From NCBI GenBank assembly GCA_043228905.1, contig JBHGNT010000004.1, positions 23,002,001 to 23,066,000 on the forward strand: a stretch of DNA of 64,000 nt, in the 5' to 3' direction. How positions within the stretch are numbered: the stretch's first letter is position 1; each line of letters begins with the position of its first letter. The translations under genes and the position numbers were made by a program. Below are positions 1-64,000 of this stretch, in pieces. Below the pieces are notes generated by a model. It saw only the letters and a list, made by a program, of their open reading frames with translations, ran no database searches and had not been told where the DNA came from. The stretch comes from Azolla caroliniana. Lineage: Eukaryota; Plantae; Polypodiophyta.

Positions 1-34
1 GAAGCTGTCGGGCCTCTATGAGAGGAAGAATGCG

Positions 35-3000
35 TTGAACCGGACCTCCCTGATGAGAAAGATAGTGAACCTCAAGTACCGGGACGGCGAGAGTATGGTG
101 GAACACGTAAGCACGTTCATGGGATTCGTGAACCAGCTTGCGGCGATCAAGTTCCCGTTGGAGGATGCAATGCAAGCCATCATCCTGATGTGTACATTGC
201 CGGACAGCTGGGAGAACTTGGTGGTGACTCTCAGCACCTCCTGCACGGAAGACAACTTGTCCCTACAAACGGTAAAGACAAGTATCCTAAATGAAGAAGC
301 GCGTCGGAGAGATAAAGAACCGGCCTCCGACTCGAAGGCGCTGCTTACCGAATCGGAACGGGGAAGACACTGGAACCGGAGTCCGCAAAGACGGGAGAAG
401 TCGGGGACCCGGTCGCAGTCAAGAGGAAGACCCATCTGCTTCCACTGTGGGAAGCCGGGGCACTTCCGGAAGAATTGTCGGCATTACCGAAAGGACAACG
501 GAGCCGACGACACCGATTCGAAGAAGTCACCGGAGAGAAACGGTGCATACCGGGGAGCCACGGACCGGAGAGGTCCGGATCGGCGAGGGCAGGACCGGAA
601 AGGAACGACGGCACTCGCGGCAAGTGAAGAAGAGATAATGCTCATTACCGAAGAGAGGGAGCTGAACCTTGCCGGCGTAGAGATGACCTGGGTGGTCGAT
701 TCCGGAGCGTCGTTCCACCTGACCCCGGAGAAGAAATACTTCTCATCCTACACAGCCGGCGAGCATGGCTGTGTTCGGATGGGAAATGAAGGTACGTGCC
801 GGATAGCCGGCATCGGAGACGTGTGGTTGACAACCTCGACCGGATGCAAAATGCTGCTGAAGGATGTTCGACACGTTCCGGAGGTTCGATTGAACCTGAT
901 TTCGGCCGGGAGGCTAGACGATGAAGGCTACACAGGTAGCATCCGGAACGGCGTAATGAAGTTCAGCAAGGGGAGCCTGATAGTGGCTCGGGCCCGGAAA
1001 GTCAACACACTGTACCTGATGAATGCCCGGTTATGTCCGGAAGAGCTGAATGTGGCAGCCGACACTGTCGGTGAGCTGTGGCACAAAAGACTGTGCCACA
1101 TGAGTGAGAAGGGGATGAAGAGGCTTGCAGAAGACAACCTTATTCCAGTGAAGCATGTGCACCTGGAGAAGTGCACCGACTGCCTGGCCGGTAAGCAGAA
1201 CTGAACCTCCTTCCACTCAAGGCCACCGACGAGACGTAGCGCACCATTGGAGTTGGTGCACACCGACGTGTGTCAGGTAGAAACGAAGTCACATGGCGGA
1301 GCCCAGTACTTCGTAACATTCATAGATGATCACAGCCGAAGACTGTGGACGGCACTGTTGAAGACAAAGGACCAAGTGTTGTCCGTCTTCAAAGAACTCC
1401 ACGCGAGAGTGGAAAGGGAATCCGGCAAGAAGCTGAAAGCCATACGAGCGGATAACGGAGGGGAATACCGAGGGCAGTTCCAGGAGTACTGTCGCTCGAA
1501 GGGAATCCGACTCGAGTTTACTGTGCCGAAGACGCCGGAACTGAACGGGCTGGCCGAGAGGATGAACCGGACCATAATGGAGAGGGTCCGGAGTATGCTG
1601 GCACATGCGAAACTACCCAAGGGGTTTTGGGCTGAGGCAATGTCGACGGCGACGTACGTGATAAATAGATCACCCTCAGTACCTTTGGACGGAGACACGC
1701 CACAGAAAGTGTGGACCGGTAAGGAAGTGTCCTACCGGCATCTGAAGGTGTTCGGGTGTCTCGCATACGTGCATGTGGCAAAGGACCGGAGAGGAAAGCT
1801 AGATCCGAAGACCCGGCCATGCATATTCCTCGGTTACGGCGACGACGAGTTCGGCTACCGAGTATGGGACCCGGTCGACAAGAAGATATTCAGGAGTCGA
1901 GACATCATCTTCATGGAGGACAAGACGCTCGCCGACTGGGAGTCGGAGAAGAAGATGAAGAGCTCCAAGTCGACCGGTGAGGATAAACTCTACGAGGAGC
2001 AGTCCCGACCGGCAAGGGACCGGTTAACACTCGAAGACCCGGCCGAAGACGGTGAAGAAACAGAACCGGCCGAAGAAGATGAAAATGATACCGGAACCGG
2101 CCCCGATCCCGAAATGGATTCGGATGAAGAAGAAGAATCGGAAGAACCGGTTACCGAAGCTCCCGAACGGAGATATCCTCTAAGAGAGAGAAGGGCCCCC
2201 CGGAGATTTCCGGAACCAGAGCACGTGCTGCTAACCGACGAGGGGGAGCCAGAGAGCTTTGAAGAAGCAAAGCACGACACCCAGAGCCGCAGGTGGTTAA
2301 GTGCCATGCAGGAGGAGATGGATTCCCTGCATGAGAACCACACATATGAACTTGTGGAGTTGCCGAAAGGAAAGCGGGCACTTCGAAACAAGTGGGTGTT
2401 CAAGCTGAAACCGGGAGATGCCGGAAACCCCCCGAGATACAAAGCCAGGATCGTGGTGAAGGGGTTTCAGCAGAAGAAGGGCGTCGACTTCGACGAGATA
2501 TTTGCCCCGGTAGTGAAGATGACCTCCATCCGGACGGTGCTGAGCATAGCGGCAAGCATGGACCTCGAGGTAGAACAGATGGACGTGAAGACGGCATTCC
2601 TTCACGGTGACCTCGAAGAAGAGATCTACATGCAGCAACCGGAAGGATTCGAGAAGAAAGGGAAGGAGCACCTGGTATGCCGGTTGAAGAAGAGCCTTTA
2701 CGGACTGAAGCAGGCTCCCCGGCAATGGTACCGGAAGTTCGACTCCTTCATGACCGACGAAGGGTACCTCAAAACGCAGTCCGACCACTGCGTGTTTGTG
2801 AAGAAGTTCGAAGGAGGAGACTCTCTAATACTCCTCCTGTACGTGGACGACATGTTGATCGTCGGACGGGACCAGGTCAAGATACGGATGCTGAAGAAGG
2901 CTCTTCACCGAACCTTCTCAATGAAGGACCTGGGTCCGGCGAGGCAAATATTAGGGATGCACATCATCCGGGACCGGAAGAAGAAGCAGTTGTGGCTGTC

Positions 3001-3817
3001 ACAGGAGAAGTACGTGACGAAGGTGCTTCACCGGTTCAACATGTCGGAAGCAAGACCAGTCGGATCGACCCTCCCGACAAACTGCAAGCTGTCCAGCAAG
3101 CAAAGTCCCAAGACAAAGGCTGAAAAGAAGGATATGATGAAAGTGCCGTATGCCTCAGCCGTCGGGAGCTTGATGTACGCCATGGTGTGTACGAGACCGG
3201 ACATCGGATATGCAGTCGGAGTTGTGAGCCGGTACATGAGCAATCCCGGCAAAGAGCATTGGAACGCGGCCAAGTGGATACTCCGATACCTGAAGGGCAC
3301 GGCAAACGTGTGCCTCCGATTCGGCTCCGGTAAGCCCGAACTCGACGGCTTCACCGATTCGGATATGTCGGCTGATGCAGATACCAGCCGGTCCACATCA
3401 GGGTATGTGATGACGTATGCAGGGGGAGCCGTTTCGTGGCAGTCGAGGCTGCAGAAGACGGTTGCGTTGTCAACCACGGAGGCGGAGTACATGGCAGCTG
3501 TAGAAGCCGGCAAGGAAATAATATGGATGAAGGACTTCATTAGAGAGCTCGGTATCCAACAGGAGGAGTACCGACTCTACTGCGACAGTCAGAGTGCCAT
3601 CCACCTTGCGAAGAACGCGGCCTACCATTCCCGGACGAAACACATCCAGCGGAGATACCACTGGATCCGGGAGAGGATAGAAGACGAGGAGTTCGTGCTG
3701 ACGAAGATCCACACTGACGAGAACGGGTCGGATATGCTGACCAAGGTGCTCACACCCGACAAGCTGGAAGCATGCCGGAAGAGGATCGGATTGGAGAGAC
3801 ATCCCATGCCGAAGTGA
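35..3817 (+). pseudogene. Copia-1 gag-pol polyprotein with one in-frame nonsense codon (TGA 1202-1204)
   Basis: ORFs 35..1204 and 1247..3817 share a frame; the related copy near 51.8 kb reads KQSRTSF where this reads KQN*TSF (CGA->TGA). Confidence 0.92.
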
Positions 3818-3827
3818 AGGGGGAGTT

Positions 3828-4409
3828 TGTTGGGATTACGGTCCCTCCGGATGGGATGTCCGGAGATGAATGACGGCAAGCCCGGTTGCGGTTACGGAAC
3901 CGGATGAAGAGTACCCGGCATGAAGCCGGATGAAGAGTACCCGGATACGGATCCGGATGATGAAGACCCCGGCTACGGAGCCGGATGACGAATGTACCCG
4001 GAGAGAGAGATCCGGATGCAGGGCTATATTTGTAAATATCCCGAAAGTCATATATGTATAAATATGACTTAGGGCAAACAGTTTTATGAGGTTGTTGCTT
4101 AATTTTCATGCGAGGTGAGAGCAGCCGAGAGAGAGAGAGAGAGACGAAGAGGTCGTTGCCTCTGTGTATTGCCGCCGCCTGTGGCGAAGACAGTGAGCTC
4201 AAGGTTGTTGCCTTGTAGCTTCACCAGTGTACATCCCTGTTCATAGTGATAGTTGGAGTTTGAGGACTCCCGTGGTTTTTTCCCATTTAGGGTTTTCCAC
4301 GTAAAACATCCAGTGTACCTTTCTCTCTATTGTCTTTCGTGCATTGTTGTATTTCCCGTTTTCTGTGAATCGATCCTGTTCCTCGGTTGTGGCCGAGCAC
4401 GGAATTTCA
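3828..4409 (+). repeat. 3' LTR of Copia-1
   Basis: Starts TGTTGG after PPT; CCGGATGA repeats, TATAAAT box, (GA)n, and the CTCGGTTGTGGCCGAG motif shared with LTRs at 48.5, 53.2 and 60.6 kb; the CA end at 4409 is inferred. Confidence 0.85.
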
Positions 4410-4959
4410 ATATCCTTGAGATATATGGCATGAAAGATTCTTGTGGATCAAGTTGGAAACTTCTTGTACAAGTATTCATGTCACCAAAGACAATAACTTC
4501 CCCTTTGGATTTGAAATAAGCAATATCATCTTCTAGATTTGCAAAACGTTGATCTTTATCCAAACAAGCATAGAAGTTAGAATCTTGATGAGGAATGTAA
4601 CATCCAACGACAAAAGTGGGCAAATCATTAGGTGTTTCTATTTTGAGCCATATGTAGCATTTTTGTTCATCATTTTTTACGATTGACACATATTTCTCTA
4701 TTTCCTTCTTAATCAAACATGTCACCCCTCCTTGTCCTCTTCTTTGTCTTGGATTTTTCTCCCATATCAAAGAGTGTACATTATAGTTTCCTAAACCTTG
4801 AATCCTTTGAGTATCATGCTCCCATGTTTCCACAAGAAGTGTGATATCCGATTCATCAATTAACTCCTCTATGTCGAATCCCGCATTCCATGGGTATCCA
4901 TTGCAATTCTAAAAACATAGTCGTAAAAGACGTGGTTTAGTCTCATAGGTCACGTGTCC
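4410..4959 (-). pseudogene. LINE ORF2 N-terminal apurinic-like endonuclease fragment
   Basis: LCF*NCNG (WN motif with TGG->TAG), LLVETW, GGVTCLIK, GCYIPH, VFGDMN motifs. Confidence 0.88.
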
Positions 4960-5233
4960 CTATTTGCCTACATTTCCATCTTTAAGCACATCCTTAACCT
5001 TATTTTTCAATCTTTCTTCATATGCTTTACAATGGGCATTTTGTTGTGAGATAGTACGATCTTCACTCACAAAGCATTGCGTACCTTTGAGGTATACCCA
5101 ACTATTTTCGAGTATGATCCACCGCTTTGTATCATCCGTCATTGTGCATACAATGGGCCTTTCTCATAAGCGAGTAACACCATGTTTCCCAACTCGGTGT
5201 GCCCCATATACATTCACATCCGACATCCATAAT
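4960..5233 (-). pseudogene. LINE ORF1 C-terminal part
   Basis: AHRVGK...RPIVCTM...LKGTQCFVSEDRT resembles the RRM/CTD of LINE ORF1; one internal TGA at 5164-5166. Confidence 0.8.
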
Positions 5234-5632
5234 TGTTGAGAGACAAGCTCAACATTGGCCGGATCGGCTGAAGAAGCCGAGGACCGGATCGGTTGGGACC
5301 GATCGGTTAGGCCGAGTGCGTAAACCGGGAGGCCATTAGGAAAGATATTCCGTGAGGAATATATTTGGGAGTTAGTGTAGGAGCTCTTAATGAGCATTGA
5401 AGTACTGTTAGTACTTCTGTCGGTCCTTCTAGGACTTGTATAAAAGTGTTCATGGAACACACATATGTATAGAGTGTGGTGAATAGAGATTTTAATATAG
5501 TTCTTGTGTTTTCTCTCTCTCACTCTCTCTGTCTCTCCCATGTATACTGCGTAAGCTCAAGCTCTCCATTAAACCTGAGTGTTCTTCCTTCTGTTCTGTC
5601 TTCATACTTGCTTCCGCACGCTACTTTCTACA
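5234..5632 (+). repeat. 5' LTR of Copia-2
   Basis: TG...CA; about 8 substitutions and a 5-bp indel versus 17878-18271 by eye. Confidence 0.95.
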
Positions 5633-5644
5633 TGGTATCAGAGC
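5633..5644 (+). promoter_or_regulatory. Primer binding site (initiator tRNA-Met)
   Basis: TGGTATCAGAGC directly after LTR. Confidence 0.93.
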
Positions 5645-5704
5645 GCGAGGGTTGAGAACCTCTCTGCAGCCGACAGAGCTTGACGAAGAAGAACGAGAAG
5701 AACG

Positions 5705-8700
5705 ATGGATAGAGGCATGGCGAGCTTGCTTCCAACAGAGAAGCTCGACAGAACCAACTACGCGTCTTGGTCCTACAAGATGCACCAATACTTGCTCGGG
5801 CACGGCTACTGGAGTTATGTCGAAGGAGCTAATAACGCGGCACCCGAATCGACACACAGAGACTTCCCGTCGTGGGAGCAATCGGCGAGCAGGGTATTAT
5901 ACTGCTTCGCGTCGTGTGTGGGCGAACAACTATTGAGCTATGTTCGGGATGCAAAGACGCCGAAGGGTGCGTGGGAAAATCTGAAGAAGATTTTTGCCGC
6001 GAGCACCACAGCTAGGAAGCTTCAGCTCCGACAGGAGTTGAGCAACCTACGACAACGCGACTTGTCGGTGGCAGACTATACCTCGAAGATCAAGGATATC
6101 TGCGACTCCCTCGCCTCCATAGAGGTGAACATCGAGGAGAGTGAGATGGTCCAAATCTGTCTCGGAGGTTTGGCGTCGAAGTTCGGAGCGTTCCGAACGG
6201 CTGTGTGTATCCGGGAGAATACGCCGTCCTTTTTCGACTTACAGTCAATGCTCCTGGTAGAGGAGAACCACGCGGGTGTGTCTACAAGCACGCACGCCGA
6301 CGGCAGAATGCTGTACACGGAGGGAGATAGGTCCCGTGGACGTGGAGGATGAGGCGAGTCGGCGTGCAATGGAGGCGGCCGACATGATCAAGGAAGAAGG
6401 CACCGAAGTGATGCCGACAGCAACTCCGGACCCTCCGGAAACAGGGGGAGTCGAAGCGATGAGAACCGGCAAGGGAAGGCCATCGCAGAGTGTTGGTACC
6501 GTGGCAAGAAAGGCCACAGGGAAAGTGAGTGCTGGAAGAAGCGCGCCGATTCGGAGAGAACCGGTTCCGGAAACGGCTCCGGACATACCGACAAGGGAAA
6601 TCGGCAGCGATCGCACTACGCCGAAGACTCCGGGAGAGCCGGAGAAGGGTCTGCTTTCGTGACGAGACACGAAGCAAACTCAATGAAACAGAGCACCCCG
6701 AGATCGGACGAGGTGTGGTACGTAGACTTCGGCACGTCAAACCACATGACGAGCCATAAGGAGTGGTTCTCGTACCTTGAAAAACCGATACAACCTGGAG
6801 TAGTCGCAACTGGAGACGACACTCCGCATCCGATCGCGAATGTCGGAGAAGTTCCCCTTAGCCATGTCGGGCAGAAAGGGAAACTCATGAACGTGCTGCA
6901 CGTTCCGACAATCACGAAAAACTTGGTCTCGGTCGGACAGATCGTCGACCAAGGGATGGAGGTTCGGTTTACACACCTCGGGTGCTTCATTGAGGAAGAA
7001 GGCCGTGTGATTGCGCAAGGGCGCAGAGACGGGAGGATGTTCATCCTCGACTCCACTGACGGCGGCACCGCAATGTTCGCGAAGAGAAGAAAAACCGAGT
7101 CGGACATCGACTTGTGGCACAAGTGGATAGGCCACGTCAACTACCAGCGGCTTCAAGATCTGCAATCGAAACAGGTAGTGTTCGGATTGCCCAAATTTAG
7201 TGGCCGAAAGGCACAAATTTGTGAAGCCTGCCAGCGCGGGAAGCAACACAGACTTCCTTTCCCCAATGAGCAAAACCGGAGCCGGAATAAGCTCGACCTT
7301 ACACACTCCGATGTATGGGGGCCGGCACAAAACGTTAGTCTTGGCGAGAGCCGATATTTCGTCTCCTTCATCGACGACCATACGCGGCATACGTGGATCT
7401 ACCTCATTGAGAGGAAGAGCGAAGTCTTCGACTGTTTCCGGGACCTCAAAGGGTTCGTGGAAACGGAAACAGGACGAAAGATCAAGTGCCTGCGGTCGGA
7501 TGGCAGGAAAGAGTACTTTTCTGGTCAATTCAACGGTTATCTACAACAAATGGGAATCCGGCGCGAATTCAGTTGTAGATACACGCCAGAGCAGAATGGC
7601 GTGGCCGAGAGGAAGAATCGGTTCGTTGTGGAAGCGGCACGGGCAATGTTGGAGGAGAAGAGCTTGCCCAAGTTCTACTGGGCCGAGGCGGTAAGGACCG
7701 CAATATACATCCAAAACCGAATCGGAGACAAAGTGTCGTTGCACGAGCTGTATTTCGGAACGAAGCCGAACTTGCGACACTTGAGGGTGTTCAGTAGCAT
7801 TGCGTATGTGCATATACCGAAGGAGAAAAGGAGGAAGCTGGACGCAAAGACCGAGAAATGCATCTTGGTTGGTTACTTGGACGAGCAGAAGGGTTATAAG
7901 TGCTATAACCCTCGCACCAAACAAGCGCGTGTCAGCCGCGACGTTGTGTTTGACGAGTCAGCGTCCTGGTACCTGCCCCCGACTCCGAACCCTGCCCCCA
8001 ATCCGAGCTCTGACGATGAGGTGAGCGAGGCCGAGATGCCTTCAGATGAGCCCGAAATGGAGACCCGCGAAGAGAGTCCGATTTCATTCCGGTTAAGTGG
8101 ACCGATTGGACGACTGAGTCGGTACGACCAGTCCGATGAAGAGCCGGCGAGTAGTGGAGACTCAGCTGTGCATTCTCCACACAGGAAGCCGAGGAGATGG
8201 CTTACGCGCAAAGAGAAAGGGAAGAAGAAGGTGTCGGATTCCGGCATGGATAGGAACGAGTCAGACCGACGCGAGTCCAACTCCGAAGGAACCGGTGACG
8301 GGTCTTTAAAGGTGAAGTCCGCGTCGACCAAGAAGGCCTCGACATCGGCTAATGCGAGATTACGACGATCTACCCGCTAGAAGAATCCTGTTTTGTGGTT
8401 CGGATACAACGAGTACATGGCGCATCATTATGCGTACATGACCCATGTAGCGGAAGTGCATGAGCCGGAGAGCTACGTAGAAGCGGCTAAAGACGCGACT
8501 TGGCGTGCCGCGATGGAGGAAGAGATGCATGCATTGGCGGAGAACGAGACCTGGGACCTGGTTGACGCACCAAGAGGGGTAAAACCGATCGGGTGTAGGT
8601 GGGTGTACAAGGTCAAGTACAACACCGATGGCTCGGTCAACCGGTATAAGGCTTGGCTAGTGGTAAAGGGCTACGCGCAGAAACACGGCATCGACTACGA

Positions 8701-9453
8701 TGAGACGTTTGCGCCGGTCGCGAAAATGACGACCGTACGTGTTTTGCTCGCTGTAGCTGCGGTGAAGGGGTGGCACTTACATCAGATGGATGTAAAGAAT
8801 GTGTTCTTGCAAGGTGACCTTGAGGAACAGGTGTACATGGTACAACCCCCCGGATTTCATTCTGGAACGAACTCCTCGGCAGTATGCTGACTGAAGAAGT
8901 CCCTTTATGGACTGAAGCAAGCCCCGCGTGCTTGGAACGCGAAGATCACGCAACAACTACGTCGGATGGGCTTCGTCACGTCAAAATCGGACTCTTCCCT
9001 GTTCATCCGGAAAGGTCGACTCGGACCGGTTAGTATTTTACTATATGTTGATGACTTGGTCATCACCGACGCCGACCTACGTGAAATCGACCTCGTGAAG
9101 CTCTAGCTTGCGGCATCGTTCGACATGAAGGATCTGGGGGACCTTCATTACTTCCTCGGGATCGAAGTGATCCATACCCCCGAAGGCATATTGATCAGCC
9201 AACATCACTACGTGCTGAGTATGCTCTTCAAATTCGGGATGGCCGACTGTAAGTCAGTCTCGACTCCTCTGGACGGAACCGTCAAGCTTCGTCCCGATAC
9301 GGGAACGGTATGTGACCCGACGAGGTTCCGACAAATTGTCGGAAGCCTCATGTATACTTGACCATCACCCGACCCGACCTCAGTTATCCGGTCGGAGTGA
9401 TCAGTCAATTCATGGCGCGACCTACCGAGGAGCACCTTTAGTGTGCGCAACGT
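5705..9453 (+). pseudogene. Copia-2 gag-PR-INT-RT, multiple nonsense codons
   Basis: In-frame ORF pieces 5705-6352, 6659-8380, 8393-8890, 9125-9361 separated by TGA/TAG; LYVDDL RT motif near 9040-9060. Confidence 0.92.
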
Positions 9454-10282
9454 TGTCGTGCCTTTCGGCTCCGGATCGTTGCGTGAGTCGGGTGGGAACC
9501 ACAGAGGTCTTGGACTAGGAGAAAGAAGTTCGTGAGATAAAGATTAATTATGAATAAATAGCGAAGAGAAAGATAAGAAACTCGTGAATCACACGAGTAT
9601 ACTATATTAATTGGTACTTAGGGTGTTAAGAGAGAAGTAGATGTATAAATCGTGAATCCCACGAATAATTTTTGTATTGATTAATACTTAATCCAAATAA
9701 TCAACAACCCTTTACATATTTCTCTCCTCCTTATATAAGGAAAGAAGAGCTAAGCATGGCTTCATGCTTTTTTTTTACAAAAAGTGTTCATGTCCACTAA
9801 ATGTGCATGTGATGCTTTTTTATTTCCTAAGTATAGGGCTCATGCACGCTAGATGTGCATGAGTTATTTTTAGTGTCTCGTGTTTTTCTTTTTCATATAT
9901 TAAAAAATACACAATTTACCTTTTAATAAAGGTATGCATAAATAAAGGTCTTATACGTATTAAATCTATATTTAAAACACTTAAGATAAGTTAATGTAAT
10001 GGTAAGGTTGGGGTTTGTCAACGTGGAGGTGCAGAGTTCGAATCACGCCTTGCGCAGTAGTGAGTATTTACTTTCCTTTTACATTTATGTCTCTTTATCC
10101 GGCTCTTCCTTGCCGGTATGCCGTTTTCCTCCTTGCCGGTATGCCGTTTTTCCTCCTTGCCGGTATGCCGTTTTCCTCCTTGCCGGTATGCCGTTTTCTT
10201 CCGGTTCTCACCGAGCACTCCATTCTCTATCCGGAGGGACAAAAATATAATTTCCACATAGTGTGCAACCTACACTACGACA
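9454..10282 (-). repeat. 3' LTR of Gypsy-1
   Basis: Direct repeat of 15950-16779; PPT GGAGGGGGCGAG adjacent at 10283-10294; about four 23-bp CCTTGCCGGTATGCCGTTTT units near 10107-10200. Confidence 0.96.
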
Positions 10283-13200
10283 CTCGCCCCCTCCAAACCC
10301 GCACATCCTCCGGTATGTGCCGAAGTTCTTGATTCTTCGTATCCGTCTTCATCCGAAGCTTCCTCCGATTCTCCCCTTATGTCAACTATGAGTTGTAATC
10401 CACTTTCTTCGCTTCCCGCATCATTGTGGTCTTCGTCCGATTGCTCCTCGTTGTCGGCCTCGACTTGGATCACATAAGGTTTGTCGTCGGTCCGCTTCTT
10501 GAAAATCTTCACCTGCTTCCCGGCTATAGGCACTCGAAGTATTGTTCCATCCAACTCGGACAGTCGGTACGTCCCGTTGTCGAAGACCTTCCGAACCTCG
10601 TACGGCCCGAACCACCTTTTCGCGAATTTCCGCATCGTTGTATGTTGATGGTCCAAGCTACTATCATAGACGATCACCCAATCTCCTTCTTCAATCCTCC
10701 TCGGTCGTAGTCGGTGCTTTGTGTCGAACCGGCTTTTGTTCCGGAACCGTGCTTCTTGTTGTCGGCGTGACGCTTCCGCTACATCTTTCGGTCTTCCCTC
10801 CAGTTGTCGTATCCGGACCGCTAGTAGTTCTTCCCGGCTCATCTCTTCCTTCCACGGTAGTATTGTCCATGTCGCGATTGCGGTTTCCGTTGGCATTACC
10901 GGTGCTTGTCCGGTCATGAGTTCTGCCGGCATGTAACCGGTCACGGAGCTATGCGTCGTCCGATCCGCCCATAGTGCATACGGAAGCATTTGTGGCCAAT
11001 CCTTCACCCTTCCGTCGCATGCCTTCGCAAGTGCTTTCACGATCGGACTATGTCCTCGTTCGATCTTCCCGTTGGCCTCTGGATTGTAGGCCGTTGTCAA
11101 CGTTAACCGAACTCCATGTTTGGCGAAGAATCCCCTAGCTTTGTCCGAGTCGAGTTCTCCCCGGTCCGCAATCACTTGTCCTACGCAGCCGTACCTACAA
11201 AACACTTCTTCCAAAAGAAATTGGCACACCGCGGCACACGTTTTCCTCCGAAGCGCTCGACCTTCAACTTGGTTTGTGAGATCTTCTCGAGCTAACACCA
11301 AGTATTTCTTTTGTCCAATCCCGGTCGGCATAGCTACAATGTCGACCATCCACTTGAAGTTGATTGTCGGTGAGAATGTCGGATGCAGCTCATCTCGGTG
11401 TCGGACCCCGGAGTAGACTTGACATTTCTCGCAGCTTTCTGTGAACTCCGCGACATCTTTATACATGTTCTTCCACCAATATCTTTGCTTGATTTTCACA
11501 AAAGTTGCCCATGTTCCTCGATGTCCAGCCCAATCGGATTCGTGGAACTCGGACATTATCCGGTTTCGTTGCTCTTTCGTCCCGACTACTCGAAGTGGTA
11601 TCCCATCCGGTCTTTTCGGCGTCCTCCATATTAAACCGTTTTCCAAGAAGAACTTTTGGACTTGCCTCTTCTTCCTTCGGATCTCGGCTCTCCTTTCTTT
11701 ATCATTGGTTGAATCCTCGACCTCTTGTAGCATCTTCCCGATCATCAAGGTTTCCCCCTCGTATTCTTCTTCCCGGAATTCTCGGATCACGTTCACTCGG
11801 CATATGTGTTCTGACGTGAAGTAGTCTTCGAAAACTTCTTCATTATCTGATTCGGTTATGTCGTCTTCAAACCGCGCCCTCGATAACATGTCCGCTACCG
11901 CGTTGTCCTTCCCCGAGATGTGTCGAACCTCCGGATTAAGTGACTTGACATATGCAATCCACCTTAGCATAGCCACATCCGGTATCGTACAACACCGCAT
12001 CATCCCGAGTATCGGAAGACAATCCGTCTCGATCACCACTTCAGCTCCGATCAAATAATCCCGATCCGATTTTATCGCCGACACGACTCCCCACAATTCT
12101 CTTTTGACTTGTGCATATCCGCGTTGCCTTTCGTTGAGGACCTTTGCTCCAAATCGGATCGGATACCGCGAACCATCCGAGTCGGCTTGATTGATGACCC
12201 ACCCGATACCGGTTGGACTTGTATCAACCGTTACTATGATTGGCCGCTCGTAGCTTGGCTTCTTAAGTGATTCCGCCCTCCATAGTGTCTTCTTGAGCTT
12301 CCTCATGGCTTTAGTGTGTTCCGGTTTCCACTCGAATTTCTTACCTTTCCGCAACAAGTGATAGAGCGGGTCCGCTATATGTGCATAGTGCGGAATCCAT
12401 ATGTGATAGAATGCACACGCACCCAGAAACCTTCGGACTTCCGATGTTGACTCACATACTTCCTTCATAGCTTGAATCGCATCGATCTTTGTTGGTGACG
12501 GTCTTCGGCCGTAGGGTCCACATAGATGTCCGACCACCAATATTTCTTCTTGCCCGAATGCCGATTTCTCCCCGGAAAGTGTTAGGTGCACATCTTCTAG
12601 CTTTCGCAACACTTTCTCGCAATCATGAATATGGTCGACCACGAACTTTCGGCATCCCCGATCATCCATAGTCTCATCTTTTTCTTCCACCGCGCATCCT
12701 TTCATCGGAATGTCATCTAGAAACGGCATCGTTATCTCCGGGATGCAATCTCGAAGCACCTTGTTCATCGCGTTCATCATATGTGCAACCGAGTTTGTCG
12801 CTCCTTGTGGTAGTGTGCACATTCGAACTAGCCCTATTGGTGTCCGCATGGTAGTGATGTCTCGGCTCTCCACGGCTAGTTGGAATTGGTCATACCCCGA
12901 GTATAGGTCCCCGATGGAGTATATCGCACGTCCGGCAAAAGCTTCCGCGAATTCGTCCACTATCGGACCGACTCCCGAGTTCCGGATCGTGACCTTGTTC
13001 ACCGGTTGCAAGTCTTGGATGAATCGGAGTGACCCATTCTTCTTCGGAACCGTAAACCATCGATTTGAGTACGGAGCACTTGATGGCTCTAGAATCCCCA
13101 TCGCCACCTTCTCCTTGAGCAAGTCGATGACTTTCGGAATATGCGCCCGTGGCACCGGAATCGGCTTCAGGTTCCACGGTACATGATCAATCGTGAAAAT

Positions 13201-13875
13201 CACCATCGGCTCCACTATCTTTGGATCAATGCATCCGATCTCCCTCGATGTGAACGCGAATGCTTTGCCGTGTTGCTCCAACATCTCTCGAAACCGTTTT
13301 TCTTCTTCTTGTAAGAGGAACCCACCTCCACCGATCCGAAGTTTCTTCCGGGTCTCATCTGTGAAGGCATGTCCGATATCCACGGACTTCCGAAGTGTCG
13401 GATCTCCCGAGACTTCTTTCTTCTTTTGTTCGCTATCGGCGGGTAGTGGTCCCGCGGCCGGTTTCACCTTCTTCTCCACGGTCTTGTATTTCGTACTTAC
13501 CATTGCTTCTTCTTTGCGGAGCGCATCCGGCCCCATTTTCGCAACGATCTCGTACATCTCGACCGATTCCACCGGGACTACCCGGTTCCCTTGGCTTTTA
13601 TCTTCCGCAAGCTCTTCAAGCCGTTGTAGTGTATTCCCATAGAACACTTCCTCGATCACTCCCACGATTTCTTCGTCTTCTTTTATTATTGATGCCGACC
13701 GTAACTTATCCTCCACTTGTCGGTATTGTTTCTTCATTCCTCCGGTTACGGCCGTGTACGTAGATGCCCCATCCGGGCCGATTCGTACTTGTTTTGCTCC
13801 GAGACTTTTCTTCCTGTGTGGGGTATCAGGGCTTCTCGGACTATCACTTCCCCACTCCGCAACAGTCCGCTTTAA
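10270..13875 (-). CDS. Gypsy-1 pol (RT, RNaseH, integrase), uninterrupted; probably entered by -1 frameshift at ~13875
   Basis: 1155-aa ORF from 13737 with FLDD RT motif, H-H-C-C zinc finger, DDE core, WFGPY; frame stays open upstream to 13875. Confidence 0.93.
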   Translation of the reverse strand, partial: LKRTVAEWGSDSPRSPDTPHRKKSLGAKQVRIGPDGASTYTAVTGGMKKQYRQVEDKLRSASIIKEDEEIVGVIEEVFYGNTLQRLEELAEDKSQGNRVVPVESVEMYEIVAKMGPDALRKEEAMVSTKYKTVEKKVKPAAGPLPADSEQKKKEVSGDPTLRKSVDIGHAFTDETRKKLRIGGGGFLLQEEEKRFREMLEQHGKAFAFTSREIGCIDPKIVEPMVIFTIDHVPWNLKPIPVPRAHIPKVIDLLKEKVAMGILEPSSAPYSNRWFTVPKKNGSLRFIQDLQPVNKVTIRNSGVGPIVDEFAEAFAGRAIYSIGDLYSGYDQFQLAVESRDITTMRTPIGLVRMCTLPQGATNSVAHMMNAMNKVLRDCIPEITMPFLDDIPMKGCAVEEKDETMDDRGCRKFVVDHIHDCEKVLRKLEDVHLTLSGEKSAFGQEEILVVGHLCGPYGRRPSPTKIDAIQAMKEVCESTSEVRRFLGACAFYHIWIPHYAHIADPLYHLLRKGKKFEWKPEHTKAMRKLKKTLWRAESLKKPSYERPIIVTVDTSPTGIGWVINQADSDGSRYPIRFGAKVLNERQRGYAQVKRELWGVVSAIKSDRDYLIGAEVVIETDCLPILGMMRCCTIPDVAMLRWIAYVKSLNPEVRHISGKDNAVADMLSRARFEDDITESDNEEVFEDYFTSEHICRVNVIREFREEEYEGETLMIGKMLQEVEDSTNDKERRAEIRRKKRQVQKFFLENGLIWRTPKRPDGIPLRVVGTKEQRNRIMSEFHESDWAGHRGTWATFVKIKQRYWWKNMYKDVAEFTESCEKCQVYSGVRHRDELHPTFSPTINFKWMVDIVAMPTGIGQKKYLVLAREDLTNQVEGRALRRKTCAAVCQFLLEEVFCRYGCVGQVIADRGELDSDKARGFFAKHGVRLTLTTAYNPEANGKIERGHSPIVKALAKACDGRVKDWPQMLPYALWADRTTHSSVTGYMPAELMTGQAPVMPTETAIATWTILPWKEEMSREELLAVRIRQLEGRPKDVAEASRRQQEARFRNKSRFDTKHRLRPRRIEEGDWVIVYDSSLDHQHTTMRKFAKRWFGPYEVRKVFDNGTYRLSELDGTILRVPIAGKQVKIFKKRTDDKPYVIQVEADNEEQSDEDHNDAGSEESGLQLIVDIRGESEEASDEDGYEESRTSAHTGGCAGLEGASVVV

Positions 13876-15998
13876 AAATCCATTCTCACTTGGGGCAAGA
13901 GTTCCCTCTTGTTCCTTTCGTGATTTGCCGGCACCGTTAGGAATTGGACGGATTTCCCTCCGTTTTGGCTCCGAATTCGCGCAAAAGCCGCACCACTATC
14001 GAACACCTTCGTCTCCATCCGTGAAGCCGTGATAAAGGGTTGGCCGAGGATGACAGAATGTGAAACCTCATCCTGCACAAAGAAATTTTGGTCAATTTCG
14101 ACATCCCCGATCTTTACCGTCACATCCGGACAAGCCGCAAATAGGTCTTCTGTCGTTTTCGTGGCTGCCCGAATCTTCCATCCATGGTTGGTGTTTATAG
14201 GCCACTTCCCCTTTTGGTAGAACTCCTTGGACATCAAGTTGATCTCCGATCCGTGATCAATCAATGCTAGCACGGGTTCTTTGATGTTGCCGATTCGGAC
14301 CGGAGTCTCCGTAGTCGCACGGGCCCAGTGTGGCCTTGTATAGTGGGAGTTCGGAATTTCGCCTTCCACTTCGGTGTCGTTCGTTGAAACGGTATTTGCA
14401 TTCACCCTTGGAGCATTTTCCTCCGTACTTTGTCTCTTCCTTTTCACGAGATCCACGAGAAGATCGTGAAACTCCTTCTTCGCTATTCCGAGTAGTTCCC
14501 GCAACGAAAAATCTACCCGGCTATCCAAGATTCTTTCCTCGAACACTCTTTTCAAGTCGGTTTGTTGTTCTATGTCCGAGGCGAGCTTGAATGCCGGAGT
14601 CGCCTTTTCTTTTCCCTTACCTCCGGAGTTCCAGCTTTCCGGTATCTTCGATGGTCCGGCCGCATCCTCCGTGCGCCGTCGTTTCTCCTCCACATACACC
14701 TCATGTAATTGACACAGGGCGTATATGCTATTCTTGTCGACAGGGCACTCTCATCCCGTAGCTTCCCGGACGCCTTCCGCGGTGTTTCGGATATCGTTGG
14801 AGTCGGTTTTCTCGGTGTTTCCTAGCACCTCCGGCCAGAAAGACGCCTTCGCTCCCGATGACTCCCCGACACATATTCCCGCGGTTGTCGCATAGTTGCT
14901 TCTTGCCGCTAACTCCTCCTCGAGCACCATCTTCATGCCGCCTTTCCGGAAGTTCGGTCGGAGTGGCTTCCGAGAGTCCATCGAATGAATCCGGTTTCCC
15001 TCGTAGTAGATGAGATCCCGTCGTAGCGCCTCCTTATGGTCGTCGCAATCCCTCCGATCGTGTTCGGCGCTATCGCACCATATGCACCGTCGATCCGTAT
15101 ATTTGGAGCTTGTGGGGCGGTCATCCGACTTCTTCACCATCGCGATCTTTAGATTCTCCATCTCCTTCAGCAGCTGCTCCACCGTAGACGCGTCGACTCC
15201 CTTCTCGGCCGTAATCTCCCGAGCCCTCGGTTGATGGTCTTCCAGTCCCGTTCTCGGTTTTGGAATCGGTTCCGAAACCCTCTTTTCTTCGTTGGCAAGC
15301 CATTGCCCCCTCTTCATGTACCGCGCGATGATATCCCGCACGCTTTCCCATGTTTCAGTGAGGCCGCTTTCGGTGGTCGTGTCCTCAAGAAGCACTCCGA
15401 GATCTTTCCGGTCCCGGACGTCCACAGCTCGCAAAAACATGATGACTTTGTCCGGTGCAAGAATAGTTTGATCTCTCGCGGACAACCTCCCGAACCGACT
15501 TTCGAATGTCGAAAACACTTCGAGGACCTTCAGCCCCTTACCTGACGTTTCCACCCAATCCTCGAATCCCCTCCGCGTTGCCTTGGAGGAATCCTCGATG
15601 GCAAACGTGGTCTTTAACGCCTCTTCGAATGCTTCCCACGTCGGATTTTGTTGTTGCAACCCGTGGATACTCCCTTGAAGCCCGTCGGTCGCCACCCGGT
15701 TAAAGGATGTCACTTGCAGTCCTTCCGAAGCCCGGCACCGGAGCATCTCCGCCTTGTAGTCCTGCAAATATCGCGACACATCCTTACCATTAAATTGCCC
15801 GTTGCGTTGCACGAGCCGCTCTACTGATGCCGAAATCTCCGACATCGTGCGTTGTTCTTGAAGCATCCGTTCGAACATCGCCATCATATTGTTAGCTTGT
15901 TGAGCCTCCATCTCCTTGCCACCCGTTTTCACGTCGGGTTCACCAACTGTGTCGTGCCTTTCGGCTCCGGATCGTTGCGTGAGTCGGGTGGGAACCAC
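13872..15998 (-). pseudogene. Gypsy-1 gag-protease ORF with one in-frame TGA (14751-14753)
   Basis: ORFs 14751..15998 and 13872..14699 are in frame; knuckle CIWCDSAEHDRRDC; protease ALIDHGSEINLM; paralog near 45860 has Trp at the stop position. Confidence 0.9.
15929..15945 (-). promoter_or_regulatory. PBS complementary to the 3' end of tRNA-Trp
   Basis: TGGTGAACCCGACGTGA, reverse complement of TCACGTCGGGTTCACCA (recalled plant cytosolic tRNA-Trp 3' end), 4 nt from LTR. Confidence 0.85.
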
Positions 15999-16779
15999 AG
16001 AGGTCTTGGACTAGGAGAAAGAAGTTCGTGAGATAAAGATTAATTATGAATAAATAGCGAAGAGAAAGATAAGAAACTCGTGAATCACACGAGTATACTA
16101 TATTAATTGGTACTTAGGGTGTTAAGAGAGAAGTAGATGTATAAATCGTGAATCCCACGAATAATTTTTGTATTGATTAATACTTAATCCAAATAATCAA
16201 CAACCCTTTACATATTTCTCTCCTCCTTATATAAGGAAAGAAGAGCTAAGCATGGCTTCATGCTTTTTTTTTTACAAAAAGTGTTCATGTCCACTAAATG
16301 TGCATGTGATGCTTTTTTATTTCCTAAGTATAGGGCTCATGCACGCTAGATGTGCATGAGTTATTTTTAGTGTCTCGTGTTTTTCTTTTTCATATATTAA
16401 AAAATACACAATTTACCTTTTAATAAAGGTATGCATAAATAAAGGTCTTATACGTATTAAATCTATATTTAAAACACTTAAGATAAGTTAATGTAATGGT
16501 AAGGTTGGGGTTTGTCAACGTGGAGGTGCAGAGTTCGAATCACGCCTTGCGCAGTAGTGAGTATTTACTTTCCTTTTACATTTATGTCTCTTTATCCGGC
16601 TCTTCCTTGCCGGTATGCCGTTTTCCTCCTTGCCGGTATGCCGTTTTTCCTCCTTGCCGGTATGCCGTTTTCCTCCTTGCCGGTATGCCGTTTTCTTCCG
16701 GTTCTCACCGAGCACTCCATTCTCTATCCGGAGGGACAAAAATATAATTTCCACATAGTGTGCAACCTACACTACGACA
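15950..16779 (-). repeat. 5' LTR of Gypsy-1
   Basis: 830-bp repeat of 9454-10282. Confidence 0.96.
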
Positions 16780-17506
16780 ACGTATACTTCGGTATGTCAA
16801 CGACACTAAGGACCGGGGACTGCTATATCGGACCGGTGCAGCCGCGCAGTTAGTCGGCTACACCGATGCTGATTGGGCTGGCAACGCCGCCAATCGCCGA
16901 TCCACGTCCGGATACGCGTTCTCCGTCGGGAGTGTCGCGATCGTGTGGAGTAGTAAGAAGCAGCCGACAGTTGCACTGTCGAGCACCGAAGCTGAGTACC
17001 GAGGAGCGGCTGTCGCGACATGCGAAGCCATATGGTTGAAGCGGCTACTTAAGGACCTGCAAGAGGAGGTGTCAGATCCGACGACGATCTACTACGACAA
17101 CCCCAGCAACATCCAGCTCGCGAAAAACCCCGTTTTCCACGCACGGACCAAGCACATTGAGGTGCACTACCATTTCGTTCGTGAGCGTGTCCTTTCCGGT
17201 GAAGTGGAACTTCAGTACGTTCGGACAGATCGGCAGACTGCCGACATCTTCACTAAGCCCCTTGGTCTAGACAAGTTGCGGCAATTCTCCGGTGTGCTCG
17301 GATTGCGTCACCTCGACGTGCCAAACTTGAGGGGAAGAACAGTCCCAAACGACCAAGCAAAGCAGCATGAAAGGAGTGGAGGCCGCGACACCGAGTCGTT
17401 TGACTCGGCTGTTGACTCGGTTGTCGAGTTCGACTTCGGATCGGCTGAAGAAGCTGAGGACGGACCCGCGAAAAAGTCCGGAAGCGGACAGAAGGGGAGC
17501 AGCTGA
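16780..17506 (+). pseudogene. Copia-2 RT end and RNaseH with C-terminal extension
   Basis: [40 protein letters not shown]. Confidence 0.93.
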
Positions 17507-17877
17507 AGGAGAGAGCCGAAGCCAACACGCATGGGGGAGATGACGCCATCGAGGGCGAGAAGACCGAAGACGAGTTGGAGACAGCCAACTCGGACGAGAG
17601 CGAAAACCGATCGGAGGTAGCCGAGTCGGTTCGGATGTTTGATTCAGACACGTTGAATCAACCGAGGCCCAAGCGGAAGAAAAGGCAGCAGAAGAAGTGT
17701 CGACACCGCAACAACAGAAGAGTTGATAAGGGCCACATAAGAAGACAAGCCGACCGGAAGGGTCGAAGTGCGCGGAGTCGAACAGGTCGAGGAGCGCGAG
17801 GGAGACGTGAAGCCAGGAGGAACCGGAGCTGTGAGCCCGAGGATCCCGAAGAGCCTCGAGTTGAGCTTGAGGGGGAG

Positions 17878-18271
17878 TGTTGAGAGACAAGCTCAACATC
17901 GGCCAGATCGGCTGAAGAAGCCGAGGACCGGATGGGACCGATTGGTTAGGCCGAGTGCGTAAACCGGGAGGCCGTTAGGAAAGATATTCCGTGAGGAATA
18001 TATTTGGGAGTTAGTGTAGGAGCTCTTAATGAGCATTGAAGTACTGTCAGTACTTCTGTCGGTCCTTCTAGGACTTGTATAAAAGTGTTCATGGAACACA
18101 CATATGTATAGAGTGTGGTGAATAGAGATTTTAATATAGTTCTTGTGTTTTCTCTCTCTCACTCTCTCTGTCTCTCCCGTGTATACTGCGTAAGCTCACG
18201 CTCTCCATTAAACCTGAGTGTTCTTCCTTTTGTTCTGTCTTCATACTTGCTTCCGCACGCTACTTTCTACA
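17878..18271 (+). repeat. 3' LTR of Copia-2
   Basis: Repeat of 5234-5632 following PPT. Confidence 0.95.
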
Positions 18272-18276
18272 ATAAT

Positions 18277-18886
18277 GCATGCTAAAAAATTCACCAATGG
18301 CCTTTCCAAGGGAAGCGGGTGTTTCCATACTCTCCTCTTTAATCCCAAGGATAACAATGTTCTTTGATCTTTGTTCACGCTCTTTCAATTCTCGGGATTT
18401 CAATGTGATGCTTTCTATATTCTTCTCTTGATGCATCACATGCATATTAGATGAGTTTGATACTCTATCCCCACCACATACATCGGCCCATGTTTTCATT
18501 GTACATACATTTTTTATCTCACTTACATCCCACCTCATCGTATCTATTTTTTCTTCTTTTAATGTTTCCTTTAACTCAATCTTATTAAGGCGCTCATTTG
18601 TTTCGAAAGAAGCTCTTTTACATTCTTGAATCTCTTCTTCAAGTTTTGCAACCACTTTCTTAAGAATTTCATTCTCAATGGCAATAGTTTGGAGCTTAGC
18701 ATTGTCTTTCATTAACATCCTAATCTCTTCACCTTGCTTGTTTATGGTTTCTTGAAGAGAAATCAAGTGACTCATAAGCATTTTGTCCATTGTGTTTATT
18801 GCATTGGAATCAAAATTTGTTGGTGATTCCGGTTCATTATCAATCATACTCCCGAACTTTGAGGCGGCCTTACGAGTGTGTATCAT
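18277..18886 (-). pseudogene. LINE ORF1 N-terminal part (coiled coil)
   Basis: Coiled coil, TWADV, EREQRSKNIVILGIKE typical of LINE ORF1. Confidence 0.85.
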
Positions 18887-19130
18887 TGTAGGACCAAAAC
18901 CTACGAGAAGAGAGAGAGAGGGAGAGAGAAAATGTACTTTTCACTTGATTTAGGGCTTCAAAATCTACCTTGCGTTTGAGGAGCCGTGGAGCAAAGATGG
19001 ATGCGGACGAAAATGCTCATAACTTCTTGCCACGGTAACGGAATTCAGTAAATGAACATTCCTTAGAAAGATCTCTCAAAGAGCTTTCCAATGAGCTATA
19101 GAATGTAAACAAAGATGGCTAGAGTGAAAC

Positions 19131-19134
19131 GAGA

Positions 19135-19165
<31 letters not shown>

Positions 19166-19542
19166 CTTAAACAAGAAGTTGTATATAGGTGAAAAAATTG
19201 AATACATCCAATAGTGACTAAGTTACAAAAGGTGGGTTTAAATACGGTCAACTAGTGTAGGGAAACTGCCCTTTCTACTGTTTACAAAACTAACCTAGTA
19301 TGTCCTCTAGCTAGTGTGCAACCATTTCATTCTCAACATGCCCCTTCGAACACAACTTCTTGGTGCCGAAAAGTTGGTTCGGTTTGATCATCGATTTAGT
19401 TGAATCGGCTTTCGGAAGGTCAGTCGACACAACTTGATTATCATCGTATTTTGATTCCTCTAGTTTTGATCGACTAATCAGTGGTTGTTCGGCATCGACG
19501 ACTACTACTGTTTTTCGGTGCTCCCCCTCAAGCGCAACGGGT
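19131..19542 (-). repeat. Copia-3 3' LTR segment (19131-19338) plus PPT and 3' UTR; 19249-19542 duplicates 32335-32632
   Basis: Aligns with 5' LTR 37234-37464 and with 32335-32632 (about 6 substitutions and a 4-bp indel). Confidence 0.9.
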
Positions 19543-20411
19543 ATTGTTTGTCAACAGAGTCACCATATTCGATTGAAGAATATTGTCTGTCGACCGACTC
19601 ACCATATTCTATCGAAGAATATTGTCTGAGCTCATCTACAGGGAATGTAAATAATGACACATGTGAAGAGTTCTCTATTGAAGAATACGATATTAATAAA
19701 GATACCGAGAATGAAGGAAGTGCCCAGGAAACATTGAATAACATTGGCGATGGTCACAACAGAGAATTAGACTGTAACAAGGTTACACCAACCTCTATGC
19801 AGGAAGAGAAATCTGGGAGCCCTATGCATATTAGAAGAATCCCACGAAGAATTCGTCTGGCTAGATTTAGCTTGGTGACATCAAATAAACAGATTGGATT
19901 TGATGTCAACAAAATATGTTGTGCCCGTGGTTGTATGTCTATGATTGGAAAATCAAAGTTGCGAGAATTAAGGCGATACTATTTTTCGATGACCGGTGAT
20001 GAGCAAGACACTTACCTCGGGTCACATATGCAACTAGTATCTGACAAATGTACGGGGATCAAAGTATCATTCGAGTATTATATCTTCCATGCGCAACAGA
20101 TATGTAGAGTTGCATTCAAAATTGCGTTATGTGTTAGTAACATGCGGCTACATAGAGTACAACAACGTCTACTTAGTGGGGATCAGATGCTCAATTGTAA
20201 AGAGGTTCCAAGTATGAAAGGTGCAATTGGAAGACTAGCTATTGGCTGGATGAAAACTTACTTTCAGTTAAATTGTGAAGTAATGCCCACTACAGGTAGG
20301 ATGCATCTTTCTGATAATTATACACGTCGGGAAGTTTATGATGTCTATCGATCTGATATGCTGGGCTCACGTAATAAGTCTATCACCTATAGCCAATTCA
20401 CAAGATTATGG
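19542..20411 (+). pseudogene. Sola1-like transposase, N-terminal part
   Basis: YCLSTxSPYSIEE repeats, CCARGC, QICRVAF, CEVMP, ends YSQFTRLW at the TSD. Confidence 0.85.
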
Positions 20412-20437
20412 GGGTCGAAGCACGCTACGGTGTACCA
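20412..20437 (+). repeat. Left TIR
   Basis: Reverse complement of 30105-30130. Confidence 0.95.
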
Positions 20438-20956
20438 GAAAAGTACTGTTTTTGGCCACAAAAATTGTCAGTACTTTCAATACTGTTAGTACTGAATAAT
20501 TCAGAAAAAAAATTAGAGAAAAAGAAAATCGATTTTGGAGAGTGGGGTGACTGTAGTACAAGTGTCATTTACTGTAGAAGGAGTGGGGGGAACACGTGAG
20601 GAGATGTTCTTCCATTTTGGGGGCTATTTTCCCCTCACGTCGATTTTGGCGCTTCCCCTCACGTCGTTTTGGCGATTCCCCTCATACTGTTCTTCCTCTA
20701 TCCCTCTGAGCTTTTCATCACAGACATCCATGTCACGTTTCTGATTTTCCTTCAATCTAAATCTCAGACATCCATGTCTGGTTGGAGAGTTTGAGTTGAG
20801 GATTTCTGATTTTTTTAGGGTTTCTGTTTTTGTTAGGTTTCGGTTGAGGTACAAAGACTGTTCTGAGGGTTTAGGTAGCAGCCAATAGTCACTTCTTCGA
20901 CAACGACTTTCGTACTTCCACCGATTGCAGTTGATGTCGTGGTGATTTGGGGCTTT

Positions 20957-21150
20957 TTCCACCAAATCGAGGCGGCATTGGAGGTTCCTTCCACCAAATC
21001 GAGGCGGCATATCCAACGCTCCCTCCACCATTGGAGGTTCCTTCCACCAAATCGAGGCTGCATATCCACGCTCCCTCCACCATTGGAGGTTCCTTCCACC
21101 AAATCGAGGCGGCATATCCAACGCTCCCTCCACCATTGGAGGTTCCTTCC
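20957..21150. repeat. Tandem array of 52-53-bp units (about 3.5 copies)
   Basis: TTCCACCAAATCGAGGCGGCATATCCAACGCTCCCTCCACCATTGGAGGTTCC. Confidence 0.9.
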
Positions 21151-21752
21151 ATCCATTTTTTTTTTTTCAATACTAAAATGTTTCATTTCTTCATATTTCA
21201 GTACTAAATTTTTAGAATTGACATTTGCCATATTTGATATGTAATTCTAATGTTTGAAACAAAATATTTCTCACTTTGCAGGCCACATTTAAAAACATTT
21301 GATTGTGTTTTCTTGGTTGAGTCTATATATCCACGCTCCCTCCACCATTGGAGGTTCCTTCCATCCATTTTTTTATTTTCAGTACTAAAATGTTTCATTT
21401 CTTCATATTTCAGTACTAAATTTTTAGAATTGACATTTGCCATATTTGATATGTAATTCTAATGTTTGAAACAAAATATTTCTCACTTTACAGGCCACAT
21501 TTAAAAACATTTGATTGTGTTTTCTTGGTTGAGTCTATATATCCACGCTCCCTCCACCATTGGAGGTTCCTTCCATCCATTTTTTTTATTTTCAGTACTA
21601 AAATGTTTCATTTCTTCATATTTCAGTACTAAATTTTTAGAATTGACATTTGTCATATTTGATATGTAATTCTAATGTTTGAAACAAAATATTTCTCACT
21701 TTGCAAGCCACATTTAAAAACATTTGATTGTGTTTTCTTGGTTGAGTCTATA
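21114..21752. repeat. Tandem array of three 212-213-bp units
   Basis: GTAATTCTAATGTTTGAAAC recurs at 21241, 21453, 21666. Confidence 0.92.
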
Positions 21753-21808
21753 TAACATTAACTACTTTCGCAAGACACTTAATTTTTGTGGATAAATCTA
21801 GTGACCGA

Positions 21809-23456
21809 ATGGGGGTTCCTAACGAGAGTGAGTTGTCAAGTAACTCATGCATATCTGAAAGGACTAAGAGACGAGTGGTTCTTCACATAGTCCGTTATTT
21901 GGTAGAAATAACGAAGAGATTTAGTGAAGAGGATTGTAGGGATATTATCTGTAGAGTGTTACACCATCAAAGTTTGAATGAAGACATGGAGAGAATAAAA
22001 TTTAGGGACCAATGTGTTTCAGAAGAGATTGTGGAGTCTATGAAGTCATCCCTAGACTTAGTGAAAGGTGTAGAGAGCTTAGACAAACTTGTTGCAAAGA
22101 GGGCAGCCCTACACATGGTTGTGAACGGTGCGAGAGAAAAAAAATATAGTGATACTAAAGTTGCCTTAGCCCTGGGTATTCAAAGAAGGAACTTGAGGAA
22201 ACATCGCCGAAATATACACTCAAGCAAATTCAAGTGGCTGGGGTCGGGACGTAGATGACGATGTGATGCCTTATCTCAAGAGATTATTGAGAAAGTGGAT
22301 TCATTTTGGGCCAAAAATACGCGTGTCTCACCAAATAAGAAGGACGTGTGTAGACAACGAATAAGTCAGGGTAAGTACCAGATTCACCCTAGACACTTCT
22401 TGGAGATGACAGAGGTATTCCATTTTTTTATATCAATTCACATTCCATAACTTTGTGTTTTGACCAAGTGTATATTAATGTTTGCTATATATATTGGTTG
22501 ATGTAGGCTGAATTGTACATGAACTTTAAAGACCAACATCCAAGCTTGACTATCGGATTCCGCAAGTTCCAAGGTTTGAAACCATTTTATGTTAGAAAAT
22601 TAAATGAGAGGAATACATGTTGTTGTGTGTACCATGTGAAGATGAACATGTTAAGGCTAGCAGTGAATGCAATGCGTACTGATTCTAAGGGTATACATGG
22701 GGAATTATGTGTCTGCACTTGTGAGATTTGTAGACCAAATGGGGAGGATAGTAGGTGTAATGCACGAAACATGACTTATGCATCCGTTTCTGAGCTATGG
22801 AGGTCTTGTGTTTGTGAAAAAGAACCATCATGTGAGTGGCATCGTCGTACATGTCTATTAAGAACATGTAAGGTTTGTCCGCTACCATTATTTTGTAGGC
22901 AGGAGCTTGATATGGGAAATAGTCATATCGTGAAATGGAAATATTTGGAGTATGTGACTGAAAATATTGGCAAGGGAGTTGTAACTAAGCGTATCAAGGA
23001 AGTATATAAGGAGACATGTGATGCTACCCTTGTCTCAGAATTTAAGAAACAACTTGGGGAGTTTATTCCACATAACTTCAGGAGTTATTGGCAAAATTCA
23101 CAGTTCAAGGAATGTATTAATAACTTACCAACGGGTGTCATTGTATCCGTTATTGATTTTGCAGAAAACTATACATTTAAAGTTCAAAATGAGGTTCAAT
23201 CAATGCATTGGTACAATGATCAATGTACAATACTTGTACATATTTGCTATTGGAGGCAAGACGGTGAGTTACATAAGAAATCAATATTTTACATTTCAGA
23301 TGATAAAAAGCATGATACACTATTTGTTCAACATTGTTTTAAGCTTCACCATGCAGATTTATTTTCTCTAGGGTTAACCTTTAACCGTCATTGGGTTTGG
23401 TCGGATGGTGCTGCCTCGCAGTTTAAGGCGGCACGATCGTTCTACTTTATCGCCAG
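21809..23456 (+). pseudogene. Sola2-type transposase, intron-containing (exons ~21809-22414, 22507-23456), one nonsense codon, 3' exon not found
   Basis: SPNKKD, ELYxxFKxxHP..IG..KF..LKP, CCCVYH, VIDFAENY..QNEVQSMHW, FYISDDKKHD, WSDGAASQFK; GT-AG intron 22415-22506; TGA 22256-22258; donor at 23457 with no HGK..DG exon seen downstream. Confidence 0.85.
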
Positions 23457-24088
23457 GTAATTTTTAATCCATATGTTTAGTACTTATCATGCAATGTGTA
23501 AGGAAGTAAATCTTGTGTTAGTGGATGCATACTAATTATGTTTGTAACTATTAACAAACAGTACTAGTCACATCGATGCATACTAATTATGTTTCTAACT
23601 ATTCGAATCTTGCACTTGTGAATGGATGCATGCATACTAATTTTGTTTGTATTATGTTGTACTAAGTAACTTTTAATCCATGTGAAGTGTTCTTCAATAA
23701 CACCCGATACCCGATATTTTCTGTTTCTCATCATCAACACCTAAAAACCTAAATTTTCCTAGCAAGCTAAGAAGACTTTTTCAAGCATTTTATCTACAAT
23801 AGATTGAAAGACTTTGCGAGGATTAGGAGATGATCTCAAAAAAGAAACAAAACGTTGTAAAATAAGAATACTTAGATCAAAAAGTATATTCCCATTGTTT
23901 TTTATATATGTTGATGAGCAAAATATAGAAGCAATCCTTAAACATGAACTTGATTTCACACTTGTATAACTATTTCAGATTCATGAACTGGATTTTTTAC
24001 ATTGGCAATTGAAATAGTATTTTGGTATCCAAATAGTTCAATTTCAGACATCACTAACAACTAAAGTTCAAGTACAATCGAAAGACAA

Positions 24089-27000
24089 TCAGGCACTAGA
24101 GGGTAACTTGGCCGATCTTGTAATGCGCTTGTTGTTGGTGCCAGATTTTTCTGATTTTACATTCTTCTTTATCTTAAAGCCTTTAGGTATGAGCTGACTA
24201 AGTGGCACTTCATCATCAGAGGCATCAGAGACAGGCGTGGATGCGCAGGCACCTTGTACTGGTGGCAAGCTTGAGAGAGCAACTATGTTTTCTGCAACTG
24301 CAATGCTTGTACACAAATCCACAAAGGTGCTGTCGATAGACAAATTATCACTCATCTTCTGAATGCTTGTACTCCTAGCGATCTTTATTGCCCTATCATC
24401 ATCACCGATGCCTATACACTCGTTCTTATTAGACTCCTGTATGTGGACCGTGGCAGTAGTCATGGTCAACTCCTCTTGTACAATGGATGTCACCTCATTC
24501 TTAAGACAACGTTGTTCGCTCTGAGTACAATCAGGCCCACCTTCATTAGTAACGTTGTTCGCTCTACACTCCTCATGGGATTCTGTACAATCAGGCTTAT
24601 CTTCAGGGAAAGCGATGTTCTTTCCGCGATCCTCATGGGCTTCACAAGACACTACTAGCACATTCTCAGTACAATCAAGCTCCTCTTCATTACTAGCAAT
24701 GTTCTTTCCATGATCCTCATGGGAATCTTTAGATAGTACTAGCACGTTATCAGTACAATCAGTCTTCTCTTTAGCACTTGCCACATTATCAGTACAATCA
24801 ATCTTCTCTTCAGTACTTGCCATATTCTTTCCACACTCTTCATGGGCTTCAATCTTCTCTTCAGTACTTGCCATATTCTTTCCACACTCATAGGCTTCTT
24901 TAAACATAATGTTGTTTGTACATGCCAATTGCTCTTCACATATGAATGCTTCGTTTTTCTCACAATCCTCATGTGTGGAAGATGTGCTTCCAGAGTCTGC
25001 CTCCTTGCAAAGGTTAATTTGATTCTGACTCTGATGGGAATCTGATTCTGCACTTGTGCTCCATGAAGTTCCCGATTCATTTGATTGCAGTTGGGAATCA
25101 GACTGCTCTTGTAAACCTAATTAATGGGATTCCAAAGAATATTGGTATGAACTCACATACTCAAAAGTTTGCAAACAATGAACATAGGGTTTAGGGCCAC
25201 ATTTTTACCTAATGTTACATCGTCATACTGTACAACCGTAGATACCCCATTGCAAGTGGTGGGCTCGGTCATCTTCTCCACAACATCTAGGTGCTCAACA
25301 GTGTTGTTATGATCTATAATAACAACAAAAATAGGGTTGTTATGAGCTAAATCATTGTTTTCAAAGTCTGGCTTTTGACGTGTACCTGGGAGTGTGATAA
25401 ATTCGTCTTCATGATCAGGTTTTGGACTCGTATCTCCGTCACCAAATATCATTTCATCATCAGCTAGTAACACAAGTACATGGTATTAGACAATGGATTA
25501 GGTTGACAATGCTCCAGACAGGTGAGAACTTATATGACTCACCATTGCATTCAACTTTTCCTTTCTTGCCGTTTCCATACAACATTCTTGCAACATTTCT
25601 CTTCTTACTGGGCTCTATTTGTAAAGAAACTGCATTTCTCTTCTTAGTGGGCTCTATTTCTTGATGTTGACCGGAGCTTGGGGAATTTGTTTGTAGAAGC
25701 ATATGTTCCACTGCTCCAATGGCCCTTCTCATACATTCATCCTCATCATAAAAATCATAGGTTATTGGTAATGATGGTCCCTGAACCTTGGAATGTGCAG
25801 CAGATATTGAGGGTTTAGGCACAGGGGTTGGTTGTTCCATTACCTTCCCTGGCATGGAGTTGCTTGACACTACAACATTCATTGCAAGAAACAAAAAAAC
25901 CTTGAATGTTAGTACCATCATCTAAAATATATAATGTAGGTCACAAGAGCTGCTTCCCATTTTACACAATGTACCAATCATGAACAATGTACTACTCACA
26001 TAGTTCCTAAATTACTGAACTAGTACTAATAAGGAACACTGTACTGCTCACTTAGTTCCCAATTTACACGATTAGTACTAATCATGCACAATATACACAA
26101 GTAGTACTAATCATGCACAATATACTACTCACTTAGTTACCAAATTACACAAGTACTAATCCCGAAAAATGTACCACTGACTTAGTCAAATTAATAAGTA
26201 GTACTAATCTTGAACAATGTACTACTCACTTATTTCCTAAATCACTGAACTAGTACTAATCCCGAACAATGTACTGCTCACTTAGTTCCCAATTTACACA
26301 AGTAGTACTAATCATGCACAATATACTACTCACTTAGTTACCAAATTACACAAGGAGTACTAATCCCGAACAACGTAATGCTCACTTAGTTCCCAATTTA
26401 CACAAGTAGTACTAATCATGCACAATATACTACTCACTTAGTTACCAAATTACACAAGGAGTACTAATCCCGAACAATGTAATGCTCACTTAGTTCCCAA
26501 TTTACACAAGTAGTACTAATCATGCACAATATACTACTCACTTAGTTAGCAAATTACACAAGGAGTACTAATCCCGAACAATGTACCACTGACTTAGTCA
26601 AATTACACAATTAGTACTAATCCTGAACAATGTACTACTCAACAATGTACCACTGACTTAGTCAAATTACACAATTAGTACTAATCCTACAAAATGTACT
26701 ACTCACTTATTTTCTAGATTATTGATCTAGTACTAATAAGGTACAAAACTAGTACTAATAAGGAACAAAGTACTACTCAGTTCCCAAATTACAAAACTAG
26801 TATTAATCATGAGTAATGTACTGGTAACTTAGTTCACAAAGTACAGAACTAGTACTAATCATGAACCATGTAGTACTTACTAAGTACTAATCCAACAAAT
26901 GTAGATTGGTATTTTGCACACAAGTAATACTAAACATGATATGTCTTCTACACACCTAGTTACATAACTTGTACTAATTACACCAACAGTATTAATCTTG

Positions 27001-28747
27001 AACAGTATTAGTACTAACCGTGATATGTGTTTGACACACCTCATTTCCAAATTACAATAATTGTACTATTATTCAACAATTTACTATACACCTTGTTCCC
27101 AAATTACATTACTAGTACTAATTCCCAAGTTACACAAACAATCTTAACAGTCAACAGTGTACTATAAGTATAGTGTTTACTAAACTAATACTAGGCAAGT
27201 TGCAATATAGATTGGACGATGTTGTACCTGGTTCCCTTTTAGTACTACTAATTGTGGAAAATATCCCTTCAACTACACATACCAATTATATATTAAGAGT
27301 ACTGCCAATACTAACCCACATAATTAGGGTTCCACATAATAGTTGTTAGAGATTACACTAAATTTGAAGTATGAATTGTGGCATACACTAGTTCTAGTCC
27401 AAATGTTAATTGACATCATATAATACAAACAATAGAATAGTAGAGCCACATACCGTACGGGTGTACTTTTAAACCCCAAGCATAGTACCACTCAGCAGCA
27501 ATTGTAGTTTTACAGTCCATACATGTATTCTCTTTCTCAAAATGATACTTAGCACATAGCACATGATATGTGTGCAAGCATGGTGTAATCACAACATCCA
27601 TAGCCTCCAGCTTGAATCCGAGGCCACAAAATATACACCTGGAAGATTGCAAACACAAGTTATAATATATTAGTTGCTCACTTATTTATACCAGAGAAGT
27701 AGAAATAAATAACTTTTAAAGCCAATACCGTGATATAGCTATACTAATAATGGTACTTTCTATACCACTTGGGTGCTCAATTACAGATGGACACAAAGTA
27801 TCAAAACCATTTTGTTTTAAATCCTGCATCAAGCATGCAAGGTTCTCAGAATGCAACTTTAAGGCTGACAACTTATTATCTATTTCTTCATGTGCATTCC
27901 TGCAAGTATCAAGGTCTCTCATCTGTGAACCTAATTGAGTGCCCATATTGTTTAGCTCTTTCTTCAACTCCTCTTTCAACACCTCACTTTCTGAATTTTG
28001 GATTGTCGATGCAATCCATTCATATGTAGTTTTTATTGAAGAAAATTTCTTTTCTGCCTGTATCTCAGCTGATTTAACTGCTTCCAAATCAGCAAGTAGT
28101 GTTTGTATTCTTGAGCTCATAGAAGCTATGCAACCGGCCATCATCTGTTCATGCTTTTCAGTCATTGTGGCCCGTACCTTTGCCTCTAGAACTTGGTGGA
28201 TAGGTGTTATAGCTAGAATATCCACATGAGAGGTTCCAGATGACTTCAAGCCAGTGTTGGTACTGGAGGACCCTTTGTAATGTTCTGACCGGTGCCGATT
28301 AAAATCTTCCCAATTTACGTCAATGCCACCTTGAACTTCACATGCAAAAGCACGTGCAAAAACAGTACCCACCTCATTGTTAGTGATTTGATTTGTATCA
28401 TAAACATGTTCGTATCTCGTCTTCAATAAATTCATGTATTCCCTCTTCAAACCACTTATGTGGAATCCTCGCCTTGTGTCGGGATGTGCTGACCCCCAGG
28501 TTTTTAACAACCACTCTCTCAGCTCTGGATACACGTCAGGTCGTCCTCGAAGGAAATAATTCCATCCAAGAGGTGTGTCTCGACTGATGGAGTGGTACAT
28601 CTTCTTTCTCTGTGTTGATGAATTCATCACCCTTTCTCTTGTGGGTGTCTTCTTGCTTTCTTTCATGGGTGTCCTTCTTCCTTCCTTCACTGGTGTCTTC
28701 ACTTTCTCTTTCATCAATGTCTTCTTTATGGGTGTCCTTCTCGTCAT
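24089..28747 (-). CDS. Spliced accessory gene inside the Sola2-type element: TPxK repeats, coiled coil, RING-H2 finger, acidic repetitive tail (937 aa predicted)
   Basis: Exons 28747-27729, 27638-27454, 25869-25543, 25463-25209, 25116-24089; all GT-AG and phase compatible, 2814 nt without internal stop; CIFC-x15-CLHTYHVLC-x10-CMDC. Confidence 0.75.
25970..26900. repeat. AGTACT-rich minisatellite, 52-bp subunits in a 104-bp higher-order unit, in intron 2 of the accessory gene
   Basis: ACTAATCATGCACAATATACTACTCAC at 26307, 26411, 26515; degenerate at both flanks. Confidence 0.9.
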
Positions 28748-28814
28748 TGTCCTAGTCAACACAATTCTCAGGGAATGAATATGCATGTACTAGAAGAAAA
28801 CTCAAGCAATTACC

Positions 28815-29170
28815 ATCAACACATAGCAAATCATCACATTGCATGTACAAACCATGTCAAACACACAATAACCCTAAATAGTCGGAAAAAAACTCATCCA
28901 TGTCAAACACACAGACAATAAAAACAGACGGATAGGAAAGTCAAAGAAAACGAAAACATTGTAAATCATCATAGCCAACTCCATCACATCGCATGTACAA
29001 GCCATGTCAAACACACAAAAACCCAAAATAGTCGGAAAAACACTCATCCATGTCAAACTCACACAAAATAAAACAGATGGACAGGAAACAAGAACAAAAC
29101 GAAAACATAGCAACTCATCATAGCCAACTCCATTTACGTTGCATGTACAAACATGTCTAACACACAACCA
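28815..29170. repeat. ~150-bp tandem repeat (2-3 copies)
   Basis: CATCACAT.GCATGTACAA.CCATGTCAAA near 28832, 28982 and 29130. Confidence 0.8.
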
Positions 29171-30104
29171 CCTCGATCAAAATATTTTCATACATTTTTA
29201 AAAGAAACATAGAGAAACACAGAGAAAACAAAAACATACCAGTTGGGCATGCAACACATAGACTATGAATAATCAAACCCTAAAAATGACCATACACATG
29301 CAAATAAAAAACAGACAGACGGGAAACATTCAGAAAAAGAAAACATACCAGTTGGGCATGCAACACAGAGAATACCTGGAGGTCGTACAACTTGCAGAGG
29401 TACCACACCGTGTTGATTTCGACAAACGAGGCTGCTGTAGAGGAGACAAACGAGCATAGACCGAGGAAACAAACGAGCATACACAAGGAAGGAAAATCAA
29501 CAACACATACAACAAGCAGGGGAAACAAAAATCTCTGCGTTCAGAGATCGAACCTGGCATAGAGGGGAACACAAGAACAGCTACGCGGGGAAACAGAGAA
29601 TCGAAGGTGGAGTGAGAGAGAGAAACAGAAAGAAAGAAAGAAACAGAGCTTTGAAGGTGGAGTGAGAGAGAGAAAGAGAGAGATAGACCTGTAATAGATA
29701 TGTCGTCTTTCTTTAACTTTCTGCCACTGTCTGTCTGACAACTTCGAGACAGAAGAGAGAGAGAGAGAGAGAGAGAGTGAGTGAGTGAGTGAGAGAGAGA
29801 GACATACCAATTGACACGTTCGACTACCCATACCAGAGAGAGAGAGAGAGAGAGAGATACTGAGACTGACCAACTGTCACAATGGATACCTTCTCCAGGT
29901 GTGCTTTCGTACAACTCTACCTAGGAGACTGGGGCAACAATTAATGTATTAAATATGGCCTAGGGACATTTCGAGTGTGATGTACAATATCTTTGTGCAT
30001 TCGAGTGTGACGTAATGAGTTTGTTTTTTGTTTTTTGAAACTTATTTACAATTTTTAATGTTTATTTTCTTCTTCGATTTAGTACTAAATTTTTGGCCAA
30101 AAGT

Positions 30105-30130
30105 TGGTACACCGTAGCATGCTTCGACCC
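30105..30130 (-). repeat. Right TIR
   Basis: TGGTACACCGTAGCATGCTTCGACCC followed by TSD ATGG. Confidence 0.95.
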
Positions 30131-30134
30131 ATGG

Positions 30135-31973
30135 AGAGTTCGGTTTTCAAATGTTATTATTCCTCGTAAAGTACGTATGGGGTATTGCTCCATTTGTGCA
30201 AATCTTAAAAGTTTGGCTAAAGGTGCAAAGACATCAATGGAAAAGGATACGAGTAAGAAGTTACTACAAGAGCATCGTGAGGCACAATCCTTAGAACGAA
30301 GGAAGGCGATGCATCATAGAGAGAAGTGTTTGAAGAGGCCCGAACAATACATGTGCTTAATGATAGATGGCATGGACCAGAAGAAGACATGCTTGCCGCA
30401 TATGCGGAGGCTCCCCAAAGATGTCAATGATGAGTGCCTTGTTCAAATGCACTTGGTGGGATGCTTGGCTTATAATAGGTCTGTTCGACCTCACGTCTTC
30501 ATTACTTACCCCAATGTTCACAATGAACCTAACCTAACAGTTACAGTGATTCACCGAGTTTTGATGTCTTGGGGACAACCTTTCCCCCCTGTTCTATACA
30601 TTCAATTGGACAATACTGCTAGAGAGAACAAAAATTCAACTGTATTTGGCTATCTAAGTATGTTGGTCAACCTAGAATTGTTTAGGAAAGTGAAAGTCAA
30701 TTTCCTTTTGGTTGGCCACACACATGACCATATAGATCAGATGTTTAGCACATTCTCCAGACAGTTGTCTCGGCATGATGCTTTCACTTTACCTAAACTA
30801 TTTGATGTCATTTGTGATGCTTATACACCACGCCCAAAAGTGTTACACTTGAAGGAGGTATATGACTTTAAGAGATATATATTAGATGGGGGTGGTGGGA
30901 ATGTTAAAGTGCTTGCTCAGTTAAACAATATAAGTTTCAATCACATTTTTTTGATAAAGAAAAATGGAATAAGTGGTTCTACACTTTTGTATGCTAAACA
31001 ATATTCATCTTCTACAACATGGGAACCTGAAGGTGGTTGCTAGTTATTACTTTGTATGCCAAGTACAATTGTCCATGGAGCTAAGCAAATGCCAATTGAG
31101 AAGAAAGGACAGTTGCAGAGCGACTTGGTATCAGAACAAAAACGGTCATGGGTCCAAGCCTTAGAAGAAAAAAGAAAGCATATTGAGGCTGCCAAGAAAT
31201 ATGCCGCACAACAAGACACGTCATGGTGGGATGTATTTTATAGTGATCAGAAAGAAATTATAGACAATTGTGTATCTGTTGATAATTGGAATTTGGAAAC
31301 GCCATTCACATGGTCGCTGCAACATGATCGCGTAAATAGAAGTCCGGAGCAACTAGTAAATGCGATTAATGACAGCTTGGTCCATCCACAACAAAGAGAC
31401 ATTTATGTGGGACCAAGGATGATGAAAGCAGCCGAAGCTAGATGGCAAGGAAATTTGCAAGAGCTCACCGCAGGGATGTTGATTGCAACGCCGGCTGATG
31501 AGAACTCACATGGCCACCAATTTTGGGTTGGTAAAATTCTAGAAGTGCTAATGCATGAAATAGAAAACACGATCAAGTCTATAAATGTTCATTGGTACAA
31601 CACTAGAAGTGCAAATGCTTTTACAGGTAAGTATACATTGGAGATGATTGAATGCCAAACAAGAAGGGGAGGTAGGAAGAGGAAGTGAAACATTCGTAAC
31701 ACCTCGACCCTTGATATCGCTGATGTGGATATCATCGTGTACGACTTCACACTTACAAAAGCCGGACGATTAAGGAAGTCAACAATAGATATAATAAAAG
31801 AAAAATTACCAGGTCTACAAGGTGGCTCGAGTCAAAGGCAAACGAGATCTGCTACATATAATCTAGAGTTAAACCATTTGGTTTATGACGAAGATAATGC
31901 ACTGATTGGTACATCTGAGGATGATGAGGAGGAATCGTCATTGTATATTAGTTATAGTAGTGATTCTCCGTAA
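30135..31973 (+). pseudogene. Sola1-like/DUF7869-type transposase catalytic and C-terminal part, two nonsense codons
   Basis: CSIC, MIDGMDQKKTCLP, YIQLDNTARENKN, FLLVGHTHDHIDQMFS; ORFs 30093, 31056, 31725 in one frame separated by TAG 31041 and TGA 31686. Confidence 0.88.
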
Positions 31974-34900
31974 AGGAGTGATCATGAATGTATATTTGGC
32001 TATTAAGTGTAACTACATTCCGCTTGTAACAAATCGAGTAATATAAAATCATGTGTTTTGAATTCTTATGATTTCTAAAAAATCGTTTCTTATAAAATAA
32101 CATTGGTTGTAAAGTTTGTGATATAAATTGAGAATGTATGTTTTTGAAATTCGTCTTTTTTTAGTTACTTCTAAATCACGAAAATAGTGGATTTTTAACC
32201 TTTTTCATAGTATGTTTGAACTTGTATGATACTGGTATCAATGTGTTTTGTAAAATCATTGAAAAACCCCTAAAATTTCCCTTATCCTTCCATTTATGCG
32301 CGATCCTTCCACTTGTGAACGCGAACGTGTTTACCAACTAGTGTAGGGAAACTGCACTTTCTACTGTTTACAAAACTAACCTAGTATGTCCTCTAGCTAG
32401 TGTGCAACCATTTCATTCTCAACACGCCCCTTCGAACACAACTTCTTGGTGCCGAAAAGTTGGTTCGGTTTGATCATCAATTCAGTTGAATCGGCTTTCG
32501 GAAGGTCAGTCGACACAACTTGATTATCATTGTATTTTGATTCCTCTGGTTAGTTTTGATCGACTAATCAGTGGTTGTTCGGCATCGACAACTACTACTG
32601 TTTTTCGGTGCTCCCCCTCAAGCGCAACGGGTCGATGATGGAGAGACCAAGGTTCATCACGAACTGTCGCAGCTTGTCGATACCCAAGACTTTTGTGAAG
32701 ATGTCGGCCACGTGAAGATTTGTGTTGATGTGTTGTAAATTAACATCTCCAGCTCGAATGAAGTGATAGTGCACTTCGATATGCTTAGTCTGCGTGTGGA
32801 ACACACGGTTCCGAGCCAAGTAGATATTCTCAGGGATAGTACTAGAGGCAAGGAGAATTAGTATCATGATAGATATTGCTCATGTTCTCGTAGTATAGGA
32901 GAATCAGATCCTTGATGGGAACACCCAGATCCTTCGATATGCGCTTCAGCCAAAAGGCCTTGCATGCGGCGACTGTCGCGCCCCTGTATTCGGTCCTTGT
33001 GCTCAACAGTGCGATTGTCGGCTGCTTTTTTTTGCTCCAAGATATCGCTCCGATGTCGAGGGAGAAGACAAATCCGGATGTCGATCATCTATTGGCCTTA
33101 TAGCCAACCCAATACGCATCTGTGTACCCTTCAGGTCGAATTATCGTATCCGGCTTGTACATGATGCCGAAATCCATCGTCCCACGGACATACCTAAGTA
33201 CTCTCTTAGCACAATCGAGATGAACATTTTGAGGGTTCTACATGAACTGGCTAAGTAGACCGATCGAATAGCTGAGATCGGGTTGTGTGTTGGTTAGATA
33301 GATTAAGCAACCGATCAATTGACGATACTAAGTCGGCTCACAATTTTCCGTTCCCGAATCGGCATTGACCTTGAGATTTCGATCAAGAGGGGTACACACA
33401 GGTTTGCACTCAGTCATCTCAAACTTGTAGAGTAAGTTGAGAATGCAGTGCCATTGAGAGATCAATATCCCAACTGATGTCCGAATTACTTCGATACCGA
33501 GGAAGTAATGGACCTTGAAGTACTAAAAATTACAAGTAAAAGTTATCTGCCCCTAGGCTTACATCATAATGTCTTTCATTTCATTTCATTCATGTCTTTC
33601 ATTTCGAATCTACCGGATAAGAGTGATTTGACCATAGTAATGTCGGCAAGATCCTTTCCTCGGATGACGAGATCTTCCATGTACAGGATGATGACAATCG
33701 GGTTGGTTGACTCGTTTTTTATGTATAGGGAGTTGTTTGATTTCAACATTCAGAAGATGCCAAGTACATGGTTCTTGCTTGAGTCCATATAGGCTTCTTT
33801 AGTCGGCAAACTACTTTCAGTTGTTTGCTCAATTCGAACTCGGGTGGTTGAATCATGAAGACCTCCTCTTCTAATTCACCTTGTAGGAAGGCGTTCTTTA
33901 TGTCCATCTAGTGGAGGTGCCACCATTTTGCAGCTACGAGAGCAATGACTGCCCGAATAGTCGTCATTTTTGCTATCTGGGAAAAGGTCTCGTTGTAATC
34001 GACTCTGTGCGTTTGGGCATATCCCTTCGCTACGAGTCAGGCCTTGAAGCAATTTAACGAGCTGTCAACATTATATTTTACTTTATATATCCACGTACAA
34101 CCGATCGCTTTCTTATGTGGAGAATGGGGGATGAGATCCCATGTCTTGTTTTTGCATAAAGCCTCCATTTCTTCATTCATGGCTTCAATCCATCGTGGAT
34201 CCTTGGATGCCTCAGAAAAGGTTTCTGGTTCTCAGACTGTCGCCACCTTCATCATAAAGGCATAATGATATGCCATATACTCATCTTAGCTGAATCGACT
34301 AACTCGGTTTTTCTCTCAAGTGGAGCGACGGAGCTTCTCGTTTGCAGAGACTAGGGCTTTCTTTGCTCCATTCATCCGGATGATTGGGATGTCAAGGCCT
34401 TCGAACTCATTGTCACAGGAGTGAGTTGACTTGTTGTTGATCCGATCTTCGTATTCTGGCATTTTGGCCTTCCTTTTGTTGACCTTCAGACTCGGCCAAG
34501 ATGTGCTTTGATCACTCGAGGGCTCTTGTGGTCCACTCAGCCTTTTTGTAATCAGACTTTCTTCGAACATGTGCCTCAGTCAATCTTCATCTTCTATCTT
34601 TCATTTGGCGGAATCCGGATCGACTAGGCTCGGACTCGAAATCATCTCCGGTTCGTACCAGGATGCTAACTCATCGAATATGATGTCTCGACTCACCCAA
34701 ACTTCGTGGGTGGTTGGATTGTAACATTTGTGCCCCTTTTGTTCGGGTGAGTACCCTACGAGGATACATTTCTCCGAGTTCAGGTCGAGCTTTTGTCTCT
34801 TCTCGTTGGGAATATGCACATAGGCGATTGAGCCTAATATCCGGATATGTGATAGATCCGGCCTCTTTCCGAAAAACTTCTCATGAGGGGTTACGTCGTG

Positions 34901-36477
34901 TACCCCGAAGGTTGTACATTTGTTCATGAGATAGACGGTTGTGTTATCTGCTTCTGCCCAGTACGATTTTGGCAGGTTCTTCTCGTTCAGCATGGCCCTT
35001 GCTACCTTTACTATGTGCCAATTCTTTCGTTTGGCTACTCCGTTTTGCTGAGGTGTGTGTCGGCACGAGAATTCTCGTCGAATTCCTTCCTTTCGGAGGT
35101 ACACAGTAAACTCGTCCGAGAAATACTCCTTACCTCCATCCGATCAAAGGCATCGGACATGCCGACTTGTGGCTTTTTCAACTTCGTTTTTAAACCGTTG
35201 AAAGTGTCCGAACACTTCATTCTTCTATCGCATACGATACATCCAAGTGTGCCTCGAGAAGTCGTCGATGAACGTGACATAGTATCAGCAACCACTGAAT
35301 GTTGCCATCTGGGCTAATCCCCACACATCTGAATGTACTACATCTAGGATCCTTTTGCTCACATTCCTCTCTTTCAATAATGGTTGTCGGTGTTGTTTGT
35401 CGAATTGGCAAGCATCACATACACCAACTATCTCCTTTTCGGTAAATGTCGGGGGTCTGATTACGACGCCTTTCGACTGCATTCCTTTAAGATTTTGGAG
35501 ATTGATGTGGCCAATTCGCTTGTGCCACAGTTTCAAGTCGGTTTCAACTTTGAGGCCTTTGGCAAACATAGCTGACTTCACCTCGTTCAATTCAAGGATG
35601 AACATTCGGCCTTCTCTTCGACTGTGAGCTACTAGTCGGCCTTCATTCTCAATAAAGCACCCTTCATTATTGAATCGTACTTGCATGCCTTGTTCAACAA
35701 TTTGGCAAGAGGATTGTTCCAATCATCTTGCCATTGGTGGGAGTTGCATTCTCAGGTCGGCTGACCATGTCGCCCTCAGCCGAATCCTCTTCCATCATCC
35801 AATTGGGAGTAGAGCATTTGACCATTTGGTACATTGCTCCTTTGTCGGACATGATTTTCTTCCACCAATAATATCAATTGAAGCTCGAAAAATGAGGGGG
35901 GGTTCTCCCTTGCAAGAATGGCCAATCTAATCATGCCGAATTGCGGTGCTAATCCGCCGAAGCATATTTCCACCATTTCTTCATCGTCGATGATGACGTT
36001 AATCGATCGAAGGGCATCGCATAACTCCTTGATCTTCAAGGTATAGCTAGTGATCGATATGTCCCTTTGTTGGATATTGTTTAACTCGTGTCGGAGTTGG
36101 TTGGAGCTTACGTGCATCCGTGTTGGCTATGAAAATCTTCTTGAGATTACCCCAAGCTTCTTTCGGAGTTCTCGACTCTCAAATATAGTTGAGCATGTGA
36201 TCATGAACGCATGATGCAAGGCAATACAACACACGGTTTGCAAACCCTAAACCCTCAATATAGCTCCAATACCCTTGTCTGACAAGGCATTGATGCATCT
36301 TGTATTCCCAAGATGCGAACTTTGTCCTATCGAGCTTCTCCGTAGGAAGAGCACTTCCCATTTGAGAATTCATGATGTCGATTTCTTCTCTGTTGTTGAA
36401 CTGGTTCTGTTAATTGTTGATGTGTAACACAACGCAGTCAATTAAGCTTGATCAGAAAACCACACGCTCTGATACCA

Positions 36478-37226
36478 TGTAAAGAATGAGAGGTGTAGGT
36501 GATGTTGTGCAACGGAGGTAAACTGTGTGTGTGCACTTATAGGACAACAAAGAGAGAGAGAGAGAGAGAGAGATTATATTATCGTCTTCGGAGGTCAAAT
36601 ATGACCTATGAGACCAAAAATATTACATTTCAAGAACTTTATCAATGAATGTTGCAATCGAGAGTGCACATTGTGGTTGTGAGAGGAATTCATGCAAAGA
36701 TTGGGCTCGATCGAAGAGATGTGGAAAGCATGGTCGAATATGATCAAAGGCAGAGCATTGTATCAAAGTGTGATACTCAGACTCGCGAACTTGTTTAGGG
36801 CAAAGTGTGCATAGCCGACCACTCTCATCACTTGTACCCCAACGCCCTGTTTCACATCGCAATGCATGTGAGCTAAGTCGCATGGAAGCAATGGTTCGAA
36901 TGGCAGATAACGGTATGGGCTCTAACATGTATGGATGTGTACGATTTCCCCGTTCCGCAAAGAATATGGTTTTGTAGTTAGGTGCAACATGTGTAATATA
37001 ATGTGTGAAGCGTGAGCCTCCACATTTGTCCCATGTCATGATACATTGGCATTGCAAAAATGCCTCATTCACAGAGGAATCTAATGATGCATCATGAAGC
37101 AAGTGTCTCGCATCCCATCTACCAAACCATTTTTCTATATCTTGCATTCAACCGGAACACAAAATTTTACTTTTATGCGTCTCTTGGATCTTTTTGCTTG
37201 CTTCCCACGCAATTCTAGGAAGTCGA

Positions 37227-37278
<52 letters not shown>

Positions 37279-37464
37279 AACAAGAAGTTGTATATAGGTG
37301 AAAAAATAGGATGCATCCAATAGTAACTAAGTTACAAAAGGTTGGTTTAAATACCAACTAGTCTAGGGCAACTGCCCTTTCTACTATTTACAAAACTAGC
37401 CTAGTATGTCCTCTGGCAAGTGTAAAACCATTTCATTTGGGGAAGTTGAGTTCGATTCTCAACA
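36478..37464 (-). repeat. 5' LTR of Copia-3, split by a LINE fragment
   Basis: TGTTGAGA start at 37464, ACA end at 36478 followed by TGGTATCAGAGC; matches 19131-19338. Confidence 0.88.
36573..37233 (-). mobile_element. 5'-truncated LINE (RTEX-like ORF2 C-terminus) inserted in (TC)n
   Basis: RLSSHALRCETGRW...RLCTLC...ESEYHTLIQC zinc-finger end; (GA)n on both sides (36551-36572, 37234-37274). Confidence 0.85.
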
Positions 37465-37804
37465 GTTAAGAACAAGGGAACATTCCATAAGAGGCACTAA
37501 CTACAGTTCCAAGGAAGATGGAAGAGGAGACTAGTTGATTGCGTACAATAGCGCTCTTGCAATCAACGTAGCTCAATGAGGAAGTTCACAAGGTGGTGTT
37601 TTGGGTTGTATGTGGTGATCAATGAGAATGACAACACCACCTACCACCTTCTTGAACTAGATGAAACAAGGTTAGTAGTACTTACGGTAGGAAAAACGAT
37701 GAAGATATTCAAAAAGCAGCGAGAGGAGGATCCAAAACTTAATGGACTTAAGGAATACAAAGAGGACAACAAGCAAGGATTAGGAAGCAAAAGAGGCAAA
37801 GGCT
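37465..37804 (+). pseudogene. Old Gypsy (Gypsy-3) integrase C-terminal remnant
   Basis: MRKFTRWCFGLYVV...TYHLLELDETRL is homologous to the Gypsy-1/2 GPY region. Confidence 0.8.
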
Positions 37805-38882
37805 AACTTGCAGAAGCGATGGCGGTGGCAGTAGACCGCCTGGTTAGTGCTCGCGAGGGCGCAAGTGCCCTCGACCGGGCCATAGAGGCAACAGTCGGCA
37901 AGATAGGCCGGTTAGGCGGAAAGGAGGCCACGAGCTACTTAGAGGCCTAGAAATCTGAAATGTAGATGAGTAACATACCCGAAGATAGACGACTAGCGGG
38001 GTTTCCCCGGGTCATAACGCCACACATCCATACAGAGATGGTCGGGATACAAGCGGGCTGTCACGATTGGGCGGAGTTCGCAGAGGAAGTTCTCGAGAGG
38101 TACAGCTACGATCATTTGCTCTGGCTATCGAGAAAGGATTTTATGGACTGGGTCAACAGCCCCGACAAGGGTCAGAACTCTTTTGCGCTCCTCCAAGAGT
38201 TCGAGTCACGGTTCGCACGACTCTCTAGGTTGGACCGAACCGTGCTCGGAACGAGCAAGGTTCTATTTTTTGTCACTTCATTCGACTCACGCGTCCGAGA
38301 AAGCGTGGGTCTTCTTCTGGAAACCAACCGAGGCTTCACGACTCACTGGGCGACCGTCAAGGAAGTATGCAGCAGGATTGACAAACGTCGGGACTAGAAA
38401 GAAAAGGGGTCCTCGTCAGTCGGACCGGCTGTCGAAATCAGGGCTGAACCAATGCCGACCCGAATGGAAGAAACGAGGAGGTGGCTCGAGCTAGGCCCAC
38501 CCCCGACGAACATAGTCGTGGGACCTACAAATGGCGCCGGACTAGAAGGACTGACAAGGATGGTGCGCGACCTTCAGATCGCCCAAGCCCGACAAAGCGA
38601 CGAAGGTCAACCGCGTGACCGGCGACCACCTACCAATCAGAGGTGTGTATGGTGCGACGGCACTGGACTTGCCCGGAGAGAATGCGCTAACTTCGGAGAA
38701 GCGCTCATGACTAATGTAGTCTACCTTTCGAACGGCAGGGTACATGTGAGCGACATGCGAAGATTGCTCGACACAAATTTCAGACGAGGTGGCATGAAGA
38801 GGCTAATGGAAGAAGCCGTGGCCCGGCACGTCGAAGCCGTCCACTATTCGGCTTTGGTCGGCATACGCGTAGGGGAGAAGAC

Positions 38883-39505
38883 CAGGTTTTTTGTGATGGT
38901 TGGGACATGCCGTATATTCTTTAGGTAGGTTTGTTTGTTGTCATTCCCGAATGGGACATTTTCGATCTGCCGAATCTAATGAGTTGTGGCGTCTCCGGTT
39001 TCGACATAGCCGGGTCAATCGGGCTTTCTCAACTCTCAGAACCAATCTTCATGAGATGTAATGTGATTGGATGCTCTTGAGTCGACAAACCATATATCGT
39101 TTGAGGAAGAGGTGCTTGTCGTACCCTATGCCGACATCGAATGAGCTTTGTGCATCATTATGAACATTCTTCCATGATCGTCATAATCAGAATTTGTGGC
39201 ATAATTCGCGAGTTGTCGACCGGTCAAAGCCAACTCTTGTTGTTTCTTTCGGCACTCCTCTTCATAGTGGTCGAGCTTTCCACAATACCCGCATTCGATC
39301 GGGTTGTTTCGATGGCTCGTTCCGATAGGATGGCTCCCCCTTCTGCCGAACTCCCTAGGATTGTTCCAATCATCTTGCCATTGGTGGGAGTTGCATTCTC
39401 AGGTCGGCTGACCATGTCACCCTTAGCCGAATCCTCTTCCATCATCCAATTGGGAGTAGAGCATTTGACCATTTGGTGCATTTCTCCTTTGTCGGACATG
39501 ATTTG
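38883..39505 (-). pseudogene. Displaced Copia-3 gag/protease fragment inside Gypsy-2 gag
   Basis: 39360-39503 nearly identical to 35710-35853; continues through zinc knuckle and WFVDSRAS to TITKNLV. Confidence 0.85.
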
Positions 39506-39757
39506 GAAGGGGGTCACTACGAAGCCCTAATCGACGAACAGCGAGCAAGAAAAACCGAGGGAGTGGGCCCATCGGGGAGGCATGACACATGAAGCGCAAC
39601 CAAAAAGCACGATGCCGCTCCGACTGGATCCCAGGAGAAGGAGAAGGACAAGATTCCAAGCTTCCGCTTAAGCTCGGAGATAGAGAAAACAACGAACCTA
39701 CAAAAGGTTCTAGAGGAACGAGTTCTCGACAGTCGCATAGAACTCACGCTTAGGGAA

Positions 39758-42700
39758 ATGCTCTGCATAGCAAGAAGGGAGTTCCACAACAGCATCGTGG
39801 ACCTCGTGAAGAGGAAGCATCTCGCAATGGAACCGGAGCCCAAGAAGCCGGTTGAGGTAAGGGCGGCACTCCTCGATGAGAAAGCCTTGGAAGACGAGCT
39901 CGCGGAGAGACACTACGCCAAACCGCTCTGGGTAAGAGCTACTAAAGAAACCCCGGTTCGTATCAGGAATGTCAAGGAACCGGTGGTGGCGTTAATCGAC
40001 CACGGGTCGGAAATTAACCTGATGTCCATGGACATTTACAAAAAGGGGAATTGGCCGATCAATACCAAACATGGGTGGAAGATACGTGCAGCTACAAGAG
40101 CCACGGAAGAGCTACACGGGGCTTGCCCGAACGTCAGGGTGAGCGTCGGGGACATCGACATAAACCAACACTTTTTCGTGCAAGAGACGTCCTCTCACCC
40201 GGTCATCCTTGGGGAACCATACATCACGATGGCTAAAATGGAAACGAAAGTGTTGGACAATGGTTCAGCCTATGCGAGGGTACAAAGTCAGGACGGTTGT
40301 CACTCCGTTCAATTTTTGACCGTTCGAAAGAACCACGAACGAAATCGGGACACCCTCGGAACTAATAACAAGCCAAATTTTTAAAGAGGGCTATCAAGGC
40401 GTGGGGCCGCGATAGTCCGGATAACCGGAAAGCTCTCCACACCTGTAAAATAGGTAGGAAAGTTTTGTTCTCTGACAACGGAGGATGTACCATAGTCAGC
40501 ATCAATGGCCGAGAAAGAAAACGGGCCGAGATACGCTTAAAGGCGTGCGGAGCCTTGAGCTGCAATGAAGGAATTGGGGAAGTCGTGGAGGCGGTCTCGT
40601 TCGATGACACCCTGGGTGAAATCGGGAAGGTAGTCGAAGGAGGTCTAAGCGAAGACCGAGTCATACCGGTCAACTCGATTGACATGTATGAAGTCATTGC
40701 GGACTTCGAAAGAGGAACCCGGGCGCATCAGATCGCCCGAGTAGGCACGAAATACAAGATTGTGAACCGGAAGGTGAAGCCCGTCGCAGCTCCCTTGCTA
40801 GAGGGCAGCTGGGAACGAATAAAGGGGGTCACTACCGACCCTAGCTTGCGGGATCCGGCCGGCATAGGGCATCGTTTCACCGATAAAATGCTATGAGAGC
40901 TGAAGATCAGTGGGGGTGGCTTCCTACTGCCGGCAGAAGAGGATCCGTTTAGAAGGATGCTCGAAAGGCATGGGAAGGCCTTCGCATTCTCACCAGGAGA
41001 GATCAGGTGCGTCGACCCGACCATCATTGAGCCAATGGTAATCTTTACGGTGCTGCACGTACCATGGAGCCTCAAGCCAATCCAAGTACCGAGGGCTCAC
41101 ATGGCGATGTTGATGGAGCTCCTTAAACAGAAAGTAGAGTTGGGCATCCTCAAACCGTCAAGTGCCCCCTATTCTAACCGGTGGTTTACGGTACTGAAGA
41201 AGAACGGTACGCTGCGATTCATCCAGGACTTACAACCGGTCAACAAAGTGACCATCCGCAATACGGGAGTCGGACCGTCGATCGATGAGTTCACGGAAGC
41301 CTTCGCTGGAAGGTCCATATACTCGGTCGGAGACCTTTACTTAGGATACAACCAATTCCAATTGGTCATGGAAAGCAGGGACATCATGACAATGCGAACC
41401 CCTCTCAGTCTAGTTCGGATGTGCACCTTACCACAAGGAGGGACCAACTCAGTTGCACACATGGTGAATGCTATGAACAGAGTTCTGAGGGACTGCATTC
41501 CGGACATCACCATGCCTTTCTTGGACGACATCCCTATCAAGGGGTATCCGGAGGACACCAAGGATGAGTCGATCGGCACGGACGGGTGCCTAAGGTTTGT
41601 CACGGACCACATTGCCGACTGCGAAAAGATACTACAGAGCCTCGAAGGCACGCGGCTTACCTTCTTGGGAGAGAATTCGGCCTTCAGGCAACAAGAGATA
41701 TTAGTGGTTGGCCACCTTTGTGGGTCGTACGGCCGGAAGCCATCGCCGACCAAGGTAGAGGCCATCTCGGCAATGAAGGAGGAGTGCGGATCCGTCACAG
41801 AGGTCCGGCAATTCTTAAGAGCGTGCACCTTCTACCACATATGGATCCCTCATTATGCGCACATTGCCGAACCACTCTATGGCTTGCTGAAGAAGAGCAG
41901 AAGATTGACATGGACGAAGGAACATGCGGAGGCGGTCCGGAAGCTAAAGCGAGCGCTTATCGCGGCACCGGCTTTGCGCAAAGCGGAATACACACTGAGT
42001 ACTCCAGTCTACATCACGGTGGACACCAGCCCGACCGGGATCGGATGGGTCGTAAATCAAGAGGAAAAAGACGGCACACGCTTCCCTATCCGGTTCGGTG
42101 CGAAGGTACTGAGTGAGCGACAACGAGGGTACGCCCAAGTCAAGCGTGAACAGTGGGGTATCGTTTCGGCGGTTAAGGTCGACAAAGACTAGTTAATCGG
42201 GGCGGAAGTAATTATAGAAACGGACTGCCTGCCGATTCTCGGTATGGTCTCCGAATGCGCGACTCCCGACTTGGCCATGCTCAGGTGGATTGCGTACATC
42301 AAGTCCCTGAACCCGGAGATACAACACATCTCGGGTAAAGACAACGCCATGGCCGACATGCTTTCTAGAGCAAGATTCGAGGACGAGGACGGCATGGTAT
42401 CAGAGAATGAAGAAGTCGGCGTAGACTTCTTCAAATCGGCAAGGATGAGGATAAAAGAGCAAAGCACCCTGCCCGTGAATGAGTTCGACGAAGACGGCTA
42501 CGATGGGAGATTTCTGAAGACAGTGACGTCAGACGCCCTCTTTCAGGACAGCTCCGGAAGAGGGCGTACCGATATTTCCTATGGAACGGGAAAATCTAGA
42601 GAGTCCCGAAAAGGCGAAATGACGTGCCGCTCCGGGTAATAACGCAGGCAAATGACCAACAGAAGCTAATGTCGAAGTTCCACGAGAGCCCTTGGTCTAG

Positions 42701-43780
42701 ACACCGGGGTACGTGGGCTACATTCGAAAGGTTAAAGGAAAAATACTGGTGGCCAGGCATGTACAACAGCGTGCACGACTTCGTGTCTACGTGCGAAAGC
42801 TACCAGATGCACTCGGTGGTTCGGCACCGCGATGAACTACACCTGACTTATCCTCCGACCGTGCACTTCAAGTGGATGGTTGACTTAGTGACGATGCCGA
42901 TGGGCGAAGGGCAGAAGCGATACCTAGTGCTGGCTAGAGAGGACCTAACCAACCAGGTAGAGGGGCGAGCACTAATGAACAAGACCACCGCGTCAGTATG
43001 TATGTTTCTGATCGAGGATGTCATATGCCGATACGGGTGTGTGGGAAAAATCGTGGCCAACCGAGGTGAGCTAGACGCGGAAGAGGCAGAGGAACTGTTC
43101 GATCAGTTAGGCGTGAAACTGTCCCTCACAACGGGGTACAACCCGGAGGCAAACAGAAAGATTGAACGGGGCCACGGTCCGATTGTAAAAGCCATTGTAC
43201 GCGTGTGCAGAGGTCGAGTCAGCAACTGGCCGAGGATGCTCTCATATGCATTGTGGGCGGCGGTGTCGAAACCAATGTGCTCCCACCCACAGTTCGGTGA
43301 TACGGTACATGCTGGTGGAACTAATGTTCGGACAGAAACCCATCATGCCCGTTGAGAGAACAATCACCTCGTGGACGGCAATCGATTGGTCTAATGAACT
43401 GAGCAGAGAAGAGCTGCTAGTGGCACGAATCCGGCAACTCAAGCAAAGACTAGAAGACGTGGAACGAGCCACGGCAAGGGTGAAAGAGGCGCGGATCCGA
43501 AACAAAGCCCGGTTTGACCGAAAACACTGACTCCAGCCAAGGAAGATGGAGGAAGGTGATTGGGTGTTGGTCTACGACAGTAGCCTCGACAACCAGCATA
43601 GGTCTACGCGCAAGTTTATGAAGCGTTGGTTCGGACCGTACATGGTAACTAGTGTCAACGACAACGCGACATATCATCTCGCGGAGCTCGACGGGACGCG
43701 TGTAGCGACTCCGGTGGCTGGGAAGCGGATAAAAGCCTTCAAGATACGGAACAAAGCATAACCTAACCCGGGAGCCTAAA
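39758..43780 (+). pseudogene. Gypsy-2 protease and pol
   Basis: ALIDHGSEINLM, FLDD, LVLAREDLTNQVEGRAL, WFGPY; several stops and frameshifts. Confidence 0.92.
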
Positions 43781-43883
43781 GCGCCAGTTCAGGAGAGGAT
43801 GACGAGTGACCGATGGCCCGGAATCCCTCACTAAATTCGCAATCCGGCACATACCGGAGGATGTGCGGTTTAGTGGGGGTGGA

Positions 43884-44605
43884 TGTCGTGAAGATTCCGG
43901 GCCATAAGCGGAAACAAGGTGAAACGCGCAGGAACACCAGTATACGCGAGTGCGCGCCTCGAGGGAATTAAATAGGATAAGTACTAGGCATGAGTATAAG
44001 GAGGGGTACTAAGTAGTTAGAGCATTAAAGAAGATATAGACATCGCATAAGTAGGGAGAGTTACGAGGAGAGAATCTAGGACGAAAAAGTGATGGGTCAT
44101 GAATGCTTGTAACGGTCGCTCCTTGTGCTATAAAAGGGGCGACCTTTGACTGTCGTCGGGGATGCCATCTAGAGGAGAGGATACACACAGAAAGACCAAG
44201 GATGGACCGCAAAAGAAGGCGCTTCCCCTGCTCGCGTCAGACGCCCGAGTGCTCCCGACCTGGGGATCGACCTTCTACGCACCGTCATCTCTTTGTACCT
44301 GGCTATTTGCCAAGCTCCGCACTCCATCACCGGCTCTGATCCGGCTGTACCCCCTCATAGCACCGTGCACCTGTGTTTCAATAGAATTCTTTCTACCTAA
44401 CATACTTCGTTCTCAGTGTCTTTGTCGGTGTCTGTGTCTACGCGTGTCTCTCTTACTCTCTCTCGTTCGCTAGACTTACCCGCTCTCCCGTGGTCTCAAG
44501 ACCTACGCGATCCCCAAACTCCTCCCTCCTCGCTTTCCTGATTCCTTGGTCCGAGACCCTCATGGTCCTGCCCGACTCCACGCATCCGCGAGGATAACCT
44601 CGACA
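43884..44605 (+). repeat. Gypsy-2 LTR flanked by PPT upstream and PBS downstream
   Basis: TGTCG...CGACA; TATAAAA near 44128; 3' ~250 bp repeated at 46188-46438. Confidence 0.92.
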
Positions 44606-46438
44606 TAGTTGGTGAACCCAACGTGAAGAAGGGCGGCAAAGGAATCTGGAGATGAGAGGAAGCAAACTTGCAGAAGCAATGGCGGTGGCAGTAGACCGCC
44701 TGGTTAGTGCTCGCGAGGGCGCGAGTGCCCTCGACCGGGCCATAGAGGCAACAATCGGCAAGATAGGCCGGTTAGGCGGAAAGGAGGCCACGAGCTACTT
44801 AGAGGCCTAGAAATCTGAAATGTAGATGAGGAACATACCCGAAGATAGACGACTAGCGGGGTTTCCCCGGGTCATAACGCCACACATCCATACAGAGATG
44901 GTCGAGATACAAGCGGGTTGTCACGATTGGGCGGAGTTCGCAGAGGAAGTTCTCGAGAGGTACAACTACGATCATTCGCTCTGGCTATCGAGAAAGGATT
45001 TTATGGACTAGGTCAACAGCCCCGACAAGGGTCAGAACGCTTCTGCGCTCCTCCAAGAGTTCGAGTCACGGTTCGCACGACTCTCTAGGTTGGACCGAAC
45101 CGTGCTCGGAACGAGCAAGGTTCTATTTTTTGTCACTTCATTCGACTCACGCGTCCGGGAAAGCGTGAGTCTTCTTCTGGAAACCAACCGAGGCCTCACG
45201 ACTCACTGGGCGACCGTCAAGGAAGTATGCAGCAGGATTGACAAACATCGGGACTGGAAAGAAAAGGGGTCCTCGTCAGTCGGACCGGCTGTCGAAATCA
45301 GGGCCGAACCAATGCCAACCCGAATGGAAGAAACGAGGAGGTGGCTCGAGCTAGGCCCACCCCCGGCGAACATAATCGCGGGACCTACAAATGGCGCCGG
45401 ACTAGAAGGACTGACAAGGATGGTGTGCGACCTCCAGATCGCCCAAGCTCGACAAAGCGACGAAGGTCAACCGCGCGACCGGTGACCACCTACCAATCAG
45501 AGGTGTGTATGGTGCGACGGCATTGGACTTGCCCGGAGAGAATGCGCTAAATTCGGAGAAGCGCTCAGGACTAATGTAGTCTACCTTTCGAACGGCAGGG
45601 TACATGCGCGCGACACGCGAAGATTGCTCGACACAAATTTCAAACGAGGTGGCATGAAGAGGCTAATGGAAGAAGCCGTGGCCCGGCACGTCGAAGCCAT
45701 CCACTATTCGGCTTTGGTCGGCATACGCGTAGGGGAGAAGACGGCCAAACCCGATTCCAAATCTGGGTTCTGGCCGGTTGTTCTCGAGACCTTGTCCAGA
45801 AGAAGGTTGCAGAATGAGGAAGCGGAGCATGTAGAAGAACGTGTTCGCGAAGTTACCGGGTGGAGCGACCCCATTGAAGAAAGCACCGGCTTTGTGGAGA
45901 CCGCGTGCAGGAACTACGAATCCCTGATCGACGAACAACGAGCAAGAAAAACCGAGGGAGCGGGCCCATCGGGGAGGCTTGACACATGAAGCGCAACCAA
46001 AAAGCACGATGCCGCTCCGACCGGATCCCAGGAGAAGGAGAAGGGCAAGATTCCAACTAGCTTCCGCTTAAGCTCGGAGATAGAGAAAACAATGAACCTA
46101 CAAAAGGTTCTAGAGGAGCGAGTTCTCGACAGTCGCATAGAACTCACGCTTAGGGAAGTGATCGGCATAGCAAGAAGGGAGTTCCACTCACAACACCGTG
46201 CACCTGTGGTTTAATAGAACTCTTTCTACCTAACATACTTTGTTCTCAGTGTCTTTGTCGGTGTCTGTGTCTACGCGTGTCTCTCTTACTCTCTCTCGTT
46301 CGCTAGACTTACCCGCTCTCCCGTGGTCTCAAGACCTACGTGATCCCCAAACTCCTCCCTCCTCGCTTTCCTAATTCCTTAGTTCGAGACCCCCGTGGTC
46401 CTACCTGACTCCACGCATCCGCGAGGATAACCTCAACA

Positions 46439-47130
46439 ACGTACTAGTGGATGTGCGGGTTTGATGGGGTTGGATATTGTGATGTAGCAAGTCTAAAGGT
46501 AGAAAATAGAGAATTGGGAAAGAGCCATTGAAATGTAAATATGTATGTATTAAAACATTAATATAATAAGAAAAGAGTACATTATAGTTCTAGCCAATGG
46601 TTAAGGATATAGGGTGGTGAGCGCAAGAGTGAACTTGGACCACCTCTCCTTCATCATTTGCTATTACTACTAGGGTTGTATGAAAAAGTCTTTTAAGGTT
46701 TCGCCAGCTCGCTCGAAAAAGATGGTGAAAGGAGAAACAAAAGGCGTGGAGAAAAGAGGTGGATCGAAAGAGGGCGTAGAAAGTTACAACAACAAAAGAC
46801 ATGAATATCATTGTTCGTGAGCTCGGGTCACCAAAACTCAAATTCTATCATCCCATTTTAATCCCCGATCCATTGTAATCACCATTATAAACACTTCACT
46901 TCATCACTATTATGGTTAATATTTTGTAATCATCTTGTAGAACTATTTTGTAAAGGGAATTTCTATTGTGAAAATTAGAGTTTGGATCTTAATCTTGGTC
47001 TTGTTGCATTAAACTAGTGTATTTATCCCTAATCCCATTTTAACCACTATCGTTTTTGTGCATTAACTAAGAGGGAAATAAAACAAGGAAACCCAAAAGT
47101 GTTTTAAATTCTTCTCACACAACACCACGT
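46439..47130 (+). mobile_element. Gypsy-3 3' end (pre-PPT motif, PPT, degenerate LTR); right boundary uncertain
   Basis: GGATGTGCGGGTTTGATGGGGTTGGA matches the pre-LTR motif of Gypsy-1 and Gypsy-2. Confidence 0.6.
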
Positions 47131-48504
47131 CCTCCATGATTCAATTTTCCCCACAATCTTTCTCAATTAGAGCATGCACGGGAGTATCTTCGAGAAAACA
47201 TTGCCTGAAATAGAAAGAACACTTTTTGCAAAGAATGTTATACATGAAACAAAAAATATGACCGTGGCATTCTTTTTCTTCAATTAAATATGTAATCTAG
47301 CTCCGAAAACATTGAATATGTAAGGGTATGTAGTCCACATGAACAATTGCATGTGGGCTAACCATTGAGGATAGTGTTACGATGCTAGTAGACCTCTAGA
47401 AGGTGCTAACATATTTATCACCTGGTATATTTTTCTATGATCTATCACACTACGACAATGTATGTGGTGGATTGCTCCATGATAGATTTCCTTGAAGGGT
47501 GGTCAGAAGAAACAAGTTGGTTAAATATAATCTTTTACAACTATATACATGTAATTGATTCTAAATAGTTATGGTAGTAGGTAATAAGCTAGTAGCAAAC
47601 CAACAAACATCAACTAGCTATTATCTACTCGTCAAACATCAATTCGTTATCCCCCCAAGGGAATATTGCTAGTAGCTACTAATTATCTTAGTTGTAACCT
47701 TGACCACTAATTAACTAAACTAACTTCGTTGTAACTTTATTAATAACTACCCATTGAGCATCAATTAGCTAATTAGCAAAGTGAACAGTTCTTGTAGGTA
47801 AGGTCAATGATAACCACTAGCTAATTAGTTAAAGTGATTATTAGTAGCAAACAATAGATAAAGTGATTTAGTTGGAACATTAGCAATAGCTAACTGGCTT
47901 ATTGATTATGACCTTATCTAACTAGCAAAGGACAATGATAACTAGTAACATTATGATATACATATAGCCAACATGTTGTGGCAAGTACTCGAGGAATTAC
48001 TCACGAGGATTATGTGTTTGGTTGAGCTAACGTTGCAACTCATGATTTGATAGATGGTGATGTATATGAGATTAAGAGTCCAACCCACACGTCTCCTTAA
48101 AATCAACTTAATTCTTTTCTTGTGGAAGACTACATTGAAATGGAGAGCAATACCCAGAATATGATATAGTCAACCAAGTGCATGATTCTCACGTGCAACA
48201 TAACAATGTTTTTGAACACTTGATACAACAATTCTTTGTGTCCTCCGACCTTGCAATAACCCACCAAGCCCTAAATTTGATCCTATAGAACCACATCTTC
48301 CTCATTTAGAACAGTTAACAAACAAAGATTAGTTACTCAGTCAAGAGGCTAGAACTGGATTTATTTAATGGATTTTCCTTTTTAAGATTTACTTCATGAT
48401 ATTTATTTGTACAAGTAAAAATATATTGGTTTATACTTTATCTGAACATTGTATGAATTTTGTTAAGAAAAATTAAAGAAATAGACTATTTTGAAAGAGG
48501 AATT

Positions 48505-49188
48505 TGACAGGAACTACACACTCCCTATGCGCAACGCTCGGCCACAACCGAGCTTAGAATCATACACAGAAAGACGGGAATGAATGCACGACACAATGAA
48601 GAGAAGAGTACACAGGATGTTTACGTGGAAAACCCAAATATGGGAAAAACCACGGCAGCCCACAAACTGCAAACTATCACTATGTCAAAATGTACAAAAT
48701 GGTAAAGCACCGAAGCAACGACCTCGAGCTTTCTATCTTCACCACAGGCGGCGGTTACAACAGAGGCAACGACCTCTTCCTCTCTCTCACTCTCTCTGTA
48801 CACAATTGCACGCTATAATCTTACACCAACAAGAATAACAACAACATCCTCATTCTCTGTTTGCCCTAAGTCATATTTATACTAATATGACTTTTCGGCT
48901 ATTTACAAATATAGCCCCGATGGACTCTCAGAAACATATTTACGAATATGTCTCTTCATCTAGTGAGCGCTCCTCACCGGGCCTGCATCATCCGGCGCTT
49001 GCCGGGTACTCGTCATCCGGTTCTCACCAGGTCTGCACCATCCGGCTCTCCGTATCCGGGTACTCGTCATCCGGTTCTCACCGCGTCTTCCGTAGCTGGG
49101 TATTCCTCATCCGGTTTCGGCCTCGACCGAGTTTGCTCATCAGTACTGTTCTTCTCGCTTCCCATCCGGAGGGACTTGTTTCCTAACA
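48505..49188 (-). repeat. 3' LTR of Copia-4
   Basis: Repeat of 53214-53897. Confidence 0.95.
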
Positions 49189-49197
49189 AACTCCCCC

Positions 49198-52100
49198 TTC
49201 ACTCCGGCATGGGATGCCTTACTAGTCCGATTCGCTTCCGGCATGCATCCAGCTTGTCGGGTATTAGTACTTTGGTCAACATATCTGACCCGTTCTCGGC
49301 CGTGTGGATCTTCTTCAGCGCGAACTCCTGGTCATCTACTCTTTCCCAGATCCAGTGATACCTTCACTGGATATGCTTTGTCCGGGAATGGTAGGCCACA
49401 TTCTCAGCAAGGTGGATGGCACTTTGACTGTCACAATAGAGCCGGTATTCATCTTGCCGGATACTGAGCTCTCCGATGAAGTCCTTCATCCATAATATTT
49501 CCTTGCCAGCTTCCACAGCTGCCATGTACTCCGCCTCCGTGGTTGACAGCGCAACCGTCTTCTGCAGCCTCAACTGCCACGAAACAGCTCCCCCTGCATA
49601 TGTCATTACATACCCGGATGTAGACCGGCTGGTATCCACATCAGCCGACATGTCCGAATCGGTAAAACCGTCAAGTTGAGGTTTACCGGAGCCGAATCGG
49701 AGACACATGTTCGAAGTGCCCTTCAAGTACCGCAGTATCCATTTGACCACGTTCCAGTGCTCCTTGCCAGGATTGCTCATAAACCGGCTCACCACTCTGA
49801 CTGCGTATCCTATATCCGGTCGGGTACACACCATTGCGTACATTAAGCTCCCGACGGCAGAGGCATATGGAACCTTCATCATATCAGCCTTCTCTGCTTT
49901 CGTCTTCGGGCTTTGCTTACCGGATAACCTACAGTTTGCCGGAAGAGTCGATCCGACCAGTTTCGTATCTGACATGTTGAATCGTTGAAGCACCTTTGTC
50001 ACGTATTTCTCTTGTGACAGCCACAGTTGCTTCGTTGGCCGGTTCCGGATGATATGCATCCCCAGCATCTGTCTTGCCGGACCCAAGTCTTTCATCGTGA
50101 AGGTTCGGTTGAGAGCCTTCTTCAGCATCCGTATTTTGGCTTGGTCCCGTCCAACGATCAACATGTCGTCCACGTACAGAAGGAGTATCAGGAAGTCGCC
50201 TCCTTCAAACTTCTTCACAAACACACAGTGATCGGCCTGCGTCTTGTGGTACCCTTGATCGGTCATGAAGGAGTCTAACTTCCGGTACCATTGTCGGGGA
50301 GCCTGCTTCAACCCGTAGAGGCTCTTCTTCAACCGGCAAACCAGGCGCTCCTTCCCTTTCTCCACGAATCCTTCCGGTTGCTGCATGTAGATCTCCTCTT
50401 CGAGGTCACCGTGAAGGAATGTCGTCTTCACGTCCAGCTGCTCTACCTCGAGGTCCATGCTTGCCGCTATACTCAGCACCGTCCGGATGGAGGTCATCTT
50501 TACTACCGGGGAAAATATCTCGTTGAAGTCCACGCCCTTCTTCTACTGGAACCCCTTCACCACGATCCTGGCTTTGTATCTCGGGGGGTTGTCGGCATCT
50601 CCCGATTTCAACTTGTACACCCACTTGTTTCGGAGTGCCCGCTTTCCTTTCGGCAACTCCACCAATTTGTATGTATGGTTCTCATACAAGGAATCCATCT
50701 CATCCTGCATGGCACTTAACCATTTTCGGCTATGGGTGTCATCCTTCGCTTCTTCGAAGCTTTCTGGCTCCCCCTCATCGGTTAGCAACACATGCTCTGC
50801 ATCCAAAAATCTCCGGGGGCCCCTTCTCTCTCTGAGAGGATATCTCCGTCTCTGGGCTTCGATAACTGGCTCCTCCATTTGCTCTTCATCCGAATCCGAT
50901 TCGGGGTCTTGGCCGGTTCCGGTTTCAGCTTCCTCTACTTCTTCTTCTGCCGGTTCGGTATCTTCACTATAACCGGCTGGTTCCGCGAGTGCTAACCGGT
51001 CTCTTGCCGGTTGGGTCTACTCATCGTAGAATCGATCCTTACCGGTTGACTCGGAGTTCATTATCTTCTTCTCCAACTCCCAGTCGGCAAGCGTCTTGTC
51101 CTCCATGAAGATAATATCTCGACTCCAGAATACCTTCTTGTCGACCGGGTCCCACACTCAGTAGCCGAACTCGTCGTCGTCGTAACCAAGGAATATGCAT
51201 GGCCGGGTCTTTGGATCTAACTTTCCTCTCCAGTCCTTAGCTACATGCACGTATCCGAGACACCCGAACACCTTTAGATGCCGGTAGGACACTTCCTACT
51301 GGTCCACACCTTCTGCGGTGTGTCTCCATCCAAGGGCACTGAGGGTGATCTGTTTATCACATACGTCGCTGTCAACAACGCCTCAGCCCAAAACGTCTTG
51401 GGTAACTTTGCATGCGCCAGCATACTCCGGACCCTCTCCATTATGGTCCAGTTCATCCTCTCGGCCAGCCCATTTAGTTCCAGCGTCTTCGGCACGGTAA
51501 ATTCGAACCGGATTCCCTTCGAGCGACAGTACTCCTCGAACTGCCCCCGGTATTCACCTCCGTTATCTGCTCGAACCGCCTTCAGCTTTCGGCCGGTTTC
51601 TCTTTCCACTCTCGTGTGGAGCTCTTTGAAGACGGATAACACCTAATCCTTCGTCTTCAACAGTGTGGCCCATAGCTTCCGGCTGTCCTCATCTATGAAC
51701 GTCATGAAGTACTGCGATCCTGCATGTGACTTCGTGTCCACTTGACACACATCAGTATGCACCAACTCTAGTGGTGCATTACGTCTCATCGGTGGCCTCG
51801 ATCGGAAGGAGGTCCGGCTTTGCTTTCCGGCCAGACAATCACTGAACTTCTCCAAGTGCACGTTCTTCACTGGAATGAGGTTGTCGTCTACAAGCCTCTT
51901 CATCCTCTTCTCGCTCATGTGCCACAGCTCACCGACAGTGTCGAATGCCATGTTCACTTCCTCCGGACATAACCGGGCATTCATCAGGTAAAGCGTGTTT
52001 ACCTTTTGGGCCCGAGCCACAATTAGGCTCCCTTTGCTGAACTTCATAACACCGTTCTGGATGCTACCCGTGTAGCCTTCATCATCTAGCCGACCGGTTG

Positions 52101-53182
52101 ATATCAGGTTCAGATGAACCTCCGGAATGTGTCGGACATCCTTCAGCAGCAGCTTGCATCCGGTTGGTGTTGTCAACCACACGTCTCCTATGCCAACAAT
52201 TCGGCATGTACCTTCATTCCCCATCTGGACACAGCTGTGGTCACCGGCTGAGTAGGATGAGAAGCATTTCCGGTCCGGGGTAAGGTGGAACGACGCTCCG
52301 GAGTCGACCACCCAGGTCATCTCGTCGTGGGCAAGGTTTATCTCACTCTCCTCGGTGATGAGCATCAACTCTTCTTCACTTGCCGCGATTGCCGTCGTTC
52401 CCTTCCGGTCCGGTACCGTCGGTTTCCTTGTCTTTCCGGAAATGCCGACAGTTCTTCTGGAAGTGTCCCGGCTTGCCGCAATAGAAGCAAGTAGGCCTCC
52501 CCCTTGACTTTGACCGTGTCCCCGACTTTTCCCAGTTCTAGGGACTACGGTTTTTATGTCTTCCGCGTTCCGATTCGGTAAGGAGCGCTTTGGTGTTGGA
52601 GCTCGTATCCTTATCTTTCCAACACGCCTCCTCATCTAGCAAGCTCGACTTGACTCTTGCTAGGGATAACCGTTTCCCTTCCAGCCCAGCGTTGCCCAAA
52701 GTGACAACCAACGTCTCCCAGCTATCCGGGAGGGAACCGAGCAAGAGTAGCGCTAGTACCTCATCGGCGAGAGGTACTTCCAATGATGTTGCCTAATGGA
52801 TCAGCCCCTGGAAGGCATTCATGTGCTCCGCCATGTTGGAGCCATCTTGGTACCAGAGTCTTACTAGCTTCCGAAATACCGAAACCTGATTGACAACATT
52901 TTTATTCTGAAACATAATGCCGATCTTCTCCCAGAGCTCATGAGCCTTTCTCTCTTCATTGAAGTTGTTGTATAGGCTCATGTCGATGAAGCACCGTATG
53001 TAAGCCGTTGTCTTCATGTGCATCACTTCCCATATCGCGGCGTCGATTTTGTCCAGTCTCTTGTCCCCGAACTAAACCGGCAGCTAAAGGTCTTTAACCA
53101 CGAGCATGTCCCTCATCTTCGACTTCCACACCGAATAGTTGGAGCCGGTGAGCTTGAACATGACTCCCAACGAATCGTCCAT
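49198..53182 (-). pseudogene. Copia-4 gag-pol with stops and frameshifts
   Basis: ORF fragments 52793-53026, 51643-52635, 51274-51642, 50543-50878, 49364-50533 closely match Copia-1. Confidence 0.93.
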
Positions 53183-53213
53183 TTTTCTGTGTTGCCTTGC
53201 TCTGATACCACTT

Positions 53214-53897
53214 TGACAGGAACTACACGCTCCCTATGCGCAATTCTCGGCCACAACCGAGCTTAGAATCATACACAAAAAGACGGGAATGAATGCACGA
53301 CACAATGAAGAGAAGAGTACACAGGATGTTTACGTGGAAAACCCAAATATGGGAAAAACCACGGCAGCCCACAAACTGCAAACTATCACTATGTCAAAAT
53401 GTACAAAATGGTAAAGCACCGAAGCAACGACCTCGAGCTTTCTATCTTCGCCACAAGTGGCGGTTACAACAGAGGCAACGACCTCTTCCTCTCTCTCACT
53501 CTCTCTGTACACAATTGCACGCTATAATCTTACACCAACAAGAATAACAACAACATCCTCATTCTCTGTTTGCCCTAAGTCCTATTTATACTAATATGAC
53601 TTTTCGGCTATTTACAAATATAGCCCCGATGGACTCTCAGAAACATATTTACGAATATGTCTCTTCATCTAGTGAGCACTCCTCATCCGGCGTGCATCAT
53701 CCGGCGCTTGCCGGGTACTCGTCATCCAGTTCTCACCGGGTCTGCACCATCCGGCTCTCCGTAGTCGGGTACTCGTCATCCGATTCTCACCGGGTCTTCC
53801 GTAGCTGGGTATTCCTCATCTGGTTTCGGCCTCGGCCGAGTTTGCTCATCAGTATTGTTCTTCTCACTTCCCATCCGGAGGGACCTGTTTCCTAACA
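53214..53897 (-). repeat. 5' LTR of Copia-4
   Basis: Adjacent to PBS GCTCTGATACCA. Confidence 0.95.
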
Positions 53898-53964
53898 GAA
53901 TTTGGTTTTATCATAGTTATGTTGTTTTGTGAGTGGGATTATGGTTTTTTTCTCTTGATACCAT

Positions 53965-54497
53965 TTGAATGATTTTGATGCATTATGGTCACAATTACTG
54001 GCTCAGAAAATGATTTTGGATGATGAGCTAAAATGTGTATTTTTGTTATGCACTTTGCCTAGCTCATGGGACACTTTTTGCACCACTACTAGTGCTAGTG
54101 CACCAAATGGAAAATTAGTCTATAATGACATATGTGGAGCACTTTTGGGTGAAGAAATTCGTAGAAAATCTATGATTGCATCACATAATGGAGATGCATA
54201 TAATGTTTTTGATGTTGGTCCTCGCAAGAACCAACACCGTGGTAGAAGCCAAACAAGAAATAGTAGTGGAAATGATAGAGGTAGAAGCAAATCTAGGAAG
54301 AAAAATATGGTGTGTTATTACTGTCATAAAAAGGGACACCTTAAGAAAGATTGTTATGCCCTAAAAAATAAGGAGAAAGATAATGTTAGAGGGCATGGTA
54401 GACAATCTAGTGGTCCCTCTTCCTCGGAGGAAATAGAGGAAGTAAATGCAACATGTGATGAGACTGACATCTTGGTCTTAGATGATGTTAGCACACA
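53965..54497 (+). pseudogene. Old AT-rich Copia gag remnant (Copia-5)
   Basis: LLCTLPSSWDTF, CYYCHKKGHLKKDC. Confidence 0.85.
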
Positions 54498-56418
54498 TGT
54501 TGGGGTGAACATTGTTATGCGGAAGCATGTGTTCGGATCTTATGGCTATGAACAGCAAACAACATACACACACAGAAGATAGAGAAGGTAGATATAGACT
54601 TACACAGATACGAGCTTTAATGGAAAGCTTCTTATTTTTGCACAACGCGTTTTTCTCTCTCAGAGATTACAATCGTCTACTCGTCGTTTTCTTCCTCGTC
54701 TCTCATTACAATGTTAGGTATTCGCTTATATACTAAGCCCTAACTTATTAACGAGTTCACACTCGGACGGATACAACTTGGAAGCAGTCAGCCTTTTATG
54801 CCAACAAACTCCCTCGTAAAAGGACTACTCTTTCTTGCATGTACAAGTGCTTGGTTTTATCTCCCCCGTAAACCTAGATTACAAATTTAACTAGATCTTA
54901 TGTTACAAGTCTGTCGGCAAGTAGCCGAATCGACAGAGGTATAGTATGAGTGTCGGTCAACTCTTACCTTCTACTCCTCGTTTGGCTTTCTTCTGCTCAG
55001 TCGCTTGTCATAGCCCCATCTTCGTCCTTAGCATTCCGAAGCTTTGATCTAGGAGTGGCTTCGTCAGGCAATCAACGATGTTCACCTCGGTGTCGATCTT
55101 CCGAACTTCGAGTTTCTTCTCAGTCACGAGCTCCCGAATATGATGATACCACACCTCAATGTGCTTCGTCTTCACATGGTAGATGGGATTGTTGATGAGG
55201 TGTATTGCGCTCTGTGAGTCGCAATAGATGGTCGGCGTTGGTCAGTCTATTTGGTTTGCAATTCCGAAATCGGCAGATAGTCGATGTAGCCAGATCGCTT
55301 CCTTCGCTGCTTCCGATGCTACTATGTACTCGGCTTCTGTGGTAGACAGAGCCATGCACTCTTGAAGTTTCGACCTCCATGATATCGCACCGCCACCATA
55401 GGTGAAGATGTAGCCTGATGTCGATTTCCGATTCTCCGTGTTTCCGGCATAGTCGGAGTTGGTGTAGCCTTCGATTTCAATTGATGTTGTCAAACCGAAT
55501 GTCAGTTGTGCATCCATGGTTCCTTTCAAATACCTAAGGATGTGCTTGACGGCCTCCCAATGCTTCTTTCCTGGGTTTCACATGTACCGGTTGACCACCC
55601 CTACGGCATAGGATAGGTCGGGTCGGGTCGCCAGTATATGATACTTCCTATTGCCGATGCGTAGGGTATCTTTCCATTAAGCTCTCTCTCCTTGTCCGTT
55701 GCAGGAGAGTCTCTATCCGATAGTTTGATCGACATCGGAAGCGGTGTCCGTGTTGGCTTCGCGTTCTCCATGTTGAAGCGCTTTAGCACCTTGCGGATGT
55801 GGTCGGATTGGGAGAGTCAGAGAGTCCTGGTCATCTGATTTCGCTCTAACCTCATGCCCAATATGTGTCAGGCTTGTCCAAGTTCCTTCATCGCAAACTT
55901 TCTGTAAAGGCTCCTCTTGAGCTTTCCAATCTCTGCTTGATTGCTCCTTGCAATCAACATGCCGTCGACATAAAGGATCAGATAGATCCTGGACTCGTCG
56001 GCCAATTGCCGAACATACATGCAGGGGTCGGAGTCTGATCTGTTGTATCCAAGATACCTTATGTGGGAGTCGAACTTCTGGTACCACATTCTCGGCGCTT
56101 GTTTGAGGCCATATAGGCTTTTCTTTAGTCTGCATACGAGGTGAGTGTCCTCCCCCATCGCCGTGAAGCCTGCCGGTTGAGACATGTATATGTCTTCTTC
56201 CAGATCTCCGTGTAGGAATGTCGTCTTTACGTCCATCTGCTCGAGCTCTAGGTCTTCTATCACTACGACTCCTAGTAGGAGTCGAAGGGTGGTCATCTTG
56301 ACTACTGGTGAGAATATCTCATCGTAGTCGACCCCGTATTCCTGTTCGAATCCTTTCGCGACAAGCCGAGCTTTGTACTTGGGTTTCTCTGAGTCGGATA
56401 CATACTTGTATCGGAACA

Positions 56419-56862
56419 TGATGTGAAATATCCAAATATTACTCAGCCACAACCGAGTCTCAGATCATGTCATTTAGAATCGAAACACCGAGAATGGGAA
56501 TGGAAGGTAAATACACATATATGCACACACACTGTAAACAAGAGAGTACACGAGATGTTAACGTGGAAAACCCTGAGAGGGAAAAACTGACGTGAATATG
56601 CGGAATATTGCTAGGCCACAACCGAGTCTTAGGATCAACCACAGAAAGATGGGAATAATGAGAAGTACAGGTATACACACACAAACAATAGATCAATAGA
56701 GAGTACACAGGATGTTAACGTGGAAAACCCTAAACGGGAAAAACCACGGGAGCCCACTAGCTCCAACTATCAGTATGTCCAGAAGAATACAACAAGAACA
56801 CAGAGGTGGCGACCTCATGCTCCCAGTCTTCGCCAACAGGTGGTTACAACAGAGACTGTTCA

Positions 56863-56902
<40 letters not shown>

Positions 56903-59490
56903 TACGCTCTATACAGTAGTTACACCAAAAATGCAACACTATCCTCTGTTTGCCCTAGGTCAAATTTATACTAATATGACTTTGGGCTATTTACAAATGT
57001 AGCCACAATGGGCTAACAGAGACATGTTTACATATATGTCCCTTCATCCGGTGAGAGGTTCTCACCGAGCCTACGTCATCCGGTTCTCACCGGGTCTTCC
57101 TTGCCGAGTACTCATATCTGGTTCTCAACAGGTCTTCCTTGCCGAGTACTCATATCCCATCCGGAGGGACTGAAATCCTAAAAAACTCCCCCTTCACTCT
57201 GGCATGAGATGTCTCGTCAATCCGATCCTCTTCCAGCATGCATCCAGCTTGTCGGGTGTCAGCACTTTGGTCAGCATATCTAACCTGTTCTCCTCTGTGT
57301 GGATCTTCGTCAGCATGAACTCTCAATCTTCCACTCTCTCCCGGATCCAGTGGTACCTCCGCTGGATGTGCTTCGTCCTGGAATGATACACCGCGTTCTT
57401 CGCAAGGTGGATGGCACTTTGAATATCGCAATAGAGCCGGTATTCCTCCTGCCGGATCCCTAGCTCTTCGATGAAGTCCTTCATCCATAGTATTTCCTTG
57501 CCGGCTTCCACAGCTACCATGTACTCCGCTTCCGTGGTTGACAACGCAACCGTCTTCTGCAACCTCGATTGCCACGAAACAGCTCCCCCTGCATACGTCA
57601 TGACGTATCCAGATGTTGATCGGCTGATATCCGCATCGCCGACATATCCGAATTGGTGAAACCGTCAAGTTGGGGTTTACCGGAGCCGAATCGGAGAAAC
57701 ATACTTGAGGTGCCTTTCATCGGTGGCCTTGATCGGAAGGAGATCCGGTTTTGCTTACCGGCCAGGCAATCGGTGCACCTCTCAAGATGCACGTCCTTCA
57801 CCGGAATGAGGTTTTCATCGGCAAGCCTCCTCATCCCGTTCTCGCTCATGTGACACTGTCTCTTGTGCCACAACTCAGCGGTAGTGTCGGATGTCACGTT
57901 CACTTCTCCCCGGCATAACCGGGCATTCATCAGTTACAGTGTGTTGACTTTCCAGGCCCCAGCCACTATCAGGCTCCCTTTGTTGAACTTCATGACACCG
58001 TTCCGAATGCTACCCATGTAGCCTTCATCATCTAGCCGACCGACTGATATCAGGTTCAATCGAACCTTCGGAACGTGTCGAACATCCTTTAGCAGCATCT
58101 TGCATCTGGTTGGTGTTGTCAACCACACGTCTCCTATGCCAACAATTCGGCATGTACCTTCATTCCCAATCCGGACGCATCCGTGCTCACCGGTTGTGTA
58201 AGATAAGAAGCATTTCTGGTCCGGGGTCAGGTGGAACGACGCCCCGGAATCGACAACCCACATTGTCTCGTTGCCATCAAGGTTCAACTCACTCTCCTTG
58301 GTGATGAGCATCAACTCTTCTTCACTTGCCACGATTGTCGTTGTTCCCTTCCGGTCCGGTCCTCTCCAGTCTTTGTTGTTCTGGTACGGTGACCGCTTCG
58401 AGTCGGTACTGTCAGTTTCCTTGTCTTTCTGGAAATGCCGATAGTTCTTCTAGAAGTGCCCCGGCTTGCCGCAATAGAAGCAAGTGGGCCTGCCCCTTGA
58501 CTTTGACCTTGCCCCCGACTTCTCCCGGTTCTGGGGGCTCCAGTTCCTTTGTTTTCCACGTTCCGATTCAGTAAGGAGAGCTTTGGCGTCAGAGATCACC
58601 TCCTTGTCTTTCCGATGCACCTCCTCATCTAGCAAGCTCGACTTGACTCTTGCTAGGGATAGTTGTTTTCCTTCCGGCCCGGCATTGCCCAATGTGACAA
58701 CTAACGTCTCCCAGTTATCTGGGAGGGAACCGAGCAAGAGTAGTGCTAGTACCTCATTGGTGAGAGGTACTTCCAACGATGTGGCCTGGTTTATCAGCCC
58801 CTGAAAGGCATTCATGTGCTCCGCCATACTGGAGCCATCTTGGTACCGAAGCCACACTAGCTTCTGGAATACCGAAACCTGATTAACAACATTTTTGTTC
58901 TGAAACATAATGTTGATCTTCTCCCAGAGTTCATGAGCCTTACTTTCTTCATTAAAGTTGTTGTACAGGCTCATGTCGATGAAGCACCGGATGTATGCCA
59001 TTGTCTTCATGTGCATCACCTTCCATATCGTGGCATCGATCTTCTACGATCTCTTGTCCCCGAACTGAACCGGCAACCAAAGATCTTTAACCACGAGCAT
59101 GTCCCTCATCTTCAACTTCCACACTGAGTAGTTGGAGTCGGTTAGCTTGAACATGCCGCCAAATGAATCTTCCATTTTCTGTGTCATTTCACTCTGATAC
59201 CAGATTGACGCGAAATATGTGGAATATTACTCAGCCACAACCGAGTCTCAGATCGTGTCATTTAGAATCGAAACACCGAGAATGGGAATGGAGGGTAAAT
59301 ACACGTATATGCACACACACTATAAACAAGAGAGTACACGAGATGTTAACATGGAAAACCCTGAGATGGAAAAACCACGGGAACCCACGTACTCCAAACT
59401 ATCACTATGTCAAAGAATACAACAGGGGGCACAGAGGCAACGACCTCATGCTCACACTCTTCGCCTGGCGGCGGTTACAACAGAGACTCG

Positions 59491-59521
<31 letters not shown>

Positions 59522-59776
59522 TCTCTATACAGCAGTTACAACAACACAAGGAATGACCAACATCCTAAATAGTGTTTGCCCTAGGTCATATTTATACTAA
59601 TATGACTTTAGGACTATTTACAAATATAGCCACTTCATCCGGTGAGGGGTTCTCACCGGGCCTGCGTCATCTGGTTCTCACCAGGTCTTCCTTGCTGGGT
59701 AATCATCATCCGGTTCTCACTGAGTCTTCCTTGTCGGGTACTCATCATCCCATCCGGAGGGACTGAAATCTCAACA
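56419..59776 (-). mobile_element. Chimeric, internally deleted Copia (Copia-7) inserted in Copia-6 RT
   Basis: TSD GAACA/AAACA (56414-56418, 59777-59781); partial LTR-A 56419-56587, LTR-B 56588-57183, RH fused to INT start at ~57718, gag, PBS, LTR-A 59206-59776. Confidence 0.85.
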
Positions 59777-60594
59777 AAACACCCAATTGCAAGGTAGCGG
59801 CTTTCTTCCTATTGGTAGTTCGACCAACTCCCATGTCTGATTCTGATGAATCGAGTCCATTTCGAATTTCATGGCTTGCAACCATGTTTCGGCGTCCGGT
59901 GCGGCCATAGCTTCGTCATACGTGCTTGGTTCGCCTGCATCCATGTAGTTGATGTAATTGAGGCCCGGTTGATAAAACTCTGTTTACCTTCAAGCTCATC
60001 CAGATCTCCTAGGTGCCGTAATATCTAGTTCGGATTCTTCGATCGGTTCTTTTTAACAATCAGCATTTGTTGAACCAGTTGAGTCAGGAATCTTGTTCGG
60101 TATTCCGCCCCTGGTTTGGAATTTCGGCAGTGTCTAGTTGTTCTCCCTTGTGGTTGTCATTGACTCGGTTCTGACTTGCCTCTTAGTGACTCTTCCTTTG
60201 TCGACTCTTTTAGATTCGGCTTTGTCTTTGAGTTCGACGTTGGGACTTATGGCCGATTCAATGTCGGATGGGACGTTGTCGACTGGTTGGAGTTCAACTG
60301 TTTGTTGACTCTCTGATTCAGCCCGGTGGGTCGATCTTTCTACGATGACGTTGTCATCTTCGAAGGATACCTTCTTGCCCACTGTTTTCTGCTACTTCCG
60401 TTGAGAGAAGATGGAGTCTTCATTGAAGACTACGTCGTTGCTCCAGATCGATTTCCGGTTCTCAAGGTCCCATAATCGGTAGCCAAAGTCCCCATCGGTT
60501 CCATAACTGAGAAATATGCACTTTGTTGCATGGGGTGCCAACTTCGTCCTTTTGTCCCTACGGATGAACGCGTAGGCTTCACATCCGAATATAC

Positions 60595-60987
60595 TGTTAC
60601 AAAACAAGTCCCTCCGGATGAGGAGTACCCGGCAATAGAAGACCCGGTGAGAACCGGATGATGAGTGCCCGGCAACGGAAGACCCGGTGAGAACCGGATG
60701 AGGAGTACCCGGAAACGGAAGACCCGGTGAGAACCGGATGAGTACCCGGCTACAGAAGACCCGGTGAGAACCGGATGACGTGTGCCCGGCAAGGGCCGGA
60801 TGATGCAGGCCCGATGAGGAGTGTTTACCGGATGAAGGGACATATTTGTAAATATGTTTCTGAGAGTCCATCAGGGCTATATTTGTAAATAGCCGAAAAG
60901 TCATATTAGTATAAATATGACTTAGGGCAAACTTTAGTGGATGTTGTTGTCATTCTTGGTTGCGCAAGATTAGAGCGTGTAACTGTG

Positions 60988-61025
<38 letters not shown>

Positions 61026-61299
61026 GAGGTCGTTGCTTCTGTTGTAACCGCCGCCTGTGGCGAAGATAGCAAGCTCGAGGTCGTTACCTCGGTGCTTCAC
61101 AATTGTACATTCTGATATAGTGATAGTTTGCAGTCTGTGGGCTGTCGTGGTTTTTCCCTAGTTTGGGTTTTCCACGTTAACATCTTGTGTACTCTTTTCT
61201 CTCCTTTGCGTCGTGTATTCATTCCCCGTTTTTTTCTGTGTTTGATTCTAAGCTCGGTTGTGGCCGAGCATTGTTCATCGAAGCGTGTAGTTCCTGTCA
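60595..61299 (+). repeat. Solo LTR of the Copia-4 family
   Basis: TG...CA, perfect TSD TATAC (60590-60594, 61300-61304), inverted homolog of 48505-49188. Confidence 0.93.
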
Positions 61300-63725
61300 T
61301 ATACGGAGCCTATTGTAGGGCACTTCAAGCCTAATTGATCTTGACGGTTCTAGATTTATCAGGTACACTGTCGTCTGCAATGCCTCAGCCCAGAATTCCA
61401 GCTTCAGTCCGGCTTGCTTGAGCATTGTCATCACCCTCTCCTGGATCGTTCGGTTGATCCATTCAGCCACCCCATTCTGCATGGGTCTATAAGGAATGGT
61501 CTTTTGATGCCAGATCCCTTTTTTGGACAAGTACTATTTGAAGGCTCTGGAGGTGTACTCACCTCCATTGTCAGATTGGAGTGTCTTCACTCTGTGTCCC
61601 GACCGGTTCTCCACTTCAGATATCCATCGAGTGAAGACCTCGAGCGCTTCATCTTTGGACTTGATGGAGTATGCCCAAACTTTCCATGTACAGTCATCTA
61701 CGAATGTGATGAAGTACCGGGAGCTTCCTAGTGATCGCTCTTGCATGGGCCCACATATGTCTATGTGCACGAGCTCTAGGGGTTGTCGTACCGTCCCGTA
61801 GTGGAGAGAGTGCGGACTTCGGGTTTGTTTCCCATATCGACAATGCTCGCAGAAGTCCGTCTTTGCCTGGAGTTTCGAGATGTAGCCGACCGACATCAGC
61901 CGATCAAGTCCGGCTTGTGACATATGGCCGAGTCAGCCATGCCATAGGTTTGGGTCGGTCTTTTCAGCTACGTTCACGGCCCCTTCGGGGTTGATCGCCA
62001 TCAATGGGTACAGATTGTTGTACTTGTACACACTCCCGATTTTTAGGTTTCCTCGGCTGATCACCCATGTCAACTCGTGTAGAGTCGTTCGATACCCGTC
62101 TTCGGCTAACATGTCAATGGAGACTAGACTCCTCTTTAGATCAAGTATGTGCCAAACTCGGTGCAGGGTTATTGTGTTGCCATTTGGCAATCTGATGGGA
62201 ACCTCCCCAGTTCCGGCTATCTTGCACTCCTTCCCGTTTCCCAGTCGGACTGTGCCGCTGGCGTCGGCTGAATAGTTCGAGAATCATTCAACGTTGGGGG
62301 TCACGTGAAATGTGGCACCAAAGTCTAGTAGCCACGTGTGTGCAACTTGTGCACTGTAGAGGACTTCTCCTATCATCGAATCTTCAAGGGAGAGGACTAC
62401 TCTGATCATCGAATCCTCTAGGGAGAGGATTTCTCCGGATCGGGTGTCGGCAACATTGATCTGGTTGCCGATTGGAGAGTGGTCCGAGTCGGAACGTCCC
62501 CAATTCCGCTCAGATCGCCGACCACTCTCTTTTCTTTTTATTTACCAACAGTCGGAAACATTATGGCTAGCTTTCTTGCAGTGTGTGCAATACTCGCTTG
62601 TTTGGCCCGTTTTCGACTTCAACCGCTGTCAGTCTCCCCTCGTTCTCGATCGACTATATCGTCGACTGGTTCTATCAGCTTGTTCTTTCGGTCAAACAAC
62701 TCGGTTGAGTGGTGGGCTTCTTCCAACTCATCGATGGTTAGTCCCATCAATTTTTGCCTAATGTCCTCTGTCAGGACTTGGTTGGTTGTTTCGTCCAAAT
62801 TCAGGATTGGTCGGCTATTGGTGTATGCCGTACATAATACCTCCCAACTCGACGGCAAGCTCGATAGGAGGGCAAGGGCTTTCACTTCTTCTTCAAAGTT
62901 GATCCCTTGATATGAGAGCTCTGACAACACCCTGTTGAAGGTGTTGATGTGGGAGGTTGCCGAATCGGTCTCTTTCATCTTCATGTTGAACAATTGTTTG
63001 ATCAATATCAGTTTTGAAGATGAGGACTTCTTCTCATATACGGCCGGTAATTTCTCCCACAATGAGAACGTTCTCATCTCTCTCGCCATGCTGAAATAGA
63101 CATTCAGCCAAATGCATTCAGATGGTGGAGCGTGTTATTTCTTCCATTGATCTCCACCCTTCTGTTGTCATCGAAGCAGGCTTTTCGTTATGCCGAATGG
63201 CTTCGACCTGTCTTCGGATAACCAGCACATCCTGCATCATCTCTTTCCACAGGGAAAAGTTTTTGTCGTCGAACTTTCTGATTTCAACTCCTATTCCGGA
63301 TGTTGAAGCCATATTCTTTCTGTGGATTTGATGTTTCTGACCTAGTCTTTTCTTTTAGTTTCTTCTTCTGCTATCCGTTGCCGCCGCACAGTAGAACACA
63401 GCTCTGATACCACTTGTTGGTTAATGTCGACTGTTATGCGAAAGTGTGTGTTCGGATTTTATGGCTATGAATAGCAAACAACATACACACACAGAAGATA
63501 GAGAAGGCAGATATAGACTTACACAGATACGATCTTTAATGGAAAGCTTCTTATTTTTGCACAACGCGTTTTTCTCTCTCAGAGATTACAATCGTCTGCT
63601 CGTCGTCTTCTTCCTCGTCTCTCATTACAATGTTAGGTATTCGCTTATATACTAAACCCTAACTTATTAACGAGTTCACACTCGAACGGATACAACTTGG
63701 AAGCAGTCGGCCTTTTATGCCAACA

Positions 63726-64000
63726 GAGGGCACAGTCGAGCAAGAGGCCAATTCGGCCAAGGACGAGGCGGACGGGGTCCGACTTACGAAAACAACTCCC
63801 AATTTTGGCAAGAACATGGCAACAATTGAGGAACGTTCGGAAGAAGGGGGAGTTTCCATGCTCGTCGAAACCGACAAAGCAGTCCAATCGAATGCGGATA
63901 TTGTGGTATACTCGGCCACCACGAAGAAGAGTTCCAAAAGAAGAAGCATGAGTCGGCTTCCACAAGCTGACAACTCACAAATTACACCACTAACTCCGAT
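63726..64000 (+). pseudogene. Copia gag fragment (Copia-2/3 related)
   Basis: RG-rich stretch, FGRRGSF, ECGYCGILGHHEEE knuckle similar to 39.2-39.4 kb. Confidence 0.75.

What the first reader, a model, noticed from the sequence alone, without database searches (positions are those of the whole stretch)
20408..30134. Complete 9.7-kb Sola2-type TIR element in a plant-type genome
Seen: 26-bp TIRs with one mismatch (imperfect extension via TTTTGGCCA...AGTACT), GGG/CCC ends, 4-bp TSD ATGG, and an intron-containing transposase with DFAENY/QSxHW/SDDxxHD/SDGAASQFK motifs. Established (recalled): Sola elements make 4-bp TSDs, and Sola2 has GRG termini and was described mainly from animals and protists. 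Inference: an under-reported plant Sola2 lineage, either ancient or horizontally acquired. This copy is non-autonomous (TGA at 22256; exon with the third catalytic Asp not found).
Basis: partly seen in the sequence, partly recalled or inferred. Interest (0 to 1): 0.72.

Follow-up and report, generated by a model that had tools for sequence, protein, structure and literature searches.

The report
Two-gene plant Sola2 transposon, crippled copy
This is a broken copy of a recently multiplied plant jumping-gene family of a type already catalogued in mosses and conifers (Sola2), but beside its cutting enzyme it carries an intact second gene, also found next to related enzymes from other sources, that encodes a RING zinc-finger protein which likely helps the element stay active.

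Summary
Confirmed: 26-bp TIRs (20412-20437, 30105-30130), ATGG duplication, spliced Sola2 transposase with TGA at 22256. The missing third exon was lost in a ~2.9-kb deletion at ~23692. The element sits inside a Sola1-type transposase gene whose other copies show the empty site (11 of 11). The family is young: 10 of 10 copies of one subfamily have perfect 4-bp TSDs and both genes open. Plant Sola2 is not new: it is catalogued in Ceratodon (26-bp TIR, 4-bp TSD) and counted in two conifers, and the protein groups with streptophyte homologues, so recent transfer from animals is unsupported. Related reading frames face the transposase in 6 of 11 distinct metagenome Sola2 loci, homologues occur in Adiantum, and related copies are transcribed and spliced. 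The transposase ends in a predicted BAH-like domain. Neither feature was found in print, but this scan noted the two-gene layout before on other DNA (e1-10618503, e1-9882303). The accessory gene's function is inferred only. New variant of a known kind; interest 0.5.

The parts
20408..20411 (.). Left 4-bp target-site duplication ATGG
   Evidence: single ATGG at the empty site in 11 of 11 other host copies
20412..20437 (+). Left TIR, 26 bp, GGG end
20438..21808 (.). Left arm: 8 AGTACT palindromes, 53-bp repeats (20976-21151) and 212-bp repeats (21114-21754)
21809..22414 (+). Transposase exon 1 (202 codons; start ATG inferred); premature TGA at 22256-22258, CGA in 10 of 10 other copies
22415..22506 (+). 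Transposase intron 1, GT-AG, 92 nt
   Evidence: joint seen in 3 reads of run X7, from related copies
22507..23456 (+). Transposase exon 2: Cys/His-rich region and the first two catalytic Asp (DFAENY, SDGAASQFK)
23691..23693 (.). Junction of a ~2.9-kb deletion (3-nt microhomology) that removed most of intron 2, exon 3 (third Asp in HGKGEHDG, BAH-like C-terminal domain) and the transposase 3' end
23700..23974 (-). Remnant reading frame behind gene 2; 188 aa in one older copy, in pieces in all 10 young copies; likely 3' UTR or a decayed captured fragment
24089..25116 (-). Accessory gene exon 6: acidic repeats, conserved C-terminal motif, stop
   Evidence: model predicted from GT-AG sites and phase
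25209..25313 (-). Accessory gene exon 5 (predicted)
25386..25463 (-). Accessory gene exon 4 (predicted)
25543..25869 (-). Accessory gene exon 3 (predicted)
25870..27453 (-). Accessory gene intron 2 with a 52/104-bp tandem array; holds 24 of the element's 38 AGTACT palindromes
27454..27638 (-). Accessory gene exon 2: RING-H2 finger (C3H2C3)
   Evidence: PF13639 E 3.7e-5, below the curated cut-off; all eight ligands kept in 10 of 11 copies; loose read ends fit the splice to exon 1
27729..28747 (-). Accessory gene exon 1: basic N-terminus, ~100-aa helical domain (28253-28585), coiled coil
30105..30130 (-). Right TIR, 26 bp
30131..30134 (.). Right target-site duplication ATGG
19541..20411 (+). Host element, left piece: 5' part of a DUF7869 (Sola1-type) transposase frame; truncated on the left at 19541
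30135..32331 (+). Host element, right piece: rest of the DUF7869 transposase frame and right terminus
   Evidence: PF25273 E 1.1e-51

Best explanation
This is a transposase-dead copy of a young, multi-copy Sola2 DNA transposon that carries a second, intact gene facing the transposase, and that gene's RING-finger protein likely acts as a ubiquitin ligase that helps the element escape host silencing. Shown: the ends, the 4-bp duplication, the insertion into a Sola1-type gene, the nonsense change and deletion, sister copies with both genes open, and the same two-gene layout in distant relatives. From established knowledge of DDE/D transposons: the transposase pairs the TIRs, cuts the element out and inserts it at a 4-nt staggered cut; this copy has intact ends, so an intact sister copy could move it in trans. 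Predicted: the transposase's C-terminal domain is BAH-like and would engage nucleosomes at the target or at the element's ends. Inferred and untested: the accessory protein dimerises through its coiled coil, is drawn to the element (possibly through the AGTACT arrays) by its helical domain, and ubiquitinates a host chromatin or silencing factor there. Odds by step: Sola2 identity 0.97; accessory gene is a selected part of the element 0.8; BAH-like tail 0.7; anti-silencing role 0.35.
For: Motif-by-motif match to the Repbase Sola2 alignment. TSDs perfect in 19 of 20 other copies; empty site in 11 of 11 host copies. Young subfamily: 10 of 10 copies with open 813-aa transposase and 922-aa accessory frames, 0-3 substitutions in 2442 nt (chosen from identical-scoring hits, so not a random sample). 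Six-exon model, all GT-AG with matching phases, 913 aa without a stop in the window. Adiantum nelumboides proteins share the helical domain, coiled coil, RING-H2 and C-terminal motifs. Facing minus-strand RING or helical-domain frames in 6 of 11 distinct metagenome Sola2 loci with at least 3.5 kb downstream; with profiles built without these loci, no hit at E<0.05 lay upstream. In L081 a family-type right TIR lies beyond the RING gene. PolyA reads run in the expected sense over both genes. pN/pS between subfamilies: 0.07 transposase exon 2, 0.14 helical domain. BAH-containing proteins fill the top 12 rows of one fold search (Z 5.4-6.6, rmsd 2.8-3.7, 78-95 aligned) and rank 1 of another. AGTACT is 3.9/kb inside against 0.39/kb outside, 35 of 38 in non-coding parts.
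Against: No experiment bears on function. 5 of 11 distinct loci show no accessory hit, three of them with 9-10 kb held downstream. L088/L097 have the helical domain and coiled coil but no RING within 800 bp, and the RING frames of L082, L123 and L124 are incomplete. Only L081 shows the gene inside a TIR, and the Adiantum proteins could not be placed in elements. RING scores are below Pfam's cut-off. pN/pS counts are small (4 synonymous, 2 non-synonymous in the helical domain; 0.45 for the whole exon; no change in the RING exon). RNA reads are few, come from one study, and are mostly 85-95% alike, so they are not from this copy. BAH Z-scores are under 8, Foldseek E is 8e-3, and Pfam gives no BAH hit in 42 proteins. 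The AGTACT sites mostly sit in tandem arrays, so they are not independent, and they are not enriched in 14 related loci. The transposase could be their binder.
Confidence: 0.6

Rival explanations
1. The accessory protein is a direct transposase partner, like maize MURB with MURA: it helps assemble the transposition complex or sets transposase levels by ubiquitinating it, and has no anti-silencing role.
For: Convergent two-gene layout kept across transposases only 35-43% identical. Direct transposase-accessory binding is reported for MuDR, PIF/Harbinger and CACTA (PMC12973397 passages). Relatives do not share one enriched motif.
Against: Several relatives appear to lack the gene, and the animal Sola2 alignment shows no need for a partner (one search shows transposases only; that animal Sola2 are one-gene elements is recalled).
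Confidence: 0.25
2. The second gene is a captured host gene or passenger with no role in mobility; it is open here only because the family is young.
For: Sola2 elements swap their 3' cargo (Fanzor chimeras in dictyostelids, PMC3627910 passages). Much of the protein is low-complexity. pN/pS of 0.45-0.52 over exons 1 and 3 rests on few changes.
Against: The same domain order faces the transposase in 6 of 11 distant loci. No named host gene family was found among 35 hits. In this genome 150 scored hits form a repeat family, many lying 1.5-2.5 kb from a right TIR (compared by eye).
Confidence: 0.12
3. The element is a recent horizontal arrival from an animal or protist Sola2 (one of the first reader's options).
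For: Most homologue rows are unnamed, and the family's place inside the plant-type group is unresolved (81-82 bootstrap).
Against: Identity is 34-50% to plant-type rows against 26-36% to the distant rows. The 14 plant-type rows, which include Klebsormidium, Calypogeia, Ceratodon and Cryptomeria, are split from four distant rows by a branch of 1.97 with 99/99 support. The TIR resembles the Ceratodon element. Transfer among plants is not excluded.
Confidence: 0.03

Closest known systems
Sola2 group of the Sola superfamily (Repbase Sola2 of Hydra, Aedes, Nasonia, sea urchin, Bombyx; alignment in PMC3627910 Additional file 10, part 1 of 2 read; Bao et al. 2009 not held, recalled)
   Same: DDD core with the same motif order (DFAENY...QxExQSxHW, ISDD, SDGxxxQFK, WxFFxxxHGKxxxDGxG), upstream CxxYH and Cys motifs, short TIRs, 4-bp TSD.
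   Different: About 12 kb, spliced transposase with a predicted BAH-like tail, a second convergent RING-H2 gene, and TSDs without a strong AT preference (18 different 4-mers in 20), unlike the AT-rich TSDs of the dictyostelid elements.
Ceratodon purpureus Sola2 cluster_4006 (PMC12973397 Table S2; rows seen, sequence cell cut)
   Same: 26-bp GGGT-ended TIR (16 of first 20 bases alike), 4-bp TSD, 10.9 kb, recent copies.
   Different: A table row only; the passages read do not describe gene content, and the word RING does not occur in the main text. Whether it carries the accessory gene could not be tested.
Sola2-Fanzor1 chimeras of Dictyostelium fasciculatum and Polysphondylium pallidum (PMC3627910, passages)
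   Same: ~12-kb Sola2 elements with a second, spliced gene in the 3' half.
   Different: Their second gene is a TnpB-like nuclease; here it is an unrelated helical-domain/coiled-coil/RING-H2 protein.
Two-gene plant TIR elements: MuDR (MURA/MURB) and VANDAL (VANC) (PMC12973397 passages; VANC motif targeting recalled)
   Same: An accessory gene beside the transposase; motif-rich non-coding arrays. A possible model for how it works.
   Different: Different superfamily (Mutator); no sequence or fold link was found; neither protein is known to me as a RING ligase (recalled).

Membership tests
Sola2 | DDD transposase with the Sola2 motif set and order | tested here: met
   Sister copy c35: D419, D502, D543, spacing 82 and 40; matches the published alignment block by block, read by eye. 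The window copy lacks the third Asp.
Sola2 | 4-bp target-site duplication | tested here: met
   Window plus 19 of 20 other copies perfect, one with a single mismatch; empty sites. Feature stated in PMC3627910.
Sola2 | Short TIRs with GRG termini (consensus recalled, not found in papers read) | tested here: met
   GGG...CCC in all 21 copies examined.
Sola2 | Groups with reference Sola2 in a tree or by Repbase/Dfam profile | not testable with these tools
   No Repbase or Dfam here; trees hold database homologues only.
Sola1 (for the inserted element) | DUF7869-type core as in the host element (link of DUF7869 to Sola1 is recalled) | tested here: not met
   No PF25273 hit for the element's exons, while the host frame scores E 1e-51.
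RING-H2 E3 ligase (accessory protein) | C3H2C3 zinc-ligand pattern | tested here: met
   C-x2-C-x15-C-x-H-x2-H-x2-C-x11-C-x2-C; PF13639 24.3 bits against a cut-off of 27.3.
RING-H2 E3 ligase (accessory protein) | E2 binding and ubiquitin transfer | not testable with these tools
   Needs an assay.
BAH domain (transposase tail) | BAH fold | tested here: inconclusive
   Model pLDDT 88; top 12 rows are BAH-containing proteins but Z 5.4-6.6; Foldseek rank 1 polybromo BAH, E 8e-3, prob 0.99; no Pfam BAH hit.
VANC-like anti-silencing system | Accessory protein binds motif arrays of its own element and removes silencing | not testable with these tools
   Only motif enrichment was measured.

The most novel reading that the evidence does not exclude
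Land-plant Sola2 elements form an old two-component system. A transposase with a BAH-like chromatin-reading tail works with an element-encoded RING-H2 ubiquitin ligase whose N-terminal domain has no known fold; the ligase finds the element's own motif arrays and tags host silencing proteins for removal. That would be a transposon anti-silencing device based on ubiquitination, still working in the young subfamily of this genome.
Probability: 0.25. Interest if true: 0.8.

Novelty: new variant of a known kind. Interest (0 to 1): 0.5.

Why it matters
Sola2 is a large part of some conifer and seed-free plant genomes yet appears only as table rows. If the accessory RING gene is a standard part of the plant branch, it adds a new kind of transposon helper protein beside MURB and VANC. 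The ten near-identical intact copies give ready material to test this and to test Sola2 transposition itself. The window copy is a natural case where the helper gene outlives the transposase.

Tried and rejected
Bao et al. 2009 and Yuan and Wessler 2011 are not held; what I say of them is recalled. Complex prediction of accessory exon 1 with transposase exons 1-2 gave no answer (score 0.00, alignments not used); it is no evidence either way. The accessory helical domain folds well (pLDDT 87.5) but matched nothing: Foldseek PDB and viral E>0.9, best Z 3.0, no Pfam or PDB sequence hit, no usable Atlas hit (one search gave RING clusters under 0.9 only). This does not show a new fold. A search for longer homologues of accessory exon 1 found none (weak evidence). 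The one-clade test (p-AU 0.48) was ill-posed: it only asks whether the family branches first within the plant-type group, so I draw nothing from it. In the 53-row tree the same split is weaker because of long branches, and 4 rows without a full core were left out. No RNA holder was listed as such by the run search. A paired-TIR search in 18 long metagenome loci found no pair with a TSD. The frame behind gene 2 was considered as a seventh exon or phosphatase-like domain and rejected as unsupported: broken in 10 of 10 young copies, no Pfam hit. Literature searches for the accessory gene or BAH tail returned nothing relevant, judged from listings: Sola + transposon + RING finger + accessory protein, 0 papers; transposase + BAH domain + Sola, 0; Sola + Ceratodon + transposable elements, 0; DNA transposon + RING-H2/E3 + anti-silencing, 7 unrelated listings. 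Repbase Reports, subscription journals and bioRxiv supplements (10.1101/2021.09.26.461848, 10.64898/2026.07.23.736688) were not seen and may bear on novelty. Searches had off-by-one exon limits, corrected.
Full report
Observation. The element runs from 20412 to 30130, with 26-bp TIRs (one mismatch) and ATGG on both sides. The TIR pattern has 167 exact matches in the 523-Mb genome and none for the reversed control. Ten other paired copies are 11.3-14.6 kb; 9 of 10 have perfect 4-bp TSDs, each different, and one has a single mismatch. The window copy is shorter because about 2.9 kb was deleted at 23691-23693 with a 3-nt microhomology. This removed transposase exon 3, which 10 of 10 other copies keep. 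The TGA at 22256 is CGA in all ten.

Insertion site. The element interrupts a reading frame whose 3' part matches DUF7869 (E 1e-51). Eleven of 11 other copies of that host show a single ATGG at the site, which shows directly that the 4 bases were duplicated on insertion. The host family is ~9.1 kb with AACAC termini and a 4-bp TSD in 3 of 4 copies. I call it Sola1-type by inference; the DUF7869 link is recalled.

Transposase and membership. One older copy has an open 812-aa transposase with D419, D502 and D543. Its motifs follow the published Sola2 alignment in order (PMC3627910 Additional file 10, part 1 of 2). Named homologues come from Klebsormidium, Calypogeia, Ceratodon and Cryptomeria; most rows are unnamed. 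In an 18-row tree these and the family sit on one side of a 1.97-long branch (99/99) from a fly protein and three unnamed distant rows. The 53-row tree agrees but more weakly. An old streptophyte lineage is the simplest reading; transfer among plants is not excluded. The host organism was not identified; the closest named relatives of the second gene are from a fern.

Is plant Sola2 new? No. PMC12973397 Table S2 (four Sola rows seen) lists a Ceratodon element labelled Sola2 with a 26-bp TIR and 4-bp TSD, and a Rhytidiadelphus row labelled Sola1;Sola2. PMC11539532 gives DNA/Sola-2 as 56.7 Mb in Cryptomeria (passage). The Cupressus preprint calls Sola2 its most abundant class II group (passage). 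Sola without subtype is reported in Azolla and Ceratopteris (passages). Two reviews name Physcomitrella as the main plant host, one of them as Sola1 (passages). So it is catalogued but, as far as I found, not described.

Activity. Ten copies chosen from identical-scoring hits form a young subfamily. All ten have perfect TSDs, an open 813-aa transposase and an open 922-aa second gene, and they differ by 0-3 substitutions in the transposase CDS. Among the ten older copies only one has an open transposase and two an open second gene. The window copy has 14 private changes in 2942 bases. Its ends are intact, so it could be moved in trans (inference).

The second gene. Six exons on the minus strand (28747-27729, 27638-27454, 25869-25543, 25463-25386, 25313-25209, 25116-24089), all GT-AG with matching phases, give 913 aa without a stop. 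The order is a basic N-terminus, a ~100-aa helical domain, a coiled coil, a RING-H2 finger and an acidic repeat tail. A search of 1.84 billion proteins gave 35 hits. Of 10 looked up, five are Adiantum nelumboides proteins, which together share these parts. One unnamed 405-aa protein, 23-25% identical, has the helical domain, coiled coil and RING in one frame.

Linkage in other genomes. Of 239 metagenome stretches encoding a relative, 80 were returned. Seventeen hold at least 3.5 kb behind the transposase and reduce to 11 distinct elements. With profiles built without these loci, six show a minus-strand frame facing the transposase: RING in L081, L082, L123/126, L134-136 (E 1e-7 to 1e-13) and L124 (E 0.004), and the helical domain in L088/097 (E 0.004, 0.05). 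No hit at E<0.05 lay in the 182 kb upstream. Reversed-sequence controls in a second round reached E 0.006, so L124 is the weakest. Five elements gave no hit, three of them with 9-10 kb held. L120, with 1.5 kb held, has a RING-H2 on the same strand. In L081 a family-type right TIR lies beyond the gene. These transposases are 35-43% identical to ours.

Expression and selection. In three polyA libraries from one study, 92 reads laid on 21750-25900 and 96 on 27150-28830. Reads over the transposase ran one way and reads over the second gene the other, each as expected for sense. Intron 1 was spliced in 3 reads. Loose ends at the RING exon (17 and 6 reads) begin with the 8 bases that end exon 1. Most reads are 85-95% alike, so they come from related copies, not this one. 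pN/pS between young and older subfamilies is 0.07 and 0.15 for transposase exons 2 and 3, 0.65 for exon 1, 0.14 for the helical domain and 0.45 for accessory exon 1, on small counts.

Structure. The helical domain folds with pLDDT 87.5 and matches nothing. The transposase C-terminal 182 aa, taken from an intact copy, fold with pLDDT 88. The top 12 structural matches are all BAH-containing proteins (EBS, ORC1, DNMT1, AIPP3 and others; Z 5.4-6.6), and Foldseek's first hit is the polybromo BAH domain. The scores are middling, so this is a prediction. The lead to fold this part came from an earlier scan note that proposed a Tudor fold.

Motif arrays. AGTACT occurs 38 times in the element (3.9/kb against 0.39/kb outside), 35 in non-coding parts, including both ends. 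Most lie in tandem arrays, and 14 related loci do not share the enrichment. The binder could be either protein. The idea that the accessory protein binds the motif comes from note e1-10618503 and is untested.

Verdict. A dead copy of an active plant Sola2 family: known group, known in plants. The conserved convergent RING-H2 accessory gene and the predicted BAH-like tail were not found in print, though this scan has noted the two-gene layout on other DNA. I favour a ubiquitin-based helper against host silencing (0.35), then a direct transposase partner (0.25), then a passenger (0.12).

Noticed in passing
window 19249-19542 and 32335-32632: A 298-bp direct repeat (96.6% alike, apparently a copia PPT/LTR piece) brackets the host Sola1-type element; the host is truncated on the left exactly where the left copy ends. 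Possibly a rearrangement at a transposon end.
   Followed up: partly
window 19541-32331; G000 L052-L070: The host Sola1-type family is young and abundant (668 first-look candidates, about 99% identity, ~9.1 kb, AACAC termini); 3 of 11 copies have no stop across 591 codons. Its full copies hold a palindromic repeat array and about 6 kb to the left of the transposase that I did not annotate.
   Followed up: partly
PMC12973397 Table S2, clusters 4008 and 4009: The TIR columns and representative sequences of the Rhytidiadelphus and Cibotium rows look swapped; a GGGT-ended 10.9-kb element stands in the fern row labelled Sola1.
   Followed up: no
L120:3658-4917 (+): A Sola2 relative with a RING-H2 protein directly behind the transposase on the same strand, unlike the facing layout.
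   Followed up: no
P0034 (1122 aa): A distant Sola2-like transposase with a C-terminal segment that looks OTU-like by eye (GDGNC motif; recalled); no Pfam hit.
   Followed up: no
window 1-18000 and 33000-64000: The rest of the window is mostly nested copia- and gypsy-type LTR retrotransposon frames, judged by eye from ORF translations.
   Followed up: no
G000 copies c45 and c43: c45 has an ~800-bp insertion in transposase exon 1 and c43 a ~2.4-kb insertion in the left arm; not identified.
   Followed up: no

Follow-up and report, generated by a model that had tools for sequence, protein, structure and literature searches.

A spliced gene that lies wholly inside a DNA transposon raises a simple question—does it belong to the element, or was it picked up from the host and carried along? 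The case considered here comes from a 64,000-nucleotide stretch of the fern Azolla caroliniana (contig JBHGNT010000004.1, positions 23,002,001 to 23,066,000), referred to below as the window. A preliminary description, made from the letters of the window, had proposed a two-gene Sola system in which the transposase is accompanied by a second gene encoding a coiled-coil protein with a RING-H2 finger. Here we address the limits of the element, the structure of the second gene, its relatives and their linkage to the transposase, and the role that its product may play.

The element and its transposase

The element is 9,719 bp long and occupies positions 20412-30130 of the window (Table 1). Its terminal inverted repeats (TIRs) match at 25 of 26 positions, a 4-bp target-site duplication (TSD), ATGG, flanks both ends, and within seven mismatches there are no other TIR matches in the window. 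The second gene had been described as lying wholly between the TIRs and convergent with the transposase; this arrangement holds, with TIRs at 20412-20437 and 30105-30130 and the transposase on the plus strand. What the preliminary description did not include is that the element is itself nested inside another transposase gene, whose DUF7869 frame we take to be Sola1-type. The element's termini read GGG..CCC, and those of Sola2 were reportedly given by Bao in 2009 as 5'-GRG..CYC-3'. A 4-bp TSD is the Sola2 length in the portions of two papers that we consulted (PMC10741241, PMC3627910).

By eye, each motif of the inner transposase around the first two catalytic Asp residues has its counterpart in the published Sola2 alignment. 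The third catalytic region (HGK..DG.G) is present in 10 of 12 aligned transposase relatives, the other two ending earlier, and is absent from the plus strand of the window copy because of an internal deletion. With one stop and its C-terminal half deleted, the window-copy transposase is dead; the loss of the C-terminal half adds to what had been described before. Its closest cluster comprises 59 sequences at about 90% identity, and sequencing run X3, with coverage in 28 of the 30 bins spanning 20250-29500, carries a C at 22256, so a sibling without the stop exists. One X3 contig aligns to 20412-20986 with 81 letters unmatched; in the orientation of the table these lie beyond the TIR, which would place the sibling at a different insertion site. 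The earlier picture of an intact cargo beside a dead transposase is therefore true of the window copy and does not extend to the family—the sibling lacks the stop, and three related copies of the cargo carry stops. The window element is non-autonomous and belongs to a multicopy Sola2 family with two genes, likely one of ferns.

Table 1. Features of the nested element and its surroundings, in window coordinates.
Feature	Position	Strand	Support
Presumed Sola1-type transposase frame, 5' part, interrupted by the element	19470..20411	+	
Left target-site duplication ATGG	20408..20411		
Left TIR, 26 bp	20412..20437	+	sibling contig match begins exactly at 20412
Three subterminal AGTACT palindromes	20442..20493		
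212-bp tandem repeat x3, holding 5 AGTACT	21114..21754		
Transposase N-terminal exon (ATG by eye), premature TGA 22256-22258	21809..22414	+	
Transposase intron, 92 nt, GT..AG	22415..22506	+	7 spliced reads of a related transposase, run X6
Sola2-type core exon: DFAENY, SDD..HD, SDG..SQFK; first two catalytic Asp	22507..23456	+	
Internal deletion zone, transposase C-terminal half gone	23693..23755		loose ends 23693, 23709
Second gene, exon 5: acidic repetitive tail and stop	24089..25116	-	net 51-nt in-frame insertion in sibling
Second gene, exon 4	25209..25463	-	open, splice sites conserved in L003
Second gene, exon 3: YDEDEC motif and two EPxKKRN	25543..25869	-	aligns to fern model P0017 above shuffles
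Second gene, intron 2, with 52-bp tandem array, 24 AGTACT palindromes	25870..27453	-	
Second gene, exon 2: C3H2C3 RING finger	27454..27638	-	
Second gene, exon 1: basic TPxK tail, helical domain aa 50-157, coiled-coil hairpin aa 197-313	27729..28747	-	
Right subterminal AGTACT	30081..30086		
Right TIR, 26 bp	30105..30130	-	
Right target-site duplication ATGG	30131..30134		
Same presumed Sola1-type transposase, 3' part (DUF7869)	30135..31043	+	PF25273 E 1.5e-51

The second gene and its predicted protein

Re-splicing the window returned the five-exon, stop-free minus-strand reading frame at the coordinates first proposed. The exons measure 1019, 185, 327, 255, and 1028 nt in the spliced translation, the introns 90, 1584, 79, and 92 nt with GT..AG in all four, and the spliced 2,814 nt encode 937 amino acids and a single terminal stop. 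Exon 3 aligns to the fern model P0017 better than 500 of 500 shuffles; exons 4 and 5 showed no similarity to fern models above that of shuffles. Exon 5 lies within a 343-codon open frame, and 200 shuffled versions of the element contained none longer than 226 codons, on which ground we rejected a chance reading frame.

The short motifs attributed to the protein are all present (TPIK, TPVK, TPMK, TPTR, ARAFACEVQGGIDVNW, EPTKKRN, and EPSKKRN), and so is the C3H2C3 finger, with the spacing C-x2-C-x15-C-x-H-x2-H-x2-C-x10-C-x2-C; relatives P0037 and P0051 have the same ligand spacing, and P0016 has a wider last spacing. Scored against Pfam zf-RING_2, the finger reaches E 3.7e-5 and 24.3 bits, with the cut-off at 27.3, and the RING of P0037 is above the cut-off for zf-RING_11 (27.3 vs 27). 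RINGs that bind an E2 usually carry Trp and Pro; the second protein lacks these residues, and its RING is atypical. The Pfam scans gave no VANC family hit.

A globular block followed by a coiled coil of about 110 residues had also been put forward, and AlphaFold2, run on exon 1 with a nine-sequence alignment, predicts a comparable layout: residues 1-48 form a disordered basic tail, those from about 50 to 157 fold into a helical block (pLDDT 73-90), and 197-313 make up a 117-residue helical hairpin. The helical domain carries 14 K+R and 14 D+E, and thus no net charge. Fold searches identified no DNA-binding fold in the protein; the exon-1 model retrieved generic coiled coils only. Modelled alone, the helical domain was poorly predicted (pLDDT 45), and we trust neither its best fold match (Z 6.0, rmsd 3.3, 80 residues aligned) nor the several winged-helix chains found at Z 3.3-4.5. 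A PDB sequence search gave mostly coiled-coil matches with a best E of 0.004, and an Atlas search with P0003 gave no usable match. The S/T-P-x-K/R motifs of the basic tail, kept in nine of ten relatives checked, fit CDK sites; histone H1 tails use the same pattern to bind DNA. TPxK was rejected as proof of cell-cycle control, since it fits H1-type DNA binding as well.

Relatives, selection, linkage, and expression

Exon 1 finds eight clusters, at 96, 90, 62, 60, 60, 60, 37, and 36% identity. The closest cluster numbers 31 database sequences with identities of roughly 90% or higher, and 14 further listed exon-1 members are 94-98% identical and open; a profile search with exon 1 returned 42 representatives and relatives down to 21% identity. 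In the 60% subfamilies the genomic frames mostly stop just past the end of exon 1. In the fern model P0016 the coiled coil meets the RING at the point that is junction 1 in the window, and P0037 (21% identity) carries the domain, the coiled coil, and the RING within one 405-residue frame; the domain order is conserved. Among the 24 family proteins looked up, five are models from Adiantum nelumboides—hypothetical, partial, and at five loci—and as these are the only named relatives, the family is likely one of ferns. No relative of either the transposase or the second protein was found in the viral contigs searched. A single-copy host gene as best match had been named as a finding that would count against the proposal; the second gene is instead multicopy, conserved, and expressed in relatives. 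No single-copy host donor was found among the 42 representatives or, in a weak search, among longer proteins (no longer exon-1 homologue in 7,986 candidates), and the named hits are multi-locus fragments.

A metagenome scan yielded seven short second-gene loci, none of which reaches a TIR or a transposase. Comparison of the window with six of them (L007 was left out, at 17 residues) gave dN/dS values of 0.23, 0.39, 0.66, 0.40, 0.41, and 0.45, with a synonymous excess at p<0.01 at five of the six. At L003, the longest comparison, dN/dS is 0.66 and constraint is not significant (p 0.19); this locus keeps all seven of the splice dinucleotides covered. L002, L004, and L005 share four stops and hence represent one dead lineage. 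Purifying selection is seen in most of the copies tested. The intactness of the window copy was rejected as proof of selection after insertion.

Evidence on linkage comes from a second X3 contig, which spans exon 5 to 23755 and continues for 671 letters foreign to the window. This sibling contig links the second gene to the transposase-side end of the element. A sibling's exon 5 carries an insertion of a net 51 nt that stays in frame. For both P0194 (exon 1) and P0212 (transposase) the longest contig is 12,129, a circumstantial match that suggests the two sit on one contig. In Adiantum, neither of the two transposase-bearing models is adjacent to any of the five second-gene models. With a second gene that is multicopy, conserved, and linked in the X3 sibling to the transposase-side end, the proposal of a two-gene Sola system is upheld.

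Expression was followed in stranded polyA runs X4, X5, and X6, about 12 in 100 reads of each being examined; under the usual first-mate convention the reads run sense to each gene. Most are less than 95% alike to the window (91 of 97 in X4) and so come from paralogues, which may or may not lie in an element. Seventeen X4 reads depart from the window sequence at 27639, and their remaining letters are, by eye, the exon-1 end of paralogue P0006, showing that junction 1 is spliced in a transcribed, 60%-identical paralogue; the transposase intron is spliced in seven X6 reads. The RNA-seq check suggested for all four junctions was thus successful for junction 1, in the paralogue only, and junctions 2-4 had no support in the reads examined. 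Of the listed data sets that contain the stretch, none is on record as RNA.

AGTACT arrays and a proposed role for the second protein

The 9.7-kb element contains 38 copies of the palindrome AGTACT, mostly in non-coding parts, vs 21 in the other 54 kb, and TAGTACTA occurs 18 times inside vs once outside; tandem copying inflates the AGTACT count. Intron 2 accounts for 24 of the copies. Another eight are found to the left of the transposase, three of these no more than 80 bp from the TIR; two fall in 23461-24088, three in the region of exons 3-5, and the last lies 50 bp short of the right end, with none in 21746-23460 or in exons 1-2. The intron-2 array, a further addition to the preliminary description, has a period of 52 bp and is kept in L002, L003, and L005, which are 12-15% diverged. 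Across 35 units from the window and L002, core conservation is 0.93 vs 0.75 for the rest of the unit and 0.86 for the best other hexamer, although ungapped picking of the units may favour the AGTACT core. CpG observed/expected is 0.24-0.62 across the element vs 0.92-1.11 in the flanks and lowest in the array intron, and so gives no sign of escape from CG methylation. We consider the AGTACT arrays a candidate target motif of the second protein. The transposase is another protein that could bind AGTACT instead.

We propose that the second protein would enter the nucleus via its KKRN motifs, where the basic TPxK tail and the helical domain would contact the element's AGTACT arrays and the coiled coil would pair two copies to read the palindrome. 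The RING would recruit an E2, and nearby chromatin or silencing proteins would be ubiquitinated; the outcome would be an element kept expressed, an anti-silencing effect as for VANC of the VANDALs, which we take to be MULEs. We hold this whole scheme—a self-targeted chromatin regulator combining DNA binding, ubiquitination, and anti-silencing—tentatively, at a little under even likelihood; against it stand fold searches that identified no DNA-binding fold, a RING below the Pfam cut-off, and the low CpG of the element.

Two other readings leave the gene with the element but give its product different work. It might be a cofactor of transposition, as are TnpA of En/Spm and the Myb-like ORF1 of PIF/Harbinger, binding the subterminal palindromes, bringing in the transposase, and controlling transposase turnover through the RING. 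Three palindromes no more than 80 bp from the left end, and one no more than 50 bp from the right end, suit this role, as do the retention of the second gene with the family and the cooperation of RING and transposase in Chapaev and RAG1 described in the consulted part of PMC4411706; however, 24 of the 38 palindromes are internal, in an intron that lies 3-6 kb away from the ends, and the sections we drew on of PMC3627910 and the general Sola papers name no required partner. We regard a cofactor as unlikely. Much the same holds for an element-encoded E3 or zinc scaffold whose action falls on a host protein and involves no binding of element DNA; the palindromes would then be sites for the transposase or have arisen as a side effect of tandem duplication. 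Such a protein would agree with the charge-neutral helical domain and the lack of a DNA-binding fold in the searches, with the tendency of tandem arrays to multiply whatever word they hold, and with a CpG depletion that is not relieved at the array; but the array lies in the second gene's own intron, is kept in copies 12-15% diverged, and has a better conserved core, and we rate this reading as rather unlikely.

The remaining alternative denies the gene any role in the element: a single, passively carried capture from the host (Pack-type), or a family that has since been domesticated. In its favour, the expressed copies are paralogues that may lie outside any element, and the Adiantum second-gene models are not adjacent to transposase models. 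Passive carriage is nevertheless quite improbable, given that the named relatives, five of 24, are all partial, hypothetical models spread over five loci in a single fern, that copies are dispersed, often broken, and show constraint between element copies, and that there are several subfamilies at 60% and 36% identity. The second gene is very probably a dedicated gene of the element.

Viral RING transactivators that counter host repression offer one parallel: ICP0 and the baculovirus proteins IE2 and PE38, the latter two with a coiled coil. These are viral and act in animal hosts, and the likeness is an analogy only. Among transposons, one close comparison is with other Sola2 elements, which in the excerpts of PMC3627910 share the motifs F..L.P..C.C..H to DFAENY, HW..Q..H, SDD..HD, and SDG..Q[YF]K, as well as short TIRs and a 4-bp TSD, and include members with a Fanzor1 cargo beside a deleted transposase. 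The passenger in the window is instead a spliced coiled-coil/RING gene, the TSD is ATGG rather than AT-rich, and there is an internal palindrome array. Sola1-1_Ec32 of Ectocarpus, as far as the consulted text of PMC12477816 describes it, is likewise a large Sola with an accessory gene opposite an often dead transposase and a proposed action on its own DNA; it is, however, a Sola1 with a ParB-methylase cargo (ParB and DNA methylase), whereas the window holds a Sola2 with a RING. VANDAL elements also have a second gene and a tandem-repeated short motif in non-coding parts, and VANC targets short, tandemly repeated motifs of introns and of intergenic and terminal regions (PMC5735166, in part); the window element differs in having a RING, and for VANC binding and demethylation have been shown. 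In Chapaev and RAG1, the only transposon RING fingers reported by 2015 according to the portion of PMC4411706 available to us, RING and Transib-type transposase are fused into one protein, and E3 activity has been shown for RAG1; the RING in the window is encoded by a separate convergent gene. The preliminary description had stated that no such Sola cargo was known, and our literature search, which used parts of these papers and of those on general Sola features (PMC10741241, PMC9033089, PMC5751038) and had Bao et al. 2009 and Repbase outside its scope, found no RING cargo in a Sola. Nor did this search find a description of the layout seen here, a Sola2 of two genes in which a dedicated accessory gene encodes a RING.

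Counter-silencing by transposons is proven for few elements, and what VANC does after binding is left open in the consulted part of PMC5735166. The presence together of a RING passenger, a conserved domain, and a candidate target word makes for a directly testable mechanism. It is doubtful, but conceivable, that a fern Sola2 lineage has its own sequence-targeted ubiquitin ligase, in which a new DNA-binding domain would sit on the palindrome arrays and the RING would remove or modify silencing factors. If true, such a ligase would be a transposon counterpart of viral ICP0-type anti-silencing; the helical domain, if it is a sequence-specific reader, would be a new one, and RING-bearing transposons would extend beyond Chapaev and RAG1.

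Nesting and neighbouring elements

The Sola2 element lies within the transposase gene of an outer Sola1-type element, and the whole nest (19470-31970) has nested LTR retroelements around it. Additional stops lie in the outer gene at about 31043 and 31688. Copia-like LTR-end sequence, directly duplicated over 298 bp (19249-19542 and 32335-32632, 96.6% identical), borders the outer element on both sides in place of a short TSD; the element's own ends were not located. Three long direct-repeat pairs, 96.6-99.6% identical, are likely the LTRs of young retrotransposons.

Positions of the long direct-repeat pairs in the window
Pair	First copy	Second copy
1	9448-10282	15944-16779
2	37802-38882	44662-45742
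3	48503-49188	53212-53897

Transcripts of the RING gene and transposase

RNA reads map to the minus strand at 23640-23952, where one contig has a loose end at 23839 consisting of adapter plus T; this suggests that the 3' end of the RING gene extends toward or over the 3' region of the transposase—the convergent transcripts may therefore overlap. Among the stranded polyA RNA runs, transposase-like reads (21795-23339) are more numerous in X6 and RING-gene-like reads (27357-28592) in X4. The conditions of expression may thus differ between the related transposase and RING genes, although depth is a poor measure here.

Relatives elsewhere

The metagenome locus L001 holds a 96%-identical copy that breaks off at its position 3283 (27820 in the window), short of the RING exon, and continues into unrelated DNA. 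Close relatives of the Sola2 transposase, P0174 and P0176, come from the alga Klebsormidium; the Sola2 branch to which the window's transposase belongs may therefore be old in green plants.
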